Shown: positions 1 to 64,000, counted from the stretch's first letter. The stretch is 64,000 bases of DNA from Desulfatiglandales bacterium (GCA_963662465.1 OY759599.1:2656001-2720000); one strand, 5' to 3'. The notes: a model not told the origin generated them from the letters alone. Translations and numbers: made by a program.

Positions 1-2267
1 TCGAAGCAGGGCTGATTCTTCGCGAATTACAAGCGAGGCGAGACCTTCGATCGATTCTAATTATTTGCCCACGCCCTCTAATAACTGAGCGAAAATGGTA
101 TATCGAAATGAAACGGTTTGAAGAACGTTTCACACATCTCGATGGTGGCACATTGAGGTACTGCATTAATGAGATGGATCTGGAAGGAATTTGGCCTGAG
201 CAATACCAGCGAGTGATTATCCCCTATTCTTTGTTCGATGAAATTTTGCTATACGGCTCTAAGCCTGGCGGCAAGCGAAAGCCTAAAAAAGGGCTCCTGG
301 ACCTGGACCCACCTCCGCGTTTCGATCTCGTTATCGTGGACGAAGCACACCACATTCGGAATCAGGATACTTTTAGCCATAAAGCGGTAAGATTTTTCTG
401 TGATCATGCCGAAGCAGTCGTTTTCCTCTCGGGCACTCCCATTCAACTCGGTAATTATGACCTGTTTGTTTTGCTCAACACACTCCGCCCCGATCTCATT
501 ATTAATATTGAGAGCTTCGAACATATGGCGGAGCCCAATCCGTTCATAAATAGCGCTGTGAACTTTGCACGCTCTCAAGAACCCGAATGGACCGTTCGTG
601 CCACTGAAGCTCTTGGCCAGGCCGCCTCGACTTCCTGGGGTCAGGCCATTCTTAGAAACAACCCCGAGTTCGATCGAATACGAAAGCGGCTCATCAGAGG
701 TGACGTGGCATTAGAGGAACGGGTACAGATAATTACGGACCTTGAAGCGTTGCACACCTTCTCAGGAATAATCAACCGAACACGACGCTGTGATATCGGG
801 AATTTTACAATACGCAAACCGGAGACGGTGGTTGTTGAATTCACGCCGGAGCAAAAAAGCCTACATGACGATCTGCTGAAAATTCAGATCGAGATATTCA
901 GTCGACTGCATAACGACGTCAATGTCAAGTTCATGATGACAACGATCAGACGCCAAGCGGCGAGCTGTCTTTTTGGCCTTGTCCCCTTCCTCGAAGACAT
1001 ACTCAATCGTCATCTTGATGAATTGCACTGGGAAGAAGCCGACAATATGGATTCGGTGCCCCGGACTGATACAATTGACAGTATTGAGTCCCAAATCCAA
1101 TCCATACTTGATCAAGCGCGCATACTGGACCCTTACGATCCGAAGCTCGATTCTTTACGGAAAATCATCCGAGACAAGCAGGTTTTGTCAAACAACAAGG
1201 TTATGCTTTTCAGCAGTTTCCGCCATACCCTTCACTATCTTTTCGAGCATCTTCGGGCTGATGGTTTACGAGTCGGCTTGGTTCATGGCGGAACCCCGGA
1301 TGAAGAGCGTGTAGATCTGCGACGCCGTTTTGGACTTTCCAAAGAACAAGAAGATGCCGTCGATGTGTTGTTGTTTTCTGAAATCGGCTGTGAAGGCCTT
1401 GATTACCAATTCTGTGATTCCATTGTAAATTATGACCTTCCATGGAATCCCATGCGGGTTGAACAGCGGATCGGCCGAATCGATAGAAACGGGCAAAAAA
1501 GCGAGAGTGTTGCCATTTACAACCTTATTACGCCGGGCACTGTCGATGCAGATATCTATGAACGCTGTCTTGTTCGCATCGGTGTGTTTAACAACGCCTT
1601 GGGAGGCAGCGAGGAAATCCTCGGGGGAATAACACGAGAGATCAGAAACATCGCGGAAAATTTTCACCTTACTGATGAGGAGCGCAGATCAAAGCTTCAG
1701 CAGTTGTCAGACAACGAGGTTCGGTTGGTACAGGAACATGAAAAACTTGAACAGCACCAGTTGGAACTTTTTGGCATTCGCCTTCCTGAAGATCAAATGA
1801 AAAAAGAAATTGAGGATGCGTCAAGTTTCTGGTTGTCACCTGAATCATTACAAAGACTTATCCATCTCTATCTTCAGGAAACTTGCGGTAAAGACCAAGA
1901 ATTCATACTTGGTGAAAAGCCTCTTAAAACACTCCGTCTTTCACAAAAATCACGATCCGCTATTCTCCGGGCCTTCCGAGTACTTCCCCGTCAAACCACA
2001 ACCGCTTATCGGGAATGGGAAACCTGGCTCAAGGGAGGAAATCCCCACCTGCTCGTAACCTTCGAGTCCGAATGCGCGTCACAGAACCCAGAAGCTGCCT
2101 TCATAATGCCTCTTCACCCATTAGTGAAGCAGGCGGCCATGTCATTTGACTGGAAGAAACGAGTCGTAACGACACTAAAGATAAACAGCGACGAAGTTCC
2201 GGCCGGCAATTATAAATTCGCGATCTATCAATGGAAATTCCACCAGAAACGCAGACGGCGTTGCTGA
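1..2267 (+). CDS. SNF2-family helicase/ATPase (RapA/DrmD-like); 5' end outside the window, 3' end probably truncated
   Basis: Frame is open from nt 3 (EAGLILRELQARR..IICP). Motifs: DEAH box (VIVDEAHH), LSGTP, EGLDYQ, NYDLPWNPMRVEQRIGRIDR. Ends abruptly in FHQKRRRRC where another reading frame takes over. Confidence 0.9.
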   Translation, partial: EAGLILRELQARRDLRSILIICPRPLITERKWYIEMKRFEERFTHLDGGTLRYCINEMDLEGIWPEQYQRVIIPYSLFDEILLYGSKPGGKRKPKKGLLDLDPPPRFDLVIVDEAHHIRNQDTFSHKAVRFFCDHAEAVVFLSGTPIQLGNYDLFVLLNTLRPDLIINIESFEHMAEPNPFINSAVNFARSQEPEWTVRATEALGQAASTSWGQAILRNNPEFDRIRKRLIRGDVALEERVQIITDLEALHTFSGIINRTRRCDIGNFTIRKPETVVVEFTPEQKSLHDDLLKIQIEIFSRLHNDVNVKFMMTTIRRQAASCLFGLVPFLEDILNRHLDELHWEEADNMDSVPRTDTIDSIESQIQSILDQARILDPYDPKLDSLRKIIRDKQVLSNNKVMLFSSFRHTLHYLFEHLRADGLRVGLVHGGTPDEERVDLRRRFGLSKEQEDAVDVLLFSEIGCEGLDYQFCDSIVNYDLPWNPMRVEQRIGRIDRNGQKSESVAIYNLITPGTVDADIYERCLVRIGVFNNALGGSEEILGGITREIRNIAENFHLTDEERRSKLQQLSDNEVRLVQEHEKLEQHQLELFGIRLPEDQMKKEIEDASSFWLSPESLQRLIHLYLQETCGKDQEFILGEKPLKTLRLSQKSRSAILRAFRVLPRQTTTAYREWETWLKGGNPHLLVTFESECASQNPEAAFIMPLHPLVKQAAMSFDWKKRVVTTLKINSDEVPAGNYKFAIYQWKFHQKRRRRC

Positions 2268-2556
2268 GAACTATTTCGAGGCGTGTATTTCATATGGTAA
2301 CGCCAGTTATCTTAACGACGCAGGTAATATGCTTTGTGTCAGTGCTGATACTATGGCCAAATTCAAGCATGCAAGTGTTCGATTTTTAGAAAGAATTGAA
2401 GATGTAATCGAAATATTCAAGGCAAATGGCGAATCATCAGAAAGCATATCTGTAGAAGTGCAGATAGCAGGCGAAAAGCGCGTCATTCAATGGAGTCAGC
2501 GTCATTTTATGCGAGTCGAAGCGGCATTCAAGGGGTTACTGTGGCCGGCTTGCTGA
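2242..2556 (+). pseudogene. internal fragment of an unidentified gene
   Basis: Frame +1 is open from ~2242 (TRNADGVAENYFEAC...) through the 75-aa ORF. It has no RBS and overlaps both neighbours. Confidence 0.35.
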
Positions 2557-3143
2557 TGTTCGGCAAGGAGGAAGCTCTGCGCGAAGCACTGCCCCAGTAT
2601 CATGTGGATTATAGGGAAAAGCTTTCCGATGACCCGGAGATCCGATGGACGGATCGTTTCACCATTGACGGCACATGGGCGGGAAACCTCTTCCATTTCT
2701 ATTTGCGGGTAATTCAAAGACTGTCAGCGGATTTGAAACTCCCGTTCCAACTCGACACCGACCTCTTCCGCAAAGGGGAGACGGTCGTACACGAAGCGAT
2801 CCGCGAAACCTTGGTCAATGCCCTGATTCATGCCGATTATCAAGGCATGGGGGGCATCGTGGTTGAAAAACATCGGGAACGTCTGGAATTTTCCAATCCG
2901 GGATCCCTGCTGATTTCGTTCGATCAACTCCTGCGCGGCAATGTCAGCGAATGCCGCAATAAGTTTCTGCAAACCATGTTCATGATGATCGGCGCGGGAG
3001 AAAAGGCTGGGTCCGGGGTTGATAAAATCCGACGGGGGTGGGCGTCGCAACATTGGCGCGACCCCATAGTGACGGAGCAGGTTCAGCCCGATAGGGTGCA
3101 ATAGATACTTCCCATGATGAGCATGATCCCTGAAGAGACATGA
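2490..3143 (+). pseudogene. fragment of an ATP-binding transcriptional-regulator-like protein (AlbA_2/HATPase_c_4 family), N-terminus missing
   Basis: Motifs TVAGLLMFG, AIRETLVNALIHADY, FSNPG, CRN, GEKAGSGVDKI. An in-frame TAG at 3102-3104 is followed by ILPMMSMIPEET and a second stop. Confidence 0.8.
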
Positions 3144-3238
3144 ATGAGCCAACCACACCCCCTGTACTTCAAAACCAATCACGCCATCCGCCCCAAAAGT
3201 CAGGTGAAAATAACTCAGCTCCCCGGATTGCCGCCGGA

Positions 3239-4921
3239 TCACTTGTCCAGGATGTAAACGGTTCCCATGTTTGCGTCCACCTTCACCCTCTGTCCCGACC
3301 GGATCTTGGCGGTGCCTTCGAACACATTCATAACCACGGGAATACCGTACTCACGACCCGCGATGGCCGCGTGAGACAGGCTGCCCCCGCGATCCACGAT
3401 AACCCCCTTGATCATGCTGAATACGGGCGTCCAACTGGGAGACGTACCGGCCGCCACCAGGATGTCCCCTTCCTCGATCAGACCCAGTTTATCTTCGCTC
3501 ATGATCACACGGGCCGTACCCTCGGCCACTCCGGGCGACCCGCAGGCGCCGTAGAGATCCGCCTTCAATTCGGGCCTCACCTGGGGCATGGCGCCCACCA
3601 CCACCTTGAGTGCAATGGGGTCATTGCTCTTGACCAGAACCGCCATGGCCTGATCCAGGTCGAACCCTTCCTTGAGCAGGGCCGGCGGGTTGGGATTCTT
3701 GCACCACCCTTCCCATTCCGCTTTTCTTCGCGCCACAACATGACGCATATTAAACTGATCCGGATTGATGCCGGCCCGGCGCACTTCATCCGGCTGAAGG
3801 AAAAAGATGTCCTCGGCATCATCGATGGCCCCTTCCCGGACCCAGCGCCTGCCCAGGCCCAGGGCGCTTCGTCTCATCATGGCGTGGGTGTAGAGATCCA
3901 GATAATGGTCATGCTCCTCACTGAAAACGCCGCTCTTCTGGGCCAAGCGCATCAGTTTCGTAAACCACCTTCGCTGTTCCCGGGGCACCTTTTCAAGGAC
4001 CTCTTTTTCAGCCTTCACCCTGGCCTCGGAAACCTTGGCCCTTTCCGCCTCCAGATTGAAATCACCGCCCTTTTGCAGGAACTGCTTCACGCTCATCAAG
4101 GCCGGGGTGGGATCTTCCACCCATGTGGGCATGTTCATCTCGCTCATACGCTGCATGCGCCACCCGTCCTCGTCCATGAACTCGGAAAAATCCTTCATGA
4201 AAGCCCGGCCTTTGTCACCGGCCTCCAGTCTGGATTTAATGCCTTCCAACGCGCCTTCCAGAAATTCGCTTTCAAGGCCGTCTTCCCGGGCGCGTTTGGA
4301 GAACTCCCACAAGCGCTTGTCAACCTGGAACACCTTGTTGTCAAAACCCGAAACCAAATGATGAAACTGAGGAGAAGTGTCGTCGATTCCCGCCAGTTCC
4401 CGACACATGTTTTCAAAAAGGATATAGGCGGTGTAGGCGCCGTACATCATATACATGTGGATTTCCCACATACGACGGCAGGTGTTGATGGTTTCTTCGA
4501 AATTATCCAGCAGTTCCAGGTTTTCGGCCGTGTCCGGAACCCGCTTTTTCAGTTCTTCATAACGACCCAGCATTTCCTTTATAAAACCATTCCACAAGCC
4601 GTCATAGTCCTGGATAAAGGGGAGAATGGCCGTTCGAAATTTCTTTTCCCGGCGCTGCTTTTCCGCCTCGCTTTTGACCACCAGAAGGGTCAGGTAGCCA
4701 CCGCCGTTATGAAAACGCCAATCCCAGCCTTTGACCGTCGGCAGACTGAGTTTTTCGGCCCCATACTGCATTCCGTGACGACAAAAGTTCACCCAGAACC
4801 ACCCGAACATGGGGGTCCATGGGGGCACCGAATGGGTGCCGTCCAGAAACCAGGCAGGCGATTGTTCAAAGTCGCTTTCCGGATCAAATTCCAATCCCGG
4901 CGCCACATCATACACTTTCAT
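3239..4921 (-). CDS. PEP-utilizing enzyme, substrate domain plus phospho-His swivel domain (phenylphosphate synthase subunit A-like), copy 1
   Basis: C-terminal GGSLSHAAIAGREYGIP phospho-histidine motif; no ATP-grasp domain and no pyruvate barrel; AGGAGG RBS upstream. Confidence 0.85.
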   Translation of the reverse strand: MKVYDVAPGLEFDPESDFEQSPAWFLDGTHSVPPWTPMFGWFWVNFCRHGMQYGAEKLSLPTVKGWDWRFHNGGGYLTLLVVKSEAEKQRREKKFRTAILPFIQDYDGLWNGFIKEMLGRYEELKKRVPDTAENLELLDNFEETINTCRRMWEIHMYMMYGAYTAYILFENMCRELAGIDDTSPQFHHLVSGFDNKVFQVDKRLWEFSKRAREDGLESEFLEGALEGIKSRLEAGDKGRAFMKDFSEFMDEDGWRMQRMSEMNMPTWVEDPTPALMSVKQFLQKGGDFNLEAERAKVSEARVKAEKEVLEKVPREQRRWFTKLMRLAQKSGVFSEEHDHYLDLYTHAMMRRSALGLGRRWVREGAIDDAEDIFFLQPDEVRRAGINPDQFNMRHVVARRKAEWEGWCKNPNPPALLKEGFDLDQAMAVLVKSNDPIALKVVVGAMPQVRPELKADLYGACGSPGVAEGTARVIMSEDKLGLIEEGDILVAAGTSPSWTPVFSMIKGVIVDRGGSLSHAAIAGREYGIPVVMNVFEGTAKIRSGQRVKVDANMGTVYILDK

Positions 4922-5090
4922 TTTTTTCCTCCTTTGAAAACATGTTTTCGGAAAACAGAAGTATGTTGGAAAGGTTGAAACCGGAAAAGTATATGAACAA
5001 TTGATATCGGTTGCGGATGAATCCGGCCAAGAACACGCATTCAGGCGTATTCGCGTGCTCCTCAGCCTCTTGTGTTATTATCAATAAAAT

Positions 5091-5190
5091 GTAACAGCTC
5101 AAAAAAACAGGAGTACTTTAAGGCTCACGCCTGAAATCCTTATTCGGAGTTTACCCGTAATGCTTTTACCCCGATTTATTGAGCTGTTAC
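5091..5190. mobile_element. 100-bp MITE-like element with terminal inverted repeats and an 8-bp target duplication
   Basis: Ends GTAACAGCTCAA...TTGAGCTGTTAC (15 of the first 16 nt match). AATAAAAT directly repeated at 5083-5090 and 5191-5198. Confidence 0.8.
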
Positions 5191-5216
5191 AATAAAATCC
5201 TGTTCCTCATGCCCCG

Positions 5217-7022
5217 TTATTTATCCAGTATGTAGATTGCCCCATTGGTGGCATCCACCTTTATCCGTTGCCCGGTTTTAATCTTTTCGCAGGCAACGAA
5301 GCTGTTTATTATAGTGGGCAATCCATATTCCCTACCGATGATAGCAGTGTGGGAAAGTGTTCCGCCTCTATCCCCGATAATCGCCGCGGCTATCCCAAAG
5401 ACAGGGGTCCAGGATGGAGAGGTGCCGGGGCACACCAGGATTTCACCCGGCTTAAATTTACCAAGATCCTCGTAGTTTATTATCACTCGGGCAATTCCCT
5501 CGGCCTCGCCCGGGCATCCACAAATACCCATAATATCAGCATTAAGGTCCGGTCTCGATGCAGGCAAATCACCAATGATGATCTTGACCGCAATGGGGTC
5601 TAATGCCGGGAGCATATCCTCGCCTACCGCCTCTTCAAATCCACCGGGACGGTCGGTATAAACAGGCGGCCTCCATTCGCCTTCATTTTCAAACTTGCTT
5701 ACCCATCCCTCCCAGTCAGCACGACGTCTCCTTGTTATCCACCGCAAATCATTCATGTGCGGCAAAAGTATGGTACTTTCGATCTCCCATGGGTTCAGCA
5801 TAAAAACATCGTCAGCTTGGTCTATGGCGCCTCCTTCAACAAGCTTCTTCCCGATCGCAAGGTAGCCTCTACGCATTATTGCCTGGATCGTCATTTCGCA
5901 AAAGAGGTCGTGCTCTTCACTGTACACGGTGGCACATTGACCCAGTTTGATCAAGGAGCTGAACCACGCCTTATCCTGGGGTGGAACCCTGTCAAGCATC
6001 TCTTTGACCGCCTTCTCCCTTTTTACTGAGAGTTCCCTTCTTTTCACATCAAGGATGTATTCCTCATCAGCCACTGTACCCCCTGATATGAGGTCTTTTA
6101 TTACCGCTATCGGGGCACTTGGTTTCTCCAGCCAGTAGGGATCAACAAGGTCATTCATACGCACTACCCGCCATCCACGAACCTGCAGGAAGTCCATGAA
6201 TGTTTTTAACCAGTCCTTTCCCTTAGCGTCTTTCTCCAGCGTGGGGATGATAGCCTCAGCATCATTCTCCTTAAAGATATCACTGAGCCCCATCTCAACA
6301 GCCTGCTTGCCTAATAGCCATAACTCTTTGTCGACTTTATATATCTCGTTGTCAAACCCCCTCATCATATCCTGGAATTCAGCCGACTGGTCATTTAGAT
6401 CAAAACGTTTCTTGCACTCCTCCTCAAGGATTATCCAGGCGGAATAGGAGGTCTGCATCCCAAAGAAGTGAATCTCCCACATCGTCCTATAGGCCGCATC
6501 AAGATCCCAACTATGATGCAACAGGTCAAGGCCCGACGCCTTGTCGGGATCAAATTCAATGAGAGACTTATACATATCTAATAGCTTTTTTTTGTTTTTT
6601 TCCCAAATGCCATTAAAATCCTCGATGTACGGGCGTATCGCCTCAGTAAATTTAGCCTCCCGTTGTTTTTTCTCTTCTTCATCTCTGATAACAAGGAAGG
6701 CCACATAAAGACCGCCATCCTTATACCGCCACTCCCAGCCATGGCAAGTAGGCAGGCTCAACGCTGTATTAACCCACTTATTGCCAATGCCGCAATGCCT
6801 AGCCCAGAGATAACCATATAAAGGCGTTACCGGCGGTGAGGAATGTGTCCCATCAAGGAACAATGAGTGAAACATAGGCATATCAACCTCAGGGATAAGG
6901 TCATATCCTGGAGCCATATCCCATATGGCATTCTCCGTTTTGGGCTTTTCAGTTTCCCATTTTTTCCACCTGTCCTCAGGCGATAAATCACCATATGTAC
7001 TCGGCTTTCCATGCTCAGACAT
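5217..7022 (-). CDS. phenylphosphate synthase subunit A-like protein, copy 2
   Basis: GGTLSHTAIIGREYGLP. Shares FLDGTHS.PP.TP, LSLPT..GW.WR, MWEIH, GFDN and SEEHD blocks with 3239-4921. Confidence 0.85.
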   Translation of the reverse strand: MSEHGKPSTYGDLSPEDRWKKWETEKPKTENAIWDMAPGYDLIPEVDMPMFHSLFLDGTHSSPPVTPLYGYLWARHCGIGNKWVNTALSLPTCHGWEWRYKDGGLYVAFLVIRDEEEKKQREAKFTEAIRPYIEDFNGIWEKNKKKLLDMYKSLIEFDPDKASGLDLLHHSWDLDAAYRTMWEIHFFGMQTSYSAWIILEEECKKRFDLNDQSAEFQDMMRGFDNEIYKVDKELWLLGKQAVEMGLSDIFKENDAEAIIPTLEKDAKGKDWLKTFMDFLQVRGWRVVRMNDLVDPYWLEKPSAPIAVIKDLISGGTVADEEYILDVKRRELSVKREKAVKEMLDRVPPQDKAWFSSLIKLGQCATVYSEEHDLFCEMTIQAIMRRGYLAIGKKLVEGGAIDQADDVFMLNPWEIESTILLPHMNDLRWITRRRRADWEGWVSKFENEGEWRPPVYTDRPGGFEEAVGEDMLPALDPIAVKIIIGDLPASRPDLNADIMGICGCPGEAEGIARVIINYEDLGKFKPGEILVCPGTSPSWTPVFGIAAAIIGDRGGTLSHTAIIGREYGLPTIINSFVACEKIKTGQRIKVDATNGAIYILDK

Positions 7023-7111
7023 TTTTCTTCCTCCGTTTTCTAAGGTTTATTTTATCCGCTCGTTCTCGCCTTTTTCCCGTCAACTCATAGCAATCGCCTC
7101 CTCTTATCCCT

Positions 7112-8692
7112 TTAGAACCTGAATTGTATGTTTTTTAGCTTTTTTTTGGCCTCTGACAAGTCAATTTGCTTAAACCCGGTTACTAACTTTTGAGCAAGTT
7201 GGTCAGTAACTGACGCCGACTTTTTTACTGCCACCTTTGCCGCGCGAGTTTGAAGGTAAAATATATTTTGGGGAAACGGGAGATCTTTGTCAATAGCCCA
7301 TTCCATATCCTGCGCACAACCCGCGGTTTCCTCTAAGAACTTGGCTATTTTAGCGATTTCTTTAATCTCTTCATCACTTATGGAGGCTAAGCTTTTCATA
7401 TTTTCAGGCACTTCGGTCCACTCAGCGCCCGTTTCCGTATTCATCACACACTTTTCTTTCTTACCCACATGCTTCGTAATTATTTCAAGCGTCTCTTTAT
7501 CCACAACGAACCCATCGATACTCTCTGTTCCGCTCACGACGCCTTCCCCCAGGCCCCAGTTGGATTCAATAATAATTTTTGAGGCGTCGCCGTTGACGGG
7601 GTTTACCGTAAAACCAATTCCTGAAGCCCGGGCATTAACCATCTTGGGGATGGCAACCCCCAGTTCATCTCCGAGAACGGGAAGATCTTTATTTACCCTA
7701 AATGCAATCCCCCGCGGCGTATAAGCACTGGACCAGACCATTTTTATCTTATCCAGAACATCGTCTATACCGCTCACATTGAGAAAGGTTTCAAACATAC
7801 CCGGCCTGCTTGCCGTCCCTGCCGACCTAACTGAGACGGCCATATCAGGGAGCCCCGCCTTTTCACAGAGGTCACTGTAGTAAACCGTTATGGTATCTTT
7901 AATATCCGGGGGCATATCTTTGGCCTCTATTATGCCCCGAATGGTCTTGCTGATCTTTTCAAACTCCCCTATACCTTTACCTTTAAATTCACCAAGATCC
8001 TTTGCATAGCGTAATATTTCCTCAGATGCGCCGGTTTCGCGGATGAATCTTCGGTATGTATCTATGGAAATCACAAAACCAGGCGGCACAGGGACACCCA
8101 TACGCGTCATTTCTCCAAGATTTGCACACTTTTTCCCGACGATATCATTATATTCAGTTCCTATTTCCTCAAACCAAAGACATAAATTTTTTTTTATTTT
8201 TGTCTTCTGAAGAGACTGTTCAAAATCTTTAAAAAATTTATCTTTCTCTTTCCAATCAGCACCAAACCGATCATCAAAATATGGCGTCAACCGATCAAAA
8301 GAGTTAAGCCACCATAATCGTTTGCCTCCTCCGAGAACGACATCTTCGAGCAACTCTTTGAGTTCCAACATCAATTCCTTGGGCAAAAAAGAGATAGCCC
8401 CAAGTTCGATAGATTTTTTAAGTGCCTCGGGCGTCATTGCATGGGCCGTAAGCATAACCGTTGGAAAGCCTCTTAAATCGGAGATTTTCAGGAGTTCAAA
8501 TCCATTAACGCCCATAATATCTAAGACTACCGCATCATAGCGATTACTCGAAAGAAATTGTACAGCAGTACTGTAATCAACAGCCTTATGAACGGTGCAT
8601 ATATCCAGAAGTTCCTCCACTGAATCGAGGATATCCGGTTCATCGTCAACGACCAGAATGAGCTTGTTTTTTAAAGGACTTCCTGTACTCAT
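7112..8692 (-). CDS. receiver domain fused to a PEP-synthase N-terminal ATP-binding domain (phenylphosphate synthase subunit B-like)
   Basis: N-terminus ILVVDDE..VLDIMG..MLTAH..FLPK. C-terminus VGKKCANLGEM, VPPGF, VSVRS, WGLGEGVVSG, QDMEWAID, LQTR. One continuous frame. Confidence 0.85.
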   Translation of the reverse strand: MSTGSPLKNKLILVVDDEPDILDSVEELLDICTVHKAVDYSTAVQFLSSNRYDAVVLDIMGVNGFELLKISDLRGFPTVMLTAHAMTPEALKKSIELGAISFLPKELMLELKELLEDVVLGGGKRLWWLNSFDRLTPYFDDRFGADWKEKDKFFKDFEQSLQKTKIKKNLCLWFEEIGTEYNDIVGKKCANLGEMTRMGVPVPPGFVISIDTYRRFIRETGASEEILRYAKDLGEFKGKGIGEFEKISKTIRGIIEAKDMPPDIKDTITVYYSDLCEKAGLPDMAVSVRSAGTASRPGMFETFLNVSGIDDVLDKIKMVWSSAYTPRGIAFRVNKDLPVLGDELGVAIPKMVNARASGIGFTVNPVNGDASKIIIESNWGLGEGVVSGTESIDGFVVDKETLEIITKHVGKKEKCVMNTETGAEWTEVPENMKSLASISDEEIKEIAKIAKFLEETAGCAQDMEWAIDKDLPFPQNIFYLQTRAAKVAVKKSASVTDQLAQKLVTGFKQIDLSEAKKKLKNIQFRF

Positions 8693-8832
8693 TGTTTTTT
8701 ACCTCCCTATCATGCATTCCAAGATATTCCATCCCATCAACTTAAGGGTTTAGCCGGACTTTCAACACCGATGACTACCTTTTCTCCTAACCCGGACAAG
8801 CCGGAACCATACAGATTTGAAAAGTTGAAATG

Positions 8833-9201
8833 TCAATCATCAACCAAGATCAAGGCGCCCGGATCACACCATTTCACACACTGGGGGTCCGGCGGGTCCC
8901 CGCAAAAATCACACTTGAGGGGAATTCCCGTATCCGGTTCTTTAAAGGCGGACTTGACCGGGCAGGAGGCCCGGCAAACCACGCACCCATTCACCTCCAC
9001 ACCGTTGATAATATAGTTTTCCTTTGAGTTGCAGCCTGCTTCCGTGTAGGGGCCCGCAATCACCGGGAAACAGACCTCTTCTTTCACAAACACACGAATC
9101 CGGGATCGCTGTGGATTCACGGCTCCCGTATGCTGCAACGAACACGCCACCTGGCACAGCCGACATCCGGTACATTTGGCATAGTCGATTTTAATTCTCA
9201 T
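8833..9201 (-). CDS. 4Fe-4S protein, BamC-like partner of the AOR-family enzyme
   Basis: CxxCxxCxxxC, CxxCRASCP, EPDTGIPLKCDFC and CVKWC. Start reassigned to ATG 9201 (GGGGAGGG upstream); the longer ORF only translates a repeat. Confidence 0.85.
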   Translation of the reverse strand: MRIKIDYAKCTGCRLCQVACSLQHTGAVNPQRSRIRVFVKEEVCFPVIAGPYTEAGCNSKENYIINGVEVNGCVVCRASCPVKSAFKEPDTGIPLKCDFCGDPPDPQCVKWCDPGALILVDD

Positions 9202-9219
9202 GGGTTGCCCTCCCCTGAT

Positions 9220-9297
9220 GATTGTTGATTGGTGATTGTTGATTGTTGATTGTCGATTGAGAAACGCCGAGTATAAAAATACCAATCATCAATCATC
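9220..9297. repeat. intergenic heptamer array (GATTGTT-like x6) with inverted CAATC copies
   Basis: GATTGTT GATTGGT GATTGTT GATTGTT GATTGTC GATTGAG, then CAATCATCAATCATC. Confidence 0.85.
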
Positions 9298-11100
9298 GAA
9301 TACGCCCTCATGCAAACCCAGTTCCGCCAGTTTGTCAGGTCCGGGAATGCCTTTTTCATCCCATCCCCTGAGGGCATAGTATTGGGGCAACATGAGATCC
9401 ATGTGGACCACCTGGCCTTTGACCCGGGGCTCATGGGTCATCCTTCTGGGCAGGGCATCGTCTTTTACGGTAAGCCCGGCTTTCAGGTTAAACAGCCGTT
9501 CCATGTTCCATATCTTTTCACCGATCAACCGCAATTCCTCGCTGCCGTAGTCCAATCCGGTAATCACATTCAGCCATACCTGAAGCTTTTCTCCCCACAG
9601 GGGACCATGATAGATGATCCAGCAAAGAACGGCCGAGTCCACCAGAGCCACATAATCCTGGTCGTGCTTGGTCCATTTCACATGCTCCTCGGGGTCCCGA
9701 CGGCCGTCGTAAAAGGGGAGCGTGGCCTTGGTATGGCTGCCGCCGACGTTGTTGGTGGCATACTGAAGCCCGATAATTTCCACCCCCTGGGGATGCCAGG
9801 CGGGCATGCCCATTCCCTTGACACCCATGAACAGCTCAGGGTGACCGTATTGTTCGGCAACAAATTTTCCGCCTTCGGCGAGTACCTCCCCGAAATCCCG
9901 GCGCACCGCCGTCTTTTTAAGGAGCTCAAACATCGCTTTGGTGTTGCCGAAACCCATGGGGTATCCCAGGTCCTTTTCCGGCAGAAACCCCGATTCAAAC
10001 AGCTCCATGGCGCACGATATGGTGGCGCCGGCGGTGATGGTATCCATTCCCAGTTCATTGCACAGGTAATTGGCCCGACAGATATCATCCAGATCCCCGA
10101 AACCGCAGTTGGATCCCAACAGCGCCATGCTCTCATGTTCCGGCCCCTTGGTGGTCCAATGGTATTCCGAATCCTTGATACGGCTGCGTTTGCTGCACGC
10201 AAAAGGGCAGCCGAAACAGGCTTCATCCCGCACCCGGATGTGATCCCGCACATGATTGGGATCCTCATACCATTCAAAGGCCTTGGAATATCCTTCCTGG
10301 AAATTTTTTGTGGCCTGGGTGCCGCTCTTGTTGGCGCGACCCGGCAGGGCCCAGGTGCCGTACATGCGCCGGTTGTACAAAACGCGATTCACCCTCCCCT
10401 CTTCCAGGAAATCCATGACCGCCTGGCCGAATCCCTTCACATCCGCCACATCCACCTGGCCCGTCCCCCCCGCCACAATGGCTTTGAGGTTTTTGCTCCC
10501 CATGACGGCCCCCAGACCCGAACGACCAGCGGCCCGCCCCCCGTCGGCCATGATACAGGCAAACCGTACAAGGTTTTCCCCGGCGGGACCGATGCTCACA
10601 ATGCTGAGGTCGCTTAATTCCCAGTCATCCAGGGTATCGCTCAACTCTTTCCGGATGGCGTGTTCCGTATCAGTGGTCCATGTGCCCCACAAGTGTTCCG
10701 CCGGACGCAGTTCCACGATCCCGTCTCGAATGTAAAGGTACACGGGGAATGGCGACTGACCTTCAAGAATCAAAACATCATAACCCGCAAATTTCAGGTT
10801 GGGACCGAAATAACCACCGCAACAGGGATTTGCGATGCAATTGCTCAGAGGGGACTTGCTTACCACCACGAAGCGCCCACCGGCGGGAACCCCCGTACCG
10901 GTCAATGGGCCGGTGGCAAAAATCAATTTGTTCAGGGGTCCCAGGGGATCAACCCGGGGGTCCACTTCGTCCATCAGTATTTTAAGCCCGGCACCCCGTC
11001 CCCCGATAAATTCCCGGCACAGATCCGGGGACAAATCTTCAATGGCGCGGTTCCCCGTAGAGAGATCGACTCTCAGAATTTTGCCTTTCCATCCAAACAT
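9289..11100 (-). CDS. aldehyde:ferredoxin oxidoreductase (AOR/WOR) family tungstopterin enzyme
   Basis: MFGWKGKILRVDLS, KSPL, SIGPAGEN, GRSGLGAVMGSKNLKAI, CFGCPFAC, LGMDTI, YYALRGWD. Confidence 0.93.
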   Translation of the reverse strand: MFGWKGKILRVDLSTGNRAIEDLSPDLCREFIGGRGAGLKILMDEVDPRVDPLGPLNKLIFATGPLTGTGVPAGGRFVVVSKSPLSNCIANPCCGGYFGPNLKFAGYDVLILEGQSPFPVYLYIRDGIVELRPAEHLWGTWTTDTEHAIRKELSDTLDDWELSDLSIVSIGPAGENLVRFACIMADGGRAAGRSGLGAVMGSKNLKAIVAGGTGQVDVADVKGFGQAVMDFLEEGRVNRVLYNRRMYGTWALPGRANKSGTQATKNFQEGYSKAFEWYEDPNHVRDHIRVRDEACFGCPFACSKRSRIKDSEYHWTTKGPEHESMALLGSNCGFGDLDDICRANYLCNELGMDTITAGATISCAMELFESGFLPEKDLGYPMGFGNTKAMFELLKKTAVRRDFGEVLAEGGKFVAEQYGHPELFMGVKGMGMPAWHPQGVEIIGLQYATNNVGGSHTKATLPFYDGRRDPEEHVKWTKHDQDYVALVDSAVLCWIIYHGPLWGEKLQVWLNVITGLDYGSEELRLIGEKIWNMERLFNLKAGLTVKDDALPRRMTHEPRVKGQVVHMDLMLPQYYALRGWDEKGIPGPDKLAELGLHEGVFDD

Positions 11101-11113
11101 AAGGCTCCTTTCA

Positions 11114-11134
11114 AGCTGTTAGCTATTAGCTTTT
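11114..11134. repeat. intergenic heptamer array AGCTGTT/AGCTATT/AGCTTTT
   Basis: Three consecutive 7-mers in the hdrA-aor spacer; a similar pair occurs near 62836-62853. Confidence 0.6.
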
Positions 11135-11144
11135 TGGCTAAAGG

Positions 11145-14100
11145 CTAATCGCTAAGGGCTAAAAGCAATGAGAAAACCTGTTCCTCATTATTTCCCATCA
11201 CATCCAGCGCCCCACTCCGGCACGATGCCGAACAAAGGCCGCACCCCTTGCACAGGGCAGGGTTCACCACTGCCGTGCCTGTTTCATCGTCCACTTCCAC
11301 CGCATGAAAAGGGCACACCGATTCACAGACGCCGCAGCCCGTACACTTCCGCGAATCCACCCGGGCAATGGCCGCTTCACCCCACATTTCTTCCCGGCTT
11401 AATACGGTCATGGCCCGGGAAGCCGCGGCATGCGCTTGCGCGATGCTCTCACCGATGCGTTTGGGCCCGTGTGCCAGGCCGCACATGAAAACACCGTCCG
11501 TGGGAAAATCCACGGGCCGGAGTTTCATATGGGCTTCCATAAAAAACCCATCCGGGTTCAGGGGAATCTTGAGAGCTTGGGACAATCCATGGTTACCCTC
11601 AGGAGGAATAGTCGCCGCGGCCAGGGACAAAAGATCCGCCTGAAGCATCAATTTCTGCCCCAGGGTCGGTTCGGTCACCACCACCTGGAGCCCGGCATCC
11701 GTCACCTGCACCTGGGGCTTGTCCGCTTCATGATACCGGATGAACATGACCCCCTGATCCGCCGCATCCCGATAGACATTTTCCATGAGGCCGTAGGTCC
11801 GCATATCCCGGTACAGCACGTAAACCTTCATCTCCGGGTTTATCGCTTTTAGTCTTACGGCATTCTTCACCGCCTGCCCGCAACACACCCGGCTGCAGTA
11901 GGGCCGGTCAGCATCCCTCGAACCCACGCACTGAATCATCACCAGAGACCGGCACGATTGTATCCGATCGCTCTTGGCAACCATCTCCTCTTCCAACTCC
12001 AGATGGGTCAGTACCCGATCATCCCGGCCATAGTGGTATTCATCAGGCTGAAATTCCCGAGCCCCGGTGGCCACGATGGTCACGCCATGGGGAATCTCCA
12101 CGGATGTCCGTCGCTCGCCCGTTTCAAGGGTGGTCCGGAAATTTCCCACATACCCTGAAAAGCCCGTGATTTCGGCCTTCGCATGAACCTGAATGAACAG
12201 GTGATGATAAACTTGTTTAATGAGCCCCTTGAGATAAGATACGACATCATCCCCCTCCACCGTGTACCGAAGCCTTCGCGCCATGCCCCCCAGAAAATCG
12301 CTTTTTTCAACCAGATGAACCTTGATTCCCTGGTTTGCCAGGGAAAGGGCGCAAACCATGCCGGATATGCCGCCCCCGATCACCAGGGCGGAACGAAGAA
12401 CGGTATAAGACTGCCGCACCAGGGGAGACAACATTTTCACCTTGGTGGCGGCCATTCGAACCAGGTCTTTCGCTTTCCCCGTGGCCGCCTGTTTTTGTCC
12501 CATATGGACCCAGGCGCAGTGTTCCCGGATATTGGTCATTTCGAAAAGAAAGGGGTTTAGTCCCGCCTGTTTGAGGGCATCCTGAAACACCGGTTCATGG
12601 GTACGGGGCGTACAGGCCGCCACCACCACGCGATTCAAATCTTTTTCCTTGATGGTCTGAACCATTCGCTTGATGGAATCGATGGAACAACTGAACGTAT
12701 CCTCCTGGGCATGGACCACACCCCCCAGTGTCTTTGCGTATGCCACCACATCGGGCACATCCACGCCCTTGATGATGTTGGTGCCGCAGTGACAGACGAA
12801 GACCCCCACCCGCGGGGATTCACCCCGGGTATCCCGCTCGGAGGGATAAGATTTTTCCGACACGAGGGTTCCCCTGGCCCCGGCCACCAGGCCCGCGGCC
12901 ATGGCCGCCGCCCCGCCGGCCATGGTCACGGAATCAGGGATATCCATGGGTCCGGTAAAAACGCCGCAGGCATAGATCCCGGGCCTTTCGGTCTCCATGG
13001 GATGAAGGGCGGATGATTGACAGAAACCGTCTTCAGTGACGGTGATGCCCATCTTTTCCGCCAATAACCGGTTGCTTGCGGGGGATGTGAGACCCACGGA
13101 CAGCACCACCAGATCAAATGCTTCTTCATGAACCCGGGCGCCGTCCAGGCGATACCTGAGGGTGACCGCATGGGTTTCCGGGTCCTCCCCCACAACGGCG
13201 GGTTTGGCCCATTCAAACCGGACCCCTTCCATCCCTTTGGCCCGTTCATAATAACGCTCAAACCCCTTGCCGAATGCCCGTACGTCATTATGAAGGATAA
13301 CCGCTTCCATCGAGGGAATATGCTCCTTGGAAAGGATCACCTGTTTCATGGCATACATGCAGCACACCGATGAGCAATAGGTGTTGCCGGCCGATATATC
13401 CCGAGACCCCACACACTGAATCCATGCAATCTTTTGAGGAGTTGAACCATCGGACGGACGGCGAAGCACACCCAGGTTGGGCCCCGAAGCACTCAGGAGG
13501 CGCTCGTATTCCAGGCTCGTAACCACATTCCGGTACCGGTCATACCCATAAAGACTTTGTTTTAAAGGATCAAACACTTCATAGCCTGGAGAAAGAATGA
13601 TACCGCCCACCCGCACCTCGTGTTCCTGGGCCTGCTGGTGAAAATCAATGGCCCGGCTGTTGCAGGTGGGCACGCAGATTTGGCATTCCTTTCGCTGCAA
13701 AAAAAGACACTGGGCCGGGTCCACCACACTCACCGCCGGCACAGCCTGGGGAAAGGGGAGATGGATGCATTTGACCGTCGCCAGCCCCGCATTGTAATCG
13801 TCCCTGACGTTTATGGGGCAATACTCGGCGCACGTGCCGCACCCGGTACACTTGTCCGCATCCACATAGCGGGGTTGTTGTACCAGATGAACGGTGAAAT
13901 CCCCCGCTTCACCCGAAACCGCATCTACCTGGGTGTCCGTCATAATGGAGATGTTGGGGTTCGTGGCGCATTCCAGAAATTTGGGAGACAGAATGCACAT
14001 GGAACAATCGTTGGTGGGAAAGGTCTTGTCCAGTTGGCTCATCTTTCCACCGATGGAAGAGGCCTTCTCCACCAGGTACACCTTAAACCCTGAATTGGCC

Positions 14101-14210
14101 GCATCCAGAGCCGCCTGTATGCCGCTGACCCCGGCGCCGATGATCATGATGGCGCCGATCTTGTCCTGGGCCGTATGGGGCGTTATGGAACCTGGATCAT
14201 TTTGCGTCAT
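11145..14210 (-). CDS. hdrA: heterodisulfide reductase subunit A-like flavoprotein with two FAD modules (BamE/HdrA-like)
   Basis: GAGVSG and GGGISG, DKTFPTNDCSMC, two IQCVGSRD..YCS.VCC motifs, VCHCG, ACTPRTHE, internal and C-terminal ferredoxin motifs. Confidence 0.93.
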   Translation of the reverse strand: MTQNDPGSITPHTAQDKIGAIMIIGAGVSGIQAALDAANSGFKVYLVEKASSIGGKMSQLDKTFPTNDCSMCILSPKFLECATNPNISIMTDTQVDAVSGEAGDFTVHLVQQPRYVDADKCTGCGTCAEYCPINVRDDYNAGLATVKCIHLPFPQAVPAVSVVDPAQCLFLQRKECQICVPTCNSRAIDFHQQAQEHEVRVGGIILSPGYEVFDPLKQSLYGYDRYRNVVTSLEYERLLSASGPNLGVLRRPSDGSTPQKIAWIQCVGSRDISAGNTYCSSVCCMYAMKQVILSKEHIPSMEAVILHNDVRAFGKGFERYYERAKGMEGVRFEWAKPAVVGEDPETHAVTLRYRLDGARVHEEAFDLVVLSVGLTSPASNRLLAEKMGITVTEDGFCQSSALHPMETERPGIYACGVFTGPMDIPDSVTMAGGAAAMAAGLVAGARGTLVSEKSYPSERDTRGESPRVGVFVCHCGTNIIKGVDVPDVVAYAKTLGGVVHAQEDTFSCSIDSIKRMVQTIKEKDLNRVVVAACTPRTHEPVFQDALKQAGLNPFLFEMTNIREHCAWVHMGQKQAATGKAKDLVRMAATKVKMLSPLVRQSYTVLRSALVIGGGISGMVCALSLANQGIKVHLVEKSDFLGGMARRLRYTVEGDDVVSYLKGLIKQVYHHLFIQVHAKAEITGFSGYVGNFRTTLETGERRTSVEIPHGVTIVATGAREFQPDEYHYGRDDRVLTHLELEEEMVAKSDRIQSCRSLVMIQCVGSRDADRPYCSRVCCGQAVKNAVRLKAINPEMKVYVLYRDMRTYGLMENVYRDAADQGVMFIRYHEADKPQVQVTDAGLQVVVTEPTLGQKLMLQADLLSLAAATIPPEGNHGLSQALKIPLNPDGFFMEAHMKLRPVDFPTDGVFMCGLAHGPKRIGESIAQAHAAASRAMTVLSREEMWGEAAIARVDSRKCTGCGVCESVCPFHAVEVDDETGTAVVNPALCKGCGLCSASCRSGALDVMGNNEEQVFSLLLALSD

Positions 14211-15365
14211 TTAATTCTCCATCGCCATTTCCACAATCTCTGAAACATCCATGATTTCCAGTTTCCCTTCCATCTCAGAGGTGGCCACGCTGTCCTTGAA
14301 GTTGAGGATGCAGTAGGGGCACGCCGTAACAAGGATATCAGCCCCCTGTTCAATGGCCCGGGCTACCAGGATATCGGAGAATCGCTCGCCTTTAGGGGTT
14401 TCCATCCAGATCCGCCCCCCGCCCCCGCCACAGCAAAGGGTGTTTTCCCGTGCATCCAACTCATCCATCACTTGAAGTCCGGGGATGCTGTTCAGCACAT
14501 TGCGCGGCGCGACATAAATCCCGTTGTGGCGTCCCAGGTAACAGGGGTCATGGTAGACCGCCTTTTTGTTCACTTCCCCTCTAAAAGTGATTTTGCCCTG
14601 CTCGATGAGCCTTTCAAGCACCTGGGTCACATGGGTCACCTTGAAATCGCCCCCCAGCGCCGGGTAGTCATTTTTAAAGGTGGTATAGCAATGGGGAGAT
14701 GTGGCGATGATTTCTTTTACGCCGCTTTTTTGAAACACTTCGATGTTGCTTTTCGCAAGAGACTCAAACACATCCCGGTTGCCCACTTTGCGGACGCTTT
14801 CGCCGCAGCAGCTCTCACGGTTTCCGAGAATGCCGAACTTGACGCCTGCCCTTTGCAGAATCCGTCCCGTGGCACGGGCCACATTCCCGAGACGGGTATC
14901 ATAGGCCGGGACGCAGCATGAGAAGTAAAGCGCCTCATGATCCGCACTGAACGTTTCGATGCCCGTATCCCGCACCCAGTCAGACCGTTTATCCCGCTCG
15001 CCGCCCCAGGGATTGCCTTCACCGGTCAATCCCCCCATGGCGCTTCTGAGACTAGCCGGCGCCATGCGGTATTCGAAATTCAGCAGGATATTGCGAACCG
15101 CCCCCAGAATATCCGTAATGGCCACCCCTCGGGGGCAACGGCTCACGCACTGATTGCAGGTGGTACAAAGCCACCACCCTTCATTTTCCAGATCCACCAG
15201 CCCATACCGGCTTTCACATATCATCCGGTGCGGCATAAAAGTCCGAACCGAATTCCACGGACAACTAGCGGTACACAGGCCGCACTGAAAACACAGCTTG
15301 AACGCTTCACCCCCGGCGTCCCTGATCAGGTCAATGGCTTCTTCAAAAGGCTCGACGGTTTCCAA
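14211..15365 (-). CDS. HdrD/BamD-like Fe-S oxidoreductase (2x[4Fe-4S] plus two CCG domains)
   Basis: CFQCGLCTASCP, CTTCNQCVSRCP, ESCCG, YHDPCYLGRHN, LCCGGGGG, TACPYC; TTG start after GGGAG. Confidence 0.9.
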   Translation of the reverse strand: METVEPFEEAIDLIRDAGGEAFKLCFQCGLCTASCPWNSVRTFMPHRMICESRYGLVDLENEGWWLCTTCNQCVSRCPRGVAITDILGAVRNILLNFEYRMAPASLRSAMGGLTGEGNPWGGERDKRSDWVRDTGIETFSADHEALYFSCCVPAYDTRLGNVARATGRILQRAGVKFGILGNRESCCGESVRKVGNRDVFESLAKSNIEVFQKSGVKEIIATSPHCYTTFKNDYPALGGDFKVTHVTQVLERLIEQGKITFRGEVNKKAVYHDPCYLGRHNGIYVAPRNVLNSIPGLQVMDELDARENTLCCGGGGGRIWMETPKGERFSDILVARAIEQGADILVTACPYCILNFKDSVATSEMEGKLEIMDVSEIVEMAMEN

Positions 15366-15397
15366 CCTGCAACTCCCGTGAAAAAATGTGGATTTTT

Positions 15398-15432
15398 TTC
15401 ACTCTTCACTCTTCACTTTTCACTCTTCACTC
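15398..15432. repeat. intergenic heptamer array (TTCACTC)x5
   Basis: TTCACTC TTCACTC TTCACTT TTCACTC TTCACTC. Confidence 0.85.
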
Positions 15433-15434
15433 AA

Positions 15435-16199
15435 TCAATGCATATACCGCCCACCATCCACCACCAAAGTCTGCCCGGTGATGAAATCACTTTCCGAAGA
15501 CGCCAGATAAAGGGCGGCGCCCGTCACATCTTCAGGGGTTCCCAGCCGCTTGAGCGGGGTTTTGGATGTATCGTATTTCGTGATATCCGCCAGGGAACGG
15601 CTGGCCTCCGTATCCGTAAAACCGGGGGCAATGGCGTTGATGCAAATGTTATGGGGACCCAGTTCAACGGCCAGGGCCCTTGTCAACGCCAGGATGCCGC
15701 CCTTTGATGTTACGTAGTGCACAAAGCCGTGGGAACCGGTAAAGACGGTTTCGGAGCAAAGATTGATGATTTTCCCATATGCCGCCTGCTTCATGAAGGG
15801 GTACACGGCCCGCGTGGCAATGAAAGCGCCCTTGACATTCACCCCCATGACCCGGTCCCATTCGTCCAAAGAAATTTCATCAAAGGGTTTTCTGACCAAC
15901 CCGTCATAGATGGCCGCATTGTTGATCAGAATATCGATCTTGCCGTATTGGCCATTGGTTTTTTCCGCCAGGGCCCGGCAGTCCGACTCGCTGGTCACAT
16001 CCCCTTCAAAGAATTGCGCCTCGCCACCCGCTTCTTCGATCAACGAAACGGTCTCTTTCATATCTTCGAAGTCTTTTTCCGAAAACACGATGTTCATGAC
16101 CATGACCCGTGCACCCTCTTGTGCTAATCGAAGCGCGAAGGCCCTGCCCAGACCTCTGGCGCCGCCGGTCACAATGGCTGTCCTGTCCTTCAATCGCAT
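15435..16199 (-). CDS. short-chain dehydrogenase/reductase
   Basis: TGGARGLG, NNAA, YVTSK catalytic motif, NAIAPG, DGG. Start reassigned to ATG 16199. Confidence 0.93.
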   Translation of the reverse strand: MRLKDRTAIVTGGARGLGRAFALRLAQEGARVMVMNIVFSEKDFEDMKETVSLIEEAGGEAQFFEGDVTSESDCRALAEKTNGQYGKIDILINNAAIYDGLVRKPFDEISLDEWDRVMGVNVKGAFIATRAVYPFMKQAAYGKIINLCSETVFTGSHGFVHYVTSKGGILALTRALAVELGPHNICINAIAPGFTDTEASRSLADITKYDTSKTPLKRLGTPEDVTGAALYLASSESDFITGQTLVVDGGRYMH

Positions 16200-16217
16200 G
16201 TCGCATCTCCCCCAGTG

Positions 16218-16306
16218 GATTGATGATTGTTGATTGTGGATTGTGGATTGTCGATCAATGATTGCTAAAACGCCAATCATCAATCAACAATCGCAAATCA
16301 ACAATC
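16218..16306. repeat. intergenic inverted heptamer array, homologous to 9220-9297
   Basis: About 7 GATTG-type 7-mers facing about 5 CAATC-type 7-mers; can fold into a hairpin. Confidence 0.85.
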
Positions 16307-17950
16307 CTAGAACTCGGGTTTCCGGAGCCCGTAGTCGTCCGCAATGATTTGGTAACAGTTATAGCTGGACCCCCGACCAATGGCGGGTCCGCCGGCCACT
16401 CCGGAGGAACACATGTACAGGCCGTCCACATGGGTTTTGAGGCCGCCCGGCAGTCCTCTAAAACGACCGCTCTGGCTTCCGCCGCAGTTCCCTTCGGACC
16501 AGCCGCCTTCTCTCATGTCCAGATGGGTGTCCTGGATATCGATGGGGGTGGCCACACGTTCCGCGATGAGATTGTCTTTGGTCATATTGGGGGCGTATTT
16601 CCGCCATTGATCCATCATGGTGTCAACAAACTCGTCATGCAGCTGCCGCCACTCTTTTCTGGAGAAAAGGCGTGCGGGGGCGGTGAATTCCTCCACATGG
16701 ATACTGTATTTTCCTTCGGGGGCGCGTGTGGGATCCCAGATACTGTCGGGCGCCGTCAGAAGGTGAAGCTTGGAAGGCATTCCCAGCAGAAAGATTTCGT
16801 GCATGTACTTGTCTTCCGTATATCCCAGATCCTTTGGCAGATAGTAGGTCCGGGGGGTGCAATTAACATCCGGATTGTCCTTGGCAGCGGTATAGTTCGG
16901 CAGCTCATGGACGCCGATGGGTCCCCAGAAAAGCTGTGCGCGATCAAAAAAGTAGGTGTCCACTTTCCGTTTCATCTGGGTGGACAGTTTGTCTTCGCCG
17001 ATCATGCGGAGGAACAGCTGCGGCGTGGCATTGTCGGACACCACCATTTGTTTGGCCTCAATTTCGGTGCCGTCCAGCAGCCTGATCCCTTTGACTTTGT
17101 TGTTGTCAATGATGAGTTTGTCCACTTCCGAGTTGATGTGATATTCGGCCCCCATTTTTTTGCCCGCCGAAACGAGGGAATCCGTAATGGACTGGGTGCC
17201 CCCTTTGGCAATGGCCGCCGTCTCCCATCCCAGCACCAGGTGGAGGGTTGCAAAGGCAAACATGACCCCCGGCACATCATCGGGATAGATGCCGCATGAG
17301 GTGAGAAACCCTCTCATCATCAGAATCCTGAGCTCAGGGCTTTCAAAGATATAATGAGCCCATTCTTTTGCGGTCATGAACTGCATGGACGGATCTAATC
17401 CGGTTTTCGGATTGATCACCATTTTTTCCAGGGCATCCGGAATACCATAGGGTGTGGGTACGGCAAATCGATAGTCATGGAATGCCGGCCTGATGTAATC
17501 GTTGTATTTTTGTGTCCAATACAGATAGGCTTCCGCATCGGCTTTTGAGAACTGGGCGATTTGGTCATAGGTCTTTTTGGCGTTTGTCTCGCTGTACTCG
17601 GTTTTTCCGGTCTTGGGATCTACCACTGGATAACCGGCATAGGCCACATAAGAGGTGCCGTCGTCAAACACAGCCGCTTCATTGGTATCCGGGAAGGCGT
17701 ACTCCAGGCCTTCGTCCCGAAGGTTGAATTCCTTATAGGCCGGATGTCCGTAATAGCGCGTAAAATGGGCGCAGAAATTGCCCCGAAACCCGGGCGCGGG
17801 AGAATCATCAAAGGACACGGCGCCGCCGCCCAGATGATCCAGCCGTTCAAAGACCCCTACCGATAAACCCGCCTTTGCCAGATAAGGAGCAATGGTCGTT
17901 CCATGATGTCCGCCGCCGATCACAATTGCATCGTAAGATTTGTCCGCCAT
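16307..17950 (-). CDS. FAD-dependent oxidoreductase, phytoene-dehydrogenase superfamily (COG1233)
   Basis: IVIGGGHHG..YLAKAG..VFER, PGF, AKGG, DPTRAPEGK, VDGLYMCSS; AGGAGG RBS. Confidence 0.88.
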   Translation of the reverse strand: MADKSYDAIVIGGGHHGTTIAPYLAKAGLSVGVFERLDHLGGGAVSFDDSPAPGFRGNFCAHFTRYYGHPAYKEFNLRDEGLEYAFPDTNEAAVFDDGTSYVAYAGYPVVDPKTGKTEYSETNAKKTYDQIAQFSKADAEAYLYWTQKYNDYIRPAFHDYRFAVPTPYGIPDALEKMVINPKTGLDPSMQFMTAKEWAHYIFESPELRILMMRGFLTSCGIYPDDVPGVMFAFATLHLVLGWETAAIAKGGTQSITDSLVSAGKKMGAEYHINSEVDKLIIDNNKVKGIRLLDGTEIEAKQMVVSDNATPQLFLRMIGEDKLSTQMKRKVDTYFFDRAQLFWGPIGVHELPNYTAAKDNPDVNCTPRTYYLPKDLGYTEDKYMHEIFLLGMPSKLHLLTAPDSIWDPTRAPEGKYSIHVEEFTAPARLFSRKEWRQLHDEFVDTMMDQWRKYAPNMTKDNLIAERVATPIDIQDTHLDMREGGWSEGNCGGSQSGRFRGLPGGLKTHVDGLYMCSSGVAGGPAIGRGSSYNCYQIIADDYGLRKPEF

Positions 17951-18029
17951 TTCCGTTTTACCTCCTGTTTATATATGAAAAAATTAAAAAAGGTGTTGAA
18001 TCCTGCTTTTCAAATCCAAAATCGAAAAT

Positions 18030-18821
18030 CTATCTAAGCGACATGAAAACCTCTGCCAGCTTTTCAGCCTGATCATCCGGATCACCTTCGATGAACTGAC
18101 AATCCCTTCCCATATTCGGGGGGGAGGAGAGTGCCGCAATCCCCATTTTTTGAAGCGCTTCCGGGAGAACGTCAAGGTCCCCGGCGCTCCATGAGGGGAT
18201 GGAACGCGATCCCTTCATCATCTTCAACATCTTGGTCCTGGAAATATACCTCAGCTCACCCACCTCGTTGCTCACGGTCACCAGTGCGGGCATCTTGGCT
18301 TTTACCCATTCATATCCTACGGGGATGCTCTTCTTGACCACCACGCTGCCGTCTTCGACGCTGATGTCTCGAGCCAGGCTGATGCAGGGCAATTCAAGCA
18401 TTTCCCCCACAATCAAGCCCACCTGACCGGAATCCCAGTCCCCGGCCTGCCTTCCGGTCAACACCAGATCGTAGTCGCCGATTTTCCGGATGGCGCCGGC
18501 CAACGCCGCAGCGGTGGAATGGCTGTCCAGTTTGTCAAAGTGTTCATCTTCCAGAAGGATCAGTTCATCGGCGCCCGCCGCCAGCGCCTTTCGAAGGACC
18601 GTGTCCGAAACCTTCTTACCCAGACTCAGGACCGTTATTTTCCCGCCCAAATCTTCTTTCAGTTGAACCGCCGCCTCCAAAGCATTTTCATCAAAAGGAC
18701 TGATGACCTGGGGTGCGTCCACGATCACTTCCATTTTTTCAGCGTCCACCCTCACATCGGAAAGGGGCGCTTCCGGATCGGGAATCTGTTTGGCACAGAC
18801 GATGATTTTGATATCCGTCAT
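18030..18821 (-). CDS. etfB: electron transfer flavoprotein beta subunit
   Basis: IVCAKQIPD, FDENALEAA, GRQAGDWDSGQVG. Confidence 0.93.
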   Translation of the reverse strand: MTDIKIIVCAKQIPDPEAPLSDVRVDAEKMEVIVDAPQVISPFDENALEAAVQLKEDLGGKITVLSLGKKVSDTVLRKALAAGADELILLEDEHFDKLDSHSTAAALAGAIRKIGDYDLVLTGRQAGDWDSGQVGLIVGEMLELPCISLARDISVEDGSVVVKKSIPVGYEWVKAKMPALVTVSNEVGELRYISRTKMLKMMKGSRSIPSWSAGDLDVLPEALQKMGIAALSSPPNMGRDCQFIEGDPDDQAEKLAEVFMSLR

Positions 18822-19807
18822 GACAATTCCTCCAGTTTCTCTATGAGTGCCGGTATGATTTCTTCATAATCTTCAACGACGCCGTAATCCGCCACCTTGA
18901 ACATGTTGCAGGCGGTATCCGTATTGATGGCAATAATCTTCTTGGAATGAACCATTCCCACCAGATGCTGAATGGCCCCTGATATCCCCACCGCCACATA
19001 GATGTCAGGCGAAATCATCGTGCCGGTAAGACCCACCTGATGATCCGACGATATCCAACCCTTATCCACGGCCACGCGGCTGCACCCCACCATCACATTC
19101 CCGAATAATTTGCTTAAGGCCCCTCTCAGTTCCTCAAGCAACTCAAAACCATCTTCTTCTCCCAGACCCGCCCCTCCGGCCACCACCACGGTTGCCTTGT
19201 CAAGGGAAACGATGTCCTCCTTGACAATTTCGAGGGATTCAACCTTGATCATGGTTTCATCGATTTCCGGCGTAATTTCTTCGATTACGCCCTTTCCGTC
19301 GCCGCCCTGGGGCGGCGTAAAAACTTTTCCCCGCACCGTCGCCAGTTGCGGTTCTCCTGGAAATTTAAAGACTGAAATAGCATTGCCTCCGGAAACCGGC
19401 TTGGTCCGCAGCAAAAGGCCGTCTTCCGGATCGATGGAAAGATCAACGCAATCGGTGGTCAGTCGGCTGTTCAATCGAGAGGAAAGCCTCGGCCCCACTT
19501 CCATACCCATAAAAGAGTGGCTCATGAGAAACACTTTCGGCATGATCTTTCGGCAGGCCTGTTCCAGGGCCGCTACCCACAGATCAGGCTTGAATCCCTC
19601 AAGCAGCGGGTGTTCCATTTTATAGACCTTGGCCGGGCCATAGGGAATTGCCGCGTCGCAAACCCCTGAAACCGCGTTCCCCATCAACAGCAGGGAAAAC
19701 CCACCTCCCATTTCACCCGCCAGCTTCTTTCCCGCACCTAACAATTCAAGGGTTCTCGTATCCAATGAACCCTCTTTCACTTCTCCCAGTATCAGAACCT
19801 CACTCAT
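18818..19807 (-). CDS. etfA: electron transfer flavoprotein alpha subunit
   Basis: QVGLTG, AVGISGAIQHLVGM, IIAIN, ADYGVV. Confidence 0.93.
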   Translation of the reverse strand: MSEVLILGEVKEGSLDTRTLELLGAGKKLAGEMGGGFSLLLMGNAVSGVCDAAIPYGPAKVYKMEHPLLEGFKPDLWVAALEQACRKIMPKVFLMSHSFMGMEVGPRLSSRLNSRLTTDCVDLSIDPEDGLLLRTKPVSGGNAISVFKFPGEPQLATVRGKVFTPPQGGDGKGVIEEITPEIDETMIKVESLEIVKEDIVSLDKATVVVAGGAGLGEEDGFELLEELRGALSKLFGNVMVGCSRVAVDKGWISSDHQVGLTGTMISPDIYVAVGISGAIQHLVGMVHSKKIIAINTDTACNMFKVADYGVVEDYEEIIPALIEKLEELS

Positions 19808-19824
19808 CCTGAACCTCCTTGCAG

Positions 19825-19958
19825 GTTTTACGTTTTACGTTTTAAGTTTTAAGTTTATGGGTTCCAAAGCCGGCCCGTGGGAACCAGATGAACTCGTTAC
19901 GCTCCACGCTTCACGCTTCTTTTGTGTTGGTTTAAATCCGCAATCCGCAATCCGAAAT
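19825..19958. repeat. three different heptamer arrays in one spacer: (GTTTTAM)x4, (ACGCTYC)x3, (AATCCGM)x3
   Basis: Read directly at 19825-19852, 19899-19919 and 19935-19955. Confidence 0.8.
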
Positions 19959-19959
19959 A

Positions 19960-21885
19960 CTATAGTGCCTGCAGCACCAGTTCATTTAAATCCATCACCC
20001 GGAAGGGTTCTTTCAGCCCGGCAACCTTGCGGGCATCCTCCAGCATGATCATACATAAGGGGCATGAGGTGATGAGGATTTCAGCACCCGTGGCTTCGGC
20101 TTCCCGAATCCGGACTTCCCCCATCTTGACCTCGCCTGAAAGGTCCTGCCACATCCTTCCGCCCCCTCCGCCACAGCACAGGCTATGGGCGCCATGGTGC
20201 GTCATTTCCACCAGCGTAATTCCGGGAATGGCGCGAATAATCTCCCTGGGTTCATCAAAAATCCGGTTATGCCGACCCAGATAACAGGGATCATGGTAAG
20301 TGACCTTGGCTTCAATCCCTTTTTTGAATCGCAATTTACCCTCAGCAATCAACTCCCTCAACACCAGGGTGTAATGCCTTGCCCGGAAAGAGGCTTCCGG
20401 ATATTCATTCTTGAAGGTGTGGAAGCAGTGGGGCGAAGAGGTGACCACCTCGGTAATGCCGTATTTGTCAAAGAGTTCCTCACAACCCTCTTTCTGTTCC
20501 TCAAACAGCCCCAATTCCCCGACGCGTCGTGCAATATCCCCGCAGCAGGGTTCTTTTTTCCCCAGGATGCCGAAACTGACGTTTGCAGCCCGGAGAATCT
20601 CTGAAAACGACCGGGCAATGACCTGGGCCGTGTCATCAAAGGAGGTGGTACACCCCACAAAGTAGCAGAGATCACATTCAGCCCCTTTTTTGGTGAGGTC
20701 GGTCAGTTCCAGACCATCCGCCCAGGCCCCCCGCTTGCGCTTGGAAGATTCCCAGGGGTTATTGTATTTAAACAGCTTCTCAAGGGTCTGGGTCATCAGC
20801 TTGGGAACCTGGGTTCCCTCTTCCACGGCCAGCACGCGTTTCCGGGTCACCGCCTCGAAGGCGGCGCCGTAGACCGGGCACACTTCCAGGCAGGCCCGGC
20901 AGGTAGTGCAATACCAGAAGTTTTCATCCACCTTTGTATTTTCATTCCGGCTCATGAAGCGGATATCCCCCAGTGGAAAATGTTCCTGCCACAAGGCGTG
21001 TCGCATGGCCTGGACAAAATCCCGAGGGGCGAAGGGCTCACCGGCCCCGGCGGACGGACAGGCCGCCACGCACCGGCCGCAACGCATGCAGCCGTCGAAA
21101 AAGATCGCGTCACCCAAGGCAAATTCCCCGGCGCCGTCTTCCAAACCCAAAACAACGGGTTCGGCGGCATCCTGGAAATAGATACAAGCGGGGGCGCCCA
21201 TGATGTGGAACAGCTTGGTGTAGGGAATCAGGGCAATGAAGCTCAGACAAAAAAGGGTGTGTATCCACCAGCAGGATGGATAGAAGGCTTCGGCCGATCC
21301 AGGTGAAAGCAGGCCACTCACCCACCAACCCATAAAAGACCATGCTCCCCATGCCGGTTGCTGGGAGGACAGTCGAAGGGCTTCCAGCAGAAAACCTGAG
21401 AGAACAATCAGCAGGAGCCACAACGGAACGAGCGCATCTTCCAATCGCCTTTCAAGGCGGGGCACACGCTGAAGGTATCTTCGAATGAGTGCCCAGATGA
21501 TCCCCGTCAGCAGCATCAGACCCGCCAGTTCCATAACCAGGGAAAAAATGAGATAGGGCGTGCCATCCAGAAACGAAACGAGGTAATGGTGGATGGCCAG
21601 CACGCTGGTGCCAATGAAAAGAATCAGAAATCCCCAGAAGATGAAAAGGTGCATCAAACCAGCGGCCACTTCGCCCTGAAACAAACGACGTCCCAGGAAT
21701 GCATCCAGCAGCATTTTCTTGAGGGCATCTCCTGAAAAAGGAATCTTTGAGGATTTGGCGCTTTTCTTCCATACCAGGATATGGGCGCCGATGCCTGCCA
21801 GGAACAGGCCCGTGGAAAGAGTTGCCAGCATATAAAAGACCCAAACATGATCGATCTGCCAGAACATGATGCGATTGGGCGTCAT
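19960..21885 (-). CDS. membrane-bound Fe-S/CCG oxidoreductase (ETF:menaquinone oxidoreductase-like; NarI-type membrane domain plus HdrD-like domain)
   Basis: About six TM segments with MHLFIFWGF, WWIH and KLFH histidines; CMRCGRC, CTTCRAC, two CCG domains; adjacent to etfAB. ATG 21885 follows AAGGAGG. Confidence 0.88.
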   Translation of the reverse strand: MTPNRIMFWQIDHVWVFYMLATLSTGLFLAGIGAHILVWKKSAKSSKIPFSGDALKKMLLDAFLGRRLFQGEVAAGLMHLFIFWGFLILFIGTSVLAIHHYLVSFLDGTPYLIFSLVMELAGLMLLTGIIWALIRRYLQRVPRLERRLEDALVPLWLLLIVLSGFLLEALRLSSQQPAWGAWSFMGWWVSGLLSPGSAEAFYPSCWWIHTLFCLSFIALIPYTKLFHIMGAPACIYFQDAAEPVVLGLEDGAGEFALGDAIFFDGCMRCGRCVAACPSAGAGEPFAPRDFVQAMRHALWQEHFPLGDIRFMSRNENTKVDENFWYCTTCRACLEVCPVYGAAFEAVTRKRVLAVEEGTQVPKLMTQTLEKLFKYNNPWESSKRKRGAWADGLELTDLTKKGAECDLCYFVGCTTSFDDTAQVIARSFSEILRAANVSFGILGKKEPCCGDIARRVGELGLFEEQKEGCEELFDKYGITEVVTSSPHCFHTFKNEYPEASFRARHYTLVLRELIAEGKLRFKKGIEAKVTYHDPCYLGRHNRIFDEPREIIRAIPGITLVEMTHHGAHSLCCGGGGGRMWQDLSGEVKMGEVRIREAEATGAEILITSCPLCMIMLEDARKVAGLKEPFRVMDLNELVLQAL

Positions 21886-21981
21886 GGAAGTCTCCTCCTT
21901 TGGTGTGCCGCTCAAAAATAAAGTGTTGTAGACATTGTTCGTTTTTTTGTAGACTTGTCAAAGCAATTGTTTTTATACAAG

Positions 21982-21998
21982 CATAAGGTTTGCTTATG
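21982..21998. promoter_or_regulatory. LysR-type T-N11-A operator
   Basis: CATAAG-GTTTG-CTTATG dyad between the divergent lysR and oxidoreductase genes; a second TGCTTAT half-site lies near 22011-22017. Confidence 0.7.
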
Positions 21999-22027
21999 AT
22001 CGAAAAGATATGCTTATAGGATATGAA

Positions 22028-22906
22028 ATGCGAATCAACCTGAACCAATTAAGATCCTTCTTCCTGGCAGCCCGGGAAAAAAGCATCACCAAGGCCGCCC
22101 AGGCCCTGTACGTGACCCAGCCCGCGGTGACGATGCAGATTAAGTCCCTGGAAACGGATCTGGATTTAAAACTCTTTACGCGGTATGGAAAAGGGCTTGA
22201 TCTCACCGATGCGGGCCGGATTTTATTCGGTTATTCCGAGCGCATATTTGAGATTGTGGAAGAGATGGAATACGTGTTGAAGGGTCACGCGGATCTTTCC
22301 GCCGGTTCCCTGGTCATCGGCACCACGCGAAGTTTTGCCCGACACCTCATGCCCAGACTGCTTTCCCGCTTTCAGGAACAATACCCGGGCGTCAAAGTGT
22401 ATCTGAAAGTGGGAAGCTCCACCAAAATTGCCGACGGCGTCATGGCCTATGACTACCATCTGGGCATCATCGGTCGGATCCCCTTTCGCAGCAAACTGAG
22501 CGTGGTGCCCTTTACCAAAGAGGAATTCTGCCTGGCTGTGCCCATCAGCCACCGATTCGCGGCCATGGAAACGGTTTGCTTCAACGACCTGGAGAAGGAA
22601 CCCATTATTATTCGCGAGGATGGATCAGGATCCAGATATGCCATCCTCTCCCTGTTAAGTTCCCTCGGCGTCAAACCGTCGGTTTTGTTGGAGGCGGAAA
22701 GCGTTGAATTTATAAAAGAATACATCATTCAAGGGCGAGGGATCAGCTTTTTGTACAAACCTGAGATTCGGCTGGAAGCCCAGTTGGGCCTGCTAAAACC
22801 CCTGACCCTCAAGGAAGGGCCCATCCTGGTGCAGACAGATGTGGTGTTCCCGAAGGACGTGGATTTAAACCCGGCCACCAAGGCCTTTCTTCGATTGGTG
22901 GAATAA
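22028..22906 (+). CDS. LysR-family transcriptional regulator
   Basis: LNQLRSF..SITKAAQALYVTQPAVTMQIKSLE HTH; REDGSGSR in the substrate domain. Confidence 0.95.
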   Translation: MRINLNQLRSFFLAAREKSITKAAQALYVTQPAVTMQIKSLETDLDLKLFTRYGKGLDLTDAGRILFGYSERIFEIVEEMEYVLKGHADLSAGSLVIGTTRSFARHLMPRLLSRFQEQYPGVKVYLKVGSSTKIADGVMAYDYHLGIIGRIPFRSKLSVVPFTKEEFCLAVPISHRFAAMETVCFNDLEKEPIIIREDGSGSRYAILSLLSSLGVKPSVLLEAESVEFIKEYIIQGRGISFLYKPEIRLEAQLGLLKPLTLKEGPILVQTDVVFPKDVDLNPATKAFLRLVE

Positions 22907-22928
22907 CCTGAGCGAAAACGTCTTCGAT

Positions 22929-23432
22929 TCAACGAAATGGAAACAGGCGCCGGGCATCTTTGAGCAGAAGGAGGAGTTGTTTTTCCCGAAGCGGGGAGGC
23001 AACAAAGCCGAAACGTTGGTAGAAGCGGGATGCCTCGGCGTCAAGCGGATGGGCCGGCAGGGCGCGTATGCCGGTCTGCTCGGCAATCCACAGTGTACGC
23101 CCGATAGCGTCTTGCAGGAGCCCCCTTCCAATACCCTGCCCCTGATAACTGAGAGACACGGCAAGGCGGGCGAGGATCACGACCGGAATTGGGTAATTTC
23201 CCATGCCTTTCCGGATGCGCTCGGGGGCATCCATGGCGGCCACTTCTCCGACCGTCAAGCTGTAGTAACCAACGACACGCGCATCCTCGGTCACAGCAAA
23301 GGTCCTGGCAGATCCACTGGCGTGGGCCTGTAAGGCATGGCGAATCAACCACGCATTCATGCTCGACTTACCAGAGTCGAAAGACCCGAAGGAGTGACCT
23401 TTATGAATAGGTTTGGGGCCGGTCAGGGTCAT
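22929..23432 (-). CDS. GNAT acetyltransferase toxin (TacT/AtaT-like)
   Basis: FDSG, VVGYYSL, PIPVVILARLAV, QGQGIGRGLL, FYQRFGF; overlaps the antitoxin stop codon. Confidence 0.88.
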   Translation of the reverse strand: MTLTGPKPIHKGHSFGSFDSGKSSMNAWLIRHALQAHASGSARTFAVTEDARVVGYYSLTVGEVAAMDAPERIRKGMGNYPIPVVILARLAVSLSYQGQGIGRGLLQDAIGRTLWIAEQTGIRALPAHPLDAEASRFYQRFGFVASPLREKQLLLLLKDARRLFPFR

Positions 23433-23731
23433 GCCTTATCCCAGGGCGCGGGTTTCGACCACAAGTCCTGTAAACCGGCATTGGGCTTTGGGGGGCGATC
23501 CAGCAGCGCCATAAACTCTTGGTATTTTGCCTCGGAGACCATGAAGATTCGCTGATCCAGCAGGGTCTGTTCAGCGGCCCGGCAAGCACTGTCCATGACG
23601 AATTCGGTCAGCGACTTATGACAAGCCTTTGCCGCATAACGCAGAACAGCCTCTTGCTCAGGGGTAGCCCGTAGCCCGAGCCGAGCCGATTTCACAATTC
23701 CTTTTCTGAGCGGTTTTGTTGCAGCCATCAT
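23429..23731 (-). CDS. DUF1778 ribbon-helix-helix antitoxin (TacA/AtaR-like)
   Basis: RLGLRAT..AA..KSLTEFV..A...LLDQR..F..LLDRPP.PN. Confidence 0.88.
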   Translation of the reverse strand: MMAATKPLRKGIVKSARLGLRATPEQEAVLRYAAKACHKSLTEFVMDSACRAAEQTLLDQRIFMVSEAKYQEFMALLDRPPKPNAGLQDLWSKPAPWDKA

Positions 23732-23885
23732 CGACCTCCTTGTGAATGAATTTGGATATGTTAGTACATCCGACGAACAATATCAAGGAATTTTGAACAA
23801 GAATGGCTCTTGAGGAAGCTCTGGAGCAGTTTACCTTGGTCTCCAATTAAAAAAATCCGGATCATTTACGCGAGACACCCCGCTG

Positions 23886-24311
23886 CACTTCCCCCACCTT
23901 GCAGGTATCGCGACGGTTTTCCAGACGCACGGTCAGGGTTTCTCGTTTCTCGGTGGGCGTGGCATAATTGGTGAAAATATCCGCCTCTACGGTGACGGGT
24001 CCGGTGAGGCTTGGGGCGGCGGCGCCGTAGTAGTTGGCTTCGATAATATAGGTCCCTTCCATGGCCCGGCGCAGCAGATATTCTTCCGGGCCGTATCCAT
24101 CCGTGAAGTCCTTGGAAAGGAGTCCTCCCAGGGTAGTTCTCCGGTGTTTGAAGGTGGCCTGTTCACCCGAGGGTTCCGTAACCCAAAGGTCAATATCGGT
24201 GAGATCGGCATCCCAGGCCAGCACAATGCGGAGGGCGAGATCCATGGGGAGGATAAGCCGGCTGTCCACTTCAATATGCCGGACGCCGAACTTTCGGGCC
24301 ATGGGCAGGAG
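23886..24311 (-). repeat. 426-bp direct repeat of the 3' end of the VIT/DUF2135 gene (other copy 25068-25493)
   Basis: Offset 1182 nt with about 4 mismatches seen by eye. This copy runs on to the stop at 23862 (..KVGEVQRGVSRK*). Confidence 0.95.
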
Positions 24312-24403
24312 TTTGAAGGAAACCCTGTTGGCCAAATAAACATTGCAGGCGCTGTATCGATCGTGGTATGTAGTACATGAATATAATCGATGGAGGTTAC
24401 GCC

Positions 24404-24610
24404 ATGCAAATAGTGACTGTTTCTCCAAAATTTCAAGTAGTAATCCCACGAGATGTAAGAGAATCTTTACATCTACGTCCCGGACAAAAAATGCAGGTTG
24501 TTGAATACGAAGGAAGAATTGAATTAATTCCTAACCGTGACATTTCAGAACTACGAGGCTTTTTAAAAGGAATCAACACCGAGTTTGTGCGGGAGAAAGA
24601 TAGGATATGA
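24404..24610 (+). CDS. AbrB/MazE-family antitoxin
   Basis: MQIVTVSPKFQVVIPRDVRESLHLRPG; GGAGG RBS; ATGA overlap with the toxin. Confidence 0.9.
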   Translation: MQIVTVSPKFQVVIPRDVRESLHLRPGQKMQVVEYEGRIELIPNRDISELRGFLKGINTEFVREKDRI

Positions 24611-25002
24611 ATATCATAGATTCCTCGGCCTGGTTGTCATATTTCACTGATGAACCCACCGCTATTCATTTTAGTACTCCGATACAGGATGTAAAATCAC
24701 TTGTTGTGCCGGTCATTACCATCTATGAAGTTTTTAAAGTGGTGCTACGAGAATCAAGTGAGAATGATGCATTACAAGCTATTGCAGCAATGCAGAAAGG
24801 CACTGTAGTTGACTTAACATCAAGTCTGGCAATAGCCGCATCCAAGCTGAGTATTCAACATAAATTACCCATGGCAGATAGCATCATTCTTGCTACTGCC
24901 AAGAATTATAATGCAACGATCTGGACTCAAGATATCGATTTTAAAGATATTCCAGGGGTGAATTACTTCCCAAAATCAAAAAATGGCCAACCAAACGCTT
25001 AA
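24607..25002 (+). CDS. vapC: VapC PIN-domain toxin
   Basis: IIDSSAW, IYEV, MADSII, WTQDIDF acidic PIN residues. Confidence 0.9.
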   Translation: MNIIDSSAWLSYFTDEPTAIHFSTPIQDVKSLVVPVITIYEVFKVVLRESSENDALQAIAAMQKGTVVDLTSSLAIAASKLSIQHKLPMADSIILATAKNYNATIWTQDIDFKDIPGVNYFPKSKNGQPNA

Positions 25003-25070
25003 CCTGTCCGGAAGGGGCACGGCGGCGCTAATAGCGGCATGTTCCGCGGCAGGCAGGTCGAGCTCCACAC
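24985..25070 (+). mobile_element. integron attC-like site closing the abrB-vapC cassette
   Basis: GGCCAAC-N5-GCTTAACCTG...CAGGTCGAGC-TCCAC. TGGCCAAC is the exact complement of GTTGGCCA at 24327-24334 upstream of abrB. The terminal GTT is absent. Confidence 0.6.
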
Positions 25071-28000
25071 TTCCCCCACCTTGCAGGTATCGCGACGGTT
25101 TTCCAGACGCACGGTCAGGGTTTCTCGTTTCTCGGTGGGCGTGGCATAATTGGTGAAAATATCCGCCTCTACGGTGACGGGTCCGGTGAGGCTTGGGGCG
25201 ACGGCGCCGTAGTAGTTGGCTTCGATAATATAGGTCCCTTCCATGGCCCGGCGCAGCAGATATTCTTCCGGGCCGTATCCATCCGTGAAGTCCTTGGAAA
25301 GGAGTCCTCCCAGGGTGGTTCTCCGGTGTTTGAAGGTGGCCTGTTCACCCGAGGGTTCCGTAACCCAAAGGTCAATATCGGTGAGATCGGCATCCCAGGT
25401 CAGCACAATGCGGAGGGCGAGATCCATGGGGAGGATAAGCCGGCTGCCCACTTCAATATGCCGGACGCCGAACTTTCGGGCCATGGGCAGGAGACGGTTA
25501 AGTTCCAGCAGGGCCGTCAGCGCGATTTCCCGAAAGCGATCCCATGGTGTGACAACCACGTGGTAGAGCAGCGCGATGGCCCTCGACAGGTCTTTTCCGC
25601 CTGCCGGGTCACCCTGATTTTCGGACAGTCGGATCAGGGCCCGATCAGACAGAACCAGTGCCAGGTCCCGGTAGGACTGGGGCTCTTCGCCCCGCAGTTT
25701 GAGGGTCTGTTCAAACACCCCGATGCTGTCATCGAGTCGGCCCCACTGACGGAGGCGATGGGCCAGAACACGCAGAAGCGGCCCGTTTTCGAGATCCAGC
25801 TCAGAGATATTATACAGGACCCGCAAGGCACGATCAGGCTCCCCGTGGCGTAGAAAGAAGTCGGCGCAATCCAGGTAGAAGCCGGGGGCCTTTCCGTATG
25901 CCTTCCTCTGTTGAAGGTAAGCGGCATAACGATTTTCAGCCCCGGCATTTTCGAGAGGCGTAAGATAGGGCGTATCCGGATTCCAGGGTTTGATCCGGAT
26001 CGAGGAGGGCGCTTCCCTTTCGAACGATGCCATGTCCTTCAAGGGCGTTTCTGATCCTGCCGGCTCGGGATTTCGCCGAAGGAAAGCGGGGTACTCCAGC
26101 GCCTGGTCGTTGAACTCGAATCGATCAAGCACCGATCTCCGGCCTGGATCGGCGTTTTCCTCTCGGCGCCGTGCCGTGGATCTTCTTGAGAAGGTCGGGA
26201 TGTCCATTTCCACGGACGAGTTCCTGTTGAGTACCCATTCGTCTTGTTTAGTGTCGGCGGCAGGGGGCGTATGGCACTCGGCGATCTTTTCGCGGGGAAA
26301 GGTTTCTTCCCACCACGCCACCCGTTTTTGCCAAAGCGCCAGAACCGCTTCAATGCGCTTTTCCTGAGATCTGCTCTTTTCCCGGGCCTTTTCCGCCGAA
26401 CGGGCATCGTATTGCGTCCTCATTTCAGGCAGGGAGGCCGGGGGCCGGATTTGATGCCGTACGTACTGGTTGAGGTTTTCCAGAACAATAAGGGATGTCT
26501 CCGGGGTTACCAGTCCATGGGTTCGACCCAGATCCCGAATGGCTTCTTTGTGTTTTTCCGGCTGAAGAAGCCATTCATCCAGTTGACGCTGGGCCCAGTA
26601 GGGGCGAAGCACATCCCCTGAAAATCCGTCGTTTTTTTGTATCCGGAAGGATCGGGTCACCATGGTTTTGCCGGCAAGGCCATAACGCAGCGTAATGTCG
26701 GCGCTTTTTCCAATCAGTTTGCCGCACACCGGCATGGGGCCAAGGGCCGGGACCGGAAGACCGGGAACCACATCTTTGACGTCCCCGGGTTCGCACGCCA
26801 CACCCAACAGCGTCATTCCGATGCGGCCGATGCGCGGCAGAACATCTTCCATGCCCATGCGGGTCAGGTTGAAATACGCTCCGCCCGACTGAGCAGACTG
26901 AAAGCGCAGCACATGATGGGCCGCGCTCACGGCATCCGATACCACATACAGGGGCCGGTTGAATCCATTGGCCGGTTGATCGTCTTCCAGCGTATTGAGC
27001 CCATCGGAAAAGAGGAAATAGAGATCCGCATTCCCGTTCTGAGGCGATGCCAAAGATAGACGGGTGGCGCCGTCATAATCGAGAGCCCCGATGGCCGTCA
27101 GCAGGGCCTCCCCATTGCCGTTTCGAATGGTGAAGGATTGCGTCTTATCCAGGGCGTCTCGAAACGGGATGAGGTCCACATCCATGGTCCGGTCCTGAAA
27201 TTGAGCAAACCAGCGTCTGAGCAATTCCATTTCCCGTTGGTGATCGCCTTCCCTCGAAGCGGAGGCATCCCAGTAGATGAGGACCTTTTTGGGTACTATC
27301 ATTTCATCGGACAGGACCCTGGGGGCGTCGTCAAAGAAAGTGAAATAGGTGTTGCCGTCGCTGTTTTGCTCAACAGCCGGAGGTGGGTTTTCCACATGGG
27401 GAAAGGCGATGAGCAGCCCATGATGCAGGGCCTCGTCCTGACGGGAGATCTCCGCCACCAGGCTGTCGGACGTCCCTTCAAAGTGTAGACCTTCCCAGGG
27501 GGCGGATCGAACATCAGGCTTGGTTCCGCTCCCACAAACCTCCACGCGGAGGTGAAATGCGGGGGATACTCTCCTCAAAATGGAGGGGAAGCTGGTAGAG
27601 CCCGGTCTTCTCTTCCGGGAGCAGTTCCGAAATGAACCGGACCCGAGTGGTTCTCTTTCCCTGTGCGGGAATGGGAAAGACCCGGGTTTTAAAAACATTT
27701 CCTTGGGTGTATTCCACCAGACCCGGATCAATGCCCGCACGTACGGTCTTCTCAAAGACGATGCGGCCCTTTTCCTTCTCCACGGGCGCCCCGTCCACCA
27801 TGCGACCCTCCACATCGAGGGCAAAGCCGCTCACGGTTGCCCCCTCCGGAAGCGGAAAATAGAGGTCTCCGGCCAGTACACGGTCATTGGGGTTATAAAA
27901 AACAAGGGTCATGGCGGTGTCTGCCACAAACCCGTGAATCCGAATGTCCACATCCACCCGCGCAAGCCTTACGGGGCTTTCGGTCCCGGTCGTCTCGGCA

Positions 28001-28089
28001 GCGGGGACCATAACAATGGGTGTAAGGGTCTGCGTGACCCCCAGGGCTTGATTCGGCGCCCATATGCTGATGTCGTCTTGTGTTTTCAT
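24999..28089 (-). pseudogene. VIT-domain / vWA-like / TPR / DUF2135 protein, split by a +1 frameshift (or a sequencing error)
   Basis: VIT motifs (FYNPNDRVLAGDLYFPLPEGATVSGFALD, DPGLVE, FKTRVFPIP) are in one frame; YWDASASR and DIDLWVTEPSGE/DFTDGYGPEEY are in another. Removing one G from G5 at 27561-27565 joins them (..ESIPAFHLRVEV..). Confidence 0.85.
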
Positions 28090-28184
28090 GAAGGAATGCC
28101 TCCCTGGTTTGTATCTCATGTAAAACCAAAAAATTCAATGCATAAGAAATCAAAAAAATACGACCACTGACACCGCTTCATTAC

Positions 28185-29489
28185 CTAGAGAACAACGACT
28201 TCCGGCAGGGGCTTGATGAAATGTTGCCTTAGGCTGTAGGTGTAGGCGCCCTGGGTCGGTACCATGAGGATATCACCGATCTCAATTCCCGACCCCCAGT
28301 AGGTATATCCCCAGACATCGTGGGGGGTACATAAAGACCCCAGAACGTGGCAGGGCTTTTCCGTAAGAGCAGGTCGCGAAAGGTTCAGGACCGGAAAATA
28401 GTCGGTTTCAAACCGCTCCCATCCCACGGCGTTGGTCCCGGCGTCGGTAATGACCAAACCCGATCCCTTCTTGTCCACGACGCGGATGAAAAGGTGCATG
28501 GCGTCGTTGGAAATCCAGCGACCGGGTTCAAGGCAGATCCGGGCCGACACCAGGGGGCGCAGGTGCTTTTGAACAGCTTCGCCGATGGCCTGCGCGAAAA
28601 CTGTGATCGGCACGGCCTCAATGCCGTGATGAAGCTCCGGCGACCCCGGGGATTCGCCAAGGGCCTCTCTCAGCCTTCCTTCCGAGGTACCGGCCGGTTG
28701 AAGCCATTCACCCGCTTCGGGCCAGTACCCCCCACCGATATCCACAAATTCAATGCTTCTTCTCAAGGACGGCTGCAAATGCCGGAGGATTTTCGCAAGC
28801 TGCTCGATGAAGGCCACCTGGTTGCCCGGGTCAAGACTCCAACTCGTATGGAACTGCAACCCGCGCATTCGAAGGTGAGGGCTTTGCGCGGCCTGTACCA
28901 TAAAATCGGCCAACGCCTCGGGCAAAATGCCGAATTTTCGCCACAACCCGGTGGGTTGGGTGGTCAAACGAACCCCGATGGAAACCACCCGGTTGCATGC
29001 CGCGGCCGCTTTTTCGAGTCTTTCGAGTTCTGTGAAACTATCGACCAACACAACAACCGATTCAGAATGGGCCGCTGCCAGGACCAGCTCCCCTTCGGTC
29101 TTTCCCGGACCGCTGAAAACAATGTCCCTCGCTCCCAGGGCCAGGGCCATTTCCAGCTCGATGCCGCTTGACACGTCGAGACCGAACCCGTTTTCGAGAA
29201 GGATTTCGGAAACGCCGGAATAGTTGTTGCTTTTCACCGCATAGTAAAAAGAGACCGGATCCAACACCTGGGAAAAAGCGGCCATAAACTGCCGGGCACG
29301 ATGGGAAAGGGCCTCACAGTCAAGGACATAGACGGGCAGACAAACTGGGTCAAGCCTGTCAAGAAAACGACGACCGCGTTCGAAATATTCTGATGCAAAC
29401 CGGCGCAGTACCGAAACATCGAGCGAAGGCGTTCGGGTTTCCAGCAGGCGCCGGGCCCGTTCCAGGGAGGGTATTATTTCAGACGGCAT
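28185..29489 (-). CDS. PLP-dependent fold-type III decarboxylase (diaminopimelate/ornithine decarboxylase family)
   Basis: YAVKSN, GPGK, KFG, VDIGGG, EPGR, GSLCTPHD, GAYTYS. Confidence 0.9.
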   Translation of the reverse strand: MPSEIIPSLERARRLLETRTPSLDVSVLRRFASEYFERGRRFLDRLDPVCLPVYVLDCEALSHRARQFMAAFSQVLDPVSFYYAVKSNNYSGVSEILLENGFGLDVSSGIELEMALALGARDIVFSGPGKTEGELVLAAAHSESVVVLVDSFTELERLEKAAAACNRVVSIGVRLTTQPTGLWRKFGILPEALADFMVQAAQSPHLRMRGLQFHTSWSLDPGNQVAFIEQLAKILRHLQPSLRRSIEFVDIGGGYWPEAGEWLQPAGTSEGRLREALGESPGSPELHHGIEAVPITVFAQAIGEAVQKHLRPLVSARICLEPGRWISNDAMHLFIRVVDKKGSGLVITDAGTNAVGWERFETDYFPVLNLSRPALTEKPCHVLGSLCTPHDVWGYTYWGSGIEIGDILMVPTQGAYTYSLRQHFIKPLPEVVVL

Positions 29490-30760
29490 TATAGTTCTCC
29501 AATTTCCACCAGAAGAAGATCCGTCAATTCACGGCACTGGTCGGCTAGACCCTGCTCCTCATACGGGCGCACGACGGCATGGCCCAGGACCCAGCTGTCA
29601 TAATTTTCAGGCGGAAGCAGGATGTCATCACCCGGAAATCGGATCAACTGAATATCCATCACCCGGGGGTCCCCGGCAAGCCGGGTCGTATCGATCCGGT
29701 TAAGCCTTCCGGATTTCCGGGCGTGAAAACGAAGGCCCAGATAGGGCCCGGATGCCGGCGGTAAAATCGGCGGGTGAGACCGTTTTCGAGCAAAATCGAG
29801 GTTCAGTTTCAGGATGTCGAAATGGCAAACGGTTTTCAAGAGAAAGGGAAGGCAGTCTCCCCCCGGACGAGGCGCAATCTCAAGAAGAAGGATGTCCTCC
29901 CCCCGAACCATAAAATCGAGCATACACACGGCCCGGGTGATCCCCACGGCCCGGGCGCTTTCAAGAAGGGTTTCTTCCAAGCGTTGCCGGTTGATTTGCG
30001 TCGGAAGATGGGCCGGCAGTACATAAGCCCGTGTGGTGCCGAAGGGAGCGGTGGAATCAATGATTTTACCGGTCAACCGAAGGATCTCGATGCGATCCGC
30101 CGCCACAATAAAATCGCAACTGAACTCCCGACCCTCAATCAGTTCCTCGGCAAGGATAAGCGGGGCTTCGCTGGACCCGTTACGGTACATCGGCATCGAT
30201 CGGCGATCGTTCAGGCCGTTCCGGATGTCCCGGAAACGCTCGGCGCAACCTTGTTCGGTGCGGCAGGAGAAAATAAGTTCGCTGCCGCTGCCGGAGGCCG
30301 GCTTGAGTACGCACGGACCGTCGATCGAACGAAAAAATGCGACGGCTTCGCTTTCCGAGGCGACCTGTTTGCAACGAGGGACGGCAAGACCGTGCCGGCG
30401 CCAGAGGATCTTGGATCGGTGTTTGTCCCGGCAGTTGGCAACAGCCTCTGAAGAAGGATATGGAAGACCGTAGCGGTAAGCGAGAACGGCGGCAAGCCCC
30501 ATGGATTCACAGTCGAAACAGGCAATGCCGTCGAGAGAGAGATTCTCCCGGTGCAGATGCCGCAACAGAACCGCTTCGACCCGACCGACGTCTGATAGAT
30601 CGCAAAGGACTTCTTCGCAACCCGGCGGACGACTTTCCCGCGCATGGCGCCAAACCTCCGTATCAGTCAGAAACAGGGCACTTCCAGAACTTTCCCGCTG
30701 AATCCAGGCGATGTAGTCCGGGGTGGCGCCGACCACGAGGGTTTTAGTTAAGCGAGACAT
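29489..30760 (-). CDS. ATP-grasp ligase
   Basis: CRDK, VLKPASGSGS, EELIEGREFS, LLEIAPRPGGD; TAATG overlap with the decarboxylase gene. Confidence 0.88.
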   Translation of the reverse strand: MSRLTKTLVVGATPDYIAWIQRESSGSALFLTDTEVWRHARESRPPGCEEVLCDLSDVGRVEAVLLRHLHRENLSLDGIACFDCESMGLAAVLAYRYGLPYPSSEAVANCRDKHRSKILWRRHGLAVPRCKQVASESEAVAFFRSIDGPCVLKPASGSGSELIFSCRTEQGCAERFRDIRNGLNDRRSMPMYRNGSSEAPLILAEELIEGREFSCDFIVAADRIEILRLTGKIIDSTAPFGTTRAYVLPAHLPTQINRQRLEETLLESARAVGITRAVCMLDFMVRGEDILLLEIAPRPGGDCLPFLLKTVCHFDILKLNLDFARKRSHPPILPPASGPYLGLRFHARKSGRLNRIDTTRLAGDPRVMDIQLIRFPGDDILLPPENYDSWVLGHAVVRPYEEQGLADQCRELTDLLLVEIGEL

Positions 30761-31694
30761 GGGAAATTTTTTCTGTTCGAGCGGAAATCCGGATCTTGTA
30801 AAGGGTCCTGGGCGTCAGATGAAACCGATGCTTCCAGCCGAAGTCTCCACAAAGAAAATCGACGGATTTCATTCGGGTTTCACAGGCCCAGCGAATATGG
30901 TGAAAATTGATCAGCTTGGCCACCCCCCGAAATTCCGGATCAACACCGCCGGCCAATACGGTATAGGCCCCGGCCCAGACCGCACCAATATCCACGGCCG
31001 CAACCCGACCGCCGATGGTTACAGTGGTAACCCGCAAAAGGCCTTCGTTGTAAAGCCATGCCACAAGGTTTTCGAAGGATTTCAGGAAGCGGGGGTCATG
31101 GAAGTAGGACCGGTCGCCGAAGCCCGCCAGGTTCATGTGAAACAGGGTGTCGACGTCCGATAAGTCGTTGTATCGGTAGGAAACACCCGCCGATTCGAGG
31201 GGCGCGAGTTCATGACGGAGTTTTTTACGGGTTTTTCCGGAGAAGCGTTGCATGAACCGGTCGAAGGTATAACCACACTCGGCCGGAAAGAAGAGGTATC
31301 CGGTTTCATCCGGTTCCACGCACAACCCTTCGGGGAGCAAGGATTCGCCGGTGAGATAGCGGATATACGCTTCTCCGGGGACATTGTCAATCAGTTGGTC
31401 GACAACGCCTTTCCTTCGAGCGATGATCCGGTTTTGTTCGAGCCAGGTCTTGCCCTGCCAGGTTTCCCCGGGGAAATGGCCGAATGACCCCTGTTTTTCG
31501 ATCCAACTCAGGGCCAGGAGCCCCTGGATACGGCCTTCGACATCTTCCGCCGTGATAAAACAGGGGCGGCGGCCGAAAGGGTCCGCAAAGCATTCCCGGA
31601 CCGGCCACAGGTCGAATAGACAATCCCGGGGCATTAATGCCTGCCACAGCCGGGCGCATTTTTCAGGATCTTCGTGCCGCTGGATTCGGTACAA
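30744..31694 (-). CDS. GNAT-fold protein (BioF2/FemAB-like acyltransferase domain)
   Basis: FSGKTRKKLRHE, RVAAVD, GVAKLIN, VDFLCGDFGWK.RF pattern. Confidence 0.7.
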   Translation of the reverse strand: MYRIQRHEDPEKCARLWQALMPRDCLFDLWPVRECFADPFGRRPCFITAEDVEGRIQGLLALSWIEKQGSFGHFPGETWQGKTWLEQNRIIARRKGVVDQLIDNVPGEAYIRYLTGESLLPEGLCVEPDETGYLFFPAECGYTFDRFMQRFSGKTRKKLRHELAPLESAGVSYRYNDLSDVDTLFHMNLAGFGDRSYFHDPRFLKSFENLVAWLYNEGLLRVTTVTIGGRVAAVDIGAVWAGAYTVLAGGVDPEFRGVAKLINFHHIRWACETRMKSVDFLCGDFGWKHRFHLTPRTLYKIRISARTEKISHVSLN

Positions 31695-31696
31695 TG

Positions 31697-32155
31697 TTAT
31701 TGCCTCAACGTGACATTCAGAGCACTGGTTGAACCGCCGAAGAAATCCTCCGCAAACCCCCGAACCGTCTCGGGATCATAGGGTTTGCAGCTGAAAACAT
31801 CCAGATAGACCGCATTGGTCTGGTTGGCGAAGTGAGCGCTGATCAGGGAGGTCTCGATCAATTGAACCATCGAATACCCCGCTACCCGCTCATCCTCGCC
31901 GAAGTGAACCACCTGGGTCTCACCAAATCGCTTCATCTCGATGAGATCGCACAGTTCCACGACGAAGCGGCGAATCTTTTCCGCATCGCGGATTGCATCG
32001 GGGTCGCAGTTATAAATGTCGATGGCCGAAGCGATTCCCCAAGCGTTGCGGGCGATGGCGGTTTCCATCCAATTCCCGTCAACGGTTTCGAACTCTTTTT
32101 CAATTCTGTTGATATTCAGCATATTTTTCCTTTCTCTGAGAGCATGAGTCGACAC
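31697..32155 (-). CDS. speD: S-adenosylmethionine decarboxylase-family pyruvoyl proenzyme (start may be ATG 32122)
   Basis: DIYNCD, HFGE..GYSMVQLIETSLISAHF, YLDVFSCKPYD. Confidence 0.82.
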   Translation of the reverse strand: MSTHALRERKNMLNINRIEKEFETVDGNWMETAIARNAWGIASAIDIYNCDPDAIRDAEKIRRFVVELCDLIEMKRFGETQVVHFGEDERVAGYSMVQLIETSLISAHFANQTNAVYLDVFSCKPYDPETVRGFAEDFFGGSTSALNVTLRQ

Positions 32156-32209
32156 TGTTTTTCATCCTCGGCCACAACCGACGCCGAAGAGATGGTTTTG
32201 GTGATCGAC

Positions 32210-32226
32210 AGCATACATCGTGCCAA
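32210..32226 (-). promoter_or_regulatory. sigma54 -24/-12 promoter of the speD-like operon
   Basis: Minus strand TTGGCACGATGTATGCT (GG-N10-GC), directly upstream of the operon. Confidence 0.8.
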
Positions 32227-32602
32227 TGAAAGAGAAATTCACAACTTATTGTTAATATGGAAAAATTGGCTTTACTCGCCGATCAGAATTGTTAAAGGGA
32301 GGCTAAAATAAGAAATTGATTGCCATTTACAGTAAAAAACGGTATTTGTTTTCTGGTAATGGCCTGATTTTTCCCTGAACAGGGGGGCGCAGGCTGACGC
32401 TTTCAGAATTAGGGCTTGACATAATTCCTGTCCAACCCCCCTATTTTCCTTTTAAGCGTCATAAATAATAACGTTTTTTTATTTTACCAGACGTTTTGTC
32501 GCCATCAGTCGGCGATCGCTGGACAAAAACATATCGGTAAATGATTACCGAAAACAACGCCCGGTCCGGAAAGAACCGGGCCTACACCCCGAGGAAAAAC
32601 CC

Positions 32603-34021
32603 ATGCTGATTCGACTGGCCTTTTCGATTCGAAGCAAAAAGCTGGAAAACCAGCTCAAACGCCGTTTCCTTCTTTCCGATGTCCGAGTGGAAAGTTACGG
32701 ACAGCTCTCAACCCCCTGGCAGAAGGTGGTTCGAAGCTGCTCGGACATCATCGTCATCAGCGAATCGTTGCTGCCGCGCCCGGTCGAATCCGGGATCGCC
32801 ATACTCAACGATCTTCCGGAAAACCCCACCACGGTGGTCCTCTGCAACAACGACTCGGCCGAAGAGCAGGCCAGGCTGGTGGCCGCCGGCGCCGACGTGG
32901 TGCTCTACTCCGGCATTTCCGAAAAAAGCCTTGCCGAGGCTATCGAACGGACACTCGAATCCAGACGCCAGCTCCACCAGATAGACCGCTTTGATCGAAA
33001 AGGGTCCAGCCGCCCCCGGATCGACGACTTCATCTCCGACAGCGGAAAGATGCAAATGTTCATGGACGAGGTCCACCAGATCATCCCCAGCAGCTCGGTT
33101 CTTCTGATTACCGGCGAAACCGGCGTGGGGAAAGAACACCTGGCAAAGGCGATCCATGCTGAAAGTCCCCGGTCAGCGGGGCCGTTTATCGCCGTTAACA
33201 CCGCGGCCCTTCCCGAACAGCTTCTTGAAAGCGAACTCTTCGGCCACGAGCAGGGGGCCTTTACCGGCGCCGTACGATCCCGCCGGGGCGCCTTCGAACT
33301 GGCTCACGGCGGAACGATCTTTCTCGATGAGATCGGGGAGATGCCGCTGCACCTGCAGACCAAACTGCTGCGGGTTCTGCAGGACTACGAGGTGCAGCCC
33401 GTCGGCAGCGAAGCGCCTATCTGGGTGGATGTCCGGATCATCGCCGCCTCGAACCGGAACCTCGAAGAAGAGGTGGCAGCGGGAAATTTCCGCAAGGATC
33501 TATACTATCGGCTCAGCGTGGTGACGCTCACCATTCCCCCGCTGCGCCTCCGCAGAGAAGATATTCCAACCCTGGTCGAGTATTATGTGAATTTTTACCA
33601 GCAGAAGATCGGCCGAGACGTCACCCGGATTTCGGACGCCGCCATGCAAGCGTTTTGCCGCTACGACTGGCCCGGCAACGTTCGCGAACTAATGAACGTA
33701 ATCGAGCGGGCCATGTTGCTGTGCAAGGGGGATGAAATCACCACGAAGAACCTGCCCAGCGTCCTGCAGGAAGACGCCGGGGACATGGAAACCGTCTTTT
33801 CAGGGGGCGCCGGGTTGAACCTGTCATCCTGGCGGGGGAAAACCCTCTTGGAGGTTCAGAAAGAGGCCCTGGACCACGTGGAACGGCTCTATCTGGAAAT
33901 GATCCTTTCCGAGACCGGCGGACGGGTGGGCGAAGCCGCCCTGAAGGCAGGGATTCATCAGCGAAGTCTCTACAACAAAATGAAACGGCTGAGCCTTAAA
34001 AAGGAGTCGTTTCGGCGCTGA
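32603..34021 (+). CDS. sigma54-dependent enhancer-binding protein with a degenerate receiver-like N-terminus
   Basis: GETGVGKE, ESELFGHEQGAFTGA, FLDEIG, WPGNVREL, C-terminal HTH. Confidence 0.93.
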   Translation: MLIRLAFSIRSKKLENQLKRRFLLSDVRVESYGQLSTPWQKVVRSCSDIIVISESLLPRPVESGIAILNDLPENPTTVVLCNNDSAEEQARLVAAGADVVLYSGISEKSLAEAIERTLESRRQLHQIDRFDRKGSSRPRIDDFISDSGKMQMFMDEVHQIIPSSSVLLITGETGVGKEHLAKAIHAESPRSAGPFIAVNTAALPEQLLESELFGHEQGAFTGAVRSRRGAFELAHGGTIFLDEIGEMPLHLQTKLLRVLQDYEVQPVGSEAPIWVDVRIIAASNRNLEEEVAAGNFRKDLYYRLSVVTLTIPPLRLRREDIPTLVEYYVNFYQQKIGRDVTRISDAAMQAFCRYDWPGNVRELMNVIERAMLLCKGDEITTKNLPSVLQEDAGDMETVFSGGAGLNLSSWRGKTLLEVQKEALDHVERLYLEMILSETGGRVGEAALKAGIHQRSLYNKMKRLSLKKESFRR

Positions 34022-34066
34022 CAAAAAATTGAAAGGCAGAGCGGGGACCAAGGGAACCCGCGACCC

Positions 34067-34570
34067 TCAAATTCCGGAGTAATGGTTAAGTTTATCTTTC
34101 CAGAATTCCTTTTCCTGCTCCCGCCATTCGGTGCCGTAGAATCGCCTGTCATAGAATCTACCCAGTCTATCAAACCACTTGAGCCACGGATTCTTCTTCT
34201 TATCCCTGGCTTCGATGACATCCGCGACAAAAAGATGAATATCCTTCATCTCCTCCTTAGGCGCAAAATAGGCGGCCCCTTCCTCCGCGGATCGTTTGAG
34301 ACTTTCCTCCGTGAGGGCATGGGCCGTCAGCATAAGGGCGGGGACATTCTGTTTTCTCGCAATCTCCAGGAGTTCAAATCCCTTCACCCCCATAATATCC
34401 AGGATCGCCACATCATATTCCTCGTTTTCGAGTAAAGCCTTCGCTTCCTCGAAGGAGGAGGCTGTGTCAATCTTGCATGTGTCCAACAGCTCAATCAGCT
34501 CTTCCAGCACATCCTCCTCGTCATCGACAATAAGTATCTTCCTGCCCCTTATCAGTTTTTCCGCATCCAT
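34067..34570 (-). CDS. single-domain response regulator with a Trp-rich C-terminal tail
   Basis: ILIVDDE, ILDIMG, MLTAH, APKE; tail WLKWFDRLGRFYDRRF..EWREQEKEFW. Confidence 0.88.
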   Translation of the reverse strand: MDAEKLIRGRKILIVDDEEDVLEELIELLDTCKIDTASSFEEAKALLENEEYDVAILDIMGVKGFELLEIARKQNVPALMLTAHALTEESLKRSAEEGAAYFAPKEEMKDIHLFVADVIEARDKKKNPWLKWFDRLGRFYDRRFYGTEWREQEKEFWKDKLNHYSGI

Positions 34571-34660
34571 TCTCTATTCCTCCTCGTTGCCATATTTGTC
34601 TCGGGAAGCAGCAGATCAGTTCTTCCCAGCCATGCCTCATCTTATTAAAATCACTGACAA

Positions 34661-34677
34661 TGCTATGCTCTTGCCAA
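34661..34677 (-). promoter_or_regulatory. possible sigma54 promoter
   Basis: Minus strand TTGGCAAGAGCATAGCA (GG-N10-GC), ~90 nt upstream of the receiver gene. Confidence 0.45.
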
Positions 34678-37600
34678 AGCCGCATCTTGCAGTCCTTCAA
34701 ACAAAAGACTGTTTATTATGCACGGTTTTGTATAAAAGTCGAGGCTATTCAGCAATTATCAGCAATTCTAAATTTGAACGGGGTCTAAACCGTTTTCTAG
34801 CTTATCCGCCGGTTTTAGATTGGGATATCCTCTATTTGTGAATGCGGGCATTGGTCCAGAAAAAAGCAGCCGACATCCTGGGGTTGATCTATCACCAGTT
34901 CCGCGGCCTCTATCGAACAGTGAAAAACGATTTAAAACAATCAAAGCGCTGAGGATGAACAGTATCGAGAGCCTCAAACGGTACGATTTCCCTTTCAAAC
35001 TCCAGAAATTCGCCCTCTCTCCATGTCCTGGTAAGTTTACCAAGACCATTGTCAAAGCTCCATTTCAGGTCTAGTCCGAGGGCCTGGTGCAGTAGATCAA
35101 TAACGGTTTGGTTGATTGACTCACCCATCCACAACCCAAAGGACAGCATTTTTTTGACCATGAATATGGACAGAAAATTAATTTGATGGTAAGAGAGGCG
35201 GCTGTTGTTACGCTGACTTCTGCTTGAAATGAATTTGGGGGAAACGCGTTTCACCTACAAAGGGTATCGAAATAAGAGCGATCTCCCGGTTATTTGCTTT
35301 TCAAGAAGGAGGATTGGGTATGAAGCGGTTGTTGGCAGTATGCGCTATTTTGTTTGCGGTCTTTTTTGGGGTCAGTGCCCATGCACATTTGATAGGAGTG
35401 GATTTTAATTATCGATCAAGTTATCCGACTCCCACAAACTGGACGAGTGTTTCCACCTGGGGAACGACCGATTCCTTGGGAACTGAAACCGGTGGATCGA
35501 CGGAGGTGAACCTTGCAGTCACGAATATCGCTTCAAAAGAACCGCCAAACAGAGGCTTTTATTATGCCGCTGTCAATGCTGTAACCATACCCCAGCATGC
35601 GCCTTCCCTGGCAAACATTGGAGGGAATATCTATGGATTTGCAATGCCTGGATCTTTGGCTAAACTGGAATTGAAGTTCACAGGGCTTGATGGGGGGAAA
35701 AGCTATAAAATCTGGGTTTTTGGTTTGAGAACCGGTGGCGAAGGGGTATACCAAGATGTGTCTATAGAGGGGCTTGCTACAATATCCTTCCCACAACAAG
35801 CAATTAGCGGAAACCTCGTTGTAAATAATTCTTTGGGCAACGAGAACTTCGATTTATCAAGTTATGCAAAAGACATAACGCCCTCTGCCCTTGGTGAAAT
35901 TATCATTACAATTACTTCAAACCCACTCTCATCTGACAAGCTTTATTCCCTCGCGGGCGTTGCCATTGATGTTCCCACGCCCACGGTAACCACCCAGGCG
36001 GTGACCGGTGTTGGAACAACCACCGCCATCGGGAACGGCAATATTACCAATCTCGGTGATCCCAACCCCACCCAACACGGTGTCTGCTGGAACACCACCG
36101 GGACGCCCACCACTGCGGATAGCAAAACAGAAGAGGGTGCGGCAAGTGAGACCGGCGCCTTCACTTCCAATATGACAGGGCTATCCAACGGCACCACCTA
36201 CTATGTCAGGGCATACGCCACCAACGCTGTTGGTACCGAATACGGTGAAGAGGTTAATTTTACAGCCACTGAGCGAGCACCCACGGTAACAACTCAAGCG
36301 GTCACCGGCATCGGCATAAACGCGGCAACAGGCAACGGCAATATCACGGATTTGGGCGATCCCAACCCCACCCAGCATGGGGTGTGCTGGAACACCACAG
36401 GCAATCCAACCGTTGCCGATTCCCACAAGGACAACGGGGCGGCTTCGACCACAGGGGTCTATACCGCAGACATCACCGGCCTGACGGAAGGAACAACCTA
36501 TTATGTGAAAGCCTATGCCACCAATACGGAGGGAACGGTCTATGGGGCTCAGGTGGCGTTTAAGACCAACGTGACCTTGACCATGGCCCGAACCCCGGAA
36601 GCAGGAGGCACAACCACGCCCGTGGCGGGATCCACCACCAGCGTGGCGGCCGGCGTGGCGCAGAATATCACAGCCTCACCCGCCACGGGATATCATTTTA
36701 TTAACTGGACGGCAGCCCCGTCCGGAAATGCCACCTTCGAAAACGCGTCCAATGCCGCTACCTCCGTCACCCTCACGGGCTCGGCCACGGTCACAGCCAA
36801 CTTTGCCATCAACACCTATACCCTGACCGCCGCTACGAACCCTGTGGTCGGCGGTACGGTAACCAAGAATCCCGATCAGGGCACCTACGACCACGGCTCA
36901 AACGTTCAGGTCACAGCCACAGCCAACGCCAATTACGTCTTTACGGGCTGGTCCGGTAATCTCTCCGGCGCCGCCAATCCCACTTCCATCACCATGGACG
37001 GAAACAAAAACGTCACCGCCAACTTCGCGCTCACATACACCGTTACCTACAACGGCAACGGGAATACCGGCGGCAGCGCACCCACGGACGGCAATGCCTA
37101 CCAGGCAGGCGCCGATGTGACGGTTCTTGGGAACACCGGCGCTCTGGTTAAAACGGGCTATATGTTCAAAGACTGGAACACGGCGGCGGACGGCAATGGG
37201 ACATCCTATGCGCCTGGAGCAAACTTCTTTATGCCCGGGGCCAACGTGATGCTCTATGCTCAGTGGACCGCTAACGAGTACACCGTAACATTTGATGCCA
37301 ACGGCGGGACCGACCCCGTACCTGCGAACAAATCGGTCACCTATAATGAAGCCTATGGGCAACTGGCGGAAACCACACGGGATGCGTATTCCTTCGCCGG
37401 TTGGTTCACAGCAGCCACCGGCGGGACCCAGATAACATCGGAAACCGTTGTGAATAGCGCTGAAAATCACACGCTTTACGCCCAATGGACGCACATTCCC
37501 TACTACATGGCCAAAAATGCCGGCAACTGGAGCAATACGGGTATCTGGTTCACCAACACCACCGGCGGCACAAACCCTGCCGACTACGCCACCCCTGCCA

Positions 37601-38130
37601 CTGAGATGCCGAACGCGAACAACTCACTGGGAATTATCGTCAACGCCCTTGTAGCGGTAGATACGGCTGTAACCATTGATCAGACTACGGTCAATGGGGA
37701 AAAGACCCTCACAGTGAATAATGAGGTAACCCTTACCCTGGCCAACGGCACAGGAACAGACCTGACCGTTTTCGGAGTTTTCACCAATAATGGAACCGTT
37801 ATCTGCAATGCCGGAACAACGGTTGATTTCGCTGGTGTGGACCAGATTCTACCAGCCATCACCTATCAGCATCTGACCACCTCGGGCGCCGGAACCAAAA
37901 CCCTGGGAGGCGACATCATCCTGAGAGGAAACCTCACCATCGGCGCCGGTACAATACTGGATGGGAGCGAAAACAATTACGGCATTTCCATTGATGGCAA
38001 CTGGACCAACAACGGCACGTTTACGGCTCGAGAGGGCGAAGTGCGTTTTGAAGGTTCCGCGGTACAAAGCATCACGGGAACGCCTTCGTTCCATAACCTG
38101 ACCATTGCAAATACAGTTTCAGTGGATGCA

Positions 38131-38174
38131 TCCGGATGCACCGCCCTGACGGTCCGGATGCACCGCCCTGACGG
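38131..38174 (+). repeat. perfect 22-bp tandem duplication at the first frameshift
   Basis: TCCGGATGCACCGCCCTGACGG x2. Confidence 0.95.
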
Positions 38175-41100
38175 TTGCAGTTGACCGTGAATACCGGAAC
38201 CTTTACCAGCGCCTCGGACTATCACCATGTGAGCATTGCCGCAGGTGCGACCCTGGCTCAGTCGGGCAACATAACGGTCAGCGGCAACTGGAACAATGCC
38301 GGTACACTGACCCATAATAACCACACCGTAATCCTTGATGGCGGAGATCAGCAGGTCCTGGGCGATACGGACTTTTTTAACCTGATGAAAACCGTTGCCA
38401 GTGCCGTTACCCTGACCTTCGAGGCCGGGAAAACCACAACGCTGGGTGGCGCCCTGACCCTTCAGGGTGTAACAGGTCAGCTTCTGTTCCTGCGCAGCAG
38501 CACTCCGGGAACCCGGTGGAACATCAACCCCCGAGGCACGCGAACCATCGGCTATGTAGATGTGCAGGATTCCAATAACACTAACGGCGCGGCCATCAAC
38601 GCCGGAGAGGGAAGCATCAACTCAAACAACACTGTGAACTGGTTGTTCTATCCCGATGTGACGACTCAGGCGGTCACCGGCATCGGCATAAACGCGGCAA
38701 CAGGCAACGGCAATATCACGGATCTGGGTATTCCCAATCCCACGGCCCATGGGGTATGCTGGGGCACGAGTACCAATCCAACCACCAGCGACGGCAAAAA
38801 GGACATGGGTGCGACAACATCCACGGGAGCCTTTACAACAGCCATCACCGGGCTTGGCGCCGCCACCGCTTACCATGTGCGAGCCTTTGCCACAAACACG
38901 GCTGGGACCAGTTATGGTGAGGATGTAACTTTTACGACCCTGCCCAACCCGCCGGGTGTACCGGTCGCAAAGGCCGCCACCGCTAGTAACGCAACCGGAT
39001 TTACCGCTAACTGGAACACCAGCACAGGCGCCACCGGTTATCGTCTGGACGTGGCGACCAACAGCGCGTTTACCAGCTATGTGAGCGGATACCAGGATAA
39101 AGATGTGGGCAATGTCACCACTACCAACATTTCAGGCCTGTCGGGCGGCGCCTCCTACTATTATCGGGTGCGGCAAAGAATACCGGCGGCGCCAGCGAAA
39201 ACTCCAATACCATAACCGCCACCACGCTCTGCACGGCGCCTGTAGCTACCGCCGGCACAAACATAACCCAGACCGGTTTTACCGCCAACTGGAACGTCGT
39301 CACCGGGGCCACAGGTTATCGGATAGACGTGGCGACCAACAGCACGTTCACCAGCTATGTGAGCGGGTACCAGAATAAAGACGTGGGCAATGTCACCACG
39401 ATCAACGTTTCAGGTCTGTCGGGCGGCGCCTCCTACTATTATCGGGTGCGGGCGCAAAACGCTATCGGCGCCGGCGAAAACTCCAATACCATCAACGTAG
39501 GCACGGGTGAACTGCCCACCCAGGTGAGCCTGGTAGGACCCGGCACGGTAAACGTGGGAACGGTATCCACGGCCTTTACACTCACCAGCCGGGACAAGAA
39601 CGGAGACCCGGTGGACGTGAATCAGGATACGGTGTTTGATTTGACGTCCACTTCCAGCGCTATTTACGGATTTTACCGGGACAGCACGGGGAAACTAGCC
39701 ATTACCCAGGTCACCATCACCGTTGGAAGTCAAACAACTACCTTTTACTACAAGGATACGGCATCCGGTACTCCCACGTTGACCGCCACCCATAAAAGCG
39801 GCATGACCCTGGGCGCTGCAAACCATTCGATCACCGTGCAGGGAGGAACAGTCTCGGGGATCGTTTTTGATGATCTAAATGGTAACGGCATTCAGGATAC
39901 CGGTGAACCCGGTATCTCGGGCGTCACAGTGAAACTGCTGAACAGTGAGGGGGTTGTTTCAAAGACCGATGCCACCAACAATGACGGCAGCTACCGATTC
40001 ACCAGCGTCAGCGCCGGTATTTACACCGTGGAGGAAACGGATCCCGCGGGATATGCCAGCACCACCGGCAACAGGGTTACCGTATCGGTTTCATCCAATG
40101 GTTCGGCCAGTGCCAATTTCGGTGATCAGAACCAGGGAACCGTTTCCGGCACCGTCTTTCTGGATGTCAACGGCAGCGGCATACAGGATCCAAATGAGCC
40201 TGGCATCAGCGGTGTTACCATGAAATTGATGAACAGCGAAGGAGGTGTTTCCCAGACCGATATCACCGATAATGACGGCAATTATGCCTTCAGCGGCGTG
40301 AGCGCCGGGACGTACAGAGTTCAGGAGACAGACCCCGCTGGTTATACCAGCACCACCAACAACATCGTTCCACTGTCCATCATTTCCGGAGGATCCGCCG
40401 GCGCCAACTTCGGAGATAAGATTCAGGGGACAATTTCCGGTCATGTGTTTCTAGACATCAACGGCAGCGGCATACAGAACGCGGATGAACCGGGGATCAG
40501 CGGCGTTACCGTAAAACTGCTGAACAGCCAGGGGGGTGTTTTAAAAACGGACAACACCGAGGCGAATGGGAGTTACGGGTTTACCGGGGTAACCTCGGGG
40601 GCCTACAAAGTCCAGGAGACGGACCCCGCGGGGTATATCAGCACCACGGACAACACGGTTCCGGTGTCTGTGACCGGTTCAGGGGGTGTGACAGCGAACT
40701 TCGGGGACCAGGAAAGCGGGACCATCTCCGGTACGGTTTTTAGCGACATCAATGGAGACGGCATCCGGAACGAATTAGAAAAGGGTCTTGGGGGTGTAAC
40801 CGTGACACTATTGGTCAATGGATACATGTTGTCCAGTACCCTCACCGGCGGAGACGGCAGTTACAATTTTACCGGGCTGAGCGCCGGCGCCTACACCATA
40901 GAGGAAACGGATCCTTCCGGATATGGCAGCACCACTGACAACAGTATTAGCGTCACTGTGGGCTCAGCGGCCGCCACAGCCAGTTTCGGGGATATTCCCC
41001 TTGGGACCGTATCCGGGGTGGTGTTTAATGACACCAACGGCAATGGTCGACAGGACCCAAATGAAAAAGGGATTGGCGGGGTCACGATAAACCTGCTGGA

Positions 41101-42365
41101 TGCCCAGGATGCGCTTGTTGAAACCATTACCACCGCCGGTGACGGGGTTTACCTGTTCCAGAACCTCTCTGCCGGGACTTACACTGTGGAGGAAATCTAT
41201 CCATCCGGCTACACCGGTACAACCATCAACCGGGTAACAGTAACAGTGGGTGCGCAGGCAGCGGCCGAAAGCAGTGTGGCAACAGCGAACCGGGGAGTGG
41301 CAGCCGCCAACTTCGGCGTACTCCAGCAGGAATCCGTATCCGGGGTAGTGTTTAACGACACCAACAGCGGTGGCACGCAGGATTCCGGGGAAAACGGGGT
41401 GGGCGGGGTCTTAATTACACTGCTGGATGACAAGGGATCGACGGTTTCCGGCGCCCATACGGCGGGAGATGGCACTTACGGTTTTTACAACCTGCAACCG
41501 GGTGATTATGACATTGAGGAGACCTATCCAACCGGTTACACCGGCACCACCCCTCGAACCGTATCCGTCACTGTAACCGACGGTGGCGCCGCCACGGCCG
41601 GCTTTGGTATTCTGCAGGGGGACATCCCTGACCAGGTAACCCTTGAGGGTCCATCATCGGCAGCCCTGAACCAAGTATCCAATGTCTTTACCCTCACCAG
41701 CAAGAATAGTAATGGGGATATCTCCAACGTCACAAGCGATACCGTATTTTCCCTTGCGTCCAACTCGACCGGCGCCGCGAACTTCTACAGTGATGCGGCA
41801 GCCACCACAGTCATCACCCAGATGACCATTTTTGACGGTAATAACAGCGCCTCCTTCTATTATAAAGACACGGCGCCGGGCAACCCCACCATCACCGCCA
41901 CTCGCACCAGCGGCATGAATCTGGGAGCAGACACCTATCAAGTAACGGTGAACGGTTCTCCGAACACCCAGGCCGGCAATATCGTTTTCAGTAATATAAC
42001 CGGTACGGGAATGAAGGTGGCCTGGACCCGCGGCAACGGGGAAAAGGTCCTGATTGTGGTACACAAGGGGAGTGCCGTGGACACTAACCCTGTGGACAAT
42101 ACCGCCTATACGGCCAATGCAACCTTTGGTGGCGGCAGTGAGATCGGTACGGGAAACTTTGTGGTGTACAAGGGAACCGGAACGTCTGTGATTTTGACCG
42201 GCCTGTCAGCGGGCTGGATCTATTACGTACGGGCCTATGAATTTAATGATATCGTTGACGAGGTCTATAATACCAACACAGCCGCGAACAACCCCAACAG
42301 CCAGAGTACTCTCCCCAGTGCGCCGACGGCAACGGCGGCCACCGGCGCCACGGGGACAGGCTTTG

Positions 42366-42839
42366 CCGCCAACTGGAACGTCGCGACGGGAGCTACGGGT
42401 TACAGACTGGATGTATCGACGGAAACCAATTTCAGCAGTTATGTCACGGGATATCAAAACAAGGATGTGGGAAATATGACCACCGCTTCGGTAACCGGAC
42501 TGATGCCCCTTACGAAATACTTCTACCGTGTGAGGGCTTATCATGCCGGCGGGGTGAGTGAAAATTCCAATACCATCAGTGTCACCACCACTTTCAATGC
42601 CCCGGTAGCAACAGCGGCCACAGCCGTAACTGAGAAAAGCTTTACCGCCAACTGGAACGTCGCGACGGGAGCTACGGGTTACAGACTGGATGTATCGACG
42701 GAAACCAATTTCAGCAGTTATGTCACGGGATATCAAAACAAGGATGTGGGAAATATGACCACCGCTTCGGTAACCGGACTGATGCCCCTTACGAAATACT
42801 TCTACCGTGTGAGGGCTTATCATGCCGGCGGGGTGAGTG
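42366..42839 (+). repeat. 195-bp identical intragenic repeat (42366-42560 and 42645-42839) encoding tandem FN3 domains
   Basis: Offset 279 nt (93 codons); identical by eye. Confidence 0.9.
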
Positions 42840-43019
42840 GAAATTCCAATACCATTAATGTCACCACAGCAGTCCCTATTCCCACCCTGAATGAATGGGG
42901 TATGATCATCCTGGTGATGCTGATGATGGGTTCGACGCTTTTTGTCATGCGGCGAAAAAAGATGGAAGACTGAAGTCACCAAAAGGCTTTTTTCATTTGA
43001 CAAACGAATCCTATAGGCC

Positions 43020-43320
43020 GGTTCTATCCAAAATCGCCAGGAGACTTTGGATTTCATTTGGAATAGTGGTAGTGGTGCTTATGGGATACAAACAGGGTAT
43101 TTCTCAGTTTGAAGATCGGAAAACGGTTATTGATTCAAAATCCCCGGATAGCGCAGCTATGTTTTATGTGGCCCTTGAAGGGGATGACCGGAACCCGGGA
43201 ACCATTTCAAAACCCTGGGGCACCATCCAACGGGCCGCACGTTCAGCAAAAGCCGGCGACACCGTTTTGATAAGGAAAGGTCTTTATGCCATCAAAGATC
43301 CCATCCGACCTGCCAATCAA
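43020..43320 (+). pseudogene. N-terminal remnant of a secreted beta-helix (DUF1565-like) protein
   Basis: FYVALEGDDRNPGTISKPWGTIQRAARSAKAGDTVLIRKGLY; the frame then runs into the convergent gene. Confidence 0.7.
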
Positions 43321-43331
43321 GTGCATTCATT

Positions 43332-44873
43332 TTATTCTCCTTTTTCCGACAACCCCGTTTTCACGGGTTCGCCAACGACCTCGGAATACACTTCCTGTTC
43401 CTCAACCGCCGTTTCCGTGGGAGCAGCTTCTTCCGGCGCTTTTCCGGCGGGGTTGGCATAAACATCATTGAGTTTCTGCACATACCCATTGGCATCGGAT
43501 GCCACCTTCGCCAGCCGGGCCAGATTCCGGCGACCCCATCCGGCGGGCTTTCGCCGGAAAATACTGCGCCACCAGAAAGTGTTTTTGGTGAAGGCACGAA
43601 TATAGTTTTCGTGAGTCTCCTTCTCTTCAATCCCGGCCAGTATTTTTCGGGTCGCCTTCCCTTCTGCCCACCTGCGAATACGAAAATGGATATAAATGGC
43701 CACGGCTGCCAGAAACCCTGCCAGGCTCCATTTTCCCCAGGGATTTGACATTACGGTCTCCATATAAGGCAATCGCAGGGAAAACCCGTTCCAATAGCCG
43801 CCCCAAAGGGTAACAGCCAGAAAACACGCCAGCAAAAGCCCGAAAACAATACCGTCCAGCCAACACACACGGGCCCGCCAGTTTTCAAGGAATGCCTGGA
43901 TGCGGGGCGCCGCCTCCTTTTCCAGCATGCGGGCACGCTGTCCCAACATGCCCACGATACGGTACGCTCTCGCCACACGGACTTCCTCGATTCTCTCATG
44001 AATTCGAGCAACATCTTCATCCCGTTTGCGCAAAAAACGTTTCCGCAGGCTTTCGTCCTCAATGGGCATGCCGGCATCCGGATCATAGATGGTAAAGCAT
44101 CGCCCCGCGGTCATCCCCTTTTGCGCCAGTGCCCGCTGCCACGCGGCAAAGACCTGTTCAGGGTTGTCTTCCCGGGCCGTCATATCGATCTGATTGAGAA
44201 TATAGAGAAATTTGTTCGAATCATTTCTGTGAATCGTCCCCTTTACAAGGGTTTCAAGGGTATCACTCATGGAACCCGACTCCGGGTGCCGAGCATCAAA
44301 AAAAACCAGCACCAGATCGGACAAAGCCATAATATGGTTGGTTATTTTCAACGTCGCCGTTCGCTGGGCGTCGGCGTCGAATCCGGGAGAATCAATGATG
44401 ATCTTGCCCCGAAGCTTTTCACTGGGGCAGGTCTTCAGCTGCAAATAGGCATCCAGCCGTTGGCCTTCGCCGGGAGTCGCCCCGTCGATGGCCTCGGTGA
44501 TCCGATACAAGGGAAATCGAGGGTCCGCATCCAGGGCAAGCCCCGGGAGCTGTCGGACCCTGTCTTCATCACTGAAACAAATCACCGTAAATTTGTTGTC
44601 CACCGCCTGGTTTCCGGTGGCCTGCAGTTTGTAATTCAGGTACCGATTGATAAAGGTGGATTTTCCCGAGGAATAAACCCCGAGTACCGATATAAGGGGC
44701 CACCAGGGCACGCTGAAGGCATGGGATTGTTCTTTCGTAAAAAGGCCCATCTGCCGACTCACCAGATCCAGTTCTTTGAAACTCCTGACCACTTCCACCA
44801 ACACGGGGTTTTCCTGCTCCAGGTGCTGTTCCAGGCTTTTGATGCGGTGCTTAAGGGGATTTGATTCAACCAT
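43332..44873 (-). CDS. dynamin/EHD-like P-loop NTPase with two predicted TM helices
   Basis: G1 GVYSSGKS, G3 IDSPG, LVFFDA, G4-like LNQID; hydrophobic hairpin near the C-terminus. Confidence 0.8.
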   Translation of the reverse strand: MVESNPLKHRIKSLEQHLEQENPVLVEVVRSFKELDLVSRQMGLFTKEQSHAFSVPWWPLISVLGVYSSGKSTFINRYLNYKLQATGNQAVDNKFTVICFSDEDRVRQLPGLALDADPRFPLYRITEAIDGATPGEGQRLDAYLQLKTCPSEKLRGKIIIDSPGFDADAQRTATLKITNHIMALSDLVLVFFDARHPESGSMSDTLETLVKGTIHRNDSNKFLYILNQIDMTAREDNPEQVFAAWQRALAQKGMTAGRCFTIYDPDAGMPIEDESLRKRFLRKRDEDVARIHERIEEVRVARAYRIVGMLGQRARMLEKEAAPRIQAFLENWRARVCWLDGIVFGLLLACFLAVTLWGGYWNGFSLRLPYMETVMSNPWGKWSLAGFLAAVAIYIHFRIRRWAEGKATRKILAGIEEKETHENYIRAFTKNTFWWRSIFRRKPAGWGRRNLARLAKVASDANGYVQKLNDVYANPAGKAPEEAAPTETAVEEQEVYSEVVGEPVKTGLSEKGE

Positions 44874-44895
44874 TGCGATATTTTTTTCCTTTTTT

Positions 44896-44947
44896 ACTTA
44901 AAACTTAAAACTTAAAACCACGCCTGAACGGGCTTTTCATTCAGGCG
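44896..44947. repeat. intergenic hairpin plus (ACTTAAA)x3 heptamer array
   Basis: CGCCTGAA...TTCAGGCG at 44921-44947; heptamers at 44896-44916. Confidence 0.7.
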
Positions 44948-46189
44948 CTACATATGCTTATCGATATACACCGTCAGTTTTGCCAGGCTATACACATAGC
45001 TCCCGTATTCGTTGTCATACCACCCAAAAATCTTGGCGTGGGTCACCGGCAGTCTCACGTCATAGGCCTCCTTCATCCCGCATTGGATCAGCATCTCGGA
45101 CGGAATATGCAAGAATCCCGTACGCGTATGGGTGTCGTGCCCTTCCAGCACCACGGACGCCTGAAAACCGATGATATCCGCCGAAACATTCTGCTTTTCA
45201 CTGAAAACGAGCAACCCTTTCTGTGCGCCATTAGCGGCTTCTTTGTAAATATTATTCAGAAAATCACGATTCACCACCGGCGCCCCGGAATCGTTCATGG
45301 GAGAGGAAAAGGTCACATTCAAAACAATCAAAGACGCCGTATTGGTGGGTATCCGCACGGAATCCGCCATAAAACCGAATTTCCGGATCTCGGGCAGCAC
45401 CTGCTCAAGGGCCTTGGCCGCCCCCGTGGAGGTCAGGATAATATTGTTAAAAATGGAACGGTTTTTTCTCAGATCCTCGGCGCCTTTCTTGGGCGACGAA
45501 TCCAGAATGCTCTGGGTACTCGTGGCCGCATGGATGGTAGACATGGAAGCCGTCAGAATTTTGTTGGTTTCACTGTTTTCCAGCAGGGGCTTGATCATAT
45601 GACTCAGCCCGGTGGTGGTGCAACTTGCGGCGGAAATCACATGATGCCTGGCGGGATCAAAATCAAGATGGTTGATGCCGTAAATGAACATGCCGCTGTC
45701 TTCCGGCATTTTTCCGGCTTTGTCGGCGATTTTGGTGGGAGCGCTGATGATAACTTTTTCGGCGCCTGCCGCCAGATGCCCCCTCACGCTGGGCGTTTGG
45801 CTCCCCGAAGGCACGGTGGGATCTTTATGTGCCCCCGTACACTCCACCACCAATCGCACCCCGTACTGACGCCAGTTGATATCCTGGGGATTCCTGGCGG
45901 TTCTGAGAATCGTGACCGGCAGCCCGTCAACTTCAAGCAACCCTTTTTCGCTATCCAGAATTTTGATGTCAAAGGCGTTTTCGGAATACCCATACAAAAA
46001 CCGATTGAGGGTTCCATAGGTGGAATCTCTTGCAATGGTATGCACAACCGCCTCAAGCCCGGTCCCCACTTCTCTCCCGATATTCACGACAAATCCATCA
46101 AAATGTCGAAGCCGAATTTGTTCCCATAAGGTTAATTTGGCAATCCGACCCAGCCCATTAATTCCCAAAAGATTCTGATTATCAAACAT
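44948..46189 (-). CDS. divergent glyceraldehyde-3-phosphate dehydrogenase family protein
   Basis: INGLGRI, DSTYG, VVECTG, ASCTTTGL, STGAAKA, WYDNEYG; 413 aa with insertions. Confidence 0.88.
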   Translation of the reverse strand: MFDNQNLLGINGLGRIAKLTLWEQIRLRHFDGFVVNIGREVGTGLEAVVHTIARDSTYGTLNRFLYGYSENAFDIKILDSEKGLLEVDGLPVTILRTARNPQDINWRQYGVRLVVECTGAHKDPTVPSGSQTPSVRGHLAAGAEKVIISAPTKIADKAGKMPEDSGMFIYGINHLDFDPARHHVISAASCTTTGLSHMIKPLLENSETNKILTASMSTIHAATSTQSILDSSPKKGAEDLRKNRSIFNNIILTSTGAAKALEQVLPEIRKFGFMADSVRIPTNTASLIVLNVTFSSPMNDSGAPVVNRDFLNNIYKEAANGAQKGLLVFSEKQNVSADIIGFQASVVLEGHDTHTRTGFLHIPSEMLIQCGMKEAYDVRLPVTHAKIFGWYDNEYGSYVYSLAKLTVYIDKHM

Positions 46190-49100
46190 TAGGCACCTCC
46201 TTCACATACATTGGATGAATATTTGTTCCGCGTGTCATACACAATTTCAGTCGTTTTGATGGCATAACTGCCGCGATAGATATTCCCACGATGACCATCA
46301 ATTGAAATATCATCACCGACTTTGAAAAGGTTTTCGCCAATGGTACACTCCTTCTTCACGTCATTCACAAACAGATCCGCACAATTCACGATGCAGATTT
46401 TTCCGATTTTGGTGGCCGTCACAGCCGCATGGGACGTAACCCCTCCTCTGGCCGTGATCAAGCCGTCACATTTGAAAATCATGCCGATATCATCCGGAAC
46501 GGTATCGGGTCTTACCAGGATAGTCTTTTTTTCCGGATATTTTCCAGCAAAAAGCGCCAGATCATCATCGCCAAATGCCAGGATCCCACTGAGGGCCCCG
46601 CCACCGATACCGATGCCCCTGCCCACAAGGGCCATGTCTTCCATTTTGGGTTCAAACACTTTCACCAGGGTGTCGCACCGAATATTCTGACTGCGAACCT
46701 GGAGGATAAATAGATCTTCAGGTTTGTCGGACTCAAAAGTGAACTCGATTTCCTGATGGGCGAATCCAAGATTTTCAACCAGCTCCTTGGCGATGCCATA
46801 TAATCTCTTGTATATACCCGGAAAGGCCTCCTGAAGAGACGGGCCCTCCAGCCTTAATTGCTTCCGCTGGGTCTTACCCACCGGCAGCGAATGCACCAGA
46901 CCGGAAACGATGTCTTCCCCCTGGCTGCTTAAGTTGAAATCGCCAAACAGATGAACACCGGGCCGGCCGCGCGTCGGGTTGTGAGTAAACACCACGCCTG
47001 AACCCGATGTTTGGCTCCGGTTGCCGAAGACCATTTGCTGAACAATCACCGAAGTCCCCCAATCCTCGGATACCTTGAGGTGTTCACGATAAACCTTCGC
47101 CTGCTCATATAGCCAGGAATCAAACACAATGGAGATGGCCTTTTCCAATTGACGCATGGGATCCTGCTCAAACTCCTGGTTGTGCGCCTCAAGCACATTT
47201 TTGTAGGCAAACGCCACTTCCCTCATCTGCGCAACACTCAAACCGGTTTTGTATTGAACGTGGCATTTCCGTTTATGGTCGGAAATGACCTCGTCAAAGA
47301 CATCCCTTCGAATCGCATTGGCCATCCCCCAGTTTTGCAGCAGGCGACGGTAGGAATCCCATGCCGCCCATCCAAACCCCGGCTTCCTACTCAATGCTTC
47401 GGCAATGTCATCGTTCATGCCCACATTGACCAGCGTCACCATGGCGCCGGGCATGGAGACGGCAGCCCCGGATCTCACGGACAACAGAAGCGGGTTTTCG
47501 GGATTTCCGAATTCCCTGCCGCATATCTTTTCCAGCGCATGGATTTGAAACCTGATTTTTTCATCCAGTTCATCTTTCAACTGCGGATGTTTGTAGATGG
47601 CATGCCGTTCACGATATACCTCGGTGGTCAAGACAAATGCAGGCGGCACGGGAATGCCGGCCCCATACAGTTTTTTTAAAAAATATCCCTTTTCACCCAA
47701 AAATACCTTGTTGTCCATTTTGGGTGATCTTTGATCGAAAGGGCTCACAATCAAATCCGGGTTATACCGCATGATGCTGTTGATAATGTCAGGGCTGAAG
47801 TTGTCCACCATGTTGTGAAGCGTTTTCAAAATGCCGGTGATAAATCCATCAAATTTCTGCAAAAGAAAACAGTTGGATATCATTTCCCGGTTAAACTCTT
47901 CGGTTTTCTGCAAAAGGATTCTGTTTTTGTCTTCGGCGGAAAGGCCGGGCTCTTTCATGAAAAGTTGGGGGACAATCACATTCAGCGGGTATTCGTATGA
48001 TCGGATGAAATACTCATTGATGATTTCACGAATCCGTTCCGCCATAAATTCAAAAATATTGGTATATTGCCCCAGGCTGAAAGTGGAAGACGTCAGGCTG
48101 TATCGGAACATCTGAAGGTTGCTGTTAAACCCCTCGTTGCTGATGCCGTCAAGGGCCATGCCATCCTTGAAATATTCAAGAACCCTGTAAATGCGTTGGA
48201 GACTTGTGGCTGAAATATAGTTCAGATTGATATCATGGATGATGTTGTCCATCAAATGAGCGGCGACCCTTTCAAGCCTGAAAATAAGCCCCATGGCCTC
48301 AAATTTTTTTTCGCGGTAAATACCATACATGGACGGAATTCCGAAAGCCACATGCCGCTTATAATAAATGCTCTCCCATGCTTCGCTATGTTCGGGGTTT
48401 AAAATGATCTGCTTGAGGTTTTCTATAAACAGGAAAACCTTCCTCAACGCCCCTGAATGGTCCTTCTTCTCCATACAGATTTTAAAGTTCGATATCTCGT
48501 CATTGTTCAGGAAGCTGTATCGCTCCAGTATGGAAACAATATTGACGGTGTCAAAAGAATATTTTTCCCGCAGCAAGGCATACAAACGACAGATATGCAG
48601 AAACCTTTTTCGATCAACCTCATCTCCTTCCGGAACCGATGCCAACGCCTGCTCCAGGTCCCGGGGGTCCATATTCAGAAATTTTTCCGGTTTGCAATTC
48701 TGTTTCTCACAAAGGTCTTTCAGCAGGGTATGAATCGGCACAAACCATCTGCCCTTCAAATCAATGGAATCATACACATCCGTGGGAAATCCCCTTTGAA
48801 GGGTTTCCAAATTGCCATCGTACCAGAAACTGAATACTTTTCGGGTCAATTCAATGAGGGTATTGTTCCCTTCAATGTGGACCTGTTTTCTCAAAAAATG
48901 AACCAGTCGATCGTTTCGATGGGACAATTCATCCATGGCCGTGGTCACATGACGGATTTCCCCCTCGGCGCCGATCTCATTGAAATATACCGGAAAAATA
49001 GAGGAAAGCTGTTTTACTTTCTTATAAAAAGGTGAAACATTTGAATTCAGGATGTTGGTGATGTCCCGCTGAAAAAGATCCGTATCCGAGATATAAACGC

Positions 49101-50343
49101 CGCCCAGACGCAAATTAACGATAAGGGCTGAAAGCAGCTTCTCCGGAATGGAGGCGCCATATTTCAATATTTCAAGCCATACCCTGATATTTTTCAGATG
49201 GTTTTCATTGACGTGGGTTTTCCAGTCTTTGTCCACATAAACGATGCCCGGGAACTCAAATCCGAAGTCAATGAGTTTCTTTTCAAAATAATTGACGCGG
49301 AATTTATCCTCTGAATCGTCAATATCAATGATTTTTTTTCCGAGCGTGGCAATACAGTTCAGTATGGGAGAGGTATGATCACGCCGAAATACTTTGAACA
49401 TATCAAATATTTTGTCCAGAAACCCGAATATCTCGCTTAAATCGATTTCCCCCAGCACTCTTGCCAGCAGATAGTTGATATCGCGGATCAGGCGATCTTT
49501 CAGCCCGCTCATTCCGGGAAGATAGAGGAGATAGAAGGTATAGTAAAATTTTTCAATAAACTTGTCGAAGCTATCATTTAATTGCCTGAAATTATTTGCG
49601 ATATCACCATATGAAGGGATATCCTCAACCAGCGCGTCAAAGGTATCCGCCGCCTCTAGTTTTGCTTGAAGATCGGCAAAATATTCATGTCCGAGATTAG
49701 AGATGGCTTTTTGGTAGTCTTGATGGAAAATAGTTTGATTTTCAAGGTACCATTGTTCAATTCCGGTGGTTTCCCGCCAAAAATTGATATTGACGCCTAA
49801 AACATCCTTTGTTAATCCAAATATTTCGTTTTTAAAATCATCAAGATGTGCGGCCTTCCCGAGATGCTTTTTAAAAAACGCGGAACAGCAAATATAGATA
49901 TCACGATTTTTCACCAGGGTTTCTTTCAGCAACCGTATGCACGCTTCAACAATCCCTTTGTGTTTTCCCGGGAACTCCGTCAGCCGATCAATAAATTCCA
50001 CCAGGGTCCTGACAATGGTTTCCTTAAGTTTTGCATCGATACCGGACGATAAAAGTCCTCCCAGACTCTCAACCACCACCAGGAAAGCGTCATCCGAATT
50101 TTCCAGTTCCGAATAAAACCAGAAATCGTTGAGCGCAATGGTCCTGAGTTCCGCCACCACAAAAGCATGGTTCGCATAGGGGTGGTGGTATTCCGTCATG
50201 CACTTTTCAGCCCGCTCATGAATGCCGAAATGAGAACTGGAAAGATCGATAAATTCACGGTACCGTTTCGGCACATGAACTTTAATCTTCCGCGTTTCTT
50301 CTAAATTGACTTTCAGCGCTTCCGATTGAATTTTTTTCTCCAT
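46189..50343 (-). CDS. pyruvate phosphate dikinase-like protein: long unknown N-terminus plus ATP-binding and phospho-His domains, no pyruvate barrel
   Basis: LGEKG, PVPPAF, PLLLSVRSGAAVSMPGAM, QQMVFGN, QGEDIVSG, GGVTSHAAV; the protein ends just after the swivel domain. Confidence 0.85.
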   Translation of the reverse strand: MEKKIQSEALKVNLEETRKIKVHVPKRYREFIDLSSSHFGIHERAEKCMTEYHHPYANHAFVVAELRTIALNDFWFYSELENSDDAFLVVVESLGGLLSSGIDAKLKETIVRTLVEFIDRLTEFPGKHKGIVEACIRLLKETLVKNRDIYICCSAFFKKHLGKAAHLDDFKNEIFGLTKDVLGVNINFWRETTGIEQWYLENQTIFHQDYQKAISNLGHEYFADLQAKLEAADTFDALVEDIPSYGDIANNFRQLNDSFDKFIEKFYYTFYLLYLPGMSGLKDRLIRDINYLLARVLGEIDLSEIFGFLDKIFDMFKVFRRDHTSPILNCIATLGKKIIDIDDSEDKFRVNYFEKKLIDFGFEFPGIVYVDKDWKTHVNENHLKNIRVWLEILKYGASIPEKLLSALIVNLRLGGVYISDTDLFQRDITNILNSNVSPFYKKVKQLSSIFPVYFNEIGAEGEIRHVTTAMDELSHRNDRLVHFLRKQVHIEGNNTLIELTRKVFSFWYDGNLETLQRGFPTDVYDSIDLKGRWFVPIHTLLKDLCEKQNCKPEKFLNMDPRDLEQALASVPEGDEVDRKRFLHICRLYALLREKYSFDTVNIVSILERYSFLNNDEISNFKICMEKKDHSGALRKVFLFIENLKQIILNPEHSEAWESIYYKRHVAFGIPSMYGIYREKKFEAMGLIFRLERVAAHLMDNIIHDINLNYISATSLQRIYRVLEYFKDGMALDGISNEGFNSNLQMFRYSLTSSTFSLGQYTNIFEFMAERIREIINEYFIRSYEYPLNVIVPQLFMKEPGLSAEDKNRILLQKTEEFNREMISNCFLLQKFDGFITGILKTLHNMVDNFSPDIINSIMRYNPDLIVSPFDQRSPKMDNKVFLGEKGYFLKKLYGAGIPVPPAFVLTTEVYRERHAIYKHPQLKDELDEKIRFQIHALEKICGREFGNPENPLLLSVRSGAAVSMPGAMVTLVNVGMNDDIAEALSRKPGFGWAAWDSYRRLLQNWGMANAIRRDVFDEVISDHKRKCHVQYKTGLSVAQMREVAFAYKNVLEAHNQEFEQDPMRQLEKAISIVFDSWLYEQAKVYREHLKVSEDWGTSVIVQQMVFGNRSQTSGSGVVFTHNPTRGRPGVHLFGDFNLSSQGEDIVSGLVHSLPVGKTQRKQLRLEGPSLQEAFPGIYKRLYGIAKELVENLGFAHQEIEFTFESDKPEDLFILQVRSQNIRCDTLVKVFEPKMEDMALVGRGIGIGGGALSGILAFGDDDLALFAGKYPEKKTILVRPDTVPDDIGMIFKCDGLITARGGVTSHAAVTATKIGKICIVNCADLFVNDVKKECTIGENLFKVGDDISIDGHRGNIYRGSYAIKTTEIVYDTRNKYSSNVCEGGA

Positions 50344-50608
50344 ATTCTCCGCCCTGAATGAATTATTTTGCCTTGATCATCATCTCTAATTACAACTGCT
50401 GAAAAAAAAGTACAAGGGGGATATGGAAAAAAACCAAAAATGGGACCGATTAGTGATCACCCAGTGCTTCAACACAGGGACGTTTGAAAAATTATTCTTT
50501 TCAAAATCGCGCCGGATTGTGTATATGGAGGTAGCGTCAGGCAGGGAATCGAAAACAAAGCATATCAGGATCTGAAAACATCAGTTCCTTACAAACGGAG
50601 GTAAAAAA

Positions 50609-51193
50609 ATGAAAAAGACATTTATTGCGGCACTTTTACTGGTTCTATCCATTCATCCGGCAGCTTTTGGCGGCCTCTCGGACAATCCACGGGTCGTCAT
50701 GGAAACATCCAAGGGAACCATTGTTCTGGAGGTTTTTCCCGATGAAGCACCCGAGACCGTAAAAAACTTTTTGCAGTACGTGAGATGGGGACACTATGAC
50801 GGGACCATCTTTCACCGGGTAATTCCGGACTTCATGATTCAGGGCGGCGGTTTCACGCCGGACATGAAACGGAAAAGCACCGAAATGTCCATCCCAAACG
50901 AGGCGCACAACGGCCTGAAAAACGCACGGGGAACAGTGGCCATGGCGCGTACGCCGGATCCCCACAGCGCCACGGATCAGTTCTTCATCAACACCAAGAG
51001 CAATGGTTTCCTGAACCACACCAGCGAAACCCCACGGGGGTGGGGATATACCGTCTTCGGCAAGGTGGTCAAAGGGATGGACGTGGTGGATGCCATCTCA
51101 GGGGTCAAAACCGCCAAAAAGGGCATGATGGGCGACGTTCCGGTGACACCGGTCCGGATCATCAAAATGACCATTGAAGGCAATGGGAAATAA
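50609..51193 (+). CDS. exported cyclophilin-type peptidyl-prolyl isomerase
   Basis: Signal peptide; FHRVIPDFMIQGGG, AMART, QFFIN, VFGKV. Confidence 0.95.
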   Translation: MKKTFIAALLLVLSIHPAAFGGLSDNPRVVMETSKGTIVLEVFPDEAPETVKNFLQYVRWGHYDGTIFHRVIPDFMIQGGGFTPDMKRKSTEMSIPNEAHNGLKNARGTVAMARTPDPHSATDQFFINTKSNGFLNHTSETPRGWGYTVFGKVVKGMDVVDAISGVKTAKKGMMGDVPVTPVRIIKMTIEGNGK

Positions 51194-51208
51194 GGGCGGA
51201 TCAAAAGA

Positions 51209-51526
51209 TTACGCCATCTCGATGATAACGGTTCCTTTCGGCAAAATCTGCCCCTGTTTGGCATGAATCTTCTTGATAATGCCTGAAAACGGGGCCGTAA
51301 CCTTGTTGATCATTTTCATGGCTTCCAGAGAAAGCAACTCCTGGCCTTTAGCCACCGGATCCCCTGCCTTGACAAATATATCTTGGATCGTTCCCGGAAG
51401 GCTGTTCTTTACCATTTTCGGATTCTCTTTTTCCCACTTAGGCCGGTTTTCAAACTTGGCGGTATGGCGGGTCAAATAAAGGGTTCCATCGATATTGAGT
51501 AATTTATATTTTTTTTCGGTTGTCAT
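51209..51526 (-). CDS. biotin carboxyl carrier protein
   Basis: LEAMKM biotinylation motif. Confidence 0.92.
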   Translation of the reverse strand: MTTEKKYKLLNIDGTLYLTRHTAKFENRPKWEKENPKMVKNSLPGTIQDIFVKAGDPVAKGQELLSLEAMKMINKVTAPFSGIIKKIHAKQGQILPKGTVIIEMA

Positions 51527-51538
51527 GGTTCCAGTTCC

Positions 51539-53083
51539 CTAAAATGGCGGAATGCCGTGTTTCTTCTCCGGCCGCGACTCGACTTTGTATTCGGAAATTT
51601 CAAGGCAGTGCAGTAAAATGTCCCTTGTCTCCTCCGGTTCGATCACCGAGTCAATATATCCTTTCGAGGCCGCCACAAAGGGGTTGGAAAATTTGTCTCG
51701 GTATTCCTCGATCTTCACCTGTCTCATGGCTTCGGGATCTTCAGCCGCGTTGATCTCCTTTCTGAAAATAATATTGGCTGCGCCCTCGGGTCCCATGACC
51801 GCAATTTCAGCGCCGGGCCAGGCAAAAACAAAATCCGCTTTCAGATGTCTGGAGTTCATGGCAACATATCCGCCGCCATAGGCTTTTCGGAGGATTACCG
51901 TAATGCGCGGCACGCTGGCCTCGCTGTATGCATACAGCAACTTGGCGCCGTGACGGATCACGCCCGCATGCTCCTGGTCGATTCCGGGCAGGTATCCGGG
52001 CAGATCTTCAAATGTGATCAGGGGGATATTGAACGCATCACAATATCGAATAAACCGTGCGGCCTTGTCGGAAGAATCACAATCCAGAACCCCTGCAAGC
52101 ACCAGTGGCTGATTGGCCACAAAACCCACGGGACGGCCATTCATTCGGGCAAAACCGATGACGATATTGCCTGCCCATCTCTCATGAACTTCAAAAAAAT
52201 GCGAACTGTCCACCACCGCCCGGATCACATCCCTGACATCGTAGGGCAGGGCCGGATCACTGGGGACAATTTCCTCTATTTTTCTCCCTTTTCTGGGCTT
52301 TCTGGGCGGCAGTATCACCGGTTTCTTGGTATTGTTCCAGGGGATAAAGCTGATCAGGTCTTTGATCTGTTCGAAACATTCCGTTTCGCTTTCAGCAAAA
52401 AAATGAGCATTGCCGGTGATTTCACAGTGGACTTTAGCGCCTCCCAGATCCTCCATGCTGATTTCTTCTCCCAGGACAGTCTTGATGACTTGGGGACCAG
52501 TAATAAACATTTGTGAAATTTTATCCACCACAAAAACAAAGTCGGTCAGTGCGGGCGAATAAACGGCGCCCCCCGCGCATGGACCGAGGATAACGGATAT
52601 TTGAGGGATAACGCCGGAAGCAATGGCGTTCCGATAGAAAATCTCGCCATAGCCCGCCAGGGAATTTACGCCTTCCTGGACACGGGCGCCGCCGGAGTCA
52701 TTGATACCGATAAGGGGAACCCTCAATTTCATGGCATGGTCCATGATTTTGGTAATTTTATGGGCATGCATCAGGCCCAGAGACCCGCCTGCCACCGTAA
52801 AATCCTGGGCATAAATACACACGGGTTTTCCGCTTATCTTTCCGGTGCCGGTAATGACGCCGTCACCGTGAAGAATCTTTTTGTCCATATCAAAATCTCT
52901 TGCCTCATGCTTGGCAAAAAGATCGTATTCCTGAAATGAATCTTTGTCCAAAAGCGCTAAGATCCTTTGTCTGGCCGTCATTTTGCCCATGGCCGCCTGC
53001 TTTTCAGTAGCCTTGCGCCCGCCGCCCTGGAGGGCCTCAGCTCTTTTTTTGATCAAATCAAGCGTTTTTTTCTTTAAAGACAT
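51539..53083 (-). CDS. acyl-CoA carboxyltransferase beta chain (PccB/MmdA family)
   Basis: QDFTVAGGSLG, DSGGARVQEG, GPCAGGAVYSPA, RKAYGG, KKHGIPP; start reassigned to ATG 53083. Confidence 0.95.
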   Translation of the reverse strand: MSLKKKTLDLIKKRAEALQGGGRKATEKQAAMGKMTARQRILALLDKDSFQEYDLFAKHEARDFDMDKKILHGDGVITGTGKISGKPVCIYAQDFTVAGGSLGLMHAHKITKIMDHAMKLRVPLIGINDSGGARVQEGVNSLAGYGEIFYRNAIASGVIPQISVILGPCAGGAVYSPALTDFVFVVDKISQMFITGPQVIKTVLGEEISMEDLGGAKVHCEITGNAHFFAESETECFEQIKDLISFIPWNNTKKPVILPPRKPRKGRKIEEIVPSDPALPYDVRDVIRAVVDSSHFFEVHERWAGNIVIGFARMNGRPVGFVANQPLVLAGVLDCDSSDKAARFIRYCDAFNIPLITFEDLPGYLPGIDQEHAGVIRHGAKLLYAYSEASVPRITVILRKAYGGGYVAMNSRHLKADFVFAWPGAEIAVMGPEGAANIIFRKEINAAEDPEAMRQVKIEEYRDKFSNPFVAASKGYIDSVIEPEETRDILLHCLEISEYKVESRPEKKHGIPPF

Positions 53084-53200
53084 AACAATGTAACCTTTTG
53101 AAAAATCTTCATTAAAAAAAATGCTCACAGCCGCCGGTTTGGCCCCCTCGATAAGATTACGCGGGGTTCCCATCACCACGGCTGGAGCAATATGATGATA

Positions 53201-53599
53201 TCATTTTACAAATTCGAAGAGGCTGAACTTAGACGCTTTTTTATCAAAGGTCAAAACAGCCTCGCAACCCTTTATTTGAGCAGAATGCGCAATCAGAAGG
53301 TCCGAAAGATCATAGGTATTTCCATTTGCGGCATGTACGAATTGTTGTAAAGCTGACTGGCAATCAAATTTTAAAATCGGCATCAATAAAAGGTCGCTGA
53401 TAGAATCCAGAATTTCAGCTCTTGAAATTTCATAAACAGATTCTAAAACCCAAATCATTTCTAAAACAACAAGCAATGGCACAAATAGTTCGTTTTTCTC
53501 TGACTCCGCTTTTTTGAACATTGTATAGACTTTTTTTGATTGCAGTTCATCATCACCCACTAAAAACCGAATCAAAATATTCGTATCCAGTGCCTTCAT
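53201..53599 (-). CDS. vapC: VapC PIN-domain toxin
   Basis: ALDTNILIR, LEMIWVL, LSDLLI, TFD. Confidence 0.9.
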   Translation of the reverse strand: MKALDTNILIRFLVGDDELQSKKVYTMFKKAESEKNELFVPLLVVLEMIWVLESVYEISRAEILDSISDLLLMPILKFDCQSALQQFVHAANGNTYDLSDLLIAHSAQIKGCEAVLTFDKKASKFSLFEFVK

Positions 53600-53844
53600 T
53601 TGAATTTGACCCTCATTCTATTTCTGATGGCATCGTCCATATTTTCAAGGGATACGGATTCTCTTCCGGGTTTATGCAATTTGCGGAAAATTTCGTCTAC
53701 TTTTTTAGACACAGGTCTGATGATGGCCTCTCTTTTTTCCGTGAGAATAATCTCAATTTTGTCACCGGTATTTAATTTTAGAGAGTCTCTAATCATTTTG
53801 GGAATAGTCACCTGCCCCTTAGTGGTGATGGTCGCTAACGCCAT
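53596..53844 (-). CDS. AbrB/MazE-family antitoxin
   Basis: ATITTKGQVTIPKMIR..L.L.TGD; ATGA overlap; upstream TTGACA-N17-TACAAG overlapping a CTTAC/GTAAG dyad. Confidence 0.9.
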   Translation of the reverse strand: MALATITTKGQVTIPKMIRDSLKLNTGDKIEIILTEKREAIIRPVSKKVDEIFRKLHKPGRESVSLENMDDAIRNRMRVKFK

Positions 53845-53928
53845 AACTCTCTCCTTACTTAAATATTGATTCTTACTTACTTGTAAGGCGATGGATAAAA
53901 AATGTCAAGGAATAATTTGAAATACAGA

Positions 53929-56900
53929 TCAGGCGCGGCTGCCCCCGAATCGTTCCTGAAGGCTGTTCAGCAGCGAGCAGAGGACCGGCACCACCACCAG
54001 GGTCAACAGGGTGGCCACGGCCAGACCGAAAATCACCGCTACGGCCATGGGCCCCCACCACTGACTGGACTCATTGCCGATATCCCAGGCAACATTGCGA
54101 AAATCAAAGCTGATGCCCGTGGCCATGGGCAACAGCCCTAGAATGGTGGTGATGGCCGTCAGCATCACCGGCCGAAACCGCACCAGGCCCGCCTTGATGA
54201 GGGCTTCCCGAGCCGCCATGCCCCGCTCTTTAAGCTGGTTGTAATAGTCGATCAAAACGATGGCATTGTTAACCACGACGCCCGCCAGGCTGATAACACC
54301 AATGCCGGTCATAATGACGCCGAATGCGGTATCCGTTATTAAAAGCCCTAAGAATACGCCAATGAGGGAAAGAAGAACGGACGTCAAAATAATAAAGGGC
54401 GTCATAAAAGAATTAAACTGGGTAACCAGAATCAGGAAGATAATAAACAGCGCGGCCACAAAGGCCTTGCTCAGAAATGCAGCGGACTTTGCCTGTTCCT
54501 CCTGCTCCCCCGAAAAACGATAAGAATACCCACGGGGCCAGTCAATGCGCGTCCCCAGATACGTTTCAATATCCTGGATCACATCATTGGCCAGCCTTCC
54601 GGAAACATCCCCCGAGATAGTGACCACCCGTTTCTGATCCAGCCGCATGATGGCCCCAAGCCCGCTGCTGAGCGTAATCTTTGCCAGACTCGTCAGGGGT
54701 ATGGGCTCTCCTTTGGGGCCTGAAACCGTGATCCGCTTGAGACTCTCAAGAGAATGGCGATCCTTGTCGGGCAGACGGGCGATAATATCGTATTCATCCT
54801 TCCCTTCCCGATAAACGCCCACTTTGGCGCCATTAATGGCGGTCTTTACGGTATAGGCAATGGCATAGGTATCCAGACCCATCAATGCGGCCTTTTCCTT
54901 GTCCACCCGAACCCGAATTTCGGGCTTTCCTTTCACGAAATTATCCTTCAAATCCACAAGGCCCGGAATATTCTTGATCTCTTTTCTGATTTTCGCCGCC
55001 AGGTCTCCCAGCACATGAATATCTTTCCCGGAAATTTCCAGATTCACCGGGGCGCCGGTGGGGGGACCTTCCTTTTCCTTTTCCACCTGCACCTCAGCGC
55101 CTTTGACGGTGTTCAGAGCCTCTTCCCGAACCTCCCGCACCACGGTGGATGAAAGGGTTTTGCGGTCATGAAAATCCTTGAAATCGAGCGCCACACGATT
55201 GATATGGGTCCCCGTACCCCCTTGGGAAAAAGGATCGCCCCCTTCCGCGCCGATGTTGGAAATCACATACCGAATGTCTTCATATTTAGATACGATGTTT
55301 TCCACCAGCCGAACCAGCTTGTCCGAAGCATCCAGGTTCGTGCCTTCGGGGGCCTTGACATTGACATAGGCCCGCCGGGGTTCGGACTCGGGCATGAATT
55401 CGCTCCCTTTTCCAAAAGCCCCATACAGAACAATGGACCCCACCAGAAGCAGAAAAGAGGTAAGGACCACAATCAGCCGGTGATTCAAGGACCAGTTTAG
55501 AAGAGCAAGATAAATCCGTTTAACAAGGGGCTCTTTAGATGGGTTCTTTTTGGTCTTAAGGGGCTTTGCGGTCTGATACCGGGCCGAAAGCACGGGATTG
55601 ATCACCAGTGCCACAAAAAGCGAGGCAGTGAGGGCCATGATGAGCGTCTCAGGCAAATATCCCATGAACTCGCCCATGATTCCGGGCCAGAACAGCATGG
55701 GCATAAAAGCCCCAAGGGTGGTCATGGTGGAGGTGATTACCGGCCAGGCCACCTGGTTGGCGCCGGTGAGGGCCGCCTCGTTCCGACTCATGCCCTGTTG
55801 AATATGCCGGTAGATGTTCTCCACAATGACGATCCCGTTATCCACCAGCATGCCCAGGGCCAGAATCAGGGAAAACAGCACCACCATGTTGAGGGTCACA
55901 TCAAAGGCGGCCAGGAGAATGAAGGTGATAAACATGGAATAAGGAATGGCCAGGGCCACGAAAATCGCGGACCGCCCTCCGATAAAGAGCAGGATAACCG
56001 CCACCACCAGAATCAGGCCGGAAAGGATGTTGTTCTCCAGGTCCGCCACCATCAGCCGAACATCGTTGCTCATGTCGCTTGTGAGGTCGATTTTGAGGGT
56101 AGGCGGCAGGAGCGGTTTCATTTCCTTGACAATGGCCTTGACCTGGTCCGTCACCTCGACAATATTCTCGCCGCTGCGCTTCTGGATGGCCAGGGTGACG
56201 CTCTTAACCCCATTAAAGCGGCTTCGCGTGAGGGGATCCTTATAGCTGTCCCGGATAAAAGCCACATCCCTCAGGTACACCGGCTTGCCGTCCCGCACAA
56301 AGGCCACAATGGAAAAGATTTCCGCCGGATCCTGGAAATCCTCCGGTACGCGAATCAGGTATTTGCCCTGGCCGATATCCATGCTGCCGCCGGGCATGTT
56401 CACGTTGCTCTTGGTCACCGCGTTGATGAGACTTGAAAAGGGAACCCGGTAGGCCCCCACCCGATCCAGGTCCAGCTCCACGTGGATCTCCCGTTCCAAG
56501 CCGCCGCTCAAGCGGGCGTCCAGTACCCCCGGGACGGACTCAAACTGGTCTTCCATATCCTCGGCGAATTTCTGCAAACGCCTGAGGCTGAAAGGACCGG
56601 ATAAAACCACTCGAATGATGGGGAGATCTGAAAAGTTGACCTCCTGAAGCACCGGGTCATCGGGGAGATCCCTCGGCAGGTCCTTCCTGGCCTGGTCCAC
56701 CTTGTCCCTGACCTTCTGGAGGGCATCGTCGATATCTACGGATGGAAGGAATTTGACCGCTACCGTGGAAATGCCCTCGGCGGACGTAGAGCGAATCTCC
56801 TCCACATCGGAAATCCCTTTTAGTTTTCGCTCAATGGGAATGGAGATCAGCTTCTCCATATCCTCGGGGGCTACCCCTTCGTAGGTCGTGGTCACAAAGA

Positions 56901-57033
56901 CGTAGGGGATGGTGATATCCGGAAAATTTTCCCTTGGGAGCGTCACATAGCAGTAAACCCCGGCGATCAGAATAAAGGCCATGAGGGTCAGAACGGTGAC
57001 CTGCCTCTTGAGTGCGACCTGATTGAGGATCAT
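53929..57033 (-). CDS. RND efflux permease (AcrB family)
   Basis: 1034 aa; GMLVDNGIVIVENI, GVVVNNAIVL, RFRPVMLT. Confidence 0.95.
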   Translation of the reverse strand: MILNQVALKRQVTVLTLMAFILIAGVYCYVTLPRENFPDITIPYVFVTTTYEGVAPEDMEKLISIPIERKLKGISDVEEIRSTSAEGISTVAVKFLPSVDIDDALQKVRDKVDQARKDLPRDLPDDPVLQEVNFSDLPIIRVVLSGPFSLRRLQKFAEDMEDQFESVPGVLDARLSGGLEREIHVELDLDRVGAYRVPFSSLINAVTKSNVNMPGGSMDIGQGKYLIRVPEDFQDPAEIFSIVAFVRDGKPVYLRDVAFIRDSYKDPLTRSRFNGVKSVTLAIQKRSGENIVEVTDQVKAIVKEMKPLLPPTLKIDLTSDMSNDVRLMVADLENNILSGLILVVAVILLFIGGRSAIFVALAIPYSMFITFILLAAFDVTLNMVVLFSLILALGMLVDNGIVIVENIYRHIQQGMSRNEAALTGANQVAWPVITSTMTTLGAFMPMLFWPGIMGEFMGYLPETLIMALTASLFVALVINPVLSARYQTAKPLKTKKNPSKEPLVKRIYLALLNWSLNHRLIVVLTSFLLLVGSIVLYGAFGKGSEFMPESEPRRAYVNVKAPEGTNLDASDKLVRLVENIVSKYEDIRYVISNIGAEGGDPFSQGGTGTHINRVALDFKDFHDRKTLSSTVVREVREEALNTVKGAEVQVEKEKEGPPTGAPVNLEISGKDIHVLGDLAAKIRKEIKNIPGLVDLKDNFVKGKPEIRVRVDKEKAALMGLDTYAIAYTVKTAINGAKVGVYREGKDEYDIIARLPDKDRHSLESLKRITVSGPKGEPIPLTSLAKITLSSGLGAIMRLDQKRVVTISGDVSGRLANDVIQDIETYLGTRIDWPRGYSYRFSGEQEEQAKSAAFLSKAFVAALFIIFLILVTQFNSFMTPFIILTSVLLSLIGVFLGLLITDTAFGVIMTGIGVISLAGVVVNNAIVLIDYYNQLKERGMAAREALIKAGLVRFRPVMLTAITTILGLLPMATGISFDFRNVAWDIGNESSQWWGPMAVAVIFGLAVATLLTLVVVPVLCSLLNSLQERFGGSRA

Positions 57034-58079
57034 TGGGTTTGAACCTTCATCCCTTCCTCAACGTCTCTCTGACCAGTCACGATCAGACGATCTCCCGGCC
57101 TCAACCCGTCGGTAATCTGGACCCGGTCTCCCTCGATGACCCCGATGGAAACGGTCCGAGCATGGGCAATGCCGTCTTCTTCCACAAACAGGAGACGTTC
57201 GCCCCCTTTGTCCAGGATGGCGAACAGGGGCGCGGAAAGCGCATCGGGAATCATGCGCCGAAGGAAAATCACACGGGCAATCATCCCCGGTCTGATGTCG
57301 TGGTTCGGATTATCAATCAGGACCCTTACCCGGAAGGTCTTGGTAGCGGAATCCGCCTTAAAGGAAACAAAATCCACCTTTCCCCGCATGCGGCGGTCCG
57401 GAAAAGCGTCTATCCCAACCGTGACCTCCTGCCCCTTTTTCAGATAACGGACATCCAGTTCCGGCACATTCACGTGAATTTTAATCTTGTCCACATTGAC
57501 CAAATCCACCATGGGCTGACCTCGGTTGACAAACTCGCCTTCATCCACATGCAGATAATTCACCATGCCGCTGATGGGGGAGTGAGGAAATCCACGATCA
57601 TATTCCACCTTGGCCTTGACCAGATCGCTTTCAGCCAATGCCTTATCGGTACGGGCCCGCTCCAATGCCTCCTGATGAACGATCCCCCGATCAAAAAGGG
57701 TCTTGCGCCGTTCATAAAGATCCTTTGTCAGTTCAGCGGAAGCCTCGGACCGGGTAATGATTGTTTTCAAAGCCGAAACATCAATTCTGGCCAGAAGTTG
57801 TCCTTTCTTGACCGCGTCGCCTTCTTTTGGGCCGATCCACTCCACGCGGCCGTCCTTATCGGAGGCCACCAGAACGTCCTGCCAGGCCTCGGTTTCCCCC
57901 GGCAACACCAGGATATCCCGAATGGGCGCAGGCGTCACTTCCGCCACGTCCACCTTAATCACTTTTGCAACGTTCTGTCCCTTTTCAGCCTCCGCTCGAC
58001 TTTCCGAGCCACGACACCCCCCTAAGGCAACCAGAAGAAGTAACACGCCCAACCCCAGCCATCGCAACCGGCATTTCAT
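57030..58079 (-). CDS. RND periplasmic adaptor (membrane fusion protein)
   Basis: Lipoprotein-like signal, EGDAVKKGQLL, SPISG, IRPGM. Confidence 0.93.
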   Translation of the reverse strand: MKCRLRWLGLGVLLLLVALGGCRGSESRAEAEKGQNVAKVIKVDVAEVTPAPIRDILVLPGETEAWQDVLVASDKDGRVEWIGPKEGDAVKKGQLLARIDVSALKTIITRSEASAELTKDLYERRKTLFDRGIVHQEALERARTDKALAESDLVKAKVEYDRGFPHSPISGMVNYLHVDEGEFVNRGQPMVDLVNVDKIKIHVNVPELDVRYLKKGQEVTVGIDAFPDRRMRGKVDFVSFKADSATKTFRVRVLIDNPNHDIRPGMIARVIFLRRMIPDALSAPLFAILDKGGERLLFVEEDGIAHARTVSIGVIEGDRVQITDGLRPGDRLIVTGQRDVEEGMKVQTQ

Positions 58080-58129
58080 GAATGACCCTCGCTTTCATAT
58101 TGAATTTCCCGATTCCAAAAAGGATTGCG

Positions 58130-58618
58130 TTACAGCCAAGAGTTGAATTTTTCCCAGAATTCCTTGTCGCTGGTCTGCCAGTCAGGACCGAATTTCTTTT
58201 CGTAAAAGGAACCCATCCGCTCGATCCATCGATTCCACGGAAGCTTTCCTTTTTTCCGGGCAACCAGGATATCCTTTAGATATTTCGCGATATGAATCAT
58301 TTCCTCTTTCGGAACATAAAAGGCGGCTCCGCCCTTGAAAGACCTCACCGTATGGCTTACGCTCAGCGCATTGGCCGTCAACATGACCGCGGGAACCTCT
58401 TTATCGTTAGCAATTTCCAGAAGTTTATATCCATCCACACCCATGATATCCAGAACCGCAATATCAAAGGACTCCTGCTCGAGTTGTTCCCTTGCGTCTT
58501 CAAAAGTGGACGCTTTCACAAGACTGCACATGGGCAGCAGATCTTCAAGGGTATCCAGCACGTCAGGTTCATCGTCCACAACAAGAACCCTTTTTCCTTC
58601 CAGCAAATCTTTTGTCAT
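58130..58618 (-). CDS. single-domain response regulator with a Trp-rich C-terminal tail
   Basis: VLVVDDE, VLDIMG, MLTAN, VPKE; tail WNRWIERMGSFYEKKFGPDWQTSDKEFW. Start reassigned to ATG 58618. Confidence 0.88.
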   Translation of the reverse strand: MTKDLLEGKRVLVVDDEPDVLDTLEDLLPMCSLVKASTFEDAREQLEQESFDIAVLDIMGVDGYKLLEIANDKEVPAVMLTANALSVSHTVRSFKGGAAFYVPKEEMIHIAKYLKDILVARKKGKLPWNRWIERMGSFYEKKFGPDWQTSDKEFWEKFNSWL

Positions 58619-58924
58619 AACCGTAAGCTCTCCAAAAAAATTCAGGCATAATTTCTGGTTTAAATGTTTATAGGGTAACGCTTTCTGAGGCTCTTTCAAG
58701 GCCCGTCTTTGAAAAAAAACAGACAAACAGGATACAAATATCGTCTGAACCCGGCGTAAGACGGCAGTTCAAAAAAAGGAATTTGCACTCATAACGGTCC
58801 TATGGTAGAAATTCCGCAGTGGCCGTATCACCCACTGATTTGAAGTTCACCAGGGGAAGATATAAGACCGTTATACATGCCAGGACGCTATTTAACATAA
58901 AAACCAAGCTGGAAAAACCGGAAA

Positions 58925-60271
58925 ATGATAAAATCATTTTTTAACTATGATGCATGTCTTGAACGACTGCTGGCAATGAAGGCCTGGGTGTGGTCCAATA
59001 TTTTCATCTGGGAAAATATCGTCCAGATCCTGGTACAGATCTCCGTGTTATTGGCCGCATGGATCATCGGAACCCTTATCGGTCGATGGACCCGCAAAAT
59101 GATCACCAACCGGGTCAAGACGTCGTCGTTAAAAAATCGGCACATCATGGGCTTTCTAAATCGTTTGCTCAACTTGTTGCCGCTCATTTTCAGCGCCTTT
59201 GCACTCTGGTTGTGCATTCAGGGCATCGACCGAATCGGCTACCCAACTTTTTTGATGAAACTCTTTCTCAACCTGAGCATTGCCTGGGTTGTCATTCAGC
59301 TGGCCACATCCATCATTCTGGACCGGTTCTGGTCCAAAATTATTGCTGCGGCATGCTGGCTGCTGGCCGCTCTCAATATCCTGGGCGTTCTTGATGAAAC
59401 CGTTTCCCTGTTTGAGAATATCGGATTTACGGTTGGGGATGTAAATCTGACGCTGCTTTCCGTCATCAAGGCCGTGTTGGTTTTGATGATTCTCCTTCGA
59501 GGCGTGAACTGGATCACCGGATACATGGAACGTAAGCTATCCGGTGTTTCCGAACTGACCCCTTCCACCCGTTTGATGCTGATCAAAAGCATCAATATCG
59601 CCTTGATATTCATGGTGACGCTGGTGGCGCTGAACAGCGTAGGCATTGACCTGTCGGCCCTGGCTTTTTTCAGCGGCGCCATCGGTTTGGGCGTTGGATT
59701 CGGCTTGCAGAAGATTGTGGGAAATTTCGTCAGCGGCCTCATCCTGCTCTCGGACAAATCCGTCAAACCGGGAGATGTGGTGCAGTTGTCGGATGTTTAT
59801 GGTTTTGTCAAACACATGGGAGGACGCTGCGTTTCGGTGGTCACACGGGATGAAAAAGAATACCTGATTCCCAATGAGGATCTCATCACCCAGCAGGTCA
59901 TCAACTGGTCCCACTCATCCAGGAGAATCCGAATCAAGGTGCCGGTGGGCATCTCCTACAACGCGGACCCCCACAAAGCCATTGCACTGATCGAAGAAAC
60001 CGCCCAAGGCATCGAGAGAATCCTCGACAATCCGGCGCCTAAATGCCTGCTGGTGGGATTCGGAGACAACTCCGTGGACCTGCAATTGCGCTTCTGGATT
60101 CGGGACCCCCAAAACGGCGTGGCCAATATCACCAGCCGGGTTATGTTAAAGATATGGGATATTCTGAAAGAAAATAATATCGACATACCCTATCCCCAAA
60201 GAGATATACACCTGGACGCTGAATCGGCGTTGCGGGTGGTACACGTTTCTTCTCATCCACAACCATTTTAA
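58925..60271 (+). CDS. MscS-family mechanosensitive channel
   Basis: Multiple TM segments; GLGVGFGLQKIVGNFVSG, IPNE, INWS, IPYPQRD. Confidence 0.93.
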   Translation: MIKSFFNYDACLERLLAMKAWVWSNIFIWENIVQILVQISVLLAAWIIGTLIGRWTRKMITNRVKTSSLKNRHIMGFLNRLLNLLPLIFSAFALWLCIQGIDRIGYPTFLMKLFLNLSIAWVVIQLATSIILDRFWSKIIAAACWLLAALNILGVLDETVSLFENIGFTVGDVNLTLLSVIKAVLVLMILLRGVNWITGYMERKLSGVSELTPSTRLMLIKSINIALIFMVTLVALNSVGIDLSALAFFSGAIGLGVGFGLQKIVGNFVSGLILLSDKSVKPGDVVQLSDVYGFVKHMGGRCVSVVTRDEKEYLIPNEDLITQQVINWSHSSRRIRIKVPVGISYNADPHKAIALIEETAQGIERILDNPAPKCLLVGFGDNSVDLQLRFWIRDPQNGVANITSRVMLKIWDILKENNIDIPYPQRDIHLDAESALRVVHVSSHPQPF

Positions 60272-60432
60272 TGATCCCGGACTTGCATCGAAAAGTTCTT
60301 TATTTGAGGCTTTTATATTGACGGAGGATATTCCCGGTAGTAAGGTTCTGAAACTGATGATCTACCGTTCACTCAAAACACACATGATGAATCCTCCCGA
60401 ATTTATCATGAGCGCTACCTGAAAAAGCCCCT

Positions 60433-61518
60433 GTGCGCCCTAAAACCATGAATACTATCCAAAAAGCACTACTAGACTGGTATAGCAAAAACCGCCGCCC
60501 CCTTCCCTGGCGAAACACATCCGATCCTTACGGCATCTGGGTGTCCGAAGTGATGCTGCAGCAAACCCAGGTCAAAACGGTCATTCCCTATTACGAAAGA
60601 TTTCTCTCCGTTTTTCCCGATGCCGACACCCTGGCCCATGCCGACCTCCAGGAAGTACTCAAACTGTGGGAGGGCCTCGGCTATTACGCCCGTGCCCGCA
60701 ACCTTCACCGTGCGGCCCAAAGGATCATGGCATTTCACGGGGGATCAGTGCCGAACAGCCGGGCATCGCTGATGGCCCTTCCGGGCATTGGGGAGTATGT
60801 CGCCTGCGCCGTTTCAAGCATCGCTTACGGAAAACCTCACGCTGCCGTTGACGGGAACGTGAAACGGGTGCTGGCGCGATTTCACCGAATTGAGAACCCC
60901 GTCAACGATTCTTCATCCGGAAAGGTTCATAAGGCCGCAGCCGTAAAATTCCTCGAAAAATCTAATCCCGGCATGTTCAACCAGGCCATGATGGAATTGG
61001 GCGCCTTGGTCTGCACCCCCAGGAATCCTCGCTGCGACCATTGCCCCCTGAGCCGAAAATGCCGCGCTTTTGAGGAAAAAGCGGTAAGTCTTTATCCCCG
61101 ACGCGTCAAAAAAGCCCCCATACCGGAACATCACATCGCCGCGGGCGTCATCTGGAAAGGCTCACGGGTTCTCATTACCCAAAGAAAACCGGAGGGGCTT
61201 CTAGGGGGACTATGGGAATTTCCGGGAGGCAAAATAGAAAATGGCGAAACCCCGTCCGAGGCTTGCACCAGGGAAATCAAGGAAGAGGTCAACCTGGTGG
61301 TGGAACCTCAGGAACACATTGCCTGCATTCGGCATGCCTATACCCATTTCAAGATCGTCATGGATGTATTCCGGTGCAGCTACCGCAATGGGAGTATCCG
61401 GTTAACAAGCGCTGTGGATTTTCGGTGGATCCGACTTCATGAAATAGACCGCTTTCCATTTCCAGGCGCCAACCGAAAATTTATCCCCCTGATCAAATCA
61501 CCACAAAAAGGACGTTAA
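60433..61518 (+). CDS. mutY: A/G-specific adenine glycosylase with a C-terminal Nudix domain
   Basis: LPWR, VSEVMLQQT, WEGLGYYARARN, VDGNV, C-X6-C-X2-C-X5-C cluster, GLWEFPGG. Confidence 0.95.
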   Translation: MRPKTMNTIQKALLDWYSKNRRPLPWRNTSDPYGIWVSEVMLQQTQVKTVIPYYERFLSVFPDADTLAHADLQEVLKLWEGLGYYARARNLHRAAQRIMAFHGGSVPNSRASLMALPGIGEYVACAVSSIAYGKPHAAVDGNVKRVLARFHRIENPVNDSSSGKVHKAAAVKFLEKSNPGMFNQAMMELGALVCTPRNPRCDHCPLSRKCRAFEEKAVSLYPRRVKKAPIPEHHIAAGVIWKGSRVLITQRKPEGLLGGLWEFPGGKIENGETPSEACTREIKEEVNLVVEPQEHIACIRHAYTHFKIVMDVFRCSYRNGSIRLTSAVDFRWIRLHEIDRFPFPGANRKFIPLIKSPQKGR

Positions 61519-61522
61519 TCCC

Positions 61523-61978
61523 ATGCGGCTGTTCCGCCACATAATGGAAATGCCGGCACGCTTGGAAGACCTTCACAAGGCGCGACACTTTGTTCGTGAA
61601 TGCTGCCAAAACGACACGTTCCGGCAACTCACGGAAGAAAATCTCCTGAAATTGGAACTGGCCGTTCATGAAGCAACCGCCAATATTATCCGGCACGCCT
61701 ACCAAAACCGGTCGGACCGGCGAATCATTATAGAAATCCAGACACTTGAAAACCAAATCATGGTACATCTCAATCACTGGGGAACGCCATTTATCCCAAC
61801 ATCCGTGCCCCTTCCCATTCTTGACGGCACGGCGGAAAACGGCTTTGGTCTCTATTTGATGGCGCAATGCGTGGATAGCGTTGATTATGAATGCACCCCC
61901 ACTGGAAAAAACATCATCACGCTGCTAAAACGAAAGACCCGGCGAAGCACCCAAAAGAACATCGGGCTCGATTTGTAA
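61523..61978 (+). CDS. RsbW-like anti-sigma factor / Ser kinase (HATPase_c_2)
   Basis: LAVHEATANIIRHAY, GFGLYLM. Confidence 0.85.
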   Translation: MRLFRHIMEMPARLEDLHKARHFVRECCQNDTFRQLTEENLLKLELAVHEATANIIRHAYQNRSDRRIIIEIQTLENQIMVHLNHWGTPFIPTSVPLPILDGTAENGFGLYLMAQCVDSVDYECTPTGKNIITLLKRKTRRSTQKNIGLDL

Positions 61979-61999
61979 AAGAAATAGAAGGGGATTTAA

Positions 62000-62356
62000 A
62001 TGAATTTTGAAATAGAAAAAAAAGGCGCACTGATTATCATACTCATGCCGGGCAAAAGCTTTGAAGCCGCCATGGTCGAAGACTTTAACCACAATCTTGC
62101 ACCCATCCTTCAGGAGAACACCCATGTTGTATTCGATTTAAGCCATATTCGTTTTCTGGACAGCATGGGATGCGGCGCACTTCTGACCTGCCATAAAAAA
62201 TTGACGGCAAAAGGGCTTCGAATGGGTCTTTGTTGCGCCCAAAAACCGGTCACCGCCATCTTCAATTTAATGGGATTCCCCCAACTGTTTGACATCTTTA
62301 AAACGCGAAAAGACGCCGAGAAAGCCCTTATGAACCTCCAGAAAATGCACCCTTGA
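62000..62356 (+). CDS. STAS-domain anti-sigma factor antagonist
   Basis: DLSHIRFLDSMG phospho-Ser motif. Confidence 0.88.
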   Translation: MNFEIEKKGALIIILMPGKSFEAAMVEDFNHNLAPILQENTHVVFDLSHIRFLDSMGCGALLTCHKKLTAKGLRMGLCCAQKPVTAIFNLMGFPQLFDIFKTRKDAEKALMNLQKMHP

Positions 62357-62496
62357 CGAGGGTACAACCCCAGCCCAAAACGCCCCCCCCTTGTGTCGCG
62401 ACAAAGACCGTTTTCTTCGACAAATCTGTCGAGGTTTCAAACCCGACCATCGTCTCTTTTCGGCGGTAAAGCATTGAAATCACATATTATAGAAAT

Positions 62497-62513
62497 TTGG
62501 CACGGTTCATGCT
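62497..62513 (+). promoter_or_regulatory. sigma54 promoter with upstream palindromes
   Basis: TTGGCACGGTTCATGCT (GG-N10-GC); TCGACA-N4-TGTCGA at 62417-62432 and TGTCGCGACA near 62394-62403. Confidence 0.8.
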
Positions 62514-62569
62514 TTATTCAAAGGCACATGCAGGGCGTACCTGCACCTTAAAAACAGGAGGAGCAACGA

Positions 62570-62803
62570 ATGAAACGAATGATGACGGGAATGATGGTAT
62601 TTGTGGTAACAATGACCCTGGGCATGGGCGTAGGTTTTGCGGGCAATGGAAACGGCAAAGGGGGTAATGGCGGCGGAACCAAAGACCGCAAGCGGGACGG
62701 GTCCTGTATTTCCTACACCACGGATGGCAATTCCCATAACCTGCTGACCCTGGCCAAACAGCAAAGTAGAGACCGGAAAAAGGACGGAAGCTGCAGGAGC
62801 TAA
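62570..62803 (+). CDS. small exported protein with two DR(K)xDGSC motifs
   Basis: AGGAGGAG RBS, signal peptide, Gly-rich linker, KDRKRDGSC and RDRKKDGSC. Confidence 0.8.
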   Translation: MKRMMTGMMVFVVTMTLGMGVGFAGNGNGKGGNGGGTKDRKRDGSCISYTTDGNSHNLLTLAKQQSRDRKKDGSCRS

Positions 62804-63337
62804 AAACAGACGCACACCTTTGCCATGAAAATACAGCCGTTAGCTGTTAGCTTAAAAGCGGTAGAGGATTTTCATGTTTGGGGGTGGCAAATCCCTTGTC
62901 ATGGGGGTTTACCGAGGAATCCAAAGCGGGAAGCCTCCAAATGAAGGAGACTTCCCACCTCCAAACGCCAACCGAAAATTCATTCCCCTGAGCAGATGAA
63001 ACAGGCGGAAAAGAATCAGCATCCTTCGTAAAAAATTCTCCTTAAGCACTTATTTTTCTTGACATGATACCATTTAATATCTCATCATTTGAAGATATTC
63101 TCACCAATCATTCAGTTCCTATCCAGAGGGTTAGAGTTGCAAGGGTTGATCCGGAAATTAATATTTAATGCTCTCCTTTCACGACGGTTGAAAAGGATTG
63201 GTTTTCAGAAATGGCCAATACCCGGCCTCCAAAGGGACTCCCGTTGCTTTGGAGGCAAAACAAGTACAGCAATTCTCTTTTTGACTCATGGGAAAAATTC
63301 ACCCGGCAAAACTTTTATCTTGTATTGGAGGAAAAAA

Positions 63338-64000
63338 ATGGATGCTATTCATGGCAGGGCTTTGAAGATAGGTGGGTTATGCTTGTTTCTGTTTGTTACA
63401 CTTTTCGCTTTGACCCTTAATCAGGCGCACGCATATCCAGCGCCGAAATTCATAAGCGCGCTCGTTTATTCTTCACACAACACTGACGGATCAACCACAA
63501 CCGAGTTTTATTCAAGAATAAGCGGACCATCTCCGGAAGATGTGGCCTCTTTTACCGCTACCGGTCCTTCAGGCACATTTGAACTCAAATCCGGGAGTTC
63601 TTTCAGGGAATACGGTCTCTATTATTACGTTGGAGAGGGGAGCATCATCGGCAATGGCACCTACACATTTCAAGTCACGGACAACACCGGCCGTTCAGCC
63701 ACAATAGATCGAGACTTCGCCTACAATGGAACACTTCCACAAGTAGACTCCGCAACCATGATCCCGGGAAATGGGGCGTATATTGGAACAACCACCCCCA
63801 CCCTGAGTTTCGATCCGGTTGCAGGGACCGTCTATTACCAGCTTTTGATCTGGGACTATGATTATAAGGCAATCTGGTCCGCTAGCCCAACAACAACGGC
63901 TACATCCTTTACCGTCCCTGCCGGACTTCTCCAACCCAACACGGCCTACCGGTGGGATGTGCGTGTCTGGGACAACGATTCAGACCGTCAAAACCGTCAT
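63338..64000 (+). CDS. secreted Ig/FN3-like protein, runs off the window end
   Basis: Not in the ORF track. GGAGG RBS, ATG 63338, signal peptide ending AHA, open for 221 codons (TPTLSFDPV, LQPNTAYRWDVRVWD). Confidence 0.85.
   Translation, partial: MDAIHGRALKIGGLCLFLFVTLFALTLNQAHAYPAPKFISALVYSSHNTDGSTTTEFYSRISGPSPEDVASFTATGPSGTFELKSGSSFREYGLYYYVGEGSIIGNGTYTFQVTDNTGRSATIDRDFAYNGTLPQVDSATMIPGNGAYIGTTTPTLSFDPVAGTVYYQLLIWDYDYKAIWSASPTTTATSFTVPAGLLQPNTAYRWDVRVWDNDSDRQNRH

Follow-up and report, generated by a model that had tools for sequence, protein, structure and literature searches.

A sigma54-linked operon joining a putrescine-forming SpeDC to amide-bond enzymes in a Desulfatiglandales bacterium: a predicted route to a putrescine/amino-acid conjugate

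What might a bacterium make with a pyruvoyl-dependent decarboxylase, a GNAT protein, an ATP-grasp ligase and a PLP-dependent decarboxylase encoded side by side? The question is raised by a locus in a 64,000-nucleotide stretch of a Desulfatiglandales bacterium genome (GCA_963662465.1 OY759599.1:2656001-2720000), hereafter the window. The original prediction, that an amide-linked polyamine/amino-acid conjugate is made independently of an NRPS, is partly supported by our analysis and remains the best reading, with three of the enzyme assignments refined. We lean towards a self-contained, sigma54-induced accessory operon whose product would be a small polycationic, amide-linked conjugate of putrescine and amino acids, assembled without a carrier protein; we infer the identity of this product, the order of the reactions and its role from the comparisons below.

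The genes follow each other in the order speDC, Fem-type transferase, ATP-grasp ligase and fold-III decarboxylase, with a sigma54 activator gene diverging from them (Table 1). Their ORFs and junctions (a 2-nt gap, a 17-nt overlap and a 1-nt TAATG overlap) confirm that the four genes are tightly coupled, and the divergent enhancer-binding protein is indeed encoded on the opposite strand. The probable start of speDC is ATG 32122, preceded by a purine-rich ribosome-binding site. As stated earlier, the locus has no spermidine synthase gene; of the two PF01564 matches in the genome, one is a membrane-fused protein of 710 aa and the other is short and methyltransferase-like.

Table 1. Genes and predicted regulatory sites of the operon locus (window positions)
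Feature	Position	Strand	Remarks
Fold-III PLP decarboxylase	28185..29489	-	434 aa; Pfam PF02784/PF00278
ATP-grasp amide ligase, L-amino-acid-ligase type (from sequence)	29489..30760	-	423 aa; PF13535
Double-GNAT protein, probably Fem-type transferase	30744..31694	-	316 aa; PF13480 (Acetyltransf_6)
SpeDC (near-certain)	31697..32122	-	AdoMet_dc PF02675; longest ORF from GTG 32155, 152 aa
Predicted sigma54 -24/-12 promoter TGGCACGATGTATGCT	32210..32225	-	44/48 loci, shuffle mean 2.3
Predicted activator half of tandem enhancer	32308..32327	.	102 bp upstream of -24; matrix score 13.7
Predicted activator half of tandem enhancer	32338..32357	.	132 bp upstream of -24; matrix score 17.3
Predicted palindromic operator ATCGGTAA-N4-TTACCGAT (consensus)	32533..32552	.	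score 21.6, beside activator start
Sigma54 enhancer-binding protein	32603..34021	+	472 aa; PF00158, GAFTGA motif, HTH_8

The intergenic region has the features expected of sigma54 control, recognized by sequence alone: a -24/-12 element, palindromes some 100-150 bp upstream, a GAFTGA-containing activator and, elsewhere in the genome, an rpoN gene. The -24/-12 promoter claimed earlier is not significant by its match in the window alone (four matches vs 2.3 expected) but is borne out across relatives, as 44 of the 48 activator/operon intergenic regions carry TGGY-N8-TGC on the strand of the operon and one carries it on the opposite strand, against a mean of 2.3 and a maximum of 6 in shuffled controls of the 48 regions. 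The predicted enhancer sites recur at the same 102- and 132-bp spacings in many loci, and the activator would bind this tandem palindrome. The operator beside the activator gene is the best-scoring site of the 8.16-Mb genome with a matrix whose training left out the window locus and its nearest relative (L001). It is found in 46 of 48 loci, a count that takes in the training loci, only those two having been held out, and its position next to the activator start makes autoregulation possible. Of the genome's 40 highest-scoring operator-like sites, the pair at the operon locus has a sigma54 site downstream and three weaker ones have a sigma54-like core nearby; the activator seems to control only the four-gene operon. 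A divergent orthologue of the activator (46-93% identity) is present in 47 of 65 loci, and where its receiver-like N-terminal domain should have the phospho-Asp, the aligned sequences, read by eye, show Ser, Gly or Ala. From these comparisons, we regard the activator as dedicated to the operon, with a receiver-like domain devoid of the usual phospho-Asp. In one metatranscriptome (word share 0.06), short contigs derived from relatives cover parts of the operon; they were not counted as expression, since contigs give neither strand nor level and DNA carry-over is possible.

The SpeD-like protein had been singled out for an ETSL motif around the presumed pyruvoyl Ser. The motif is present but is no unexplained anomaly, as it is the published signature of SpeDC, a pyruvoyl-dependent L-ornithine decarboxylase (Li et al., JBC 2023, PMC10407285). 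Numbered on the 152-aa ORF, the catalytic residues of this class 1b AdoMetDC homologue are the self-cleavage Ser, S103, and, five and 20 residues further on, H108 and C123, a spacing equal to that of S63/H68/C83 in T. maritima (PMC10407285). All four diagnostic Gln, Thr, Phe and Tyr residues are found (Q98, T102, F109 and Y117), at the positions of the assayed domain (Fig. S5 of the same paper), and 79 of 114 residues, counted by eye in an ungapped alignment, are identical to the proven ornithine decarboxylase (ODC) domain of Desulfotignum phosphitoxidans SpeD1SpeD2. The full motif, Q-x-I-E-T-S...H-F...Y, is present in all full-length cassette copies of two sets (43/43 and 22/22). Given ETSL and the identity to a proven enzyme, it is near-certain from homology that the first gene encodes SpeDC and makes putrescine from L-ornithine; a PDB sequence search with the protein gave no real match. 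In the portion of Li et al. considered here, SpeDC occurs with speD/speE, casdh/casdc or hss, whereas here it comes first in a transferase-ligase-decarboxylase operon with a predicted sigma54 promoter, a setting in which it would work beyond classical polyamine synthesis.

It appears likely that an amide-linked product incorporates putrescine. Another putrescine route was found in 12 of the 14 genomes whose cassette lacks an intact speDC, compared with one of the 58 that keep it, all of these genomes being related and often incomplete. Among the 14, aguA scored over the cut-off in eight, with the caveat that aminopropylagmatine is also an AguA substrate, and four others have a PLP ODC-like gene, whereas two (G343 and G346) have neither; among the 58, aguA was over the cut-off in none and an ODC-like gene was found in one. 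Identity is only 30-38% for two of the ODC-like matches, one match is the query itself, and we place no weight on Fisher p-values, which ignore kinship. On a quick tree with 17 open forks, the speDC losses are spread over several separate branches, with speDC remnants in two. A SpeD fusion in genome G336 was rejected as a replacement ODC, its second domain having no ETS motif, and arginase-family matches in 4/5 speDC-less genomes were left uncounted because the window's genome has one too. In distant relatives, SpeDC is present in none of 25 loci, and putrescine is therefore not universal to the family.

The 17 of 301 phylum genomes that have the decarboxylase are exactly those with the transferase and the ligase, and the three genes are adjacent where contigs allow. 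ATP-grasp and decarboxylase genes are neighbours in 60 of 65 loci, with ATP-grasp matches in 61 rows when split matches are tallied once per locus; one Nitrospiraceae cassette (L012) is without the ligase. The ligase is fused to the decarboxylase in four relatives (P0121, P0124, P0125 and P0126), and a transferase-ligase fusion exists as well.

Judging from its sequence, the ligase is an ATP-grasp amide ligase of the L-amino-acid-ligase type. Its best PDB matches are 4dim, BL00235 (3vot), 4wd3 and BacD, and it has the full-length ATP-grasp architecture and catalytic residues of BL00235 and BacD. The invariant residues are K113, K153, GSGS, E205, E212, D282, E294 and R298-x-G-G-D-C, and the RxGGDC loop, together with fusion or coupling to a decarboxylase, distinguishes it from these two enzymes. 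As for the decarboxylase, the fold-III assignment stands: across 38 rows, PLP Lys86, the GGG loop, EPGR, the catalytic Cys387 and Tyr416 never vary. Its GSLCTPHD motif, with Thr next to the catalytic Cys, resembles GPLCTPED of BtrK and differs from GPICETGD of diaminopimelate (DAP) decarboxylase, and its GWERFE segment places Trp/Glu where LysA has the Arg/Tyr that bind the distal carboxylate. Read from alignments alone, this pocket fits a neutral amide with a distal amine beyond it. The decarboxylase belongs to a distinct family and probably acts on a side-chain-amidated amino-acid conjugate, rather than being the maker of a free diamine that it had been taken for. A search of the ESM Atlas returned family-level look-alikes only.

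Pairs of an ATP-grasp enzyme and a PLP decarboxylase of the ornithine/DAP/arginine family are known from the biosynthesis of butirosin (BtrJ/BtrK) and closthioamide (CtaD/CtaF; PMC7183216). The operon has this pairing and the BtrK-type CTPxD motif in common with them, but it adds a Fem-type transferase and SpeDC and has no antibiotic tailoring genes. BtrJ/K and CtaD/F also require a carrier protein, whereas none of the 18 PF00550 matches in the genome lies inside the window and no carrier protein recurs in the leading neighbour clusters of 65 loci. That requirement counts against our model, as does the resemblance of the ligase to L-amino-acid ligases forming alpha-peptides rather than to BtrJ or CtaD specifically.

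The GNAT fold of the second protein was correctly recognized, but an acyl-CoA acetyltransferase is less likely than an aminoacyl-tRNA-dependent enzyme. The best structural match of its AlphaFold2 model (pLDDT 90) is Sbb17 (Z 17.4, rmsd 3.8, 262 aligned), followed among the top four rows by FemX (Z 16.9 and 16.8) and FemA (16.1), while acyl-CoA tandem GNATs reach Z 13.8 at best; a PDB sequence search gave no real match. Like Sbb17/Sba18, Orf11, DhpH and FemX, which are aminoacyl-tRNA-dependent GNAT-fold transferases (PMC12945691), it has a double-GNAT fold; identity is only 12-18%. Its conserved basic helix (K154/R156/K157) and an invariant aromatic-Lys pair near the C-terminus, W287-K288, may correspond to elements of these enzymes, as they resemble DhpH Phe328/Lys329 and FemX Lys305 in motif and position. 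The protein is probably a double-GNAT, Fem-type, aminoacyl-tRNA-dependent transferase.

In the pathway that we propose, SpeDC would first turn L-ornithine into putrescine. The ATP-grasp enzyme would activate Glu or Asp at the side-chain carboxyl and couple this group to a putrescine amine. The fold-III enzyme would then take off the alpha-carboxyl to leave 4-aminobutyryl- or beta-alanyl-putrescine, the amide counterparts of homospermidine and spermidine. These two steps may be iterated, as for closthioamide. Finally, the Fem-type enzyme would place an alpha-amino acid from aminoacyl-tRNA onto a free amine, a step that could also precede the coupling. The exact Glu/Asp side-chain chemistry is tentative. 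We favour the scheme because of the identity of SpeDC and the presence of another putrescine route where the cassette is without speDC; the strict co-occurrence of three enzymes, their gene fusions and the BtrK-like Thr and Trp/Glu positions; and the BtrJ/BtrK and CtaD/CtaF precedent, together with a separate lysA and speA-CASDH-CASDC-speB in the genome. If confirmed, it would represent BtrJ/K-type chemistry freed from a carrier protein, plus a tRNA-dependent transferase with a polyamine substrate. A wider reading, possible if doubtful, is a third pathway leading to polycations of the spermidine kind: anaerobes would make beta-alanyl- or 4-aminobutyryl-putrescine, possibly iterated and aminoacyl-tRNA-capped, by carrier-free ATP-grasp/decarboxylase chemistry that dispenses with SAM and aspartate semialdehyde, and in a candidate-phyla branch the same decarboxylase family with D-amino-acid enzymes would yield related peptides.

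The order of reactions could also be reversed, as in rhizoferrin synthesis. The transferase or the ligase would aminoacylate ornithine at its delta-amine (or lysine at its epsilon-amine), the conjugate would be decarboxylated to an aminoacyl-diamine, and putrescine from SpeDC would serve a parallel or final step. The top profile match of the decarboxylase is N-citrylornithine decarboxylase (7kh2, the FslC/FigC type), a fold-III enzyme with a proposed acylated amino-acid substrate; it is the sole full-length single-stretch match among the top ones and shares the HD motif. Some bacteria form N-citrylputrescine without free putrescine, and this order would also work in the relatives devoid of SpeDC. 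However, the 7kh2 match is weak, nearly tied with BtrK and LysA (2p3e), and by itself this order leaves the replacement of speDC by another putrescine route unexplained; we find it unlikely. The family-specific element GWE[RK]FE differs from FslC/FigC and from SbnH of staphyloferrin B, which we take 6knh to be. Unlike the NIS pathways to rhizoferrin and staphyloferrin, the operon belongs to a genome, 100% complete, in which IucA/IucC gave no match (the control matched in 2/14), making a rhizoferrin-type metallophore, one of the products first envisaged, unlikely.

Instead of a free solute, the enzymes might add a putrescine-containing branch to peptidoglycan stems or another surface polymer. 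Fem proteins have the peptidoglycan-branching fold, and the peptidoglycan of Selenomonas and Veillonella contains amide-linked diamines. Distant relatives, one named from Ca. Roizmanbacteria, carry peptidoglycan-like enzymes: they lie beside a ligase fused to a D-Ala-D-Ala-ligase-like domain, an L-Ala-D/L-Glu epimerase and a protein with weak similarity to MurL. Yet the MurL matches score 18-32 bits for a cut-off of 700, and the transferase is structurally closest to Sbb17/Sba18, a synthase of small molecules. The top neighbour clusters of 65 loci include no recurrent gene for membrane, export or glycosyl-transfer functions, and the operon is patchy and predicted to be inducible. An envelope modification is accordingly improbable.

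Far less probable still is the modification of a peptide by putrescine or amino acids. Its candidate is a highly charged ORF of about 60 aa (motif K-R-F-H-R-K-K-T), a real unnamed family with 102 matches, which in roughly 17 of 59 loci stands between the promoter and the first of the enzyme genes; 9/65 and 9/80 loci have a C39-like peptidase gene near the cassette. The ORF is missing from the window locus, from the genome by motif scan and from most cassettes, and a fold-III enzyme requires a free alpha-amino-acid head. A scan of 301 genomes for this small ORF, run without a positive control, gave 0 matches. Lastly, housekeeping lysine and spermidine synthesis by LysA and SpeD, suggested by the automatic annotation 'diaminopimelate decarboxylase', can be dismissed: all NCBIfam matches of the decarboxylase are under cut-off (lysA, TIGR01048, 146 vs 298 bits), other residues occupy its DAP-binding Arg/Tyr and Glu positions, the SpeD homologue bears the signature of an ODC, and the genome has a true lysA and a complete carboxyspermidine operon at other places. 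With genes that co-occur strictly and enzymes that are not plain LysA and SpeD, the original prediction survives the two conditions under which it was to be abandoned. Many entries named 'diaminopimelate decarboxylase' or 'alanine racemase' would then be mis-annotated.

The conjugate pathway that we prefer points to an undescribed inducible metabolite of sediment anaerobes, cultured strains included. With about 4 kb, four soluble enzymes and a predicted operator, the operon lends itself to direct testing. Our literature search, with subscription journals mostly outside its reach, found no description of the cassette; an earlier mention is possible in a survey of ATP-grasp amidoligase operons reportedly made by Iyer and colleagues in 2009. 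No cassette relative was found on viral contigs, and 356 plasmid records are all below 60% identity, the best 15 of the 356 at about 28-31%. The relatives include the cultured Desulfogranum marinum DSM 2058, Desulfocicer vacuolatum DSM 3385 and Desulfamplus magnetovallimortis.

The four-gene cassette is a real, conserved and uncharacterised pathway. The original prediction of four tightly coupled genes with a divergent enhancer-binding protein is borne out by the ORFs, the activator gene and the operon junctions: in gene order, the first two genes are 2 nt apart, the next pair overlap by 17 nt and the last pair overlap at TAATG. All the cassette enzymes fall into known superfamilies; SpeDC, the pyruvoyl-dependent ornithine decarboxylase, is itself an established family. 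In an NCBIfam search, none of the operon enzymes scored above its family cut-off. Our literature search did not find this enzyme combination described, in a coverage that mostly excluded subscription journals and with supplements that might list it. The genome containing the window is complete (8.16 Mb), and the nearest named relative of the decarboxylase gene is that of a Desulfatiglandales MAG.

Features of the cassette and of other parts of the window
Feature	Position	Strand	Basis
AdoMet_dc ORF (gene 1, SpeDC), probable start 32122	31697-32155	-	ORF call and domain match
Acetyltransf_6 ORF (transferase)	30744-31694	-	ORF call and domain match
ATP-grasp ORF (ligase)	29489-30760	-	ORF call and domain match
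Fold-III decarboxylase ORF	28185-29489	-	ORF call and domain match
Sigma54 activator, divergent from operon	32603-34021	+	ORF call and domain match
Top predicted operator site	32533-32552		Operator matrix, genome-wide
VIT/DUF2135 gene, split over two frames (27514-28119 and 24999-27824)	within 23862-28119	-	
Duplicated VIT/DUF2135 3' end	23886-24311 and 25068-25493		
PIN-domain gene	24607-25002		
Two small overlapping genes	22929-23731	-	
Large surface protein, three ORFs in different frames	35314-42973	+	
One-mismatch sigma54-like site	62498-62513	+	

The genes assigned to one operon in the original prediction are found together elsewhere. Searching species genomes with the decarboxylase as query yielded 65 loci, with the gene order kept: the ligase is present in 61, the transferase in 59, the activator in 47 and a SpeD-like match in 45. 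Absences of the ligase or transferase mostly correspond to contig ends or to an unrelated locus (L065); L012 genuinely lacks the cassette ligase. In an evenly drawn set of 301 genomes of the phylum, each with a completeness of 90% or more, the decarboxylase, ligase and transferase occur in an identical set of 17 and nowhere else in the sample. The decarboxylase is also present in 13 of 41 nearer relatives, and named carriers extend to Nitrospirota, Zixiibacteriota, Verrucomicrobiota and Lentisphaerota. Gene fusions join ligase and decarboxylase in four representatives and transferase and ligase in one locus (L055). Directly downstream of several cassettes (L012, L005, L149, L151) are RimK-like ATP-grasp (RLAN) clusters and C39-like peptidase genes.

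By its sequence, gene 1 encodes SpeDC. In PMC10407285, ornithine decarboxylation is a property of a single clade of SpeD homologues, recognisable by Gln, Thr, Phe and Tyr. All four are present in the gene 1 protein, with Ser/His/Cys at catalytic spacing, and over 114 positions aligned without gaps to the assayed D. phosphitoxidans domain, 79 are identical (counted by eye). The motif is found in all full-length cassette copies (43/43 and 22/22). Gene 1 is the only AdoMet_dc gene of the window genome, where spermidine is served by a separate speA-CASDH-CASDC-speB operon (the housekeeping locus L066, G000:C1:426180-431319, whose last gene is agmatinase-like); no deoxyhypusine-synthase-like gene exceeds the cut-off there. 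Such spermidine routes can bypass putrescine (PMC13625781, in its Discussion), which would explain why the cassette carries its own putrescine source.

The strongest support for consumption of putrescine by the cassette is the complementarity between speDC and other putrescine routes. For this comparison, the 65 loci were split into 43 with speDC, 13 without an intact copy and nine omitted for short upstream DNA or as unrelated. The window genome was added, as were 14 genomes of the phylum sample with adjacent speDC and one without (G279), G120 being omitted for its unclear speDC state. An alternative route, aguA or an ornithine decarboxylase (ODC)-like gene, is present in 12 of 14 speDC-less genomes versus 1 of 58 speDC-bearing ones, a contrast weakened by kinship among genomes, incomplete MAGs and the broader substrate range of AguA. 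Agmatine deiminase exceeds the cut-off in 8/14 versus 0/58, with weak sub-cut-off matches in two of the 58, and aguA and aguB lie close to the activator gene in L022, L025 and L034. A PLP-dependent ODC-like gene occurs in four further speDC-less genomes and in 1/58; two of the four carry GPTCD and lie in speD-speE-ODC operons, one of these having served as the search query, and the remaining two are weaker (30-38% identity). In a quick tree, speDC losses fall on several branches, some adjoining speDC-bearing sisters. Remnants are kept in two, one with the catalytic middle deleted (L002:5423-5734), the other reduced to the C-terminal 31 residues (L010:5632-5753).

The ligase is L-amino-acid-ligase-like, and its catalytic residues are intact, as are those of the decarboxylase. 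Directly after the catalytic Cys, the decarboxylase reads TPHD, like BtrK (TPED) and 6knh (TPKD), the latter presumably SbnH, but unlike LysA (ETGD). In the alignment, Trp357 and Glu361 stand where LysA has its Arg/Tyr carboxylate clamp. Judging from such residues, the pocket is read as suiting an alpha-amino acid with a neutral-amide side chain that ends in a distant amine. There are precedents, in PMC7183216 and PMC11350588, for an ATP-grasp enzyme loading Glu or Asp via the side-chain carboxyl, after which a decarboxylase of the same family yields 4-aminobutyrate or beta-alanine, steps that are iterative for closthioamide. Those systems depend on a carrier protein, whereas the cassette locus is without one: none of the 18 carrier-domain matches in the genome lies inside the window, and that genome has no NIS synthetase. 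Putrescine would be the obvious ligase acceptor, in the carrier's place. Against this reading, an order of reactions through acyl-ornithine is favoured by the best PDB match of the decarboxylase, an N-citrylornithine decarboxylase.

The transferase model (pLDDT 90) is a double GNAT. Its best structural matches are the aminoacyl-tRNA-dependent synthases Sbb17/Sba18, then FemX/FemA, while acyl-CoA tandem GNATs score roughly 3 Z units lower. In motif and position, the conserved basic helix and W287-K288 pair of the transferase resemble what PMC12945691 describes as the tRNA helix and the catalytic Lys of FemX and DhpH. The transferase appears closest to aminoacyl-tRNA-dependent enzymes, a common fold being no proof of the donor.

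The cassette enzymes may instead have an envelope role, as SpeDC-less distant relatives (SpeDC in 0/25 loci, many of them short, a point against the putrescine reading) are accompanied by peptidoglycan-like enzymes. In this distant branch (L104, L105, L107, L108, L111, L113-L115, L118, L147, L164, L165, L174), the decarboxylase lies beside a double ATP-grasp, one part of which is L-amino-acid-ligase-like and the other D-Ala-D-Ala-ligase-like. ATP-grasp domains number as many as five, and there is a Fem-like gene on one strand or the other, together with genes resembling L-Ala-D/L-Glu epimerase and, weakly, MurL.

As for regulation, a -24/-12 core is found in 44 of 48 intergenic regions (shuffled mean 2.3; opposite strand 1) and GGTA-N6-TACC in 17 of 48, versus 0.05 expected. 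An operator matrix whose training set left out the window locus and its nearest relative places its top genome-wide site beside the cassette (see table). Two more predicted sites lie upstream of the -24 element, at distances of 132 and 102 bp that are seen again in many loci. The phospho-Asp is missing from the receiver-like domain of the activator. Metatranscriptome contigs yielded no usable evidence for expression of the operon. In another branch, a TetR-family gene, not the sigma54 activator, precedes the same four-gene order (L116, L117, L121, L123, L129, L131, L135, L137, L143, L149, L154, L163, L169, L172, L180-L182; L005). Of 80 metagenome loci, 19 have this cluster, a single member of which was typed by Pfam. 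The sigma54-like site elsewhere in the window, upstream of an ORF near 63089, may be due to chance.

A small charged ORF, absent from the window, opens the operon at about 17 of 59 loci, where it separates the promoter from the first enzyme gene (L006, L016, L017, L021, L026, L029, L033, L035-L037, L042-L044, L047, L052, L060, L064). Its 46-80-aa product has about half charged residues and a C-terminal K-R-F-H-R-K-K-T-x-K-D motif, and represents an unnamed family with 102 database matches, none with a Pfam domain.

Elsewhere in the window, the VIT/DUF2135 3' end is duplicated (426 bp, 99% identical), and the copies flank the PIN-domain gene. The small overlapping genes resemble what we take to be a GNAT-toxin/antitoxin pair. 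The broken surface protein is rich in internal repeats and has a C-terminal tail presumably of IPTL type.
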